This document shows positions 1 through 36,906 of a stretch of 36,906 nt of DNA, piece by piece. This stretch comes from Planctomycetota bacterium (lineage in GTDB: Bacteria > Planctomycetota > UBA8108), in assembly GCA_046582735.1 (NCBI GenBank), contig JAYGDV010000127.1:1-36906 (forward strand), given 5' to 3'. The notes under the pieces were generated by a model. It was given only the letters and a program-made list of their open reading frames with translations, was not told where the DNA came from and searched no databases. Within the stretch, counting starts at the first letter, position 1; every line of letters starts with the position of its first letter. A program made the translations under genes and the position numbers.

Positions 1-1
1 T

Positions 2-2236
2 TCCGGACTGGCCACCAGCCGCAGCATTGTTGCCCAGGATTCCTGTGCTGAGGCAGCGGGAATCGGTATAGAGACCATCAACGGCTCCACGCGGGGCGCT
101 CCCCGTGGTGGGGAGTCTGATTGTGGACGCTCCGACAACAGCCCGTCTCACTGGTTTAGATTTACCGCTGAAACCGGCACCCGGATGATGGTCAGTACCT
201 GCGGAAGTGACTTTGATACGGTCCTGTCGGTCTATTCCGGATGTCCGGGCGATGAAATCAACGAGATCACCTGCAATGATGATGCCTGTGTCGCGGGATC
301 CAGGCAGTCCGATGTGGAGTTTGATGCGACTGCCGGGGAGGAGTACCTGATTCGTCTTGCCGGGTACCGTGGTGATACGGGTGACTATACTCTCGAGGTG
401 GCTTCAGAGGGAGATGCCCCCGGGCCGGGCCCCGAGCCGGTGAATTGTGAAGACGTGCAGGAGGTAGGTATCACGGATACAGTGGAGGGGAGCACCTCCG
501 GGTTGAAAAATACCGGCAGCGCATCCTGTGGCAGCTCCACCCGCAGTCCGGATGCGATCTTTCGCCATGTCGCCACGCAGGTCTGTCTGCTGACCCTCAG
601 CACCTGCGGCAGCGATTATGACACCGTGCTCTCGATCCATTCCGGGTGTCCGCCTACCGAGGAGAACGAGCTTGCCTGCAATGATGACTCCTGTGCTCTC
701 CAGTCAACTGTCGGCTATGAGGTCGAGGCCGGCGAAAGCTACTGGATCCGAGTCTCCGGTTACAACGGCGCGAGTGGGAATTTTACTCTTGGGCTCAGCT
801 GTGCGGAGCCGCCACCTGTGGGGGATGGGGCGGATATCACCATCTCGAGCATGAGCAACATCAGGCAAATGAGCCGTCTCTCAGAGGTGGTATCCATTTC
901 CATGCAGTCGACCATCTGCAATATGGGCAGCGAGTCGGTGGACTGGTACGGCAACCCGGACCCGAGGCATCCTTTCCTCGTCTTCAACCTCTACCGTATG
1001 CAGGAGGGGCGCCTCGAGCAGATCGGGCAGTCGTGGGCGAAGCATGGTTTCGCGGCCTCGCAGACCAGCGGAGTTTGTGGACTGACCTGTCGCCGGGACC
1101 CGGATGGGAACCTGGGATCGGGTTGTGCCGACATCTACGGTGTAAGCACGAATGCGTCGCAGAGGACCTTCGGTCCGCGCTACGAGATCAATCCGTGGAC
1201 AGGAGAGTACACCTACGCGGGCTCACATATCGACACCACCAGCTCGAATCATAACCCGATCCAGCATCGCCTTACGGCGCGGGATGCCGATATCGATCCC
1301 ACGGCGAATCCGGATGCACAGTACTTTGTCGAGCTGTTCACGCTTTCCCACGATGACACAGATCACACCAACAGCCTTGGATGGCAGGAGATTGATATTT
1401 CCGGCAGTCCCGGTGGCGAATGGGATTTTGATTTCCGACAGGTGATCGGCAACCAGGGGCCTGCGATGGATGCCTGGGAGGGCGGCAGCCGGACGGTTAT
1501 TCCAGAAGGCAAGCTGGTCGATGATGGCCGCTGCTACCTGGATGTCCATGTCAGCGAGAACGCGGACGGGACCTACCACTATGAATACGCGCTCTACAAT
1601 CTTGATATGCATCGCTCGGCTTCGTCCCTTTCGATCCCGGTCGGGGCGGATGTGACCGTCAGCGGTATTGGCTTCAGCGCGGTCGAGTCAGCAGGGGACG
1701 GTTTCAACAACGCTCCCTGGGGCGCCGCGCGAGATGCCTCGGGAGTGACCTGGTCGACGAGCTCCTTTGCTGAGCATCCCGACTCCAATCCTCTTGGCTG
1801 GGGCAGCCTGTACAATTTCTGGTTTGATGCGAACGTGGCACCTGGAGACGGGGGAGCGACACTCGGTGTTTACAGGACGGATATTGAAGGACCGGCCTCC
1901 TTTTCGGGCATCACCCGTGTTCCGGGGGAGGGCGCCTTGCCGCCTCCGGAGGGGGACCTCTTCCGCCGCGGCGATACAGATGGAAACGGCTCGGTGGAAT
2001 TGACCGATGCGATCCTGGTACTGGACTATCTTTTCCAGGGTTCCCGCGCGCCGGGGTGCCTCGAGACGGCCGACAGTGACGATAACGGAAAGGTTGATAT
2101 CTCCGATGCCATCCGCCTGCTGGGCTGGCTCTTCCTCGGTGGTGAGCCCCTGCCAGCGCCGGGGGCACAGGAGTGTGGGCGGGATCCGACGCCGAGCAAT
2201 TTCGCTGAATGTGTCTATGATTCTGCAAGTTGTTGA
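2..2236 (+). CDS. large exported protein, 5'-truncated at the window edge: two tandem Cys-rich PPC-like repeats, a ~400-aa central domain of unknown function, and a C-terminal dockerin/EF-hand-like pair
   Basis: The frame is open from nt 2. The upstream translation (SCAEAAGIGIETINGSTRG...SDCGRSDNSPSHWFRFTAETGTRMMVSTCGSDFDTVL) is a copy of the second repeat (NCEDVQEVGITDTVEGSTSG...LLTLSTCGSDYDTVLSIHSGC...CNDDSC...YWIRVSGYNGASGNFTL). The true start therefore lies upstream of the ATG at 185. The C-terminus has GDTDGNGSVELTDAILVLDYLF and DSDDNGKVDISDAIRLLGWLF Ca-binding-like loops. Confidence 0.85.
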   Translation, partial: SGLATSRSIVAQDSCAEAAGIGIETINGSTRGAPRGGESDCGRSDNSPSHWFRFTAETGTRMMVSTCGSDFDTVLSVYSGCPGDEINEITCNDDACVAGSRQSDVEFDATAGEEYLIRLAGYRGDTGDYTLEVASEGDAPGPGPEPVNCEDVQEVGITDTVEGSTSGLKNTGSASCGSSTRSPDAIFRHVATQVCLLTLSTCGSDYDTVLSIHSGCPPTEENELACNDDSCALQSTVGYEVEAGESYWIRVSGYNGASGNFTLGLSCAEPPPVGDGADITISSMSNIRQMSRLSEVVSISMQSTICNMGSESVDWYGNPDPRHPFLVFNLYRMQEGRLEQIGQSWAKHGFAASQTSGVCGLTCRRDPDGNLGSGCADIYGVSTNASQRTFGPRYEINPWTGEYTYAGSHIDTTSSNHNPIQHRLTARDADIDPTANPDAQYFVELFTLSHDDTDHTNSLGWQEIDISGSPGGEWDFDFRQVIGNQGPAMDAWEGGSRTVIPEGKLVDDGRCYLDVHVSENADGTYHYEYALYNLDMHRSASSLSIPVGADVTVSGIGFSAVESAGDGFNNAPWGAARDASGVTWSTSSFAEHPDSNPLGWGSLYNFWFDANVAPGDGGATLGVYRTDIEGPASFSGITRVPGEGALPPPEGDLFRRGDTDGNGSVELTDAILVLDYLFQGSRAPGCLETADSDDNGKVDISDAIRLLGWLFLGGEPLPAPGAQECGRDPTPSNFAECVYDSASC
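44..802 (+). repeat. intragenic tandem duplication: two ~120-aa PPC-like Cys-rich modules (about 44-400 and 443-802) joined by a GPGPEP linker
   Basis: Shared motif order in both copies: C...C...STCGSD(F/Y)DTVLS(V/I)(Y/H)SGC...E(I/L)xCNDD(A/S)C...(Y)xIR(L/V)(A/S)GY.G..G(D/N)(Y/F)TL. Confidence 0.8.
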
Positions 2237-2275
2237 GCGCCGGCAGCGTGGCGGCAGGAGCGGAGAGGAAAAAAC

Positions 2276-2995
2276 GTGACCAGGTGGTGGATCCCGAGCT
2301 TGTTATGTCTTCTTCTTGCAGGCTGTTCCTCGGCCCCGGCGGTTCGCGTTTCTTCCGGGAGATTTCATTCTGAGGTCATCGGCCGCTCGGTTGAGGGTCG
2401 TGAGATTACCGCTGAGATTACAGGTGGCCGCGGGCCGGCATATCTCATCTTCGGGGTCATCCATGGTAACGAGCCGGCCGGAGAGCCGCTGCTTAGAACT
2501 CTTCTCGGCCACCTCAAGCTCCACCCGGAGCTTTATGCCGGCCATCGGCTGGTAGTGATCCCGGTACTGAATCCCGATGGCCTCCTCAAAAGGAGCCGCT
2601 ACAATTCCCGTGGAGTGGATCTGAACAGGAATTTCCCCGCGAAGAATTTCAAGAAGAGCAAGCGTAACGGCCCCTACCCTTCCAGCGAGCCCGAGACCAG
2701 GGCGCTGATGAAGATGATCCGCCAGTTCGGGCCAGCCAGGATTCTCGCGGTGCATGCTCCGCTGTTCTGTGTCAATTACGATGGGCCCGCCGTTGGTCTC
2801 GCGAGGTCGATGGCGCAGGCCAGTGGCTATCCTCTCAAGCCGTCGATTGGTTATCCGACTCCCGGCTCACTGGGCAGCTACGCCGGTGGTGACCTGCAGG
2901 TCCCCACGATCACCCTGGAGCTGCCGGCAAAGATTTCTCCCGGGAAAGCGTGGGCGGACCTGAGGCGCGCCATGGAGATCTTCGTCAGCGACTGA
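2276..2995 (+). CDS. M14-family zinc carboxypeptidase/amidase lipoprotein (MpaA-like murein peptide amidase)
   Basis: GTG start preceded by GGAGAGGAA. Lipobox LLLAGCSS. M14 motifs: GVIHGNEPAGEPLL (HxxE zinc ligands), LNPDG, VDLNRNFP, SEPETRAL, ILAVHAP. Confidence 0.85.
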   Translation: MTRWWIPSLLCLLLAGCSSAPAVRVSSGRFHSEVIGRSVEGREITAEITGGRGPAYLIFGVIHGNEPAGEPLLRTLLGHLKLHPELYAGHRLVVIPVLNPDGLLKRSRYNSRGVDLNRNFPAKNFKKSKRNGPYPSSEPETRALMKMIRQFGPARILAVHAPLFCVNYDGPAVGLARSMAQASGYPLKPSIGYPTPGSLGSYAGGDLQVPTITLELPAKISPGKAWADLRRAMEIFVSD

Positions 2996-3006
2996 GAGCG
3001 GCCGGT

Positions 3007-5628
3007 TCAGTTATTTGCCACAACCGCCACCGCAGGCTGCGTGCCGTGACTGGCGGTCTCAAACGAGCTGGTCCATTTTTCCCAGTCCGCTTTCGCGGTA
3101 TTGACAGCCGCTTCCGCCCTGGCCGCTTCTGCCGTGGCCTGCTTGAGTTTGTCTCCCATGGCCTTCAGTGTAGCCAGCTCCTTGCCGAGTACGGATCTGA
3201 GCTCGGTGCCCCTGGCAGCAACGGCCTGTACCTGCCTGTTACTTTCCTCGAGGGCCTTGAGGGAGCTGGCGAGGGCGTCGGCAAGACTGCCGGAAGACTC
3301 CTTCAGGTCCGTAATCAGCTTGCCGGCCTGCTCGGGGTTGCTGAGTTCAAGAGTATCCGTGCCGGCGATGATCTCGGCGGCCTTGCTGGATGAGCCGACA
3401 GCTTTCTCGAGCAGGCTTTTCGCCACCGCCGCCGCGCTCTCTGCCGCTTTCCGTGTATCTTCCGCGCTGGCCTTGATCTGCCCCTGGAGGTTCTTGATCC
3501 GCAGTGCGGCTTCACGGGCGGCAAGCTTGTTTTCTTCGACAGCGACCAGGGTGGTGTTGTGTTCTTTGCGCCGCTGGGCAAGGACTTTCAGCGCCTTGTC
3601 AATCTCTATGGCGGCCTTCCACTTTCCTGAGCGGGCATTAGCCGCCTGGAGACGGGCATTGGCCTCGTCCAGTGCGCCCTTCTGGCTCGAGGCGGCCTCG
3701 CCGGCTGATTTCGCCTGCGCCGTCAGCTGGCTGAGGCGTGCCCGGGCTTTGCTCATCGTACCACTGGACTCATCCAGTGCGGCCTTGGAGACAGCTCTCT
3801 GTTCGAGAGCCCTCGACACCTCGGCGGCCAGCCCGGCGGCTTTTTTCTGTGCCGCCGCCAGCGCCTGGGCGCTTGCCGTGAGCTGGGCCTCATCCTTTTT
3901 CTCTGCCGCAGCAAGCTTTCCATGCTCTTCCTCCTGCCTGGCAAGTGTCGCCAGGGCCTCCTTGAGGCCGGTGGACGCATTGTCAGCCAACTCACGGTTT
4001 TTCTTCAGGTCACCGGCTGCTGCTGCCGAGGCCGCTTCCGCCGTTTTCGCGGTCCCCTCTGTCTTTTCGAGCTCGGCCTGCAGGTTGCGGACAGCGGTGA
4101 GCAGGCGGTTCTGCTCGGCTGCCAGCTTGCTGTGCTCAGCCTTGATTGCCACGAGGGCGGTCTCCGCTTCTTTTGAACGCTGGATGAGCGAGACGGGGTT
4201 CAGGGGGAGCAGGGCAATCCGTTTGCCGTCAGTAGCGCTCCACATTCGGACCTCGCCGTTCCAGTCGCCGGCGATAACCCGCTTACAGGTATGGTCGACC
4301 GCCACCCGCAGCGCGAGGTCACTGAAAGCCTCAAAGGCACGCTGCTGTTTTCCGTTCTGGTCCCAGAGCTTCGCCACCCGGTCCCGGCCGCAGCTCACCA
4401 GCTGGCCATTGCGATGAAATTGCATGGCCAGTGTTCCACCGCCGTGGGCATTCCAGCTGCGGATCTGGCGGCCATTCTCCATCTCCCAGAGACGGATGGT
4501 TGAATCCTCGCTGGCGCTGGCGAGGATGTTCGAGTCGCCCCTCCAGCTCACCGAGGTGACCGGGCCGCCATGGCCTTGCAGGGCCAGGTATTCCCGCCCG
4601 GTAAAAGACTCCCAGATATGGAGGCCGCCGTTGCGGTCTCCGGAGGCCAGCAGCACCCCATCGGGACTGAACTCGAGGGAGAAGATCCAGTTGGTGTGTT
4701 TCTTGATGTCGTGCAGCAGCTCCCCATCGCTGGTGGAATAGATTCTCAGCATCCTGCTGGAGCCGCCTATAGCCACCATGCTGTGGTCGCTGGAGATGTC
4801 GGCAGCGAGAACGGAGTCGTATTCATCGCCGATTTCAACGATTCTTTCTCCCGTACGGACGCTCCATACGACCACCTTGCCTGAATGGGCTCCGCGTCCG
4901 CCTCCGGCCAGCAGGAGCCCGGCGTTGCGGCTGAATTTCAGGATATGAGCAGTGCCTTCAGGAAACGGCAGCACCCCGGCCAGCTCGCTGGTCTCGGTAT
5001 TGTAGAGAAGCACCTGCTTTTGCCCAGCCACCGCCAGCAGGGGAGCCCAGGGGCTGCAGGCCATCGCCGTTACGGCGCTGGTCTGTTGTGTTCTCACCAC
5101 CGGCTCCAGGCTCAATCCCCTGGGCATTGGTGGCGGGCCTTCAGGCTTCGCAGTGGGCTCGCTTACTGACAGCTCGAGCCTGGGCTTTGCAGGTAGTTTG
5201 ATCTTGCTGCTCTTGTTCTCCGGCGCGCCTCCTGCGATCCATTTTCTGACGGTTTCCAGGATTCCGCCGGCGAGCTTACCGCCCTTCGGCGGCATGTGGG
5301 GCTCTTCGAGGTGGGAGATGAGAGCGAAGAGGCGGCTCGAGTCCGGCTCCCCGGGCTTGATCACCTTCCCGGAGCTGCCGCCCTCCATTGCCAGGCCGTA
5401 GGTGTTGAGAGCCAGGCCGCCTTTCTTGCGATCCTGGTTGTGGCATTTGGAACATTGCGAGCGGAAGATCTCGGAGATGTGGTCATCGTAGGTGATCCGT
5501 GCAGCCTTGGCTGCCGCCTCTTCACCTTCTGCCCGGGCATCGGCCGATGGCAACAGGAGCCCGGCCAGCACGAGGAGCAGGAGCGCGGCTTGAGTTTTTC
5601 CGCCGAGATGGGAGCTGCAGGGAGTCAT
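3007..5628 (-). CDS. exported PSCyt1 (planctomycete cytochrome c-like) - WD40 beta-propeller - long Ala-rich coiled-coil protein
   Basis: N-terminal signal ALLLLVLAGLLLPSADA. PSCyt1-type motif IFRSQCSKCHNQDRKKGGLAL with CxxCH. WD40-like blades: HTNWIFSLEFSPDGVLLASGDRNGGLHIWE and GHGGPVTSVSWRGDSNILASASEDSTIRLWE. The last ~390 aa are an A/K/E/L-rich heptad-like sequence. Start is 11 bp after the stop of the upstream gene. Confidence 0.9.
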   Translation of the reverse strand: MTPCSSHLGGKTQAALLLLVLAGLLLPSADARAEGEEAAAKAARITYDDHISEIFRSQCSKCHNQDRKKGGLALNTYGLAMEGGSSGKVIKPGEPDSSRLFALISHLEEPHMPPKGGKLAGGILETVRKWIAGGAPENKSSKIKLPAKPRLELSVSEPTAKPEGPPPMPRGLSLEPVVRTQQTSAVTAMACSPWAPLLAVAGQKQVLLYNTETSELAGVLPFPEGTAHILKFSRNAGLLLAGGGRGAHSGKVVVWSVRTGERIVEIGDEYDSVLAADISSDHSMVAIGGSSRMLRIYSTSDGELLHDIKKHTNWIFSLEFSPDGVLLASGDRNGGLHIWESFTGREYLALQGHGGPVTSVSWRGDSNILASASEDSTIRLWEMENGRQIRSWNAHGGGTLAMQFHRNGQLVSCGRDRVAKLWDQNGKQQRAFEAFSDLALRVAVDHTCKRVIAGDWNGEVRMWSATDGKRIALLPLNPVSLIQRSKEAETALVAIKAEHSKLAAEQNRLLTAVRNLQAELEKTEGTAKTAEAASAAAAGDLKKNRELADNASTGLKEALATLARQEEEHGKLAAAEKKDEAQLTASAQALAAAQKKAAGLAAEVSRALEQRAVSKAALDESSGTMSKARARLSQLTAQAKSAGEAASSQKGALDEANARLQAANARSGKWKAAIEIDKALKVLAQRRKEHNTTLVAVEENKLAAREAALRIKNLQGQIKASAEDTRKAAESAAAVAKSLLEKAVGSSSKAAEIIAGTDTLELSNPEQAGKLITDLKESSGSLADALASSLKALEESNRQVQAVAARGTELRSVLGKELATLKAMGDKLKQATAEAARAEAAVNTAKADWEKWTSSFETASHGTQPAVAVVANN

Positions 5629-5639
5629 GGTTCTGTTTT

Positions 5640-8081
5640 TCAGTGATTGAAGAGGAATTCCCGGGAGTTGAGCAGAGACCAGAAGAGGTCATCGAGAAAC
5701 TCTTTAGGGCTCGGGGCCGAGGCAAGGATCGCCTTCAGCCCCGCCAGCTCCTTTTCGACCGGCTTGCGCGAGAAGCAGCGGATGTAGAGCTCTTCGATGA
5801 TTTGTTCCGGGGTCTTTTTCGCATCGAGCATCCCCTTGATGAGACCGCCGGCGCTGATCTTTCGTTCAACGGTATCGCCATTGAGCAGGTGAAGCGCCTG
5901 CGACAGGTTGGGCTCCATCTGGACCTCGCAGGAGCATACGGTTTCGCGCTTGGCGCGGCCGAAGGCCTGCAGGAAATAGTTGGTGGTGGATCCATCTGCG
6001 ATCTGCACCGCCCGGGCCCCCTTTGGGAGACCGCGGAACTTGTTGCTCGTATTGGTTACCTGCGTGATGCAATCGAGGAGGATTTCAGAGCGGATCCTGC
6101 GAAGCGACGCATGCGAGAAATTGCGAGTGTCCGACTCGTTTGACTTGTTGGTCTGGGTGGCGAACTGGTAGGTTCTCGAGGTGCAGATGTCTCGAACCAG
6201 GCGCTTGAAGTCATATTTGTATTCCGTGAAGCGCCGCCCGAGCTCTCCGAGAAGCTCGGCATTGGCTGGAGGGTTGCTGACCCGGACATCATCGACCTCG
6301 TCAATGATTCCCTTGCCGAAGAAGTGCGCCCAGACCATGTTGGCAAGGTTGGTGGCGAAGAATGGGTTTTCGCTCGAGACCAGCCATTCGGCCATCGCCA
6401 CCCTCCGGTCTTTACCCTTCAGGTCCGGGGTCGTGCCACCGAGGAACTTGGGTTTCATGACCCTGTTGCCGACAGGGTGGCGCACCTCGCCGCCGCGGGA
6501 GTTGAAGACGATGGTCTCCCTGGGATCTTCGGCGCGTTTTCGGCCGATCTGGGAGAAGAACGAGGCGAAGCCGTAATAATCATTCTGGGTCCATCGATCG
6601 AATGGGTGGTTGTGACATTGGGCGCACTGGATCCGCATGCCCATGAACACCTGGGCTACGTTCTCTGTGACCTTCAGGGTGTTGGTCTCATTCTGGTAGT
6701 AATTGGTGGCCGGGTTTTTGAAGGTGCCGCCGCTGGCGCCAAGGAGTTCGCTGACCATCTTGTCCATAGGCACATTGTTGGCGATCTTCTCCTGCAGCCA
6801 GTTGTAGTAAAGCAGCATGGCTTTGTAGCTCACCTGCTGGGAGGACCGGATCTGCAGGAGCTCTGCCCACTTCATGACCCAGAGCTCCACGAATTCTTTC
6901 CTTCCAAGCAGTTCATCGACGAGCTTTGAGCGCTTGTCTTTTTCTTCGCTCGAACTGAAGCGTGCGTATTCCTCCGTAGTGGGCAGGAGGCCAATGATGT
7001 CGAGATACGCCCGCCTCAGGAAGACCTCGTCAGAGCAGAGCCCGGATGGGGCCACCCGCAGCTTCTGGAGCTTTTCCTTGATCAACTTGTCGACATAGTT
7101 GTTTTCCAATACCTGGGGAAATTCGAATTCGAGGTCCTTTGGAAGAACGATGAAATGGCTACCGACGGTGAAGGTGGCGAAGCGCGCCATGATGAAGGCT
7201 TCCCCCCTGGCTCCGGCGCTCACGAGACCTTCCTGGGAGACCTTCGCCGAGGTGTCATTGTTCGAAAGGAAGTAGGCGAGGCTGGTTACGTCCCGGGTGC
7301 TGCCGTCGGAATACGTTGCCCGTACCGTCAGCTTCTGGGTTGCCCCGCTGCCGTTGAGAACGGCATTGGGGGGATAGAACTCGATCCCGGTCGGGTGGGG
7401 GAGGTCCGCAGGGTCGCGCGGGGCCCTGGCCTCCAGCCAGCGCACAAGCGTTCCGTAGAGCTCGGAGTCCTTTTCAAATCGTTTTCCACCGGTATGGCTG
7501 ACCCTTCCGGCACTCTTTTCAAGGATGAGGCTGTCATGAACGAGCGCGAGGTTGAGCCGCCGGCCGTTGAGCTCCCGTGTCAGGCGGTGGTAGTCCCCAT
7601 CCGGGTCGAAACCGAAAAGGGACAGCCTGAAGCCGTCCTTGCCGCGGGCGGCGCCATGGCAGCTTCCGGTATTGCAGCCCACCTTCATGAAGACGGGCAT
7701 GACATCAAGCTTGAAGCTGATGGCCCTGTCGAGGGCGGCATCCTTGACCGTAATCGGCAGAGCGATGGATTTACCCTCGAGCTCGATTCGGAGCTCGGTG
7801 GTGCCATCTTTAACCGGTAGTACGCTGCCGCCTTCGAGTTTTGCCAGGGCCGGGTCGGCAAGGGTGTATTTCGCCTCGGAGGTAATGTCCCGGGTCAGGC
7901 CGTTTGAATAGAGAGCCTGGACAATCACCGACTGGCGGTCCCGCCGGGTGCTGAGCTCGATATCCCCGGGATAGGCAGTGATCTTCACCAGGTCGGCGGC
8001 GTCGATGGGCTCGCCGGGGCAGAGGATCCCTGTTAGAAAGGTGAGGACAGACAGCAATGGGAGATGTCTTGTTATTTTCAC
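5640..8081 (-). CDS. exported PSCyt2 (DUF1549) / PSD1 (DUF1553) domain protein with an N-terminal Ig-like segment
   Basis: Signal peptide LPLLSVLTFLTGIL. Ig-like stretch ITAYPGDIELSTRRDRQSVIVQALYSNGLTRDITSEAKYT. DUF1549 hallmark GCNTGSCHGAARGKDGFRLSLFGFDPDGDY. CAQCHNHPFDRWTQNDYYGFASFF (CxxCH). DUF1553-type C-terminus ending LLNSREFLFNH. Confidence 0.9.
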   Translation of the reverse strand: MKITRHLPLLSVLTFLTGILCPGEPIDAADLVKITAYPGDIELSTRRDRQSVIVQALYSNGLTRDITSEAKYTLADPALAKLEGGSVLPVKDGTTELRIELEGKSIALPITVKDAALDRAISFKLDVMPVFMKVGCNTGSCHGAARGKDGFRLSLFGFDPDGDYHRLTRELNGRRLNLALVHDSLILEKSAGRVSHTGGKRFEKDSELYGTLVRWLEARAPRDPADLPHPTGIEFYPPNAVLNGSGATQKLTVRATYSDGSTRDVTSLAYFLSNNDTSAKVSQEGLVSAGARGEAFIMARFATFTVGSHFIVLPKDLEFEFPQVLENNYVDKLIKEKLQKLRVAPSGLCSDEVFLRRAYLDIIGLLPTTEEYARFSSSEEKDKRSKLVDELLGRKEFVELWVMKWAELLQIRSSQQVSYKAMLLYYNWLQEKIANNVPMDKMVSELLGASGGTFKNPATNYYQNETNTLKVTENVAQVFMGMRIQCAQCHNHPFDRWTQNDYYGFASFFSQIGRKRAEDPRETIVFNSRGGEVRHPVGNRVMKPKFLGGTTPDLKGKDRRVAMAEWLVSSENPFFATNLANMVWAHFFGKGIIDEVDDVRVSNPPANAELLGELGRRFTEYKYDFKRLVRDICTSRTYQFATQTNKSNESDTRNFSHASLRRIRSEILLDCITQVTNTSNKFRGLPKGARAVQIADGSTTNYFLQAFGRAKRETVCSCEVQMEPNLSQALHLLNGDTVERKISAGGLIKGMLDAKKTPEQIIEELYIRCFSRKPVEKELAGLKAILASAPSPKEFLDDLFWSLLNSREFLFNH

Positions 8082-8096
8082 GATGTTACTGGGCCC

Positions 8097-10649
8097 TCAG
8101 GACCCTTCTTCTTTGTTCTTCTTGAATTGCAGGCGAAGCTTTTCCAGCCGGGTAAGGCGTTTCTTGGGCGGCGCCTTTGGAGGCGGCGGAGGTTTCGGTT
8201 TCTCGACCTTCTTGACCACCTTCGGCGGCGGTTTTTTCTTGGGTTTCGGCGGCGGCAGGGGCTTATCGATTCGCAGCTCGGTGCCGCCGGTGGAATGAAC
8301 GATGGACTCGCCGCTTTCAATGATTTCAACACGGCAGGCAATGGTTTTGTGTTTTCCCGCGGGGCTGTCCTTGGCGACTGTGACCTTGAAGGTAACCTCC
8401 TTGGTGTTTGCGTCGATTTCCATTCCCGGGGCCTTGACGTTATGTGGCAGTCCGAAGAGGCTCAGCCGGGCCTTGCCCTCGAATTTTGTACGCTGGTTGA
8501 TCTTGCAGTAGATCTCGGTGTCCTTGCCCTGCTCCGCCGAGGTTTTCTCTGCGGCAAGATCGATGTAGGGCTCCGCTACGCGGAGGGTGGCGAGCTGTGA
8601 GCTTGCCCAGATCCCGCCGCTGGAGCCGTTGACGGCAATCTTCCAGGCCCTCACCTGGGCTCCTCCGTTTGCATTCAGGCTGATGAAGGCTTCGAGCTTG
8701 TCCTTCGGGATATTGACGCCACGCTGCGAGGTGACTCCCGGAGGATTGAAGACCATCTGCAGTGCGATGGGGGCGGTGAAACCCTCCTTGCGTTCAACTA
8801 CGATCTTGAGAGCCATTGACCCGTTGCGAACGAGGGGCACCTTGGGCTCGATAATCTGCAGTTTGAAGGGCGCCTCCTCGGTAACCGCCACAGCCAGCCC
8901 TTTGAGGGTGTGCTTCAGGTATACCGACTGTCCGGGGTTGCCGACCAGGAGATCGATACCGATACGGAAACCGCCGCTGATGTTCTTTTTCTCATCAGCA
9001 TGCTTTGCGCGAACGTCACAGATTTTTCCAGACAGGGGGGCATCGGCGGCGGCCTCGAAGAGCACAGGGATGGTTGTCAGGTTCGCCGGCATGTTTTCAC
9101 CCTGGATGGCGATACCCGCGGGGAGATCGGCGCAGCTGAAGGCCAGGTCCCCGCCGAAGTTCTGCCTGCTGACGGAGACCAGGGCAGTGTAACGGTTCCC
9201 CCTGGGAACGGAGATCGACTGGCGCTCCTGGGAATACCTTCCTACCCGTGGGATCGTGAGGCTGAGGGCGGGCTTTACCGGTGTCAGCTCGAAGCGGTAT
9301 ACGTAATCCGGGCCGCCTTTTCCCAGGTGGTCTCGTACTGTCAGGACGTATTCCTTGGTCTCCGGGGCGGTGAAGCGGAAATAGCTGTCCGGCCCGCGCG
9401 AGTCGTCGTTTCCGGCGAGTCCTTTGCCGGAAAAGTGAGCGATGTTGATTACAGAGTCCAGCGGAGAGCGAATCCTGCGGCCGTAGAGCTCCACCTCGAA
9501 GACCTGGCCCTTGTTGGCTTTGAACCTGAAACAGTCGATGTCGCCGGGCTCGGAGATGATCCCGTTGAAGGCTCCGGGGGCGGTTGCGACAGTGGCCTTG
9601 GCGTGGTTGTTGTTGGGCTCGACCTCCAGTGTGTTTTCGTATTCGCTGAGTCGAAAAACATTCATCGAGGGGGACACCCCCCCCTCATCCTCGAGATGCA
9701 GTCCAAAGTCCTCACGGGCAGCCGGGGGAAGGGTAATCTTCTGTTTGCGGTCCCCACCTGCATCGCCGAGGTAGCTGATCTCGATTTCGGAACCTGCCTT
9801 TGCACCTGCGGGAAGCAGCCCCCTCGGGCGCGGAAAAGTTCCGACATGCAGGCGGTAGCGGCAGTTTCCGTTTCCTCCGTAGGAGCTCTCGCGAACCTGC
9901 ACATAGTAGCTTCCATCCTCGGGAGCGATCACCTGGCAGGTTGAGTCCTGGCGCAGCAGGGCGGAATCGTCTGAAGAGGCGATTTCGAAGCGGGCAGCAT
10001 TCATGATGGCGATATAGGGATCGAAGACCGTACTGCCCAGCCGCATCGCTTCGATCTCGGCGGAGATCCGCTGCCCTTTCTTTACCTCGAAAGTGTAGTA
10101 GTCGACATCCTCGCTCTGAACGATACCGTTTACGGTTGAATTGAGAGAGATTTTCTGTGGTGCGGCAAAGTCACTGTTGGGTTCCTTTTCGGCGACCTCC
10201 GCCAATGAGCCGACAAAGAAGGTCTTCATGTCGGAGATTCCGGTGGCGGTGCGCAGGCGCATTGCGTGGACGCCCAGGCGGCAGTCAGCAGCGATCTTGA
10301 CCCTGGCGAGGACATGCTTGGGATTGGTTACCTTGAATTCAACAAGGCTGAAGCCCGGAGAATAAAAGAGGATCTCCTTCACATCTGCCAGCCGGTCGCC
10401 GTTGAAGTTCACCTCCAGCTCGGTTCCACGCTGTCCTCCGCGGGGAATGATGGAGCCCAGTGATGGAGAGGCGGCCTGCAGGATGCCGGCGGTGAGCAGC
10501 AACAGGCAGGTGGCGCAAAACAACCGGGCGCTCAGCCACCGGGGTTTTCCAGTTCTTGTTTTACCGGGCAGGGGCATAAGAATACTTTCTGTTGACCTTG
10601 GATTCGTTCTTTCCTTGGCCAGGGGCCGATAAGGCGGCTCCCTGTGCAT
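8097..10649 (-). CDS. exported protein with two PPC (pre-peptidase C-terminal) domains, Ig-like/beta-rich middle region and a Lys/Pro-rich C-terminal tail
   Basis: Hydrophobic signal LFCATCLLLLTAGILQAAS. PPC-like blocks: EPNSDF...VNGIVQSEDVDYYTFEVKKGQRISAEIEA...DPYIAIMN...DDS...YYVQVRE, and EPNNNHAKAT...FNGIISEPGDIDCFRFKANKGQVFEVELY...NDDS...YVLTVRD. Tail: PLPPPKPKKKPPPKVVKKVEKPKPPPPPKAPPKK. An alternative start at 10577 (MPLPGKTR...) would remove a 24-aa N-terminal extension. Confidence 0.85.
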   Translation of the reverse strand: MHREPPYRPLAKERTNPRSTESILMPLPGKTRTGKPRWLSARLFCATCLLLLTAGILQAASPSLGSIIPRGGQRGTELEVNFNGDRLADVKEILFYSPGFSLVEFKVTNPKHVLARVKIAADCRLGVHAMRLRTATGISDMKTFFVGSLAEVAEKEPNSDFAAPQKISLNSTVNGIVQSEDVDYYTFEVKKGQRISAEIEAMRLGSTVFDPYIAIMNAARFEIASSDDSALLRQDSTCQVIAPEDGSYYVQVRESSYGGNGNCRYRLHVGTFPRPRGLLPAGAKAGSEIEISYLGDAGGDRKQKITLPPAAREDFGLHLEDEGGVSPSMNVFRLSEYENTLEVEPNNNHAKATVATAPGAFNGIISEPGDIDCFRFKANKGQVFEVELYGRRIRSPLDSVINIAHFSGKGLAGNDDSRGPDSYFRFTAPETKEYVLTVRDHLGKGGPDYVYRFELTPVKPALSLTIPRVGRYSQERQSISVPRGNRYTALVSVSRQNFGGDLAFSCADLPAGIAIQGENMPANLTTIPVLFEAAADAPLSGKICDVRAKHADEKKNISGGFRIGIDLLVGNPGQSVYLKHTLKGLAVAVTEEAPFKLQIIEPKVPLVRNGSMALKIVVERKEGFTAPIALQMVFNPPGVTSQRGVNIPKDKLEAFISLNANGGAQVRAWKIAVNGSSGGIWASSQLATLRVAEPYIDLAAEKTSAEQGKDTEIYCKINQRTKFEGKARLSLFGLPHNVKAPGMEIDANTKEVTFKVTVAKDSPAGKHKTIACRVEIIESGESIVHSTGGTELRIDKPLPPPKPKKKPPPKVVKKVEKPKPPPPPKAPPKKRLTRLEKLRLQFKKNKEEGS

Positions 10650-10695
10650 AAGAACCCTCTCATAGAAGAAAGAAGGGCTTTACCTCCGGCTCTCC

Positions 10696-11997
10696 TCAGG
10701 CGAGGAGCTCTTTGCGAACCTTGCCGCCATCGCAGATCTCTATGGGCCGATCACCCGGCGCCATGAGCTCCTTGTCGGCGACGATGCCCAACTGGTGGTA
10801 GATCGTGGTTGCCCAGTCAGCTACCGTCAGGGCATCTTCCTCGGGCTCGGTGGCTGTCGCATCGGACTTTCCGTAGATGAACCCTTTCTTGATTCCTCCA
10901 CCAGCCAGGACGATGCTGAACACCTTGGGCCAGTGATCCCTTCCCGCGTTTCCATTAATCTTGGGAGTGCGCCCGAATTCCGTCGTCACCACGACGAGGG
11001 TCGAGTCGAGCAGTCCCCGTGTTTCCAGGTCCCTGATCAACCTGGCGAAGGCCTGGTCGAAGGGGGGCATCTGGCCTCTCATGGAATTCCGAATATTGTT
11101 GTGCATGTCCCAGCCCCCGTAGGTCAGGGTGACAAAACGCACCCCTGCTTCGACCAGTCTCCTGGCCAGCAGGAGTCTCTGCCCGGCAGCGTTGCGGCCG
11201 TATTCGTCACGGAGCTTGGCGGGCTCGGCGTTGATGTTGAAGGCCTCCTTGGCCTCCTTGGAGCTGATGAGGCCATAGGCCCTCTGGTAGAAGGTGTCCA
11301 TGGCCTCGAGGCCGTCGGATTTTTCTGTTTCCTTGAAGTGGGAGTTGACCGTCTCGAGGATCGAGCGCCGTCGGTTGAAGCGCTCCGATTTGATCCCGCC
11401 GGCAAGATTGAGATCACGGACCTTGAAGCTGCCGCTGGCCGGATCGCTGCCGAGGCTGAAGGGCGCATAGGACGAGCTCAGGTAGCCGGATCCTGCGAAG
11501 GTATTGGGTTGTCCCGGTATACAGACATAGGGCGGCAGGCTCTTGCGTGGGCCGAACTCGTGTGAAACGATGCTTCCCATGCTGGGGAATACGAGTGCCG
11601 GGCTCGGACGGTAGCCGGTGAACATATTGTGCGTGCCCCGTTCGTGCGCCGCCTCTCCGTGGCTCATAGATCGCACAACGGTGATCTTGTCGGCCACCTG
11701 GGCAGTTTGTTTCATGACCTCGCCGTAGCGCACGCCAGGCAGCTTGGTGCCGATATTGCCCAGCTCGCCGCGGTAGGCCAGGGGGGCATAGGGCTTGGGA
11801 TCAAAGGTGTCCTGGTGCGCCATCCCGCCGGGCATGAAGATGTTGATGACCGACTTGGCGGGGCCTTCCTTGCTTTCGTAAAACTTCTGATCGGCGTTGG
11901 CGGACTTGATGCGGAAGTACTGGTCCAGGGTAAGACCGAGGCCACCGATGGCGCCGACCGTGAGGAAATCACGCCGGCTTGATTTATTGATCTTCAT
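10696..11997 (-). CDS. DUF1501 family protein (sulfatase/alkaline-phosphatase-fold) with a twin-arginine export signal
   Basis: MKINKSSRRDFLTVGAIGGLGL matches the Tat consensus S-R-R-x-F-L. The body is DUF1501-like: FMPGGMAHQDTFDPKP, GWDMH, TTEFGRTPKIN...GRDHWP. Confidence 0.9.
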   Translation of the reverse strand: MKINKSSRRDFLTVGAIGGLGLTLDQYFRIKSANADQKFYESKEGPAKSVINIFMPGGMAHQDTFDPKPYAPLAYRGELGNIGTKLPGVRYGEVMKQTAQVADKITVVRSMSHGEAAHERGTHNMFTGYRPSPALVFPSMGSIVSHEFGPRKSLPPYVCIPGQPNTFAGSGYLSSSYAPFSLGSDPASGSFKVRDLNLAGGIKSERFNRRRSILETVNSHFKETEKSDGLEAMDTFYQRAYGLISSKEAKEAFNINAEPAKLRDEYGRNAAGQRLLLARRLVEAGVRFVTLTYGGWDMHNNIRNSMRGQMPPFDQAFARLIRDLETRGLLDSTLVVVTTEFGRTPKINGNAGRDHWPKVFSIVLAGGGIKKGFIYGKSDATATEPEEDALTVADWATTIYHQLGIVADKELMAPGDRPIEICDGGKVRKELLA

Positions 11998-12066
11998 CTG
12001 GAGTCTCCAGGTGCCTGTCTGTAAATAAAGAATGAACCGAATGAGAGATCTTCGCGTAACTTCAAG

Positions 12067-12096
12067 ATGCTAAGTCACTTGTATGAAACAGGTCAA
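12067..12096 (-). promoter_or_regulatory. candidate sigma70-type promoter for the DUF1501 operon
   Basis: On the minus strand: TTGACC (12096-12091), an 18-nt spacer, then TAGCAT (12072-12067). It sits in an AT-rich 198-bp gap about 70 nt upstream of the DUF1501 start. Motif match only. Confidence 0.3.
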
Positions 12097-12195
12097 TAAA
12101 TTTACCGGGTTGTATTTGGCGGGCGGATGGGGAGAAAAGGGGCCTTGTTGGACACGATGATGTTCAAGGGGGGCTTATAGGCCTTTGAGAGCCTT

Positions 12196-13296
12196 TCAGA
12201 AGGCGATTACGCCCCGCGCTGTCTTTCCCTCGAGCATGTCACCATAGGCGGTATTGATCTCCTCGAGGGGGTAGGTCTTTGATACCAGCCTGTCGAGGTC
12301 GAGTTCCCCACGGAGGTACATTGCGGCATAACGAGGGAAGTCCCTGTGGGGGTCGCAGGAGCCGTAGTAGGAGCCGAGAATGATTTTTTCCTGTCGGGTA
12401 ATGACCGATCCGGGGAAATTTGTTTCTGTTCCTGTGGCTGAGAGGCCGACGAGGATGAGCTTTCCCCCGGGTCGAACAGAATCGAAAGCCGTCTCCTGGA
12501 CTTTCGTGGAGCCGGTCGCCTCGAAAACGTAATCGGCACCACGTTGCCCCGTGGCTGCGATGATGTTTTCGTGCGCCCGCTCATCTGCCTTGAATGCGTG
12601 GGTCGCTCCGAAGGAGCGTGCCAGCTCGAGCTTCTCTTCCCAGAGGTCCACGCAGATGAGAGGACCTGCCCCTGCCAGCCGCGCTCCGGCCAGTATGCTC
12701 AGCCCGACTCCTCCCATTCCGTAGATCACCACCGAGGCGCCCTCTTCGACCTTGACGGTGTTCATCGAGGCGCCGAGACCGGTTGTGACCGCGCAGCCGA
12801 TCAAGGCTGCGACCTCCAGCGGGACCTCCTTGTCGATGGGGACGCAGCAGGCCTCGGGAACGACAGCGTACTCGGCAAAGCAGGCTAGGGCGCAATAGTG
12901 GTAGACCGGCCTGCCGTCAAGCGACAGGCGGGTTGTTCCATCGAGGAGAGTTCCTGCCCAGAGCGCTTTTTTCCAGGTCTCGCAGAGGGCCGGCCGCCTG
13001 TCGGAGCAGTAAAAACAGGAGTCGCACCCCGGTGCCCAACTCAGCGCGACATGGTCGCCCTGCCTGAGCGAGGTGACTCCTTCTCCGAGGGTTTCGACGA
13101 CCCCGGCGCCCTCGTGTCCCACCGCCGCGGGCAGGGGGTGGTCGGTTCCCCCGGTACGTATATGCCAGTCACTGTGGCAGATGCCCGCAGCGCCGATTTT
13201 CACCAGCACTTCTTTTTTGCGTGGTGGGTCGAGGTCGAGAGTTTCGATCTCGAAGGGTTGCCCCGTTTTTTTGACAACAGCTGCCCGGATCTTCAT
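12196..13296 (-). CDS. zinc-dependent alcohol dehydrogenase family (class III/MDR-like)
   Basis: GICHSDWH and GHEGAGVVETLGEGV catalytic zinc motifs. Structural-zinc Cys cluster CDSCFYCSDRRPALC. Rossmann motif VVIYGMGGVGLS. Confidence 0.9.
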   Translation of the reverse strand: MKIRAAVVKKTGQPFEIETLDLDPPRKKEVLVKIGAAGICHSDWHIRTGGTDHPLPAAVGHEGAGVVETLGEGVTSLRQGDHVALSWAPGCDSCFYCSDRRPALCETWKKALWAGTLLDGTTRLSLDGRPVYHYCALACFAEYAVVPEACCVPIDKEVPLEVAALIGCAVTTGLGASMNTVKVEEGASVVIYGMGGVGLSILAGARLAGAGPLICVDLWEEKLELARSFGATHAFKADERAHENIIAATGQRGADYVFEATGSTKVQETAFDSVRPGGKLILVGLSATGTETNFPGSVITRQEKIILGSYYGSCDPHRDFPRYAAMYLRGELDLDRLVSKTYPLEEINTAYGDMLEGKTARGVIAF

Positions 13297-13419
13297 CGTG
13301 AACGGTAACTCAAGGGGTCTCTGCCAGGGAAAGGAACCTCAGGTAAGACCATAGGGTTCAACGGCGGCGGGTCAAGAGGGGACCGCCGGGGTCGACCAGG
13401 AGAGTTACCGGCAATCGGC

Positions 13420-14736
13420 TCAGAAGTAAGCTTCCCAGCGATTGCCCTCGTAGCTCCAGCCCTGCCAGAGGAGCAGGAGCAGGAAGAGACCTCCGCCGTA
13501 GCCGCAGATCTGTACCCACAGGTCAACGGTGTCCTTGTGCTCCTCCTTGGGAGTTTCGCGCAAGAAGAGGTGCAGCGTCTCCTCGATCTCCCCTTCATCG
13601 TTCTTCGATATAATGATGATGCCGTCGGCAGTGCCGACCACACTTTCCTTCTCGACATTTATGTTCCGCTCGAAGAAGTCTTTCAGGGTGCTCGTTTCAG
13701 CTTCTACCTTGGCCTCGAGGGGTTCAAGGTTTTCCTTCTTGTCTTTACTGAGGTTGTTCCTGGTCTTGGCATCTGTGAGAGCGGTTGTCGCTGAATTGAA
13801 ATTGGCCTGCAGCGGAGCCCGTTCGCCGGCGGTCAGAGCGTTTGCATTGCCGTAGGTTGACTTCAGGAATACGAGTCCAGCAAAGCTGGTAATCATCAGG
13901 ATCGACAGGAGGGTGAGCATCTTGGCTTTCTTTGACTCGCGTGCCTTGGCGGTACTGACGGTGCGAAGAAAGCTGTCATCCGGCTTTTTCCCGACGTGGA
14001 AGCATTCGGGGCAGGTGACCAGTTCCTCGGCCCACGTTGCCGAGAGGGAGAGCACGGAATAGCACTCGCTGCAGATGATATCAATCGTTTGGCCACCGCT
14101 CTTGGCGGCCGCCGGCTTTTTCAGATCAGCCGCGGCCTTCTTGGGTTCTTTTTTACCCTTGGCGGCCTTACCCTTGCCAGCGGATCCTTTTTTGCCGTTC
14201 TTTGCTTTTCCCTTGGGCTTGAAGCCCTTTGATTTCTTTTCTTCTTCTTCGGAGTCTTCTGTAGCTGGGGCGTCTTCTTCAAGCTCTGAGACGAGCTCCT
14301 GCGGCAGAGTGTCCGGGACTTCCGGGTACTCCTCACCTGCAGAGTCATCCTCACCAAGGATGTCTGTGGCATCGGAGCCATCGCTATCGTCTTCGGAGAT
14401 CACATCTTCGGACTCTTCAAGATCGATGGCGGGCTCCTCAGGGGGAGCATCATCTTCTGCAGAGGCGTCGGCCTCGGCAAGCAGCGAGTCGAGCTCTTCC
14501 TCGGAGATCTCGGCACTGCTGCCCTGGTCGCCTTCGGAACCGGATTCTTCGGGCTCGAGGTCGTCGGCGTTGAGCAGATCGTCGCCGCTCAAAAGGTCAT
14601 CATCCGTCTCATCGGACGATGCGGTATTTGAATTTTCTTCGCCGGCATCTCCAAGAAGATCGTCCAGATCGTCATTGTCCAGATTGATTTCTTCGAGCGG
14701 ATCGTCAGCAAGTGAATCTTCGCGTTCTTTAGACAT
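13420..14736 (-). CDS. hypothetical membrane protein: ~170-aa poly-acidic N-terminus, Lys/Gly/Ala basic block, CxxC...CxxC zinc ribbon, two TM helices flanking a ~110-aa loop
   Basis: GAGGAG Shine-Dalgarno 7 nt before the ATG. D/E/S-rich N-terminus. KKSKGFKPKGKAKNGKKGSAGKGKAAKGKKEPKK. CSECYSVLSLSATWAEELVTCPECFH. TM1 MLTLLSILMITSFAGLVFL. TM2 GGGLFLLLLLWQGW. I recognise no family. Confidence 0.75.
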   Translation of the reverse strand: MSKEREDSLADDPLEEINLDNDDLDDLLGDAGEENSNTASSDETDDDLLSGDDLLNADDLEPEESGSEGDQGSSAEISEEELDSLLAEADASAEDDAPPEEPAIDLEESEDVISEDDSDGSDATDILGEDDSAGEEYPEVPDTLPQELVSELEEDAPATEDSEEEEKKSKGFKPKGKAKNGKKGSAGKGKAAKGKKEPKKAAADLKKPAAAKSGGQTIDIICSECYSVLSLSATWAEELVTCPECFHVGKKPDDSFLRTVSTAKARESKKAKMLTLLSILMITSFAGLVFLKSTYGNANALTAGERAPLQANFNSATTALTDAKTRNNLSKDKKENLEPLEAKVEAETSTLKDFFERNINVEKESVVGTADGIIIISKNDEGEIEETLHLFLRETPKEEHKDTVDLWVQICGYGGGLFLLLLLWQGWSYEGNRWEAYF

Positions 14737-15043
14737 GATGACTCCTCAGTTTGAATTGCAGCCATGATGCGCAGACCCCGCAGCATCAACGACTTAGCTG
14801 TTTCATGGTATCACAAGGATTGTGCCGGCGAGGTAAAAAATACCCTTAATAGCGGGTGTTCAGTACATGTTAATGCTTACAGGCAAAAGGTTTGTCGTTG
14901 AAGGCGAAGAAGCTGTTGCAGGAAGAGGTAAGCTCCGGGAATCCTGCTGCTTGTTCCGAATATTTTTTGCGGTTACCGGCGATGGTAAAACCATCTTTCC
15001 TGTCATGTTTTAGGTGGTTGTTTCCTGGTGAAGTCGGCATTGC

Positions 15044-15071
15044 TTGACACGGCTCCGGATGGCAATAGGAT
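15044..15071 (+). promoter_or_regulatory. candidate sigma70-type promoter of an orphan + strand transcript
   Basis: TTGACA (15044-15049), a 16-nt spacer, then TAGGAT (15066-15071). No + strand gene lies upstream or downstream. Confidence 0.4.
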
Positions 15072-15077
15072 GAAGGG

Positions 15078-15423
15078 TATGCACCGGTACAGGTCCAACG
15101 CAGACCGAAGGGCGTTCCTTTTTGGCCCAGAGGGCCCGGGGCGTCTTACCGGATCCGGAGGCAGCCATCGACCGCTGCAACCGGGAGGCGGGTCTCCTGG
15201 GCTCGCTGGAACAGGTCGAGAAAGGAGGTGGTCAATAGATGTATCAACCTACGGTGATAAGCGAGGTGGTGACCTCCTGAATTGAATGATGATCCCGAGG
15301 GTGCTTGCCGGTACCCCCCGGACTCAGGAGAGTCAGGGAGGATCCAGGCACCACCGGAGCCCTGATGGTCCGCATAATCACCTGCGGGTGGCCCTGCACG
15401 GGGCCGACCATCAGGGCTTTTTT
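15078..15423 (+). ncRNA. candidate orphan structured RNA or leader-like transcript (~345 nt), class unknown
   Basis: It is bounded by the promoter-like element and a strong intrinsic terminator, inside a 717-bp gap with no convincing ORF. Nested helices read by eye: TCGACC (15168-73) with GGTCGA (15214-19), enclosing CCGGGAG(15181-87)/CTCCTGG(15194-200). AGGAGGT (15223-29) pairs with ACCTCCT (15272-78). GATCC (15291-95) pairs with GGATC (15340-44), enclosing GACTC-AGGA-GAGTC (15321-34). Confidence 0.35.
15358..15423 (+). terminator. rho-independent terminator (+ orientation)
   Basis: A 13-bp stem, AGCCCTGATGGTC (15358-70) with GACCATCAGGGCT (15406-18). It is capped by two small hairpins (CACC-tgcg-GGTG and GGCCC-tgcacg-GGGCC) and followed by a T6 run. 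On the minus strand the same hairpin lies 30 nt past the phnW stop but has no U-tract there. Confidence 0.7.
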
Positions 15424-15453
15424 GTGCTCCCCCCCTGTACCTGAAAGGCAGGC

Positions 15454-16593
15454 TCAGCCGCCGTTATCGATGCCCATTTCCTCGAGAATACTGGCGATGG
15501 CGGCCAGCAGGTTTTGAACATCTTCTTCCTGGATGCGGCCGATGTTGCCGATACGGAAGCAGTCTGCGTTGCTGACCTTGCCCGGGTAGATCACCAGCCC
15601 CCTCTCGCTCAGCCGGGTGTAGAACTCCGTGAAATCAAAGGCCGGATGGGAGGGGTAGCGGAAGGATGTGATGATGTAGCCCTGGTCTTCCCGTGCCAGG
15701 TATTCTTTGAAGCCCAGCTCGCTCATCCCCCGCACCAGGGTTTCGTAGTTTCCGCGGTACCGCGCAGCCCTCCCGCCAACACCGCCTTCTTCGACGAGCT
15801 CCGCCAGGGCCTTCTCAAAGGCAAGGATTGTGTGGGTCGGTGGCGTGAAGCGGAACTGGCCGTTGGACTCGAGTCCCTTCCATTGAGCGAAGAGGTCCAG
15901 GCTCAGGCTGCGGGCCTGCCCTTCGCAGGAGTCGAGCGCCCCGCTGCGGCAGATGGCGAATGAGAATCCGGGTACACCCTCTATGCACTTATTGGCCGAG
16001 GAGACCAGGAAGTCGATCTCTGCCGCCTGGACATCGAGCTCAACCGCTCCGAAGCTGCTCATCGCATCGACGATGTAGGTCTTTGCGGCTGCGCGGACAA
16101 CCGAACCGGTTTCCTCGACAGGATTGATGATCCCGGTAGTCGTCTCGCAATGGACGATGGCCACAGCAGTGATGCTCTCATCCTCCTGCAGGCACCTGGC
16201 GACCTCGGCCGGATCGGTCTTCCTGTTTTCCTCACAGCGAAGGGCCTCGCACTCAATCCCCAGCACCCCGGCTATTTTCAGGATGCGTTCACCATAGGAG
16301 CCATTGACCACCACCAGCAGCTTGCCGCCGGGAGTGATTGCAGAGCCTATAACCGCTTCGACCCCGAAGGTGCCGCTGCCCTGCATGAGCACGCATTCAT
16401 AGCCCTGTTCCTGTGACAGCCCGGCAAGCCCGAGGAGCCCGTCGCGGATCTTGCCGATGGTCGCGATAAATGCCGTATCGCGCGAGCCGAGGTCTCTCAG
16501 CATAGCCTGCTTTACCGGCTCACTGGTCGTCAGTGGGCCGGGGGTAAAGAGGAGCTTGTCTTTTCTTCCGCTGTTGTGCCCGGGGCTGGTCAT
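15454..16593 (-). CDS. phnW: 2-aminoethylphosphonate:pyruvate aminotransferase
   Basis: The class V aminotransferase body starts KLLFTPGPLTTSEPVKQAMLRDLGSRD, and the PLP-Lys region is SSANKCIEGVPGFSF. I place the start at ATG 16593 (MTSPGHNSGRKDK...), which has AAGGAG 10 nt upstream and lies 20 bp after the phnY stop. The ORF-track start at 16722 would overlap phnY by 109 nt. Confidence 0.85.
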   Translation of the reverse strand: MTSPGHNSGRKDKLLFTPGPLTTSEPVKQAMLRDLGSRDTAFIATIGKIRDGLLGLAGLSQEQGYECVLMQGSGTFGVEAVIGSAITPGGKLLVVVNGSYGERILKIAGVLGIECEALRCEENRKTDPAEVARCLQEDESITAVAIVHCETTTGIINPVEETGSVVRAAAKTYIVDAMSSFGAVELDVQAAEIDFLVSSANKCIEGVPGFSFAICRSGALDSCEGQARSLSLDLFAQWKGLESNGQFRFTPPTHTILAFEKALAELVEEGGVGGRAARYRGNYETLVRGMSELGFKEYLAREDQGYIITSFRYPSHPAFDFTEFYTRLSERGLVIYPGKVSNADCFRIGNIGRIQEEDVQNLLAAIASILEEMGIDNGG

Positions 16594-16613
16594 TTCGGCT
16601 TCGTCTCCTTTTC

Positions 16614-18029
16614 CTACCAGGGCATCGAGAAGGTCTTCACATAGGTCATGCCTTTCATGGCCTCGATGACGCCTTCCTTGACTCCGAGTCCCGAGTCCTT
16701 GACGCCGCCAAATGGCGAGCACTCGATCCGGTAGCCCGGCACCTGGTTGATATTGACGGTCCCGGTCTGGATCCCCTTGACCGCCTGGATCGCCCGTTTC
16801 ATATCGCTGGTCACGATTCCCGAGGAGAGGCCGTAGGCCGTCGCGTTGGCAAGGTCGATGGCATCTTCGATGTCACTCACGGCCATGATGGGGGCGAGAG
16901 GCCCGAAGGACTCCTTGACCACAATGTCGGCATCGCGCGGCACATCCGCTAGGACCGTCGGAGCTATCAGCGCGCCATCTCGTTCTCCCCCGAGGAGAAC
17001 CCGGGCGCCTGCGGCGACGGCGTCCTTGACTACGTTCTCGAGATAGATGGCGGCCTCTTCGTCGATGACCGTTCCAACCCGGGTGTCGGGATCGCTTGGA
17101 TCGCCGTAATTGTACTTGGCGGCCTCTTCGACGAAGCGCGCGGTGAATTCTTCAAGGATCTGCTCATGTACAAGGAGCCGTTTTACCGCAGTGCAGCGCT
17201 GACCCGAATTTCGAAAGCAGCCCTCAGCTGCAAGGTTGACGGCAAGCTCGAGGTCGGCGTCCTCCAGGATGATCAGGGGAGAATTGCCACCGAGCTCGAG
17301 CACCAGCTTCTTGTAGCCGGCCCGCTCCGCGATCAGCTTCCCCACCTTTTCACCGCCGGTAAAGCTGACCACCTCGACGCGGGGGTCTGTGACCAGCGTA
17401 TCAGCCACCTCGGAGCTTGGCCCCACAAGCACACTCAACATCCAGCCCGGCAGCCCCGCCTCGTAGAGCAGCTCGGTGATTTTCACGGCAATCAGGGGGG
17501 TCTTGCTGGCAGGTTTCAGGATCACAGGAGCTCCGCTGGCAATGGCCGGGGCGATCTTGTGTAGCACCTGGTTGAGAGGATGGTTGAAGGGGGTAATGGC
17601 GGCGACCAGTTTATGAGGCTCGCGCAGGGTAAAGATCTTGCGGGACTTCCCATTTGGAGATACGTCACAGGAGAAAATCTCGCCGTCATCCTTCAGAGCC
17701 TCTATGGCTGAAAACTGCAGGACGTCATGGCCGCGGCTGACCTCGTAGGTCGTCTCCTTGAGGCAGAGTCCGGCTTCCTGGGTGATCAGCGAAGAGAACT
17801 CCTCTGCTCTTTCGGTAAGCATGCGCCGGGCATTGTCGAGGATTTCATACCGCTGGTAGCGGCTTAAGGGTTCGCCGCCTTTGAGCGCTGTCTCGATGGC
17901 ATCGATGGTTTCGGCTTTCCCGAGGCTGGCGACGGTACCGGCCACCTCCCCGGTATAGGGGTTGTAAACGGCCAGTTTTTCATCGCTTGAAACCGCCCGC
18001 CCAGCAATGTAGCAGGGATAATCGGTCAT
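16614..18029 (-). CDS. phnY: aldehyde dehydrogenase; by context phosphonoacetaldehyde dehydrogenase
   Basis: ALDH hallmarks LELGGNSP (catalytic Glu) and FRNSGQRCTA (catalytic Cys). The gene sits between phnA and phnW, and its start overlaps the phnA stop as ATGA (18026-18029). Confidence 0.75.
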   Translation of the reverse strand: MTDYPCYIAGRAVSSDEKLAVYNPYTGEVAGTVASLGKAETIDAIETALKGGEPLSRYQRYEILDNARRMLTERAEEFSSLITQEAGLCLKETTYEVSRGHDVLQFSAIEALKDDGEIFSCDVSPNGKSRKIFTLREPHKLVAAITPFNHPLNQVLHKIAPAIASGAPVILKPASKTPLIAVKITELLYEAGLPGWMLSVLVGPSSEVADTLVTDPRVEVVSFTGGEKVGKLIAERAGYKKLVLELGGNSPLIILEDADLELAVNLAAEGCFRNSGQRCTAVKRLLVHEQILEEFTARFVEEAAKYNYGDPSDPDTRVGTVIDEEAAIYLENVVKDAVAAGARVLLGGERDGALIAPTVLADVPRDADIVVKESFGPLAPIMAVSDIEDAIDLANATAYGLSSGIVTSDMKRAIQAVKGIQTGTVNINQVPGYRIECSPFGGVKDSGLGVKEGVIEAMKGMTYVKTFSMPW

Positions 18030-19282
18030 GTCTGGCTCCCGTTGCTGGTGAACTCGAATATATCGAAGTTTCGCAGATCTCCTGTTCTGCAGGAATACGC
18101 CGCGGTGATTTTTTCTGAGAGAAAGAATGGCACCATCTCTTCGTAACGCCCGCCGTGGGAGCGCAGGCCATCTCGTACAGCATCGAGATCATGGTCCTCC
18201 GGAGTTCTGCCAAGGACGACATCCCGCCCCGACTGGACGACGATGTCGCCGATCCGGTCTACAGGCAGCTCGAGTTTGCGAGCCGCTACCTGTCGATCGT
18301 AAGCCTCGGTGACTCCATCGAGCTCGAGCAGCCGGGCGATAACTGTGCGGGTGTCGGTGGAATCCGGAAGGTGTACACAGGCGAGCGAGCCGAGAGCCCC
18401 GTGGTGGAGGACATAGGGGTCGGTGATGGGCAGGATGACCTTGACCCCGTTGCCGAGTTCCTGCTGCAGAAGACTCTCAAGGTAGATTACGTTGGGCTCC
18501 CCCGCGGGCGTCTGCTTGGCGTTCATCCCATGGTCTGCGGTCGCGCCGACAATAGCGCCAAGTTCGAGTAATCTCCCGAGCTCGCTGTCGATGGCGCCAT
18601 AAAAATCAAGTGACTCCGGATCCTCCGGCCTGAATTTATGCTGCATATAATCGGTCAGGGAGAGGTAGAGGAAGTCGGCCTTCCCGTGTTCGATAAGTGC
18701 CGCCCCCGCCTTGAGAACGAAGAGGCTGGCAGCCGCGCTGTAGATCTCCGGGACCGGCTCTCCCACCAGAGCCTCCACCCCCGAGATGCCATGGGTGCCC
18801 TCTTCCGCCTGGTCCGCCTTTTCCGCTGAGAAGGCGATTCCCTCGAGTTCATGGGAGAGAATATCCCTGAGCTTCTCCTTTGCCGTGACCATAGCGACTT
18901 TTCGCCCGGCGTTGGCGGCCGCCGCCAGGATGGTCCCGCAGCGGAGATAAGATGGAGAATTCATCATTACTTCCTCGCCGGATTCCGGATCGAGAAAGAA
19001 GTTGCCGCTGATCCCGTGAACGGAGGGAGGGGTGCCGGTTGCAATCGATGAGTTGTTGACGTTGGTGAAGGAGGGCAGGGCGCCCCGGGCCATAGCGCGG
19101 TAGGCGCCTGCAGCAAGAAGACGTGCCAATACAGGCATACGCCCCTGTACCAGCGAGACGTCAAGGTATTCGTCAGCGCATCCATCGATGCAGATCACCG
19201 CCAGGGGCCGCGCTGGTGGCCGGTAGGTCCTGCCATTTACGGAGAATTCTTTGGTGGCGGGGGCTGTTTTACTGGAATCCAT
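18026..19282 (-). CDS. phnA: phosphonoacetate hydrolase (alkaline phosphatase superfamily)
   Basis: 418 aa. N-terminus VNGRTYRPPARPLAVICIDGCADEYLD and SFTNVNNSSIATG are typical of phosphonoacetate hydrolase/nucleotide pyrophosphatase-fold enzymes. It forms an operon with phnY and phnW. Confidence 0.8.
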   Translation of the reverse strand: MDSSKTAPATKEFSVNGRTYRPPARPLAVICIDGCADEYLDVSLVQGRMPVLARLLAAGAYRAMARGALPSFTNVNNSSIATGTPPSVHGISGNFFLDPESGEEVMMNSPSYLRCGTILAAAANAGRKVAMVTAKEKLRDILSHELEGIAFSAEKADQAEEGTHGISGVEALVGEPVPEIYSAAASLFVLKAGAALIEHGKADFLYLSLTDYMQHKFRPEDPESLDFYGAIDSELGRLLELGAIVGATADHGMNAKQTPAGEPNVIYLESLLQQELGNGVKVILPITDPYVLHHGALGSLACVHLPDSTDTRTVIARLLELDGVTEAYDRQVAARKLELPVDRIGDIVVQSGRDVVLGRTPEDHDLDAVRDGLRSHGGRYEEMVPFFLSEKITAAYSCRTGDLRNFDIFEFTSNGSQT

Positions 19283-19565
19283 CGTGACTCTATGTCCCGG
19301 CGTATTTCAAAGAGCAGTAAAGCTGCTTCCAGGAGGGCTGAGGATAGAACTCAGGCAGGGGGATTGCCAGCAGGAATCAGGTTCTCCCGGGGCTGTAAGC
19401 CGTGCCTGCCAGGGGGGGTAAGGGCCGAAAAAAAATCCAGGTCAAGAACTCGCCGCCACTGGGCGAAAAAAGAATAGGCATGTACCAGTAAAGAGGTCGC
19501 CGGGGCTCGCACAAGCAGGCCTTCCCGGGTGCCGCGGAGGCGACAGTGGAATTCTGCACGAGCCT

Positions 19566-20621
19566 GTGATTAAGATGATGAGAATGTTATTCGAAACGAA
19601 CCACCTCTTGGCCATCGGGGCCGCTGTTCTCTTCCTCCTGGGAGGTATTTGCTGCGACCGGGGTGGGGCGGCAAAGGGTGAAAGGGGCAGGATTCTCGCC
19701 CGCATCGATGAGGGCACGGTGACGGAGGAGGAATTCAAGGAGGCCCTGGTTCGGGGCGCTGAAAAATTTCCCCGAATTTACCCGGGGATCGACAAGCCCG
19801 AGAGCGTTCTTCGCCACCTCGTGGATGAAGAGCTGGTGTATACAACAGCGCTCGAGGAAGGCTACGACAAGCACCCGCAGGTGGCGCGGCTCCTGCGGCA
19901 GGCGATGGTCGGACGGTACCTGGCGCGGAACCTGAAGCCGCTGCTGGAAGGTGTGGAGGTCAGTGACGAGGAAATATCCAGGCACTATCAGGACAACCTC
20001 GACCTGTACCGGACCCATGAGATGGCAAGAATTGCGGTTATCTCCATCAGGGTTCCTTCGGGAACCGGCGATACCGGCCGGCTCGCCCTGGTTGAGAGAG
20101 CCCGGGCTGCTCTCGAGGAGGCAAGGGAGCTGCCTGCCGACGTGGCTGGTTTTGGAGACCTGGCAGCTCGGTATTCCGATGACAAGAGGACCCGGCAATC
20201 CGGTGGAGATGTCGGCTGGATTATCAGGAGGGCGGGAGCAGCAGGTCTCCCTCCCGACCTGCAGGAGGCGGTCCTGGATCTCGATGGACCCGGTGCGCTG
20301 ACTCCCGTTGTCGAAACTCCTGGAGCCCTGTATATCGGCCGGTTGATGGAGACCAGGCCTTCGCGGCTTCGCCCGCTCCCGGCTGTTCGCACTGCTGTGA
20401 AGGAGATCCTCCTGCGCCGGGCGAAGGACACCGCTCGGAAAGGTTTTTACAGTGGACTGAGGAAGGGGCGGGACATATCCATCGATCACGAACTGCTGGA
20501 GGAAATAGGCAGGTCGTCTGCACCTGCCAGGGCGGATGCTGCCGGGGACGAAGGCAAGGGGGCGACTTCCAGCCCGGGAACACTACGGCGCGCTGTTGAA
20601 AAGCTGCGAACAGACGGGTAA
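19566..20621 (+). CDS. parvulin-type peptidyl-prolyl cis-trans isomerase (SurA/PpiD-like), exported or membrane-anchored
   Basis: N-terminal hydrophobic segment LLAIGAAVLFLLGGICC. PpiC rotamase motif FGDLAARYSDDKRTRQSGGDVGWIIR...PGALTPVVETPGALYIGRL. The start is ambiguous: GTG 19566 or ATG 19575/19578/19584. Confidence 0.8.
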   Translation: MIKMMRMLFETNHLLAIGAAVLFLLGGICCDRGGAAKGERGRILARIDEGTVTEEEFKEALVRGAEKFPRIYPGIDKPESVLRHLVDEELVYTTALEEGYDKHPQVARLLRQAMVGRYLARNLKPLLEGVEVSDEEISRHYQDNLDLYRTHEMARIAVISIRVPSGTGDTGRLALVERARAALEEARELPADVAGFGDLAARYSDDKRTRQSGGDVGWIIRRAGAAGLPPDLQEAVLDLDGPGALTPVVETPGALYIGRLMETRPSRLRPLPAVRTAVKEILLRRAKDTARKGFYSGLRKGRDISIDHELLEEIGRSSAPARADAAGDEGKGATSSPGTLRRAVEKLRTDG

Positions 20622-20629
20622 AGCAGGTT

Positions 20630-21622
20630 TCAATCTTCCGTGTCCGACGCTCCGGCAGTCGCTTCAAGGGTGGACTCTCCATGGTAAGCGACGCACAGGG
20701 ATGCGTAGAGCCCGATCTTTTCGCCGAGCGCGGCCGGTACGATCCGGCAGCATTCGAGTGTTTCGCTGCGGGCTTCCTGCTGCAGGGCAGCCTCCATCGC
20801 GGGTCGCAGAAACTCTTCGCAGCGGGCAAAAATGGAGCCGATCACGACCAGGTCCGGGTTGAGGATGTCGATCAGGATTCCCAGGCCCCGGCCAAGGTAG
20901 CTGCCGGAGGCAGAGAGAATCTCGAGGCAGAGCTCGTCGCCCCCGAGCGCGCCAAGGCCGACGTCAGCCGCGGTGATCTTCTCCTTGTCGAGGCAGCTTT
21001 CCCCCGGCCAGTTCCTGCGTCCGGCGGCAGCCAGCTGTTCGATGCCGCCGCCTGAGCAGAAACCCTCCCAGCTGCCGGCCTTGCCACAGCCGACCGGGCC
21101 ATCCTTCTCCAGCCGGATATGGCCAATCTCTCCGGCATAATTCGAGGTTCCCCTGTAGAGCTGCCCGTTGAGGATCAGGCCGGCACCGAGTCCTGTTCCG
21201 AAGGTAAGGAAGGCCATATTGGCGGGCCGTTGGTGACGGCCCGCTCCAAAGTAATATTCCGCCAGCGCTCCGGCATTGGCATCGTTTTCGAGATGAACTG
21301 CGGCCTGGGGGAAGACCTCCTGGAAGAGGTTCACGATGGGGACACCCCGCCAGCCGGGAAGGTTTGCCGGTTCCTGGATGATTCCGGCCTCCCGGTCCAT
21401 GGGCGAACCGCAGGAGATCCCGATTGCCCGGGGCTCCGTGCCGGGGCTGGCCTCGACGAGTTTCCTGGCGTGGTCGATCAAGCGGCGGACTGTGCCTTCC
21501 CAGCCGTTTTCTCCTTTGACCGTGGGGAGGGTCACCTCCCCAAGCAGCCGGCCCTGCTCATCTGCAGTGCAGATGCCGCAGGTCGTTCCGCCGATATCGA
21601 CGCCGAGGTGGATTCGAGGCAT
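20630..21622 (-). CDS. ROK family sugar kinase
   Basis: LGVDIGGTTCGI ATP-binding motif, NDANAGALAE, and GHIRLEKDGPVGCGKAGSWEGFCSGGG (ROK signature/zinc region). Confidence 0.85.
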   Translation of the reverse strand: MPRIHLGVDIGGTTCGICTADEQGRLLGEVTLPTVKGENGWEGTVRRLIDHARKLVEASPGTEPRAIGISCGSPMDREAGIIQEPANLPGWRGVPIVNLFQEVFPQAAVHLENDANAGALAEYYFGAGRHQRPANMAFLTFGTGLGAGLILNGQLYRGTSNYAGEIGHIRLEKDGPVGCGKAGSWEGFCSGGGIEQLAAAGRRNWPGESCLDKEKITAADVGLGALGGDELCLEILSASGSYLGRGLGILIDILNPDLVVIGSIFARCEEFLRPAMEAALQQEARSETLECCRIVPAALGEKIGLYASLCVAYHGESTLEATAGASDTED

Positions 21623-21722
21623 TTAGTGCTTCCCGTGTGCTCGTTGGTCTTCCTCTGTGCTTAAAGTATAGTGTGGTTCCATTAACGAATTAAATGATGC
21701 TTGAGGGGGAGAAAGGGAAAAT

Positions 21723-23648
21723 ATGCAAACCGGCCTTTGTCTGAAAACAAGATCTCGATGGTATGCGCCAGGGCTGCTGCTGGCTCTGTGGCTCCTTGCC
21801 GCAGCCCCCGGATGCGCCTGTCGTCAGCCGGGTGGAGGTTCCCTGGCAGTCAATGACCCCCATTCCTTTTCGAACCCGGCGGAGGTAGCTGTTACCCATC
21901 TTACGCTGTTGCTGGATGTCGACTTTGACAGCAGGACGATCAGGGCGGAGGCCTCCTGGAAGATCCGCAACCTGTCGTGTGCCCGGGAGCTTCGCCTCGA
22001 CACCAGGGGGCTGACAATCCGGCGGGTCCAGCTTCTCGAGGGCGGCAGTATCAGGGAGGCGAGCTTTGAGCTGGAAGAGGAGAGGCCCTTGCTCGGCCAG
22101 CCCCTGGTCGTGCGGATCAGGCCCGGGACCGAAGAGGTGCTGATCACCTATGAAACCACCGGGGAGGCCGATGCCCTGCAATGGCTGGATCCCCGGCAGA
22201 CTGCAGGCAGGAAGCAGCCGTTTCTCTTTACCCAGTCGCAGGCGATCCTGGCTCGAACCTGGATTCCCTGCCAGGACACTCCGGCGGTCCGGTTTACCTA
22301 CACCGCCGCGGTCGAGGTGCCCGAAGCGCTCTCGGCGGTGATGAGTGCCGGGAGCCAGGGAGAGCCGCGGGAGCTGCCCGGAGGCAGGAAACGATTTCTT
22401 TTTGAAATGCCCCAGGCCATTCCGTCCTACCTGATGGCCCTGGCTGTTGGTGACCTCGGGTTCAAAGCCCTTGGCGAACGCTCAGGCGTCTATGCCGAGC
22501 CGTCCCTGGTGGAGAGCGCGGCCTGGGAATTTGCCGACACCGAGAAGATGATGCTCGCCTGCGAAGAGCTCTTCGGTCCTTACCGCTGGGGTCGTTACGA
22601 TATCCTGGTCCTGCCGCCGAGCTTTCCCTTCGGGGGGATGGAAAACCCCCGCCTCACCTTTGCCACTCCGACGATCCTTGCCGGTGACAGGTCGCTGGTG
22701 GCCCTGGTTGCCCACGAGCTGGCCCACTCCTGGTCGGGCAACCTGGTCACCAACGCGACCTGGGATGACTTCTGGCTCAACGAGGGCTTCACGGTCTACC
22801 TGGAGCACCGGATCATGGAGCGCCTTTACGGCAGGGAATACGATGAGATGCTTGCCCGCCTGGGGCTCGATGAGCTCCGCAGAACGATCAAGGAGCTTCT
22901 CGGCGAACACCCGGCAGATACCCATCTGAAACTTGATCTTGCAGGACGTGATCCGGATGACGGAATGACCGATGTCGCCTATGAGAAGGGCTATCTCTTC
23001 CTGAGAATGCTTGAGGATGCATTCGGCCGCGAGCGCTGGGACGTTTTTCTGCGCAGCTATTTTGACAGGTTCTCATTCCAGCCGATGACCACCGAGGGAT
23101 TCCTGTCCTTCCTGGACCGTGAGCTCCTCGCGCAGGACCGGACCCTGGCAGCCGGGTTGCGAATCAGGGAGTGGGTTTATGGCCCCGGTCTTCCGCCTAA
23201 CCTGCCTGTGGTTCGTTCCGGGGCGCTGGAAAAAGCCGCTGCCGCAGCGGGCTATTTTGCCGCCGGGGTGAAGGCCGGGGCGTTGAAAACCGATGGCTGG
23301 ACCACGCACGAGTGGCTTCATTTCCTGCGCCATCTGCCATCCCCGCTGCCGGCTGAGCGGCTGAGCGATCTTGACGAGGTCTTTTCCCTGACCACCTCGA
23401 AAAACTCAGAGATTCTCTGCCAGTGGTTCCTGGTGGCTCTTCCCGGCGGGTACCGGCCCGTGATAGAGCCGCTGGAGCGTTTCCTGGAACGTGTGGGAAG
23501 GAGGAAGTTTCTCAGCCCCCTCTACCGGGAGCTGGCAAAGACACCCGGGGGCCTGAAGCGCGCGCGAGAGATCTATTCGAGGGCGCGTCCGGGCTATCAC
23601 CCGGTGGCGATTGGTACGCTCGATGGGATTCTCGGCTGGAAAGACTGA
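21723..23648 (+). CDS. M1 family aminopeptidase, leukotriene A4 hydrolase-like, lipoprotein
   Basis: Lipobox LLAAAPGCAC. GGMENP exopeptidase motif. HELAHSWSGN...WLNEGFTVYLE (HExxH-x18-E). C-terminal LTA4H-type helical domain. Confidence 0.9.
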   Translation: MQTGLCLKTRSRWYAPGLLLALWLLAAAPGCACRQPGGGSLAVNDPHSFSNPAEVAVTHLTLLLDVDFDSRTIRAEASWKIRNLSCARELRLDTRGLTIRRVQLLEGGSIREASFELEEERPLLGQPLVVRIRPGTEEVLITYETTGEADALQWLDPRQTAGRKQPFLFTQSQAILARTWIPCQDTPAVRFTYTAAVEVPEALSAVMSAGSQGEPRELPGGRKRFLFEMPQAIPSYLMALAVGDLGFKALGERSGVYAEPSLVESAAWEFADTEKMMLACEELFGPYRWGRYDILVLPPSFPFGGMENPRLTFATPTILAGDRSLVALVAHELAHSWSGNLVTNATWDDFWLNEGFTVYLEHRIMERLYGREYDEMLARLGLDELRRTIKELLGEHPADTHLKLDLAGRDPDDGMTDVAYEKGYLFLRMLEDAFGRERWDVFLRSYFDRFSFQPMTTEGFLSFLDRELLAQDRTLAAGLRIREWVYGPGLPPNLPVVRSGALEKAAAAAGYFAAGVKAGALKTDGWTTHEWLHFLRHLPSPLPAERLSDLDEVFSLTTSKNSEILCQWFLVALPGGYRPVIEPLERFLERVGRRKFLSPLYRELAKTPGGLKRAREIYSRARPGYHPVAIGTLDGILGWKD

Positions 23649-23658
23649 GCTTTCGTGC

Positions 23659-24537
23659 TCACTCGCCGCTGTTTTCTTTCCGCAGCCGGAGGTATTTCTC
23701 CAGCTCAAGGACCTCCTTGAGCTCATCGAAGCTCATCATCGAGTCCTTACGGAGCTCAGAGCTCCCTGTCTTCAGGAAGGTGTCGGCCAGCTGTTCAATA
23801 GCTCTCGCAGAGACCAGCAAGGTTTCGATCGGGGCCACCACGAACTTAAAGCCCATCTTTTCGAGCTCGGCGGCTTCCAGCAGCGGGGTCTTGCCGAAGG
23901 AGAGCATATTGGCAAACTTGGGGTAGGAGACCCGGGAGGCGATTTCGGCAAGCTCTTCCTTTGACTGTGGCGCCTCGACAAAGGCCACGTCGGCTCCCGC
24001 TGCGCAGTAGCTGTTGATCCTGTCGATAGCGGAGTCAATCCCCTCGCCCTGGCGGGCATCTGTTCTTGCGAAGATCACGAAATCGTCATCGCTGCGCGCC
24101 TCGAGGGCGGCCTGAAGCTTGGCGACCATTTCTTCGGCGGGGATCACCGCGTTGCCGTCGAAGTGGCCGCAGCGTTTTGGAAAGACCTGGTCCTCGAGCA
24201 GGATTCCCGCGGCTCCGGCGTCTTCAAAAGCCCGGATACAATTGCCGACCTCGGCGGGGCCTCCGTAGCCGGTGTCCCCGTCGGCGATCAGGGGAATGGA
24301 GATTCTCCGTGCCATGCGCTTGACGGCATCCGCCATTTCTTCCAGGTCGAGGAAGTTGAGGTCGGGCAGGCCGCGAAGGCTTGCGCTGGCCCCGAAGCCG
24401 CCGAGGAAAACAGTCTCAAAGCCGGCCCGCTCGATCAGCAGGGCGGTCAGGACGTCGTGGGCTCCCATCGACCGGATGATGCCGGGCTCCCCGAGGAGCA
24501 GGCGGAGCTTTCCGGCCGGTGTCTGCTTGTCGTTCAT
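23659..24537 (-). CDS. isocitrate lyase/PEP mutase superfamily protein (2-methylisocitrate lyase / oxaloacetate decarboxylase-like)
   Basis: IADGDTGYGG, ILLEDQVFPKRCGHFDG (lyase-type K-R-C-G-H loop), IFARTDA. Confidence 0.8.
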   Translation of the reverse strand: MNDKQTPAGKLRLLLGEPGIIRSMGAHDVLTALLIERAGFETVFLGGFGASASLRGLPDLNFLDLEEMADAVKRMARRISIPLIADGDTGYGGPAEVGNCIRAFEDAGAAGILLEDQVFPKRCGHFDGNAVIPAEEMVAKLQAALEARSDDDFVIFARTDARQGEGIDSAIDRINSYCAAGADVAFVEAPQSKEELAEIASRVSYPKFANMLSFGKTPLLEAAELEKMGFKFVVAPIETLLVSARAIEQLADTFLKTGSSELRKDSMMSFDELKEVLELEKYLRLRKENSGE

Positions 24538-24644
24538 TGCAAGGTCTCCTTTGTAGGTCGTCGCCGGGCATTCTCGTATGCTCGCCTTTCTGCAGGCGTG
24601 CTATGCTGCCAATTACAGTTTAACTTGGCGCGAGGAATGAACAA

Positions 24645-25415
24645 ATGTCTGGAATCGATCTCTTTCGGCTCGATGGAAAGGTGGCGCTTGTTACCGGGGG
24701 CACCAAGGGGCTCGGCCGCAGCATGGCGGAGGGGCTTGCCGCAGCCGGCGCTGACATCGTTATCTGCAGCCGCAACGGCGAGGAGGCTGAGCGGGAGGCC
24801 GCTCTCCTGGGGAAATCGAGCGCTAGGAAGACCCTCGGCATGCGCTGTGACGTAACGGATCCGGACGAGGTCGAAGCTCTTGTCGAGGCAGCGGTGTCGA
24901 AACTGGGGCGGCTTGACATTCTCATCAACAATGCGGGCATCAATATCCGCAACCCGATTGAAGAATTGTCGCTGGAAGAGTTCGAGCAGGTAATGAGCGT
25001 CAATGTTCGTGGTCCCTGGCTTTGTTCGAGGGCGGCGATACCCCACATGAGGGCGGGTGGTTACGGGCGCGTGATCAATATGGGCAGCACGCTGGCAGTG
25101 GTGGGAGTTCCGGGGCGTACGCCCTATGCTTCAAGCAAGGGGGCGGTTGTGCAGATGACGCGTGTCCTGGCCCTTGAGTGGGCTTCGGAGGGAATTACCG
25201 CCAACGCAATCTGCCCCGGCCCGTTTCTCACGCCGATGAACGAGCCGATCGTGGGCCTGCCGGAAACCGAGCGTTTTATTCTCGGAGAGGTGCCGATGGG
25301 CCGGTGGGGTGATATGGGTGAGATCCAGGGGGCGGCGATTTTCCTGGCCAGCGAGGCGTCAAGCTATGTGACGGGAGCGACCCTCTTTGTTGACGGCGGG
25401 TGGACCGCTCACTGA
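24645..25415 (+). CDS. short-chain dehydrogenase/reductase (classical SDR)
   Basis: KVALVTGGTKGLG cofactor motif, NNAG, catalytic YASSKGA (YxxxK). Confidence 0.9.
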   Translation: MSGIDLFRLDGKVALVTGGTKGLGRSMAEGLAAAGADIVICSRNGEEAEREAALLGKSSARKTLGMRCDVTDPDEVEALVEAAVSKLGRLDILINNAGINIRNPIEELSLEEFEQVMSVNVRGPWLCSRAAIPHMRAGGYGRVINMGSTLAVVGVPGRTPYASSKGAVVQMTRVLALEWASEGITANAICPGPFLTPMNEPIVGLPETERFILGEVPMGRWGDMGEIQGAAIFLASEASSYVTGATLFVDGGWTAH

Positions 25416-25433
25416 GGCATGCGGGCACGGGAA

Positions 25434-25480
25434 TGAAAAAAGAGAGGCGAAGCCCGCGGGCTTCGCCTCTCTTTTAAATT
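25434..25480. terminator. bidirectional intrinsic terminator between convergent genes
   Basis: A perfect 14-bp GC-rich stem, AGAGAGGCGAAGCC-cgcg-GGCTTCGCCTCTCT (25441-25472). It is flanked by an A-run (GAAAAAA) on the left and T-rich TTTAAATT on the right. Confidence 0.8.
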
Positions 25481-25498
25481 CGGATAAGGCCGGAAGGA

Positions 25499-26383
25499 TT
25501 ACTTCTCCTCCTCCTTGGAGTTGCCGTACTTGCCGGGCATTCCGAAATTGTATTTGTAACGCTTGATGCCGAGCTTGGTGAACTCATGGGCATCGAACTT
25601 TTCGAAAGGAACAAAGGGACGGGCCGCCATGCGTTCATGAACGACCTGGTCGACGAGCTTGACGCCACCTTTGACAAAACCCTTGCTGCCACGGGTGAAG
25701 TCCGAGGTGTTGTTCTTGACGTACTTGACATCAAAACCCTGCAATTGGGCGCCTTCGACGAGGCCGTAGTTATGGCCATGGGCTTTCTGCAGGTGCATGT
25801 CGAGGAACTTCTCGTTGCGGTCCGCATTGGAGAGTCTCTTGGTGCGGGCGAGCATGCCGAGCTTGACGGCGAATCCTGCCTGCGTGTAGAAATCCTGGGG
25901 ACTCCAGTAGCCGGGCAGGCAGTGTACGACACGGGCATCGGGCGTCATGAAGTACATCTGTATGTTACGACCGCCGGAGCAGGTGTTGATGTTCTTGGCA
26001 GCGTAAGAAGGCATGTGGGTATTGGATACGCCAGCATAGCTTTTCCTACCCTTGATATTCTGCCAACCGGAGACGAATGCGGTGTTGAGCTGGCTAATGA
26101 CTTTGTCGTTAGAGAGCGTCACGGCTCTCAGGGAATGGCCAGCACTTCACAATCCGCCGTCGATATCACCAACGATATCGACCCAGAAGATCATCTTATT
26201 CTCGGCCTGGGCTTTTTTCTTAAGAGCGTTGAAGTCTTTGCTCCAGTTGATCTTCGACATCATTTTGTCGACGTTCTGTTTTACCTGGGGGCCGGTAACT
26301 GTTTTATAGGCGACATTCTGGGCATGGAGAGCGCCAGTTGTCAGCAATACCGCAAGGGTCACTACGGTCAGTTTCTTCAGCAT
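25499..26383 (-). CDS. exported thioredoxin-fold (Thioredoxin_7/DUF255-like) protein with an in-frame TGA at 26147-26149: candidate selenoprotein (alternatively a nonsense pseudogene)
   Basis: ORFs 26147..26383 and 25499..26122 are in the same frame, separated only by TGA plus 8 sense codons. AAAGGAG Shine-Dalgarno 7 nt before ATG 26383. Signal peptide MLKKLTVVTLAVLLTTGALHA. The stretch INWSKDFNALKKKAQAENKMIFWVDIVGDIDGGL-[TGA]-SAGHSLRAVTLSNDKVISQLNTAFVSGWQNI mirrors the I.W...........K..L.DF...WC.WC......F....V...L...FV.. layout. The TGA falls at the first Cys position. Confidence 0.6.
26089..26146 (-). promoter_or_regulatory. candidate bacterial SECIS-like stem-loop immediately 3' of the in-frame UGA
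   Basis: The mRNA reads UGA-N17-GAGAGC-CGUGAC-GCUCUC (26129-26112): a 6-bp stem with a 6-nt loop containing GU. This is enclosed by an outer helix, GCUGGC (26143-26138) with GCCAGC (26094-26089). Hand-folded only. Confidence 0.35.
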
Positions 26384-26449
26384 TTCAAAGCTCCTTTCAA
26401 AAGGTTCCTGAAAAGTATAGAGAAGAGTTAGGGTCTGAAAAAGTGATGG

Positions 26450-26479
26450 ATACTACGACACTTTAGCACGAGATATCAA
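26450..26479 (-). promoter_or_regulatory. candidate promoter for the thioredoxin-fold gene
   Basis: On the minus strand: TTGATA (26479-26474), an 18-nt spacer, then TAGTAT (26455-26450), about 65 nt upstream of the ATG. It overlaps a 9-bp inverted repeat, CGACACTTT/AAAGTGTCG. Confidence 0.25.
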
Positions 26480-26505
26480 AAGTGTCGAGAAAAACACCAG
26501 AACTT

Positions 26506-28659
26506 TCAATTTGTTGCACTGTCATTGTTTTCTTTCCACCAGGCTTCCCAGACCTTTTTATTGTCTCCGAGATTTACTCCGGTGATGGATGCAAGTGCCG
26601 TTTTTACAAGGCCTTTCAGCTCCTGGTCAGGACTTGAGAGGCTTTTGATCAAAGCGGGTACTGCCTGCAAGGCATTTCCTTTTGAGAAAGAACCGACCAT
26701 TTTCCGCTTCATGTCGGTGTCTCTGCTCCTTGAGTAAACACCGGTGAGGTGTTTTGTCGATTCTGCCGAGGTGAGTTGGGCAAAACCGTTTCCCAGCGCC
26801 TGCTGGAAGGCTTCCAACCGCCTTTTCTGGCTTTTCTTGATTTCGATCTTCTTTTCAGAGAGTTCCAGAACACGTTGGAGTTGCTCGAGATAGTGATTGT
26901 GCCGGTTGCCGTAATAGCTGGCGGCACCTGATTTGTATTTGTCCTTGTTGATCTTGTAGGCATTGGCCATCAGGGCATCGATGCGTCGCTTCAGGAAGGA
27001 AGTCGTTTTCTCCATCTTGGCGCGAAGCTCACTGGAGTAGAGGTAGACCGTCACCAGTCCCCTCGCCCCGTCATCTCCCGTTGCCCTCAGGAGCTCGGTG
27101 AGGTCCGGATCGAGGTCGCCCGGGGAGGCGATCGGTAAGCCGTAGTTGCCAACGGTCTCCTTAAGCCGCTCGATCAGGTCGGCGTAGTCTTTTTTTGACA
27201 GCTCGACTATTTGCGGGATCCTGGCGACTGCGGTTTTTCGGGTGTCCTCATCGTCCTCCACGTGGAGAATCCGGTTGCCGCTGTTGCTCATCACCGCTGT
27301 CCGCCGTGCGATCGAGGCCTCGATCTTTGACGTGTCCGTCCCGCCGGTAAGGCCACCCTGGATCTGGTTACGTTTCTTGATCAGGGAGGCGATCATAGCC
27401 CTTGTTTCGGTGATCTCCTGGCTGTCACCCCCCGAGGAAGGAAGTATCGGTTCTTCGGAGCGCGGAGCGGTCGTGATCTCATCGGAAGGAGCCGATGGAT
27501 CCGTGTTCTGTCCGCCGGCAATGGCTTTCCGCCCTCGCGGAGCCCGGCTGGATGTCTCCAGCGCAGCAAGCATCCGCTGTAATTTTTCAATCTTGCTGTT
27601 GGTTTCGCCCAATTGGCCCTGCAGAGCCTTTTCCCGCTCAGACATCTGGCGGTGGGAAGTATTCGCCTGTTGGGCTTCGATGGCAACGCGCTGGAGGTCG
27701 TTGTCGTCCCTCATACTTTTGAAGACGCCTGATACCACGACGAGCAGCACAACAAGGGTTACAGCACCGATCGCGAGGGGCACGGCGGGGCTTCCGCTGG
27801 GTTTTTTCGGAATGACGGTCTTGGCGACCTTGCTGGATTTGGCGGTGCTTTTCTTGGGCTTGATGCGCTTCTTGATCTTCTTTTTTGGTTTTTCCGATTC
27901 AGCCGGAGCAGGATTGAAGACAACAGGCTGCTGCGCTGCACCGGGAGCACCCGGATTGTAATTCTGTGGTGGTTGCTGCTGAGCGGGGGGTATGTACTGT
28001 GGCGGATATGCTCCGGGCTGCTGCTGCGGCTGCGGCTGCGGCTGCTGCTGCTGCGGCGGCGGCTGCTGCTGCTGCGGCTGCTGCTGCGGCGGGTATCCCT
28101 GCTGAGCGGGATACGGTTGTCCTGGATATGGTTGAGCAGGATATGGCTGGTTGGGATCTTGCGGAGCGGGGTAGGGCTGGCCCTGGGGCGGTGGCATTTG
28201 CGCTGCGGGTTGCTGCGGCCAGGGCTCCTGGGGGAGATTGGGATCAGGTATCGGGGCCTGGGGCTTCTCAATAGGCACCGCCCCTCGTACAGTGGGGATA
28301 TCGCTTTGCTGGGAAGCTGAGGTGGTGGCCGCGCCGAGTCCTGAGCAGCCCCGGTAGACGATCTCGAGGCGTCCAAGGAAGAGAACATCCTGGTCTCGCA
28401 GGATTCTGCCATTGGCTCCCTTGGTACTTTCTTTCCCGTGCCGGCGGAGCCGGGTTGCATTGCTGGTTCCTGCATCAAAAACCACCACCCGGTCACCATC
28501 GCGCTCAATCCGGCAATGGACTCTGGAGACGCTTTTTTCACGCAATTGCAATTCATTGCTGCGTGCACGCCCCAGGTGGGTTTCTCCCTCCGGCAGCGAA
28601 AAGGTTCTTTCTCCCTTTTCTTCCGGGATGATCAGTTGGTGAGCGTTGCCGGTTTCCAT
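26506..28659 (-). CDS. FHA-domain membrane protein: FHA, P/Q/Y-rich low-complexity region, basic block, TM helix, coiled coil, C-terminal HEAT-like repeats
   Basis: FHA motif THLGRARSNELQLREKSVSRVHCRIERDGDRVVVFDAGTSNATRL. Low-complexity region QPYPAPQDPNQPYPAQPYPGQPYPAQQGYPPQQQPQQQQPPPQQQQPQPQPQQQP. TM helix AVPLAIGAVTLVVLLVVVSGVF. C-terminus ALQAVPALIKSLSSPDQELKGLVKTALASITG...VWEAWWKEN. Confidence 0.85.
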   Translation of the reverse strand: METGNAHQLIIPEEKGERTFSLPEGETHLGRARSNELQLREKSVSRVHCRIERDGDRVVVFDAGTSNATRLRRHGKESTKGANGRILRDQDVLFLGRLEIVYRGCSGLGAATTSASQQSDIPTVRGAVPIEKPQAPIPDPNLPQEPWPQQPAAQMPPPQGQPYPAPQDPNQPYPAQPYPGQPYPAQQGYPPQQQPQQQQPPPQQQQPQPQPQQQPGAYPPQYIPPAQQQPPQNYNPGAPGAAQQPVVFNPAPAESEKPKKKIKKRIKPKKSTAKSSKVAKTVIPKKPSGSPAVPLAIGAVTLVVLLVVVSGVFKSMRDDNDLQRVAIEAQQANTSHRQMSEREKALQGQLGETNSKIEKLQRMLAALETSSRAPRGRKAIAGGQNTDPSAPSDEITTAPRSEEPILPSSGGDSQEITETRAMIASLIKKRNQIQGGLTGGTDTSKIEASIARRTAVMSNSGNRILHVEDDEDTRKTAVARIPQIVELSKKDYADLIERLKETVGNYGLPIASPGDLDPDLTELLRATGDDGARGLVTVYLYSSELRAKMEKTTSFLKRRIDALMANAYKINKDKYKSGAASYYGNRHNHYLEQLQRVLELSEKKIEIKKSQKRRLEAFQQALGNGFAQLTSAESTKHLTGVYSRSRDTDMKRKMVGSFSKGNALQAVPALIKSLSSPDQELKGLVKTALASITGVNLGDNKKVWEAWWKENNDSATN
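28015..28092. repeat. imperfect trinucleotide repeat (CTG/CGG on + strand, CAG/CCG on the coding strand) encoding the poly-Q/P tract
   Basis: gggctgctgctgcggctgcggctgcggctgctgctgctgcggcggcggctgctgctgctgcggctgctgctgcggcgg is read directly from the sequence. It is followed (28093-28200) by degenerate ~18-nt units encoding QPYPxQ. Confidence 0.9.
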
Positions 28660-28921
28660 TCAGGTCCTTTCCGTGCTTTGGAAAAGGCTGCCAATGACAG
28701 GAAAAGCAGGTTTCCAAGTACACAGCATAGCCAGAAGGTGCTCTCGGAAGCCATATTCGCCGCCTGAAAGGGCAAAAACAAGTGTGACGGTTTTTTATAC
28801 ACTTTTTCCGGGCGGTTATCAAATTTCGTTAGGCCCTGCACTTAAGATAATAAGGTCCAGATCGATCTAACTCCTATTGAATCTACATTTTGGCGTGATT
28901 TACGATCATCAGTATTTTCCT

Positions 28922-28943
28922 GTTTTCCGCCCGTTTTCCGCCC
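28922..28943. repeat. tandem 11-bp direct repeat GTTTTCCGCCC x2 in a divergent intergenic region
   Basis: 28922-28932 and 28933-28943 are identical, preceded by a partial copy (ATTTTCC). It lies about 130 bp upstream of the VOC gene and about 265 bp upstream of the FHA gene. Confidence 0.6.
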
Positions 28944-29070
28944 GGATAGATTTCCGCAATGGTTTCTGAACTGGAATCCGCTCATTCCCGGCGTGGACAG
29001 GGGCCGTATGCCGGAGGTATGCTCCGGTTTTCGAGGCAACAGATACCGCTTTGAGGAGGTTTCAGGCCGG

Positions 29071-29514
29071 ATGATTACAGCCGTTCACCACGTTTCGTTT
29101 ACCGTCAGTGATATGGAGCGCTCCCTTGAGTTCTACCGCGAGGCCCTGGGCTTCGAGGTTCTCGACGATCGCACAGTGGAAGGTGATTTTGCAGAAACGG
29201 TCACCGGTTTAGAGGGGGTTCGGATGCGGATTATCCATCTCAGCGGATACGGACAGGGACTTGAGCTGATCCAGTACCTTTGTGCATCTGGGCAGCCGCA
29301 GGCGCCGCGCACCTGCGATACCGGCAGCGCCCATCTTTGCTACGTGGTGGATGACATCCAGGCCGAGGTCTCGCGGCTGCAGGAGCGGGGGGTTCGCTTC
29401 CTCTCCAGGGTGATGACGGTTGAGGGTGGCCCCAACGCCAGCAACAGCATGGTGTATTTTCTCGATCCCGATGGCATACCGATGGAATTCACCCAGCCCG
29501 CCAGCGCCGGCTGA
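29071..29514 (+). CDS. VOC/glyoxalase I family protein
   Basis: MITAVHHVSFTVSDMERSLEFYREALGF...GSAHLCYVVDDI...DPDGIPMEF. I place the start at ATG 29071, which has GAGGAGG 10 nt upstream. The ORF-track start at 28993 adds 26 non-homologous residues. Confidence 0.85.
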   Translation: MITAVHHVSFTVSDMERSLEFYREALGFEVLDDRTVEGDFAETVTGLEGVRMRIIHLSGYGQGLELIQYLCASGQPQAPRTCDTGSAHLCYVVDDIQAEVSRLQERGVRFLSRVMTVEGGPNASNSMVYFLDPDGIPMEFTQPASAG

Positions 29515-29519
29515 GGAGC

Positions 29520-30638
29520 TCAGCGCGCCGGCTGTTCGATATCGACCCACCGTCCCTGCTCCTTCGAGTCCAGGGTAGCATCTGCAATGACCTGGGCGCT
29601 CCAGCCATCCCAGAAGCTCGGGATGGCCTCCCGGTCTTCGAGGATCGCGGAGACGAATTCCCAGGCCAGGTCGTAACGGAATACCGTGGCGGGCTCTCCG
29701 TCGGCCGGCTGGCGTGGACTCTCCTCCGGCTTGAGGAACTCTGCGGGGACCTCTGTGGGTTCGAGATCGCCTCCATGGCGGCCCAGCAGCAGGATGTTGG
29801 GCTCATGAAGCCGGTAGACGGCGGAAGCTTCCGAGCCGTTTATCTCGGCCCATTCATGACCGAACCCATCCCGGTTGTACCCCTTGGCGAGGGTGGTGCC
29901 TTCCCATACGCCAGTGGCGCCGGATTCAAAATCCCCGATAATCGCCGACCAGTCGTCGACCTCTGATGGCGCACAGGGCGATCCATCTGTCGTCTCGGTT
30001 CTCGGGGCGAAATTGGCCACCGAGCCGCAGATCCTGGTGATGGGCCCCAGGAGATCCTGGGCGAAGTCGATGCGGTGGATGGTCATGTCGAAGAGATCAC
30101 CAGCGCCGCCCTTATCGCGGTATTGCCTCCAGCCCCAGCTGGTCTCGGGCAGGTCCAGGAAGCGCTGGCTGCGGAAATGTCTTGGCTGTCCGAGATCTCC
30201 CTTCTGAACCAGGTGTTTCAGGTAGCGCATCGAGGGGGCGAACCGGTAGGTGAAGGCGGTCATGTGAACCACCCCGGCGGTCTTTGCCGCCTCGTACATA
30301 TCCGCAACCTGCCCGGCGTTCAGCCCCAGCGGTTTTTCGCACATGATGTGTTTGCCGTTGCGTGCGGCGGCGATTGCCAGTGCGGGATGGGTGAAGTTCG
30401 GCGTGGCAATGATGACGCCATCGATTTCCGGGTCGGAAAAGATTTCCCCGGGGTCGGTCGTTATCTTTTCGACCTCCCAGTCGGCCCTGCGTTTTTCCAG
30501 CAGGGCCTCATCGGTATCACAGACTGCTGCCACTCGAGCTCGGGGATCGAGCAGGATGCCCGGAACGTGGTGGTAGTCGCTCACCAGGCCGGCGCCGATG
30601 ATGGCGATGTTGAGTGGATTGCCTGCACTCGGGCTCAT
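29520..30638 (-). CDS. Gfo/Idh/MocA family NAD(P)-dependent oxidoreductase
   Basis: LNIAIIGAGLVSDYHHVPG Rossmann N-terminus, and the CEKPLG motif typical of the family. Confidence 0.9.
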   Translation of the reverse strand: MSPSAGNPLNIAIIGAGLVSDYHHVPGILLDPRARVAAVCDTDEALLEKRRADWEVEKITTDPGEIFSDPEIDGVIIATPNFTHPALAIAAARNGKHIMCEKPLGLNAGQVADMYEAAKTAGVVHMTAFTYRFAPSMRYLKHLVQKGDLGQPRHFRSQRFLDLPETSWGWRQYRDKGGAGDLFDMTIHRIDFAQDLLGPITRICGSVANFAPRTETTDGSPCAPSEVDDWSAIIGDFESGATGVWEGTTLAKGYNRDGFGHEWAEINGSEASAVYRLHEPNILLLGRHGGDLEPTEVPAEFLKPEESPRQPADGEPATVFRYDLAWEFVSAILEDREAIPSFWDGWSAQVIADATLDSKEQGRWVDIEQPAR

Positions 30639-30812
30639 TTTTCAAGATTCTCTTTCAGCCTGTAAATTAGAAGCCTTCTGGAGATAACATGCCGAAGGGG
30701 AGGTTTGAAGTAAAACTCTGGTCCCTGTGGCCCGGTGCATGGCTGGAAATGGAGTGCCCTGGAAGGTATATTCATAGGCCAGATCGAAGACGGTTTGAAG
30801 ACAGAGGCGGCA

Positions 30813-31214
30813 ATGAAAGCCAAGGGTAAAAAACTGGTTGTTGTAGGCGACAGGGTCCTGGTTACGCCCCAGGAAGGGGAGGACCGTACGCGCGTGGGAT
30901 TGCTGCTGCCCCAGTCTGCGGTGGACAAGATGGCAGTACAGAGCGGCCGGATTGTCGAGGTTGGGCCGGGTACACCGGTGCAGGCACCGTCTGAGTTCGG
31001 TGAAGAGCCCTGGAAGCTGCATGAATCGAAGACCACCTATGTGCCCATGGAGGCCGAGGTCGGTGACATGGCCCTCTTTTTGCGCAACGCGGCCGTTGAG
31101 ATCGAGTTTGAAGGATCCCCCTACCTGATTGTTCCCCATGCGGCCATTCTATTGCTGGTTCGCGGAGAGGAAGACGACCTTGATCTCGAATCCATGATCA
31201 AGCTCGACGAGTAG
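30813..31214 (+). CDS. GroES/Cpn10-like protein, atypically long (133 aa) and not followed by groEL
   Basis: KKLVVVGDRVLVTPQEGEDRTRVGLLLPQSA...GRIVEVGPG...VGDMALFLRNAAVEIEFEGSPYLIVPHAAILLLV follows the GroES layout. It has a ~25-aa insertion after GPG and an acidic tail. I prefer the start at ATG 30813 over 30735. Confidence 0.65.
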   Translation: MKAKGKKLVVVGDRVLVTPQEGEDRTRVGLLLPQSAVDKMAVQSGRIVEVGPGTPVQAPSEFGEEPWKLHESKTTYVPMEAEVGDMALFLRNAAVEIEFEGSPYLIVPHAAILLLVRGEEDDLDLESMIKLDE

Positions 31215-31423
31215 GGAAGCCCCGTTTTCAGTGGGTTTCGGGATTTCTGGAGGAAAATTTACCCGGTTGCCAACGGCGATGATTCCGGTAACGGGGCGCG
31301 TGGACACCACGGGTGCGCATGAAAACTCTGGCTCGTGACTGCCGGTGGTAGTAGGATGTTTACAGGTCGGGCGAGTTGTTTTTCAATGCGCCTGGAGCGA
31401 TTTTTAATTTTCGGGAGTTATCG

Positions 31424-32179
31424 ATGAGCGTTTTTACCCGGGTTGTTCTTTCAGCACTTTTCCTGGCGGTGTTCTTTTCTCTGCCAGCGGCCGTTGCCGA
31501 GCGCGAGGCCGAGACCGGCAAAAAGGCCCGGCCCCAGGTAGATGGAGCCGACCTCCCGGGTGCCGATTCCCAGCAGGCGAAGGTTATCAAAGAGGGTAAG
31601 AAGAACCTCGATGAGATCCGCCGAATGCTGGATGAGATTCAGAAGGACCTGGCCGGCAAGAAGACCGGCGGGGCTACCCAGAAGCAGCAGAAGGAAGTGG
31701 TTCAGAAAATGAACCAGCTCATCGAGAAGCTTGCCGAGGAGTGCAGCCGCTGCAACAGTGGCAGCAGCGGGCAATCCCAGCAGGCCAGCCAGAGTTCCAG
31801 TCAGCAGAAGCAGGGCAAGGACAAGAAGCCCGGGCAGGGTGCTGCGAGAAAGAACCAGGACCAGGTCAAGTCCTCCCGCCAACAGCAGGAAGCTCAGCAG
31901 CAGAAAGAGCAGCAGGCTAAGAACGCCAATGGCAAGGACGGTAAGGAACAGCCCGGCAAGGTGGATAACAACAAGGCAGCCGATGGGCAGAAGCCGGACA
32001 ACTCCTCCGGCGAACTGGCTGACCGGGTTCGCAAAGGAAAGAAGTGGGGCCTCCTGCCGCCCAAGATTCGCGATGCCATCGGTTCGGTCAATCCCAAGAC
32101 CGCCCCCTCGGAATACCTCGAGATCATCCGGAGCTACTACCGGAGAATCAGCGAGCAGTACGCTGAGGGCAAGAAGTAA
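31424..32179 (+). CDS. secreted Gln/Lys-rich hypothetical protein
   Basis: GGGAG 7 nt upstream of ATG 31424. Signal peptide MSVFTRVVLSALFLAVFFSLPAAVA. Q/K/S-rich central region. Conserved-looking C-terminus WGLLPPKIRDAI...PSEYLEIIRSYYRRISEQ. Confidence 0.75.
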   Translation: MSVFTRVVLSALFLAVFFSLPAAVAEREAETGKKARPQVDGADLPGADSQQAKVIKEGKKNLDEIRRMLDEIQKDLAGKKTGGATQKQQKEVVQKMNQLIEKLAEECSRCNSGSSGQSQQASQSSSQQKQGKDKKPGQGAARKNQDQVKSSRQQQEAQQQKEQQAKNANGKDGKEQPGKVDNNKAADGQKPDNSSGELADRVRKGKKWGLLPPKIRDAIGSVNPKTAPSEYLEIIRSYYRRISEQYAEGKK

Positions 32180-32194
32180 CCCGCTGCAAGGCGC

Positions 32195-33193
32195 TTATCC
32201 GGAAGATTCTGCCGACCCATCTGCGGGCGGCTTGTTCGATGCCTCCAGCCGCCGCAGAAGCAGAGTATCGATCAGCAGCTGGACTACGTGGTAGAGGGCC
32301 AGGGGGAGCGCACCGTAGGGGTTAGCTGCAAAGAACGTCGTCCAGATATAGATCCCGTTCGGAAGGGTCTTCTGGCTGCCGCAGAGGATCACCGCTGTGC
32401 GGCTTTGCGGCGGTATTCGCAGGGCGCGGGATGAGAGCCAGGTCCACCCGAGGAGGGCCAGGTGCAGGCACAGGCAGGCCCCCAGGAACCTGAGTGCCAG
32501 GTCCGGAGCTTCGCCCAGCCGTACGGTTGCAGCACAGAAGCCGGTGTAGAGAAAGGAGAGAATGACAATCCGGGGCAGGAGCCTGAGCGCCGGAAGGACT
32601 CCCTGGGCCCGTTGCCAGAGAAACCTCCTGGCGATTTGCCCGGCAGCCACGGGCAGCACCACGATCCACGTAATCCTCAGCATGATCTCGGCAAAAGGCA
32701 CCTCGACAGCATGGATCTCGAGCGAGAGCTCAAGGACCAGGGGGGTCAGGACCGCGGTGAGGATGCTTGAAAGGACAGTGATGAGAAGAGCCAGCTCCTG
32801 GTTGCCTCGTGCGATGGAGGTCATGGCGAGGGCCGAGGCCAGGGTGCCGGCCTGTGCTGCAAGAATCATCATCGCCTCGAGGAAAAACGCTCCGGCTGAT
32901 TCGGGGCCTCTTATTTCCGGGCCCCAGGCCTTTGCCAGCGCATAGGCCGCCACCGGCGCCACGGCATAGGTCGTCGCCAGGGTGAGCAGAATGGCCCATA
33001 GGTTTTTCGTCTGGGCAAGCAGCCGGGAGGTGTCGAGCGTGAAGCCTGAGATCCCGAGGACCACGGCCACCAGCAGTGGTATGGCGAAGCTACTCTCTCG
33101 CAGGCTCTCCCCGCCCTGGGGAAGGAGGTAGCCGCCGGCCACGGCGGCAGCCATTGCGAGGAGAAACCAGTGACGTTTGAAGAAGGAATCCAT
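32195..33193 (-). CDS. bile acid:sodium symporter (BASS/SBF-like) family transporter
   Basis: 332 aa, about 9-10 hydrophobic helices. The N-terminus FFKRHWFLLAMAAAVAGGYLLP and ISGFTLDTSRL are typical of SBF-like/DUF4137 members. Confidence 0.75.
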   Translation of the reverse strand: MDSFFKRHWFLLAMAAAVAGGYLLPQGGESLRESSFAIPLLVAVVLGISGFTLDTSRLLAQTKNLWAILLTLATTYAVAPVAAYALAKAWGPEIRGPESAGAFFLEAMMILAAQAGTLASALAMTSIARGNQELALLITVLSSILTAVLTPLVLELSLEIHAVEVPFAEIMLRITWIVVLPVAAGQIARRFLWQRAQGVLPALRLLPRIVILSFLYTGFCAATVRLGEAPDLALRFLGACLCLHLALLGWTWLSSRALRIPPQSRTAVILCGSQKTLPNGIYIWTTFFAANPYGALPLALYHVVQLLIDTLLLRRLEASNKPPADGSAESSG

Positions 33194-33217
33194 GGCGGTT
33201 GCCTCTCACTCTAACAT

Positions 33218-33235
33218 CCCGGCCTGTCGGCCGGG
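33218..33235 (-). terminator. short GC hairpin downstream of the CotH-like gene (weak terminator candidate)
   Basis: CCCGGCC-tgtc-GGCCGGG (7-bp stem) 42 nt past the stop. No clear U-tract. Confidence 0.25.
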
Positions 33236-33276
33236 CCAAGAGGTTGGCGGGAGATGGGGCCGGTTTTCGCAAAGCC

Positions 33277-36200
33277 TCAGGGTGCGCAGGCATCCGGGCA
33301 ATCGGGCAGGCGCACGCACTCGACGCCCAGGCTCGGGGGAGCTCCGTTGTTGAAAAGGTAGAGCAGGAGGAAGACAGCGTCGGTCAGGTTGGCCTCCTGG
33401 TCCCCGTCGATATCGAGGAGGGCCAGGTTGGAGGGGTGTTCAAAGACCCCGTCGGCGCAGGGCAGCGGCCGGGTCTCACCACCGAAGAGATGGCGCAGGT
33501 GAACAACCGCGTCGGTAATGTTCAGGCTGCCATCCTGGGCGACGTCACCGGGCAGCTGGCTGCCGCCCTCGCTCTCGCCGTCTTCCCTCGCTGGTGAGCC
33601 GTGGCGGGAATTACTCAGCCGCCAGGAGGCGGGATCGCTCCAGCTCTCCACCGCGGCAAGGGGGTCCCGGATCACGATGGACAGTCCCTTGCCGTCTGCG
33701 GCCGGATACCATTCGTCATCGTATTCAAAATCGAGGATGGTCTCCGCGCTGCCGAAGGAGAGGGTGACCTGTTCCCCGCCGTTGGACAACCTGCCGGAGT
33801 ATTCTCCAGCGATGAGCATGCCGGTGGTGTCGTGGCGGGAGGCAAAGGCCGCAGCGTTCCTGACGACGAGAACATACTCGCCCGCGGGAAGCTCCTCAAC
33901 TTCCGAGCCGGCAAAGGAGAACTCGACACCCTCGCTGAGGTGGACCTCGCGGAGGTCAATGCCCTGGTTGCCGATGTTCTGGATCTCGATGAACTCAAAA
34001 CCTTCATCCCCGAGGGGATTGAACATGAGCTCGGTGATCCGCAGTGACGACTGCACCAGGTCCGGGGCGGTCGGGGCGGTGACGGTGAACTCAACGGGTG
34101 CTGACCAGTGGCTCCAGCGCCCGGTGTCATCCTTGACCTTGAGCCGGACCCTGTAGGTTTTCCCGACCTCGACCGCGCTGCGGGGCACCATCAGGAGGGA
34201 GCTGAACTGTTCGGTTTCAAGCTCCCAGGCGGCTGGCCATTCGTAGACGCGTTGCCTGTCAGGATCGAAGGGGGCATTGGCCGGTGTTACCTCTCCAAGA
34301 CGCCATTTCATGGCGGCAAAGCCGTCATTCTGGGGGTCATCAAAACCCTGGGTGTTGAAAAGCAGGGCATTGGCGGGGAAGCTCTCCGGCCCGCCGGAAA
34401 CGATGGCCGGGGTTGCCGGGATCCTGGTGCGGTCACCCTCCGCATTGGCGAGATTCTCGAGGTGGCGTGCCCTTCCACCGGCGGGCACCGTCGGGCCGGT
34501 TGAGCCGCTCCAGCCCATGAAGGCAAAGCGTTTCATGTCATTGATCTTGGTTCCGAGGGCGCCGAAGTCCTGGCGGCCGGCCTGTGAGGGCGCGTTGCGC
34601 CAGCGGTCACGGTCCGCCATGGAGAAGGTCATGATCCGCTCGGCGAGGTCGTCGATCATCTGGTTGAGGACCTGCTGGGTCCATATGAGATCGCGGAACT
34701 CGCGCAGGAAGTTACGGTATTTCTGTTTGTATTCGGGCTTCCCTCCGCCGCCGAAGATGGCGTCCTTTGAATAGTCCACCCCGCTGTTCCAGTTGGGTCC
34801 CCAGCTTGCATCGGAATCCCAGGGCATGGTCCACAGCCTGCCGTAGGGCCCCCGGTCATCGGGTTCGAAATACCAGGCCCGGTTCTTGGAGTGCGAGTCA
34901 GCCGGGCGGAAGTCGTAGTGGCGGATCCCCTCAACCACGGCATGGTAGGGGTACCACCTGTCGTAGTTGACATGGGCGTCGAGCCAGTCCGCGTTTCGCT
35001 GGGGCCGCAGGCTGCGGCGGATGTTCTGGAAATCCGCGTCCGTGGTGATGGCATCGCGCCCCTGGTTGCGCCGCAGGTCGTTGCCGTTGAACTGGCCGTC
35101 CTTGAGCTTGTAGAGGTTGCCGTCTTCGAGGCCGTGGGCATCGAGAAAGCGCGGATCGTAGTCTTCGATCCCGACGAACATGCCCCAGAAATCACCGAGG
35201 TATTGTCCGTTGCCGCCGGCGGGGACCTCGTCGACTCCATCGAGAACCCGGAAATGGAAAGTGTTGAAGTGGGGCGCCGGCACTCCGACCATGTTCCACA
35301 GCAGCGAATTTATCGACTCGGTGACGCCGAAGTTGCCCACCCGCTTATTGTCAAACATCTTGCCGGTATTGAGAGTTCTCCAGCGTGTCGGGTAGCGCTT
35401 GCCGTAGTTATCCCGCGCCTTGAGGTAATTGCTCTTTGGGAAGCGGATTCGCATGGAGCGCTTCCCGCTGCCCCCGTAGCGATCGTTGGCCTGGCGCAGC
35501 CGGTACCGAACGTGGTCATAAACCTCGCCGTCGTAAACGAAGGCGCCCTCCCAGTTGAAGTGGTCACGGGCGGGTTCGTTCGACTTGGGGATGTTGAAGC
35601 CGCCCGTAAGATTGAGGCAATGGGTCATGTCGCCGGCCGTGGTAATGAGGGTGTAGACCGGCAGGGCGGCCATTTCTTCGGCACTGTAGGTATGGCCGGT
35701 GCCCCCGGGATGAACCGAGGCCCTCGAGGCCGTGTAGGCCGGGACGCCATCGTAGAAGAAGGCCGCAAAATTGAGCGTTGGGTCATCCTTGTAGGGCACG
35801 GTCACCGCCGCGCCGGGATTGTCGGTGGCGGTGATACGGTAGCGCAGCAGGGTTCTGTGCGCCTGGCCGGGGATCAGCGCAGAGAAGACTCCATCAGCGG
35901 CGGCTTCATCCCCGCCAAGCCCATCGTCTGACATCCCCAGGGAGGTCCAGTTGTCCGGGTTTTCGTACTCCGGGTTGGGCTCGTGGGCCCTGGTTGGTTG
36001 AGAGGTCAGGATGTTGTGCGGATGGGAGAGGAAGGCCGGGATGTAATTGCCGGGCCGGACCACCTGGTATTTCAGGCTGACCTCGAGGACGCCCTGGGGA
36101 TCGGTGATTTTCGCGGTTACCCGGAGAGGCTCATCGGCTGCCGGTTGCCCGGGGCTGTGGTCTACCTGGCGCACCTGGGGTCCCGGGTTGCCGGAGAAAA

Positions 36201-36906
36201 CCGTATTGCGCCTGCCGGGGCTCGGAGGCAGGAGAGCTCCGGGCTCTTCGTCCTCGGTTCCAGGCGAGAAGAGCTCGAGGTCCGCCGAGGTGTCGGAGCT
36301 GTTCAGCGAGGTGTTGAAGGCGTGGATGGCGACCAGGTTTTCTCCCACCTGGAAGTAGGCCTGCGGGTTCTGTAGCTCCACGGGAATCCAGCGAGCCTCC
36401 CGGCCGCCGAGGGCCTCGTCATCATAGGTCTGCTCGCCCTCCTCCATGTTGTAGCGCAGCACCTCCGTTCCGTTGATCCAGACGACGGCTCCGTCGTCGA
36501 AGTACTGGTTCAGGACCAGGGCGTCGGGGATCTCCGAGGCGGCCTCGATGGTGAAGGTGTGCCGCATGTAGATGGAGGTGTAGGAGTTGCGCATGTTCGC
36601 AAGCTCCGTATTGTCATCATTGTCGCCGAAGCCGATGGAGGCCTGGCCGGTGAGCCAGGTTTCATCGAGGGGAAAGCCGTCCTCGCGCCACCGGGCAGGT
36701 GGATTGGAAGCTTCCGAGGTTCCCAGGCGGTAACGCCACGATGCGCTTTCTCCCCGGATGAAATAAACCCGCTCGGTGAAGGGGCGCTCGATGAGCCCGG
36801 AGGCTCTCCAGCTGCCGGCCAGGTTGTTGTCGCTGCCGGGATGGAGAAGCTCCATGGAGCTGCCCTTGCCCTGGGAGGCCAGCGGCCAGGGGAAGCCGGC
36901 CTGGTA
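33277..36906 (-). CDS. giant exported CotH-kinase-domain protein with lamin-tail (LTD) domains and a C-terminal dockerin-like pair; 5'-truncated at the window edge
   Basis: The frame stays open to nt 36906 (YQAGFPWPLASQGKGSSMELLHPGSDNNLAGSW resembles the end of an LTD). CotH-like core: RIRFPKSNYLKARDNYGKRYPTRWRTLNTGKMFDNKRVGNFGVTESINSLLWNMVGVPAPHFNTFHFRV...NLYKLKDG. Second LTD: LRITELMFNPLGDEGFEFIEIQNIGNQGIDL. C-terminus: GDVAQDGSLNITDAVVHLRHLF...DIDGDQEANLTDAVFLLLYLF. Confidence 0.85.
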   Translation of the reverse strand, partial: YQAGFPWPLASQGKGSSMELLHPGSDNNLAGSWRASGLIERPFTERVYFIRGESASWRYRLGTSEASNPPARWREDGFPLDETWLTGQASIGFGDNDDNTELANMRNSYTSIYMRHTFTIEAASEIPDALVLNQYFDDGAVVWINGTEVLRYNMEEGEQTYDDEALGGREARWIPVELQNPQAYFQVGENLVAIHAFNTSLNSSDTSADLELFSPGTEDEEPGALLPPSPGRRNTVFSGNPGPQVRQVDHSPGQPAADEPLRVTAKITDPQGVLEVSLKYQVVRPGNYIPAFLSHPHNILTSQPTRAHEPNPEYENPDNWTSLGMSDDGLGGDEAAADGVFSALIPGQAHRTLLRYRITATDNPGAAVTVPYKDDPTLNFAAFFYDGVPAYTASRASVHPGGTGHTYSAEEMAALPVYTLITTAGDMTHCLNLTGGFNIPKSNEPARDHFNWEGAFVYDGEVYDHVRYRLRQANDRYGGSGKRSMRIRFPKSNYLKARDNYGKRYPTRWRTLNTGKMFDNKRVGNFGVTESINSLLWNMVGVPAPHFNTFHFRVLDGVDEVPAGGNGQYLGDFWGMFVGIEDYDPRFLDAHGLEDGNLYKLKDGQFNGNDLRRNQGRDAITTDADFQNIRRSLRPQRNADWLDAHVNYDRWYPYHAVVEGIRHYDFRPADSHSKNRAWYFEPDDRGPYGRLWTMPWDSDASWGPNWNSGVDYSKDAIFGGGGKPEYKQKYRNFLREFRDLIWTQQVLNQMIDDLAERIMTFSMADRDRWRNAPSQAGRQDFGALGTKINDMKRFAFMGWSGSTGPTVPAGGRARHLENLANAEGDRTRIPATPAIVSGGPESFPANALLFNTQGFDDPQNDGFAAMKWRLGEVTPANAPFDPDRQRVYEWPAAWELETEQFSSLLMVPRSAVEVGKTYRVRLKVKDDTGRWSHWSAPVEFTVTAPTAPDLVQSSLRITELMFNPLGDEGFEFIEIQNIGNQGIDLREVHLSEGVEFSFAGSEVEELPAGEYVLVVRNAAAFASRHDTTGMLIAGEYSGRLSNGGEQVTLSFGSAETILDFEYDDEWYPAADGKGLSIVIRDPLAAVESWSDPASWRLSNSRHGSPAREDGESEGGSQLPGDVAQDGSLNITDAVVHLRHLFGGETRPLPCADGVFEHPSNLALLDIDGDQEANLTDAVFLLLYLFNNGAPPSLGVECVRLPDCPDACAP

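Follow-up and report, generated by a model that had tools for sequence, protein, structure and literature searches.

A conserved four-gene operon for exported DUF1501, PPC, PSCyt2/PSD1 and PSCyt1-WD40 proteins in a Planctomycetota contig

Gene organisation of the locus

The window, which is the whole stretch of 36,906 nucleotides that was analysed, contains four minus-strand genes at 3007-11997, named here G1 to G4 from the 5' end. According to the open reading frame list they are separated by gaps of 46, 15 and 11 bp, and the gap 5' of G1 measures 198 bp with a GC content of 47%, compared to 60% for the whole window. This agrees with the layout given in an earlier, sequence-only reading of the same DNA.

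12067-12096, minus strand: candidate promoter of sigma-70 type within the 198-bp gap, TTGACC-18 nt-TAGCAT (scan and conservation)
10696-11997, minus strand: G1, Tat-exported DUF1501 protein, 433 aa (ORF and Pfam)
8097-10649, minus strand: G2, Sec-exported Ig/PPC stalk protein, 850 aa (ORF and Pfam)
5640-8081, minus strand: G3, Sec-exported Ig/CX4CH/Big_2/PSCyt2/PSD1 protein, 813 aa, GTG start (ORF and Pfam)
3007-5628, minus strand: G4, Sec-exported PSCyt1/WD40/coiled-coil protein, 873 aa (ORF and Pfam)

The scan for promoter-like sites returned two, against 1.9 expected, which is chance level by count alone. However, the -35 and -10 hexamers of the candidate and their 18-nt spacing were invariant across five relatives in which the intergenic DNA has otherwise diverged, in favour of the promoter-like element proposed before. 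The G1 ATG is preceded, at a distance of 8-9 nt, by a GGAG ribosome-binding site. In a scan of the gene junctions, terminator-like sites were not above chance frequency. Based on the conserved promoter footprint, the 11-46 bp gaps and the junction scan, the locus is a tightly packed single operon for exported proteins, as the suggestion of one transcript had implied. Export signals had been claimed for all four products and were found in each: an SRRDFL motif in G1 and hydrophobic N-termini in G2, G3 and G4, with no TM-like segment further on in the hydropathy profiles of these three.

Conservation of the module and earlier descriptions

Among the related loci with enough flanking sequence, 51 of 52 carried the four genes colinearly, in the same order and on the same strand, the G4 orthologue always being the fourth gene. 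In one related locus (L087) the G2 homologue is present but G1, G3 and G4 are absent. The order is also kept in Opitutae and other Verrucomicrobiota, and the same arrangement occurs with different flanking genes in complete genomes (Tuwongella, an 8.7-Mb contig), which bears out co-occurrence in a fixed order beyond chance. Median identities for G1 to G4 were 71, 52, 66 and 50%. Each protein forms its own orthologous group, with 50-71% identity across orders versus about 30% to paralogues; for G1 the values were about 70% among module orthologues and about 30% to the expanded paralogues. The module was found once per fetched locus.

It could be argued that four members of massively expanded families are adjacent by chance and form no functional unit, since planctomycete genomes hold large numbers of DUF1501, PSCyt and WD40 genes: Planctopirus limnophila has 24 DUF1501 and 17 DUF1549 genes, and R. 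baltica 41 copies each of the PSCyt2 and PSD1 domains. This explanation is refuted by the synteny count of 51/52 loci, and the retention of order and orientation in Verrucomicrobiota despite differing flanks, the separate orthologous groups and the short gaps also speak against it; its probability is negligible. Because the module is conserved, it very probably represents one functional unit.

The module had been presented as a new observation, which does not hold. The same four architectures, namely DUF1501 with a Tat signal, PPC with a signal peptide, PSCyt1-Big_2-PSCyt2-PSD1 and PSCyt1-WD40, were described in the same gene order by Kamneva et al. 2012 (PMC3542564), who proposed membrane targeting and electron transport for the module, left its function open and reported a correlation of 0.85 with internal-membrane cell plans. 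Given the identical architectures and order, the region is with high probability an orthologous copy of this published "DUF1501 module" of Planctomycetota and Verrucomicrobiota. The accompanying statement that no function is established was upheld: in the searchable literature none was found for the four-gene module, only the module as such being published. Beyond the 2012 description, the present analysis adds the match of the PSCyt1 domain to FoxE, the essentially invariant haem motifs, an alkaline-phosphatase-superfamily fold without CxPxR for G1, a G2 tail that is not TonB-like, and the non-essentiality of the probable P. limnophila orthologues Plim_1448-1451.

The DUF1501 protein

11893-11997, minus strand: twin-arginine signal peptide of G1, residues 1-35, with SRRDFL, a weak h-region and ANA followed by DQ (translation, hydropathy)

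G1 matched DUF1501 (PF07394) with an E value of 9e-116. Its Tat motif, described before as textbook, was confirmed, and RR.F is kept in at least 95% of the aligned G1 sequences (n = 73). Foldseek returned only LtaS, sulfatases and YejM, with TM-scores of about 0.35, and the predicted fold is sulfatase-like, of the alkaline-phosphatase superfamily. The designation as a sulfatase-fold enzyme is therefore acceptable with regard to the fold, but G1 should not be taken for a sulfatase: in the alignment it lacks the C/S-x-P-x-R motif of those enzymes and has an invariant His at that position. All DUF1501-wide invariant residues (H118, WD297xH299, EFGR and GRD354H355) were present in G1 on comparison with DUF1501 paralogues, and G1 is presumed to be the catalytic subunit. 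Because the TM-scores are only about 0.35, the residue-level mapping of the active site is one that we infer.

The PSCyt2/PSD1 protein and its pairing with DUF1501

7746-7991, minus strand: N-terminal Ig-like beta-sandwich of G3, residues 31-112 (HL_N-beta, PF21461; E 6e-6 for G3, E 2.5e-7 on the isolated domain)
7395-7730, minus strand: divergent PSCyt1-like domain, residues 118-229 (hhalign)
7656-7676, minus strand: C-x4-CH motif GCNTGSCHG (translation)
7191-7388, minus strand: Big_2 Ig-like domain, residues 232-297 (PF02368, E 5e-6)
6546-7094, minus strand: PSCyt2 (DUF1549) domain with invariant QCAQCHNHPFD.W (PF07583, E 3e-48)
5727-6407, minus strand: PSD1 (DUF1553) domain (PF07587, E 5e-38)

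The CAQCH and GCNTGSCHG motifs reported for this protein are present, and both CxxCH and CX4CH were found in 62/62 G3 orthologues. The domain around CX4CH (residues 118-229) gave no Pfam detection; in hhalign, a profile-profile comparison only, it matched the PSCyt1 domain of G4 with an E value of 2.4e-5 at a probability of 76%, the probabilities ranging over 66-76% between comparisons. An invariant His196 lies distal to the motif. The two motifs are considered putative haem sites. Both AF2 models obtained were of moderate quality (pLDDT about 67-70.5, with 70.5 for G3) and lowest at the putative cofactor sites, the G3 model being of low confidence exactly at the CX4CH domain. In this model PSCyt2 and PSD1 are all-alpha, and the searches, that of the PDB included, gave no solved or annotated relative of either. 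Among PDB entries the Big_2 domain matched LigA/LigB and a teneurin-like protein, the latter in its Big_2 repeats. The N-terminal Ig-like domain, modelled at pLDDT >90, is an addition to the domain list of the sequence-only reading.

Paralogous DUF1501 and PSCyt2/PSD1 ORFs adjoin in three of the fetched loci (L020, L030 and L077). In P. limnophila, 15 of the 17 DUF1549 genes lie at most two locus tags from a DUF1501 gene, as counted from the locus tags, and the same association was reported by Kamneva et al. 2012 (PMC3542564).

The cytochrome-like domain and the stalk proteins

5281-5454, minus strand: predicted mono-haem c domain of G4 (PSCyt1), CSKCH ... HMPP (PF07635, E 8e-15)
4189-5091, minus strand: WD40 beta-propeller of G4, about residues 180-480 (E 7e-32)
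3010-4176, minus strand: coiled-coil stalk of G4, residues 485-873, 389 aa (heptad periodicity)
9891-10109, minus strand: PPC domain 1 of G2, residues 181-253 (best Pfam stretch)
9285-9626, minus strand: PPC domain 2 of G2, approximately residues 342-455, motif EVEPNNNH (second Pfam stretch)
8100-8264, minus strand: Pro/Lys-rich linker of G2 (16 P, 17 K), then C-terminal helix KRLTRLEKLRL (composition, alignment)

The PSCyt1 profile of G4 matched the solved dihaem cytochrome FoxE (5mab, E 4.8e-8), and the alignment brings both CxxCH and MPP into register. CSKCH had been pointed out before, and CxxCH together with MPP occurs in 58/59 orthologues. FoxE-type proteins bind haem covalently through His/Met ligands (PMC10654088); with the aligned motifs, this makes covalent haem likely, at least in G4.

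The combination of a propeller and a coiled coil of about 390 aa in one product was borne out. Many beta-propeller families matched besides WD40, and the heptad periodicity of residues 485-873 reached z = 9.3 against shuffles, versus z = 1.1 for the WD40 control. This segment contains two Pro in 389 aa and would span about 58 nm if fully extended. Its sequence is not conserved in the orthologue alignment, and G4 orthologues fall into length classes of about 700 aa, which includes Gemmataceae/Gemmatales-labelled loci and Tuwongella, and about 900-925 aa.

G2 has more than 5000 homologues, and between planctomycete orders the full-length identity is 54-60%. Its two PPC domains (PF04151, E 9e-14) stood as described. 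The profile of PPC domain 1 matched the collagen-binding domain of a collagenase (5iku, E 4e-4). Just before this domain stands an acidic motif, E-x-E-P-N, which is invariant and may resemble a Ca2+ site. Invariant residues in the orthologue alignment are E154, E156, N158, D181, D183, D227 and D228 around this domain and E342, E344, P345, N346, D370, D372, D415 and D416 in PPC domain 2. The tail had been called TonB-like, which was rejected: the linker varies in sequence and is P/A-rich in orthologues, the helix that follows is kept in 25/25 aligned orthologues, and the Pfam search gave no TonB family match. All G2 orthologues start at the position matching M25 (~10577), which may be the true start; the first gap would then be about 118 bp instead of 46.

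The module could be mainly a structural envelope element, in which the G4 coiled coil and the G2 Ig/Pro-rich stalk tether or space the enlarged planctomycetal periplasm and G1 and G3 act as accessory or maturation factors. The long coiled coil, the two discrete G4 length classes, the elongated multi-Ig form of G2 with its spacer and conserved terminal docking helix, and the correlation with internal-membrane cell plans (PMC3542564) would fit. However, the best-conserved proteins are the enzyme-like G1 (~71%) and G3 (~66% across orders) and not the stalks, the active-site-like invariant residues of G1 are all in place, and transposon insertions are tolerated in the probable P. limnophila orthologues. 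This possibility is considered improbable.

Proposed assembly and function

The preferred reading, with a probability of about 0.5, is an exported complex built around a generic DUF1501-PSCyt2/PSD1 enzyme-partner pair and equipped with haem c and long scaffolds; both complex and mechanism are ones that we infer. That the four products form an exported multisubunit complex at all is rather probable. They would assemble in the periplasm, with G1 as the catalytic subunit, exported folded and probably metal-loaded via Tat, and with a His-rich active site in which His would replace the Cys/Ser/Thr nucleophile. G3 would be its cognate partner, one example of a pair repeated many times per genome, and would bring two putative haem sites (CX4CH with the distal His, and CxxCH). 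G4 would add the FoxE-like His/Met haem c domain, the propeller and a coiled-coil stalk of 30-58 nm. G2 would be an Ig/PPC stalk with acidic, possibly Ca2+-binding motifs and a Pro-rich spacer, its terminal helix probably docking onto another subunit or envelope layer. These scaffold subunits would place the G1-G3 unit within the enlarged periplasm, where its target may be an extracytoplasmic substrate bearing a phospho- or sulfo-ester-type group, which it would modify or cleave. Electrons may pass through the c-type haems to or from the G1-G3 unit, or the haems may switch its activity according to redox state.

Redox-coupled catalysis as such is doubtful. The alkaline-phosphatase superfamily is not known to contain a redox enzyme, which weakens the step of electron transfer to G1. 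That all known chemistry of the superfamily is non-redox favours a purely hydrolytic or transferase complex for nutrient acquisition or envelope remodelling, in which G1 would be a phospho-/sulfo-esterase or an LtaS/EptA-like transferase, G3, G2 and G4 would bind and present a polymeric substrate, and the CxxCH motifs would serve structure or bind a metal or haem without redox function, with no electrons passed to the enzyme. A complex metal centre in G1 would then explain Tat export, as for PhoD/PhoX. Every Foldseek match of G1 is a hydrolase or transferase whose substrates are esters or envelope lipids; the Ig, PPC and hyaluronate-lyase-N-like beta-sandwich modules of G2 and G3 are typical of polymer-binding exoproteins; carbohydrate-binding modules occur on paralogous PSCyt proteins (Kamneva, PMC3542564; He et al.); and the non-essential P. 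limnophila paralogues fit substrate-specific accessory functions. On the other hand, three haem-type motifs stay unchanged across two phyla, and the homology of PSCyt1 to a genuine electron-transfer cytochrome is unexpected for a purely structural role. The conservation of the module far above its paralogues and its single occurrence per fetched locus are unlike substrate-diversified families. Such a non-redox complex is regarded as possible, at a clearly lower probability than the preferred haem-bearing one.

For the latter, the module function would be conditionally useful and not essential. In P. limnophila, Plim_1448-1451 have the same annotation order as the module and are probable orthologues of G1 to G4, as judged from annotation order and conservation profile and not from sequence. 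All four were non-essential by TraDIS, with insertion indices of 0.05-0.16 versus 0.003-0.007 for nearby genes called essential, and all DUF1501 and DUF1549 paralogues of this species were non-essential as well.

Operon organization and export signals

Four minus-strand genes, named G1 to G4 in the order of transcription, form one operon in the window, and all four products carry export signals. The genes and the promoter candidate are as follows.

10696-11997, minus strand: G1, DUF1501 protein, 433 aa
8097-10649, minus strand: G2, Ig/PPC protein, 850 aa
5640-8081, minus strand: G3, Ig/CX4CH/Big_2/PSCyt2/PSD1 protein, 813 aa, GTG start
3007-5628, minus strand: G4, PSCyt1/WD40/coiled-coil protein, 873 aa
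12096-12067, minus strand: sigma-70-like site TTGACC-18-TAGCAT, promoter candidate

The spacing is 46 bp (G1-G2), 15 bp (G2-G3) and 11 bp (G3-G4). The 198-bp gap 5' of G1 has a GC content of 47%, compared with 60% for the operon and the window alike. By number alone, promoter-like sites did not exceed chance (2 sites against an expected 1.9). When the intergenic DNA was aligned with that of five relatives, most of it had diverged, but TTGAC, TTAGCATC, the 18-nt spacing and a GGAG ribosome-binding site were unchanged throughout. Terminator-like hairpins, including internal ones, were not above chance, and an Rfam search of the window returned no RNA family.

G1 begins with MKINKSSRRDFL and contains the motif SRRDFL; RR.F was kept in at least 95% of 73 aligned G1 sequences. 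Each of G2, G3 and G4 displayed a single strongly hydrophobic N-terminal segment, with no TM-like segment further on. The motifs CSKCH, CAQCH and GCNTGSCHG were all found in the translations. The four-gene layout, spacing, export signals and haem-type motifs described in the sequence-only reading were thus accurate, as judged by ORFs, Pfam matches and translations. A 438-aa plus-strand ORF (3101-4417), antisense to the G4 coiled coil, was rejected: its Ser/Ala/Leu-rich translation mirrors the Ala/Glu/Lys codons of the other strand. Its region shows a strong AT skew (-0.35).

Conservation of the gene cluster

GTDB contigs, one genome per species, were scanned with a profile of G2 homologues, which yielded more than 481 confirmed loci, and 80 of them were taken. 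Gene order was scored by tblastn with the four window proteins, only in loci with enough flanking DNA. It was found that G1-G2-G3-G4 were colinear on one strand in 51 of the 52 such loci. The order is therefore kept beyond chance in the co-occurrence test that the sequence-only reading had proposed, and this count excludes a chance adjacency of the four genes.

In the 48 loci not closely related to the window, the median identities were 71% (G1), 52% (G2), 66% (G3) and 50% (G4), whereas paralogous DUF1501 or PSCyt2/PSD1 genes of the same loci were only about 25-40% identical. The order was also retained in Opitutae and other Verrucomicrobiota, with identities of 57, 41, 54 and 40% for G1 to G4. 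The complete genome of Tuwongella immobilis and an 8.7-Mb contig contain the same four genes among wholly different neighbours. Conserved flanking genes were not found in distant relatives. A universal fifth gene is absent as well, and the ORFs 3' of G4 are mutually unrelated outside one clade of 7 loci, the only one with an extra PSCyt2/PSD1 paralogue at this position.

In that clade (L042, L049, L066, L067, L069, L070 and L072), the fifth gene is located about 17.5-18 kb into the locus, except in L070, where it is at about 11.3 kb. Its product of 600-670 aa shares about 28% identity with G3 and lacks the N-terminal Ig/haem part, and the G4 of these loci belongs to a short class of about 700 aa. 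Among the amply flanked loci, only at L087:10001-12439 does a G2 homologue, at 50% identity, occur without the other three genes beside it. A rearrangement or a chimeric MAG contig could account for this, or the exception could be genuine. The closest relatives of the window are marine MAGs, for example UBA1146, UBA1662 and UBA8108, with G2 identities of 86-93%. A zinc-type alcohol dehydrogenase gene upstream of the operon (12196-13296, minus strand) is syntenic in close relatives and not in distant ones. Its 3' end aligns in the promoter-region alignment of the close relatives.

Identity with a published module

A four-gene DUF1501 cluster has been described in Verrucomicrobium spinosum and other PVC species (Kamneva et al. 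2012, Genome Biol Evol, PMC3542564). In that description, gene 1 encodes DUF1501, often or sometimes with a twin-arginine signal, gene 2 a protein with a signal peptide, one or several weak PPC domains and uncharacterised conserved regions, gene 3 PSCyt1/Big_2/PSCyt2/PSD1 and gene 4 PSCyt1/WD40. The window operon shows all four architectures, in the same order and on one strand across PVC bacteria, with the same PVC-restricted, vertically conserved distribution, and no essential difference was observed. Based on this match of architectures and order, the operon is an orthologue of the published module rather than a discovery, with a probability of roughly 0.9. The four-part module of the sequence-only reading had already been reported in the earlier paper, and the window contributes no system of a new type. 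Three details distinguish the window lineage: the first cytochrome-like domain of G3 (C-x4-CH) is missed by Pfam, G3 has an additional N-terminal Ig-like domain, and G4 has a long coiled coil that is absent from the paper's description.

The presence of the cluster was reported to correlate with internal-membrane cell plans (r = 0.852), and membrane targeting plus electron transport was proposed, the function being left open (PMC3542564). Later papers only cite or restate the cluster. A literature search for an established function of the module families (DUF1501, DUF1549, DUF1553, PSCyt), or of the Planctopirus limnophila genes Plim_1448-1451, found only descriptive papers, in line with the initial statement that no function is established. 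NCBIfam has no family for G1-G3 and gave only sub-threshold matches for G4.

Two-gene pairs of DUF1501 with PSCyt(1)/PSCyt2/PSD1 are expanded in Planctomycetes and Verrucomicrobia (Studholme 2004 as cited; PMC3542564; He et al. 2017, PMC5615132). In the module as in these generic pairs, a Tat-signal DUF1501 gene adjoins a PSCyt2/PSD1 gene, and G1 keeps all DUF1501-wide invariant residues. The module differs in its two added subunits, G2 and G4, in having DUF1501 first and not second, in extra module-specific invariant residues of G1 (HGEAAHERGTHNMFTGY) and in its single orthologous copy per fetched locus. It is also far more conserved, at about 70% identity, whereas identity to paralogues is about 30%. 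Few uncharacterised protein families of Planctomycetota and Verrucomicrobiota are as large as DUF1501, PSCyt and PSD1. Since the four-gene version is the most conserved one and occurs once per fetched locus, it is a natural entry point to the role of the whole superfamily.

Genetic data from Planctopirus limnophila

A TraDIS study of P. limnophila (PMC10632474, supplementary file 3) lists Plim_1448 (DUF1501), Plim_1449 (hypothetical), Plim_1450 (DUF1549) and Plim_1451 (WD-40 repeat), which is the annotation order of the module. Plim_1449 is present in 37 Planctomycetes, 40 PVC and 2 other genomes, and Plim_1450 in 37, 39 and 2, respectively. Annotation order and conservation profile indicate that these genes are probable orthologues of G1-G4. 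All four were non-essential, with insertion indices of 0.157, 0.058, 0.052 and 0.077, compared with 0.003-0.007 for neighbouring genes called essential (PMC10632474). The paralogues were also "only non-essential" (24/24 DUF1501 and 17/17 DUF1549 genes). In our own count from this list, 15 of the 17 DUF1549 genes lie at most two locus tags from a DUF1501 gene, which supports a general enzyme-partner relationship. Because the probable orthologues are dispensable, clean deletions and tagged pull-downs should be feasible in this genetically tractable species.

Plim_2948 and Plim_2950 form a second DUF1501/DUF1549 pair with exactly one gene between them, as in the module, and may represent another spaced cluster, related to the first. 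The insertion index of Plim_2948 was borderline (0.036), "unclear" under some parameter sets (PMC10632474).

The DUF1501 protein G1

G1 matched DUF1501 (PF07394) with an E-value of 9e-116, and its AF2 model reached a pLDDT of 67 and a pTM of 0.73. A Foldseek search with this model returned alkaline-phosphatase (AP) superfamily structures only, namely LtaS, carrageenan, aryl and choline sulfatases and YejM, with E-values down to 8e-6, yet with TM-scores of only about 0.35. The C-terminal part aligned weakly to the metal-ligand region of sulfatases. PDB sequence and profile searches with G1 gave nothing for DUF1501. The formylglycine motif C/S-x-P-x-R is absent from G1, which also has no Sulfatase Pfam match. 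His118 sits ten residues before a conserved TG, at what we take to be the nucleophile position of sulfatases and NPPs. This residue is invariant in G1 orthologues and in four paralogues, as are RR, WD297xH299, EFGR and GRD354H355, while the invariant stretch HGEAAHERGTHNMFTGY is limited to the module-specific G1 proteins.

Compared with AP-superfamily enzymes (type I sulfatases, LtaS, YejM/PbgA), G1 shares the predicted fold and differs in its invariant His118 in place of Thr/Ser at the nucleophile position, in the missing formylglycine motif and in its Tat export. The predicted structure makes G1 a probable active metalloenzyme within the AP superfamily; judged by its motifs, it is not a sulfatase. 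From the "sulfatase-fold enzyme" named initially, the AP-superfamily fold was retained, whereas a reading of the term as membership of the sulfatase family is not supported.

The combination of a Tat-exported cofactor enzyme with a Sec-exported c-type cytochrome subunit is known from periplasmic oxidoreductases such as SorAB, SoxCD and TorAC. The module would resemble them, by analogy, in the split of export routes and in the co-operonic genes. It differs in that the catalytic subunit has a predicted AP fold instead of a molybdo- or FeS-enzyme fold, and no redox cofactor was identified.

The cytochrome-like proteins G3 and G4

The PSCyt1 domain of G4 (PF07635, E 8e-15) is followed by WD40 repeats (E 7e-32). 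Its profile matched the solved dihaem cytochrome FoxE (5mab) with an E-value of 4.8e-8, CxxCH and MPP being aligned; weaker matches were obtained to cbb3 CcoP and c551/c555. CSKCH (CxxCH) and HMPP/MPP were present in 58 of 59 orthologues. FoxE-type proteins carry covalent haem with His/Met ligation (PMC10654088), and from this homology G4 is likely to bind haem covalently. The foxEYZ system of photoferrotrophy (5mab, PMC10654088) shares with G4 the homologous haem domain, the periplasmic location and the combination of a FoxE-type cytochrome with a beta-propeller protein. The G4 cytochrome, however, is mono-haem and fused to the propeller, which is of the WD40 type and not of the PQQ type of FoxY. 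The operon lacks a FoxZ-like transporter, and G1-G3 have no fox counterpart. The relation to foxEYZ is one of haem-domain homology alone, and no evidence for iron oxidation by the module was found.

Residues 485-873 of G4 contain 25% Ala and only two Pro, and their hydrophobic residues follow a 3.5-residue periodicity (z = 9.3 against shuffles; z = 1.1 for the WD40 control). This region is a genuine coiled coil, and its sequence is not conserved among orthologues. Orthologue lengths (L009-L088) cluster in two discrete classes, about 690-710 aa and about 875-930 aa; a few proteins lie outside both, the longest at about 1120 aa. The difference between the classes is confined to the coiled-coil tail. 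Loci labelled Gemmataceae or Gemmatales and Tuwongella are found in the class of about 700 aa. That the four proteins act mainly as a structural tether or ruler, as such a tail might suggest, is an unlikely explanation beside the invariant residues of G1.

G3 matched PSCyt2 (E 3e-48), PSD1 (5e-38) and Big_2 (5e-6), as well as HL_N-beta, a weak match that was above threshold on the isolated domain. In the AF2 model (pLDDT 70.5), residues 31-112 and 230-313 each fold confidently into an Ig-like sandwich, and PSCyt2/PSD1 is helical throughout. The model's confidence collapses at the CX4CH (137-179) and CxxCH (481-497) regions and at 691-734. Foldseek and PDB profile searches recovered Ig domains only, with nothing for the helical PSCyt2/PSD1, and Pfam at E <= 10 gave no DUF1800 or other weak relative for PSD1. 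Strong PDB matches to a "teneurin-like protein" were set aside, as they involve the Big_2 repeats only.

The CX4CH domain (118-229) gave no PSCyt1 match in Pfam, even at E <= 10. When compared by hhalign with the PSCyt1 of G4, it aligned end-to-end (E 2.4e-5 to 5.8e-5, probability 66-76%), with a two-residue insertion in the haem motif of G3 (C-x4-CH for CxxCH) and with His196 at the H..EP.MPP of G4. Both CX4CH and CxxCH were present in 62/62 G3 orthologues. The CAQCH of PSCyt2 was likewise invariant (62/62), in a region with pLDDT below 50 (481-497) and with no PDB relative by fold or sequence. A match of the CX4CH-domain profile to designed Kelch-like "SAKe" proteins was judged spurious, arising via a repeated "fDPdGD" string.

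The Ig/PPC protein G2

G2 has more than 5000 homologues, and full-length identity between planctomycete orders is 54-60%. Two stretches matched PPC (PF04151, E 9e-14), and both contain the invariant acidic motifs E-x-E-P-N, D-x-D and D-D. A weak profile match to the collagen-binding domains of collagenases (5iku) was obtained. G2 thus shares two PF04151 domains and the acidic pattern with the collagen-binding part of clostridial collagenases, and differs in having no peptidase domain and in setting the PPC domains in an 850-aa Ig-rich protein. Pfam at E <= 10 gave no family for residues 60-157 and 456-797, and residues 460-795 are nevertheless conserved. All orthologues start at the position of Met25, and for this reason the true start may be at about 10577. 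The K/P-rich tail, first described as "TonB-like", consists only of a Pro-rich linker of variable sequence and, after it, a conserved helix (KRLTRLEKLRL) within a final charged helix of 20-30 aa. The protein has a signal-peptide N-terminus followed by Ig/PPC domains, and no TonB_C Pfam match.

Proposed complex and its possible role

It is reasonably probable that the four exported proteins form one periplasmic complex. In such an assembly G1 and G3 would be the catalytic core, and G2 and G4 elongated scaffolds. Tat export may reflect cofactor loading in the cytoplasm, and the haems could relay electrons or sense the redox state. Redox-coupled catalysis is nevertheless rated as doubtful, because we know of no AP-superfamily enzyme that performs redox chemistry. 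A tentative alternative, to be weighed with the AP fold predicted for G1 on one side and the FoxE match of G4 on the other, is a complex that processes polymers by hydrolysis alone and whose CxxCH sites have no redox role.

It is improbable that the module is a new PVC-specific periplasmic machine composed of a His-based, multi-His AP-fold enzyme, a haem wire and a coiled-coil ruler. Here a short haem wire would drive or redox-gate the AP-fold enzyme, and the G3 CX4CH domain and G4 PSCyt1 might form a pair analogous to the cross-ligated haem domains of dihaem FoxE. The ruler might hold the unit at a defined height in an enlarged periplasm, and its occurrence in two lengths, of about 215 and about 400 residues, might follow differences in envelope architecture. 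Were this correct, redox chemistry would be added to the AP superfamily, and hundreds of DUF1501/PSCyt genes in these phyla would gain a role.

The testable details gained are the tie of PSCyt1 to FoxE, the predicted AP-fold, non-sulfatase nature of G1 with His at the nucleophile position, and the essentially invariant haem motifs. The sequence-only interpretation was reasonable overall but not new, and it was overstated in "TonB-like" and, where the word is taken to name the family, in "sulfatase".

Other features of the window

A phosphonate-catabolism-like gene run was observed at 15454-19282 and 23659-24537 (both minus strand). It comprises a class-V aminotransferase, an aldehyde dehydrogenase (E 7e-141) and a PF01663 phosphodiesterase/NPP-family protein, which from their Pfam families we presume to be PhnW-like, PhnY-like and PhnA-like, respectively. 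A PEP-mutase-family gene lies 4 kb from the run. Because the first and second ORFs share 16614-16722, the start codon of one of them is probably misassigned.

Two further proteins have exoprotein architectures (CotH/lamin-tail/dockerin) that are unusual for a planctomycete.

33277-36855, minus strand: 1192-aa protein with CotH kinase domain, lamin-tail domain and weak dockerin match
185-2236, plus strand: 683-aa protein with dockerin-like match

The GC content dips to 0.478 at 26001-27000, compared with about 0.60 elsewhere in the window. The dip adjoins or falls within the gene of a 717-aa FHA-domain protein (26506-28659, minus strand) with a weak YscD-like match.

What the first reader, a model, noticed from the sequence alone, without database searches (positions are those of the whole stretch)
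25499..26383. In-frame TGA at the active-site Cys position of an exported thioredoxin-fold protein: candidate new selenoprotein (U-x-x-G motif)
**Frame.** The 78-aa and 207-aa minus-strand ORFs are one 294-codon frame interrupted only by TGA (26149-26147).

**N-terminal part.** It carries a signal peptide and the exact lead-in of Thioredoxin_7/DUF255-type proteins: INW..DF..ALKKAQAENKMIFWVDIVG.

**TGA position.** The TGA sits where those proteins have the first, nucleophilic Cys of W-C-x-x-C. The sequence continues in frame with the expected helix and strand: -SAGHSLRAVTLSNDKVISQLNTAFVSGWQNI, then NIQMYFMTPDARVVHCLPGY.

**Motif.** The second Cys of the motif is Gly, giving U-S-A-G. A possible resolving Cys lies in NINTCSGG.

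**Hairpin.** A hairpin, GAGAGC-CGUGAC-GCUCUC, starts 18 nt after the UGA. It has GU in its loop and lies inside an outer GCUGGC/GCCAGC helix, which is compatible with a bacterial SECIS.

**Genetic code.** TGA is a genuine stop for several other genes here, so global recoding is excluded.
Basis: partly seen in the sequence, partly recalled or inferred. Interest (0 to 1): 0.75.

Follow-up and report, generated by a model that had tools for sequence, protein, structure and literature searches.

The report
New exported thioredoxin-fold selenoprotein family
The "stop" codon inside this planctomycete gene is almost certainly read as selenocysteine, the 21st amino acid, which makes the gene a member of a widespread exported redox-protein family that current selenoprotein inventories do not list and that databases record only as truncated hypothetical proteins.

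Summary
Window 26383..25499 (- strand) is one 294-codon frame interrupted only by TGA at 26149-26147.

**Evidence for selenocysteine**
- Every relative with upstream DNA in 80 loci from Planctomycetota, Obscuribacterales and Bryobacterales has TGA at this column (77/77 distinct sequences, never TAA or TAG).
- The frame stays open on both sides, and Ser codons just after the TGA switch between AGY and TCN, so that stretch is translated.
- The hairpin GAGAGC-CGUGNC-GCUCUC, 17 nt after the UGA, fits the bacterial SECIS consensus. Synonymous variation collapses only there (GCC 69/69, GUG 72/72).
- Natural controls agree. Cys homologues (TGC) lack the canonical hairpin. A Ser variant (TCA) keeps the peptide LRAVSLS with other codons and no hairpin.
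- An AlphaFold model (pLDDT 85) places Sec at the CxxC position of a thioredoxin fold, ahead of an unmatched helical domain.
- 72 of 73 members have an export signal.

**Novelty and limits**
- Nothing matches in Pfam, NCBIfam or the 119-family inventory of 2026.
- selA/B/C/D could not be tested. Four planctomycete contigs do carry a second Sec-TGA gene (Prx-like, DUF1223).

Verdict: a real, apparently undescribed selenoprotein family of unknown substrate.

The parts
25499..26383 (-). Complete selenoprotein gene: 294 sense codons (Sec at codon 79) plus the TAA stop
   Evidence: Single frame. The read-through ORF is conserved in 73 full-length relatives.
26391..26395 (-). Shine-Dalgarno-like AGGAG, 7 nt upstream of the ATG at 26383
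   Evidence: Read from the sequence. No comparable site with proper spacing precedes the GTG at 26122.
26414..26488 (-). Three overlapping sigma-70-like promoter matches in the 122-nt gap after the FHA gene
   Evidence: 4 sites found in the scanned region against 0.9 expected. These are consensus matches only.
26321..26383 (-). N-terminal signal peptide (MLKKLTVVTLAVLLTTGALHA|QN), no twin-arginine motif
   Evidence: Read from the sequence. A hydrophobic N-terminal segment is present in 72 of 73 family members. The cleavage site is inferred.
26147..26149 (-). In-frame TGA = Sec79, first residue of the U-S-A-G motif
   Evidence: TGA in 77 of 77 distinct relatives. TGC in the Cys homologues. N-cap of helix alpha-1 in the model.
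26112..26129 (-). SECIS-like hairpin: stem 26129-26124 and 26117-26112, apical loop CGUGAC 26123-26118
   Evidence: -9.3 kcal/mol, z = -3.75. Present in all relatives. Synonymous-codon entropy is 0.38, 0, 0 and 0.14 at codons 86, 87, 88 and 90, against 0.7-1.0 elsewhere. Lost in the Cys and Ser variants.
25874..26266 (-). Thioredoxin-fold domain (about residues 40-170), with conserved C155 and the LPGYW loop at 25921-25904
   Evidence: AF2 model of homologue P0046. Foldseek matches to DsbH/DUF255, AGR2/3, DsbD-gamma and Trx. Boundaries are approximate, transferred from the homologue.
25502..25873 (-). C-terminal helical domain (about residues 171-294) with invariant QGFD and D-x3-HER-x3-RPF motifs; no known relative
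   Evidence: pLDDT mostly 88-98 through about residue 290 in the model, but no structural or sequence match. Conservation.
25436..25475 (-). Intrinsic terminator: 17-bp GC-rich stem plus a U-run, between this gene and the convergent SDR gene
   Evidence: -33.2 kcal/mol, z = -7.8. The simple terminator scan did not report it.

Best explanation
The locus is one gene for an exported, thioredoxin-fold selenoprotein.

**Translation.** When the ribosome reaches UGA-79, the hairpin 17 nt downstream (26129-26112) acts as a bacterial SECIS. It presents G-U in its apical loop and recruits SelB with Sec-tRNA(Sec). Selenocysteine is inserted, and translation continues to TAA, giving a 294-aa precursor.

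**Export and fold.** The N-terminal signal peptide directs export to the periplasm. In the mature protein, Sec sits at the N-cap of helix alpha-1, straight after beta-1. That is the position of the nucleophilic Cys of a CxxC motif, but here the motif is U-S-A-G with no second Cys.

**Chemistry.** Sec most likely acts as a lone selenolate nucleophile or redox centre, in a pocket lined by invariant R86, N140, Q142 and W160. It would be recycled through a selenenylsulfide with C155, or with C105/C135, or with an external thiol. A family-specific helical domain probably forms the substrate site.

**Shown:** the conserved TGA, translation across it, the SECIS-type RNA constraint, the Sec/Cys pairing, the fold and the export signal.

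**Inferred:** SelB dependence, the redox chemistry, the partner Cys and the substrate.
For: 1. All 34 database homologues are truncated right after the TGA column.
2. In 80 loci from genomes, the column is TGA in 77 of 77 distinct sequences. ORFs stay open for 72-162 codons upstream (apart from two loci cut at the contig end and one mis-set start) and 206-325 codons downstream.
3. The eight codons between the TGA and the next possible start are translated. Ser80 and Ser84 use both AGY and TCN codons, and Leu85 uses both CUG and UUG.
4. RNA-level constraint is confined to the hairpin. R86 is AGR only, A87 is GCC in 69/69, V88 is GUG in 72/72 and L90 is CUC in 67/72. Other conserved columns show normalised codon entropy of 0.7-1.0, and other Arg columns use CGN freely.
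5. The hairpin fits the bSECIS consensus: G followed by U at loop positions 2-3, and 23 nt from the UGA to the loop, within the 16-37 nt range (PMC13188914).
6. Two variant hairpins (GGGA-CGUG-UCCC; GAGGGC-CGUGA-GCCUCUC with a bulged U) still present GUG in the loop.
7. Natural controls: the Cys forms are TGC with CGC Arg (Lys AAG in P0059) and no GUG loop. The Ser form is TCA, with the same peptide LRAVSLS encoded by CGG-GCU-GUU-UCU-CUU and no hairpin (-0.1 kcal/mol). The 'Trp' forms are really TGA.
8. Fold: AF2 pLDDT 85.4, pTM 0.81. The Sec column lies between beta-1 and alpha-1. The top Foldseek hits are all Trx-fold proteins.
9. TGA is the normal stop here, in 18 of 23 long ORFs.
10. Four planctomycete contigs that carry the family also carry another gene with TGA at the first Cys of a CxxC: AhpC/TSA in L009 and L031 (E = 6e-32 and 5e-25, confirmed by Pfam), a homologue in L061 grouped with them by BLASTP only, and DUF1223 in L013 (E = 2e-46).
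11. Some Planctomycetes have complete Sec machinery (PMC4807772).
Against: - No selA, selB, selD or tRNA-Sec could be shown for this genome or for any carrier. None is present in the window or in the 1.3 Mb of held DNA, and whole genomes could not be searched.
- The core stem is so conserved that it shows only G-C to G-U changes, with no compensatory double changes in the same register.
- The invariant GUG at codon 88 could in principle be a start codon, and gene callers use it as one.
- TGA is the dominant stop in this genome, so 'always TGA' is less striking within the window's own clade alone.
- Thioredoxin-family HMM scores are below the curated cut-offs.
- The Cys homologues lack C155 and C105, so the proposed selenenylsulfide partner is not universal.
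Confidence: 0.87

Rival explanations
1. Read-through without selenocysteine. The hairpin stimulates near-cognate or suppressor decoding of UGA as Trp, Cys or Gly, giving a full-length protein that is not a selenoprotein.
For: Sec machinery was not demonstrated for any carrier. Downstream hairpins can promote stop-codon read-through in general (established knowledge). Some pipelines already translated the codon as Trp.
Against: Natural full-length homologues have Cys, the chemical analogue of Sec, at this column, and never Trp or Gly from a sense codon. The hairpin meets the specific bSECIS loop and spacing rules. The position is the catalytic one of a Trx fold. The same contigs carry TGA at the catalytic Cys of known selenoprotein-type genes. 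The 'Trp' forms are artefacts of the translation table used.
Confidence: 0.06
2. Two separate products. Translation stops at TGA, giving a 78-aa exported peptide, and re-initiates at the conserved GTG (26122) to make a 207-aa cytoplasmic protein. The conserved sequence would then be a coupling signal.
For: GTG at codon 88 is invariant (72/72), and a purine-rich GAGAG lies just upstream. All gene callers chose this start.
Against: The codons between TGA and GTG are conserved as amino acids through AGY/TCN Ser switches and CUG/UUG Leu changes, and they always stay in frame. GAGAG ends only 3 nt before the GTG. The two halves form one compact Trx domain with pLDDT of 84-98 across the junction. 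The 207-aa part would lack beta-1, the active site and the signal peptide. The Cys and Ser homologues are continuous ORFs. In the Ser form, GUG becomes GUU.
Confidence: 0.04
3. Pseudogene: a thioredoxin-like gene inactivated by a nonsense mutation.
For: An in-frame stop splits the ORF. One relative (L013) also appears frameshifted upstream of the TGA.
Against: The same stop, and only that stop, is kept across three phyla, with saturated synonymous sites and strong amino-acid conservation on both sides. 453 clusters at 50% identity share the family. Several genomes hold two paralogues, each with the TGA.
Confidence: 0.01

Closest known systems
Thioredoxin_7 / DUF255 (Thioredox_DsbH) class of thioredoxin-fold proteins, including DsbH, the DsbD gamma domain and AGR2/AGR3
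   Same: They share the N-terminal helix, beta-1 and active-site-at-alpha-1 architecture. They are the best Foldseek matches (7tkv, 3ph9, 3f9u, 2ju5, 1vrs; probability 0.9-1.0). Many are exported or periplasmic. AGR2/3 also have a single nucleophile (CxxS).
   Different: HMM scores fall below the family cut-offs (18 bits against 27). The beta-1 to alpha-1 loop is about 4-5 residues longer. The motif is U-S-A-G rather than CxxC or CxxS. The nucleophile is Sec. The usual alpha-2 is replaced by a long conserved loop (…G-x-x-N-x-Q). A conserved helical domain of about 120 residues follows.
VPGUxxT family thioredoxin-like (seleno)proteins (NCBIfam NF041382/NF041383; 'OS_HP5')
   Same: They are Trx-like selenoproteins of similar length (287-349 aa) with Sec near the N-terminus of the fold. 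The Cys form P0059 gives a faint hit to the first 60 profile positions (E = 0.005).
   Different: The score is 16 bits against a 275-bit cut-off. The window protein gives no hit at all. The motif VPGUxxT is absent (here DGG-L/T-U-SAG). It is not a member.
Single-Sec Trx-fold selenoenzymes without a CxxC partner: GPx-like (UxxT), arsenate reductase (UxxS), Prx-like family protein (UxxS)
   Same: A lone Sec sits at the N-cap of alpha-1 of a thioredoxin fold with no Cys three residues downstream. Conserved Asn, Gln and Trp residues are reminiscent of the GPx tetrad (a resemblance only).
   Different: There is no sequence or structural match to GPx, Prx or ArsC. The geometry of N140, Q142 and W160 relative to Sec was not measured.
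Bacterial SECIS elements (E. coli fdhF type; bSECISearch consensus)
   Same: It is a stem-loop in the coding region directly after the Sec-UGA. G followed by U occupies loop positions 2-3. The distance of 23 nt from the UGA to the loop is within the 16-37 nt range.
   Different: The stem is short (6 bp), with no supported lower or outer helix. The sequence is almost identical across three phyla, whereas bSECIS elements of different genes usually differ; the Prx-like gene on L009 has a different hairpin.

Membership tests
Bacterial selenoprotein gene (Sec-UGA plus bSECIS) | In-frame UGA conserved in orthologues, with the ORF open on both sides | tested here: met
   TGA in 77 of 77 distinct sequences. 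ORFs run 72-162 codons upstream (apart from two loci cut at the contig end and one mis-set start) and 206-325 downstream, with no other stops.
Bacterial selenoprotein gene (Sec-UGA plus bSECIS) | Cys-containing homologues aligned to the UGA (Sec/Cys pair) | tested here: met
   P0059, P0101 and P0102 have Cys, encoded by TGC, at the column.
Bacterial selenoprotein gene (Sec-UGA plus bSECIS) | Stem-loop immediately downstream: G (often followed by G or U) in the first two loop positions, 16-37 nt from the UGA to the apical loop | tested here: met
   The loop is C-G-U-G-N-C, 23 nt from the UGA. Criteria are from PMC13188914.
Bacterial selenoprotein gene (Sec-UGA plus bSECIS) | Selection on the RNA element beyond coding needs, lost when the UGA is lost | tested here: met
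   Codon entropy is 0 to 0.38 only at codons 86-90. The Ser (TCA) and Cys (TGC) variants lack the hairpin.
Bacterial selenoprotein gene (Sec-UGA plus bSECIS) | selA, selB, selC (tRNA-Sec) and selD in the same genome | not testable with these tools
Indirect support: other Sec-TGA genes on four planctomycete contigs, and Sec machinery is known in some Planctomycetes.
Bacterial selenoprotein gene (Sec-UGA plus bSECIS) | Selenium physically incorporated (75Se labelling or mass spectrometry) | not testable with these tools
   This needs an experiment.
Thioredoxin fold | Beta-alpha-beta…beta-beta-alpha topology with the active residue at the N-terminus of alpha-1 | tested here: met
   AF2 model of P0046: beta-1 72-78, Sec column 87, helix 88-97. 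All top Foldseek hits are Trx-fold proteins.
Pfam Thioredoxin_7 (PF13899) / Thioredox_DsbH (PF03190) | Score at or above the Pfam gathering threshold | tested here: not met
   PF03190 scores 18.1 bits against 27 for the window protein. PF13899 scores at most 23.5 bits against 27 for the Cys forms.
Pfam Thioredoxin_7 (PF13899) / Thioredox_DsbH (PF03190) | CxxC (or CxxS) active-site motif | tested here: not met
   The motif is U-S-A-G, with S80 and A81 at 100% and G82 at 92%.
VPGUxxT thioredoxin-like selenoprotein (NF041382/NF041383) | NCBIfam model cut-off and the VPGUxxT motif | tested here: not met
   No hit for the window protein at E <= 10. P0059 scores 16.4 bits against 275. The motif is absent.
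Any of the 119 listed prokaryotic selenoprotein families (PMC13188914, Table 1) | Match to the listed Pfam, NCBIfam or TIGRFAM model, or to the listed Sec motif | tested here: not met
   The table was read in full. Its UxxG entries are ArsM and rhodanese. Pfam and NCBIfam scans of seven family members gave no qualifying hit.

The most novel reading that the evidence does not exclude
This is a nearly obligate-Sec, exported enzyme family with a new active-site architecture: a lone Sec in U-S-A-G, an invariant Arg, Asn, Gln and Trp, and a novel helical domain. It would perform periplasmic chemistry that Cys handles poorly. It would have spread by horizontal transfer, together with an almost unchanged SECIS hairpin, among Planctomycetota, Acidobacteriota and the non-photosynthetic cyanobacterial sister lineage Obscuribacterales. 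That would imply Sec decoding in a lineage where it has not been reported, and SelB recognition that works across phyla.
Probability: 0.35. Interest if true: 0.78.

Novelty: new member of a known kind. Interest (0 to 1): 0.66.

Why it matters
- **Annotation.** Every public copy seen here is annotated as a truncated 'hypothetical protein', or read with TGA as Trp. Hundreds of genes in marine, groundwater and soil Planctomycetota and in Obscuribacterales are therefore mis-called, and an entire selenoprotein family is missing from current inventories (119 families) and from NCBIfam and Pfam.
- **Sec over Cys.** The family is unusual in being overwhelmingly Sec rather than Cys. It is also exported, and it is common in oxic marine waters. 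This bears on the open question of why, and where, selenocysteine is preferred over cysteine.
- **A ready-made test system.** The hairpin is nearly identical across phyla, and there are natural Ser and Cys 'revertants' without it. Together these give a clean system for testing the determinants of bacterial SECIS recognition.
- **A marker for selenium use.** If carriers in Obscuribacterales prove to have Sec machinery, the gene becomes a marker for selenium use in that lineage.

Tried and rejected
- **Rfam.** The gathering-threshold scan of the window gave no hits.
- **PDB by sequence.** A profile search with E up to 10 gave no hits, so no residue-level alignment to a solved Trx protein was possible.
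- **Structure of the window's own protein.** Homologue P0046 was modelled instead. Coordinates were not returned, so Sec-to-Cys distances could not be measured.
- **Extended or outer SECIS helix.** It is not conserved: the whole-structure covariation score of 0.144 was reached by 31 of 500 shuffles, and the key pair is unpaired in 21 of 35 sequences. RNAalifold kept only 4 bp of the core stem and found no compensatory changes.
- **Function from gene neighbourhood.** No neighbour is conserved across clades. Only planctomycete clades share an upstream FHA-domain gene.
- **Sec machinery.** ARAGORN found 98 tRNAs in the loci and none in the window; none is tRNA-Sec. tblastn with E. coli SelA, SelB and SelD recalled from memory found nothing.
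- **Literature.** No paper links Obscuribacter with selenocysteine. The BSepDB supplement is not held. The ISME J 2016 survey does not mention these phyla.
- **GPx- or Prx-like identity.** Considered and rejected, because there is no sequence or structural match.

Full report
**1. Observation.**
On the minus strand, 26383..25499 translates as one frame of 294 sense codons. The only interruption is TGA at 26149-26147, and the frame ends in TAA. The gene has:
- a Shine-Dalgarno-like AGGAG 7 nt before the ATG;
- a typical signal peptide, MLKKLTVVTLAVLLTTGALHA|QN;
- a strong intrinsic terminator after the stop (-33.2 kcal/mol, z = -7.8).

The hairpin GAGAGC-CGUGAC-GCUCUC lies at 26129-26112 (-9.3 kcal/mol, z = -3.75). 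TGA ends 18 of the 23 long ORFs in the window, so the code is not reassigned. The window is planctomycete: it encodes PSCyt1, PSCyt2, PSD1 and DUF1501 proteins. It contains no tRNA, no Rfam match and no Sec-machinery gene.

**2. Homologues are all cut at the same place.**
A search with the read-through sequence found 34 proteins. All cover only the C-terminal 44-70% of the query, and nearly all start at M/V-TLS…, just after the TGA column. A scan of one genome per GTDB species found 168 related stretches, and the best 80 loci were fetched. They come from Planctomycetota, Obscuribacterales/Melainabacteria and Bryobacterales, plus a few MAGs labelled otherwise.

Translating upstream in frame shows that every locus with upstream DNA has a stop at exactly this column, within D-G-G-[LT]-*-S-A-G-[HN]-S-L-R-A-V-[TS]-L-S. 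The codon is TGA in 77 of 77 distinct sequences. There is no other stop for 72-162 codons upstream (apart from two loci cut at the contig end and one mis-set start) or 206-325 codons downstream. One locus, L013, looks frameshifted upstream. Several genomes hold two paralogues, each with the TGA.

**3. The region after the TGA is translated, and it carries an RNA signal.**
A codon alignment of 73 full-length genes shows normalised synonymous-codon entropy of about 0.7-1.0 at conserved residues throughout the gene, on both sides of the TGA.

Directly after the TGA:
- Ser80 uses AGT, AGC and TCN codons;
- Ser84 uses TCN and AGY codons;
- Leu85 uses CUG and UUG.

This is selection on the amino acid, in frame, with no start codon in between. 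Ribosomes must therefore read through the TGA.

Entropy collapses only at the hairpin codons:
- R86 is AGA or AGG in 72 of 73, whereas other Arg columns use CGN freely;
- A87 is GCC in 69 of 69;
- V88 is GUG in 72 of 72;
- L90 is CUC in 67 of 72.

The third position of the very next codon is fully free.

The hairpin has G-U at loop positions 2-3 and lies 23 nt from the UGA. This meets the published bSECIS consensus: a G, often followed by G or U, in the first two loop positions, and 16-37 nt between the UGA and the loop (PMC13188914). Two minority variants re-pair differently but still present GUG in the loop. In the canonical register the stem varies only by G-C to G-U changes, so there is no classical compensatory proof. 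The outer helix is not supported.

**4. Natural controls.**
An exhaustive profile search of 1.84 billion representative proteins found 453 clusters. Most of the best 150 begin at residue 1-5, which means they are truncated. The few with N-terminal extensions are informative:

| Variant | Codon at the column | Downstream region |
|---|---|---|
| P0059, P0101, P0102 | TGC (Cys) | CGC Arg (Lys AAG in P0059) and no GUG loop; P0059 keeps a decayed remnant |
| P0046, P0065 ('Trp') | TGA in the DNA (checked for P0046) | intact hairpin in P0046; an artefact of the translation table |
| P0085 | TCA (Ser) | same peptide LRAVSLS, encoded CGG-GCU-GUU-UCU-CUU; no hairpin (-0.1 kcal/mol) |

The special codon usage is therefore maintained only where the TGA is present. 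That is the behaviour expected of a SECIS.

**5. Protein.**
- **Sequence families.** Pfam gives only sub-threshold hits: DUF255 at E = 2.7e-3, and Thioredoxin_7 at down to 6e-5 for the Cys forms. NCBIfam gives nothing, apart from a 16-bit hit of P0059 to the VPGUxxT selenoprotein model, whose cut-off is 275 bits.
- **Fold.** An AF2 model of P0046, built with a 46-sequence alignment, is confident (pLDDT 85.4, pTM 0.81). The Sec column follows beta-1 (72-78) and immediately precedes helix 88-97. The Foldseek top hits are DsbH/DUF255 (7tkv, 2ju5), AGR3/AGR2, 3f9u, DsbD-gamma and thioredoxins. They have probability 0.9-1.0 but weak E-values, and they cover only about 130-227 alignment columns, at most roughly two-thirds of the 332-residue model. 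The helical C-terminal half has no match.
- **Conserved residues.** At 97% or more: W47, A58, W67, G72, U79, S80, A81, R86, I110, G118, S120, H123, G137, N140, Q142, C155, L156, P157, G158, W160, Q215, F217, D218, D245, H249, R251, R255, F263, D264, G272 and Y276.
- **Cysteines.** C155 is present in 72 of 73 sequences. C105 and C135 are complementary: all 9 sequences that lack C105, including the window's, have C135. The Cys forms lack these cysteines.
- **Export.** 72 of 73 sequences have a hydrophobic N-terminal segment.

**6. Sec decoding in carrier genomes.**
No tRNA-Sec or selA/B/D lies in the held DNA, and whole genomes could not be scanned. A screen for other conserved in-frame TGAs did find further examples on the same contigs as family members:
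- L009 and L031: membrane-anchored AhpC/TSA proteins with W-U-P-F/L-C. The Pfam match spans the TGA (E = 6e-32 and 5e-25). This is the known Prx-like UxxC selenoprotein family. A third gene, in L061, was grouped with them by BLASTP spanning the TGA but was not checked by Pfam.
- L013: a DUF1223 protein with TSQG-U-HSC, directly downstream of the family member (E = 2e-46).

Some Planctomycetes are known to have complete Sec machinery (PMC4807772). No equivalent evidence was obtained for the window's own contig or for Obscuribacterales.

**7. Comparison and novelty.**
The May 2026 inventory of 119 prokaryotic selenoprotein families (PMC13188914, read in full) has no matching entry. Its UxxG families are arsenite methyltransferases and rhodaneses. 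Its Trx7/PDZ family is CxxU and has an NCBIfam model that these proteins do not hit. BSepDB compiles the same reported families. Public names are all 'hypothetical protein', attached to truncated sequences.

The mechanism of Sec insertion is the standard bacterial one and the fold is a known one. This is therefore a new family of a known kind. Its distinctive features are the U-S-A-G motif, the novel C-terminal domain, export, strong predominance of Sec over Cys, and a SECIS that is almost identical across three phyla. Some uncertainty remains, because older metagenome surveys may have listed it under a name that is not in the inventory.

**8. Verdict.**
The confidence that this is a real Sec-encoding gene is about 0.87. 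The biochemical role (a lone selenolate redox centre, with C155, C105/C135 or an external thiol as the resolving partner) is inferred and remains open.

Noticed in passing
L009 7544-7546 (- strand); L031 3709-3711 (+ strand); also L061: Membrane-anchored AhpC/TSA (Prx-like) genes with an in-frame TGA at the first Cys of W-U-P-F/L-C. They lie 2.4 kb and 6.3 kb from the family member on the same planctomycete contigs, and belong to the known Prx-like UxxC selenoprotein family. The L061 member was grouped by BLASTP only.
   Followed up: partly
L013 about 1856-2608 (+ strand), TGA at 1964-1966: A DUF1223 (PF06764, E = 1.9e-46) gene with an in-frame TGA at the first Cys of its CxxC (TSQG-U-HSC) and a strong downstream hairpin. 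It sits immediately after the family member. A Sec form of DUF1223 is not in the 119-family inventory. This is a single instance.
   Followed up: partly
window 26506-28659 (- strand); loci L001-L013 and L017-L030: An FHA-domain protein (in the window's clade with a Pro/Gln-rich linker and a TM segment) lies directly upstream on the same strand in both planctomycete clades, but not in Obscuribacterales. This may be a clade-specific functional link.
   Followed up: partly
L084 6001-7137 (P0085): A natural Ser (TCA) variant of the Sec column keeps the surrounding peptide but has lost the hairpin. It may be an inactive or repurposed paralogue.
   Followed up: partly
L017-L030, L033, L066 (C-terminal tails): One marine planctomycete clade (15 of 73 sequences) has a conserved vicinal-Cys motif, GDGCCD, in the C-terminal tail. 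Other members (P0012, P0019) end in Cys/His-rich tails. These may be metal-binding or redox-relay sites.
   Followed up: no
P0035, P0065 (protein hits): Some members carry an internal duplication of the beta-3/beta-4 'HxLxGxW' module plus helical segment (two to four matched stretches).
   Followed up: no
window 25586-26431 (+ strand): A 281-aa antisense ORF overlaps the whole gene, and similar antisense ORFs recur in 61 loci. This is a shadow ORF of a GC-rich gene, not a gene.
   Followed up: partly
L013 upstream of 1136: The family member in L013 loses the family's N-terminal sequence about 10 codons before the TGA. This is a probable frameshift, from either an assembly error or decay.
   Followed up: no
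window 3007-11997 (- strand): A run of planctomycete hallmark genes: PSCyt1 with a WD40 propeller, PSCyt2/PSD1 (DUF1549/DUF1553), a PPC-domain protein and DUF1501. This fixes the window's phylum.
   Followed up: partly
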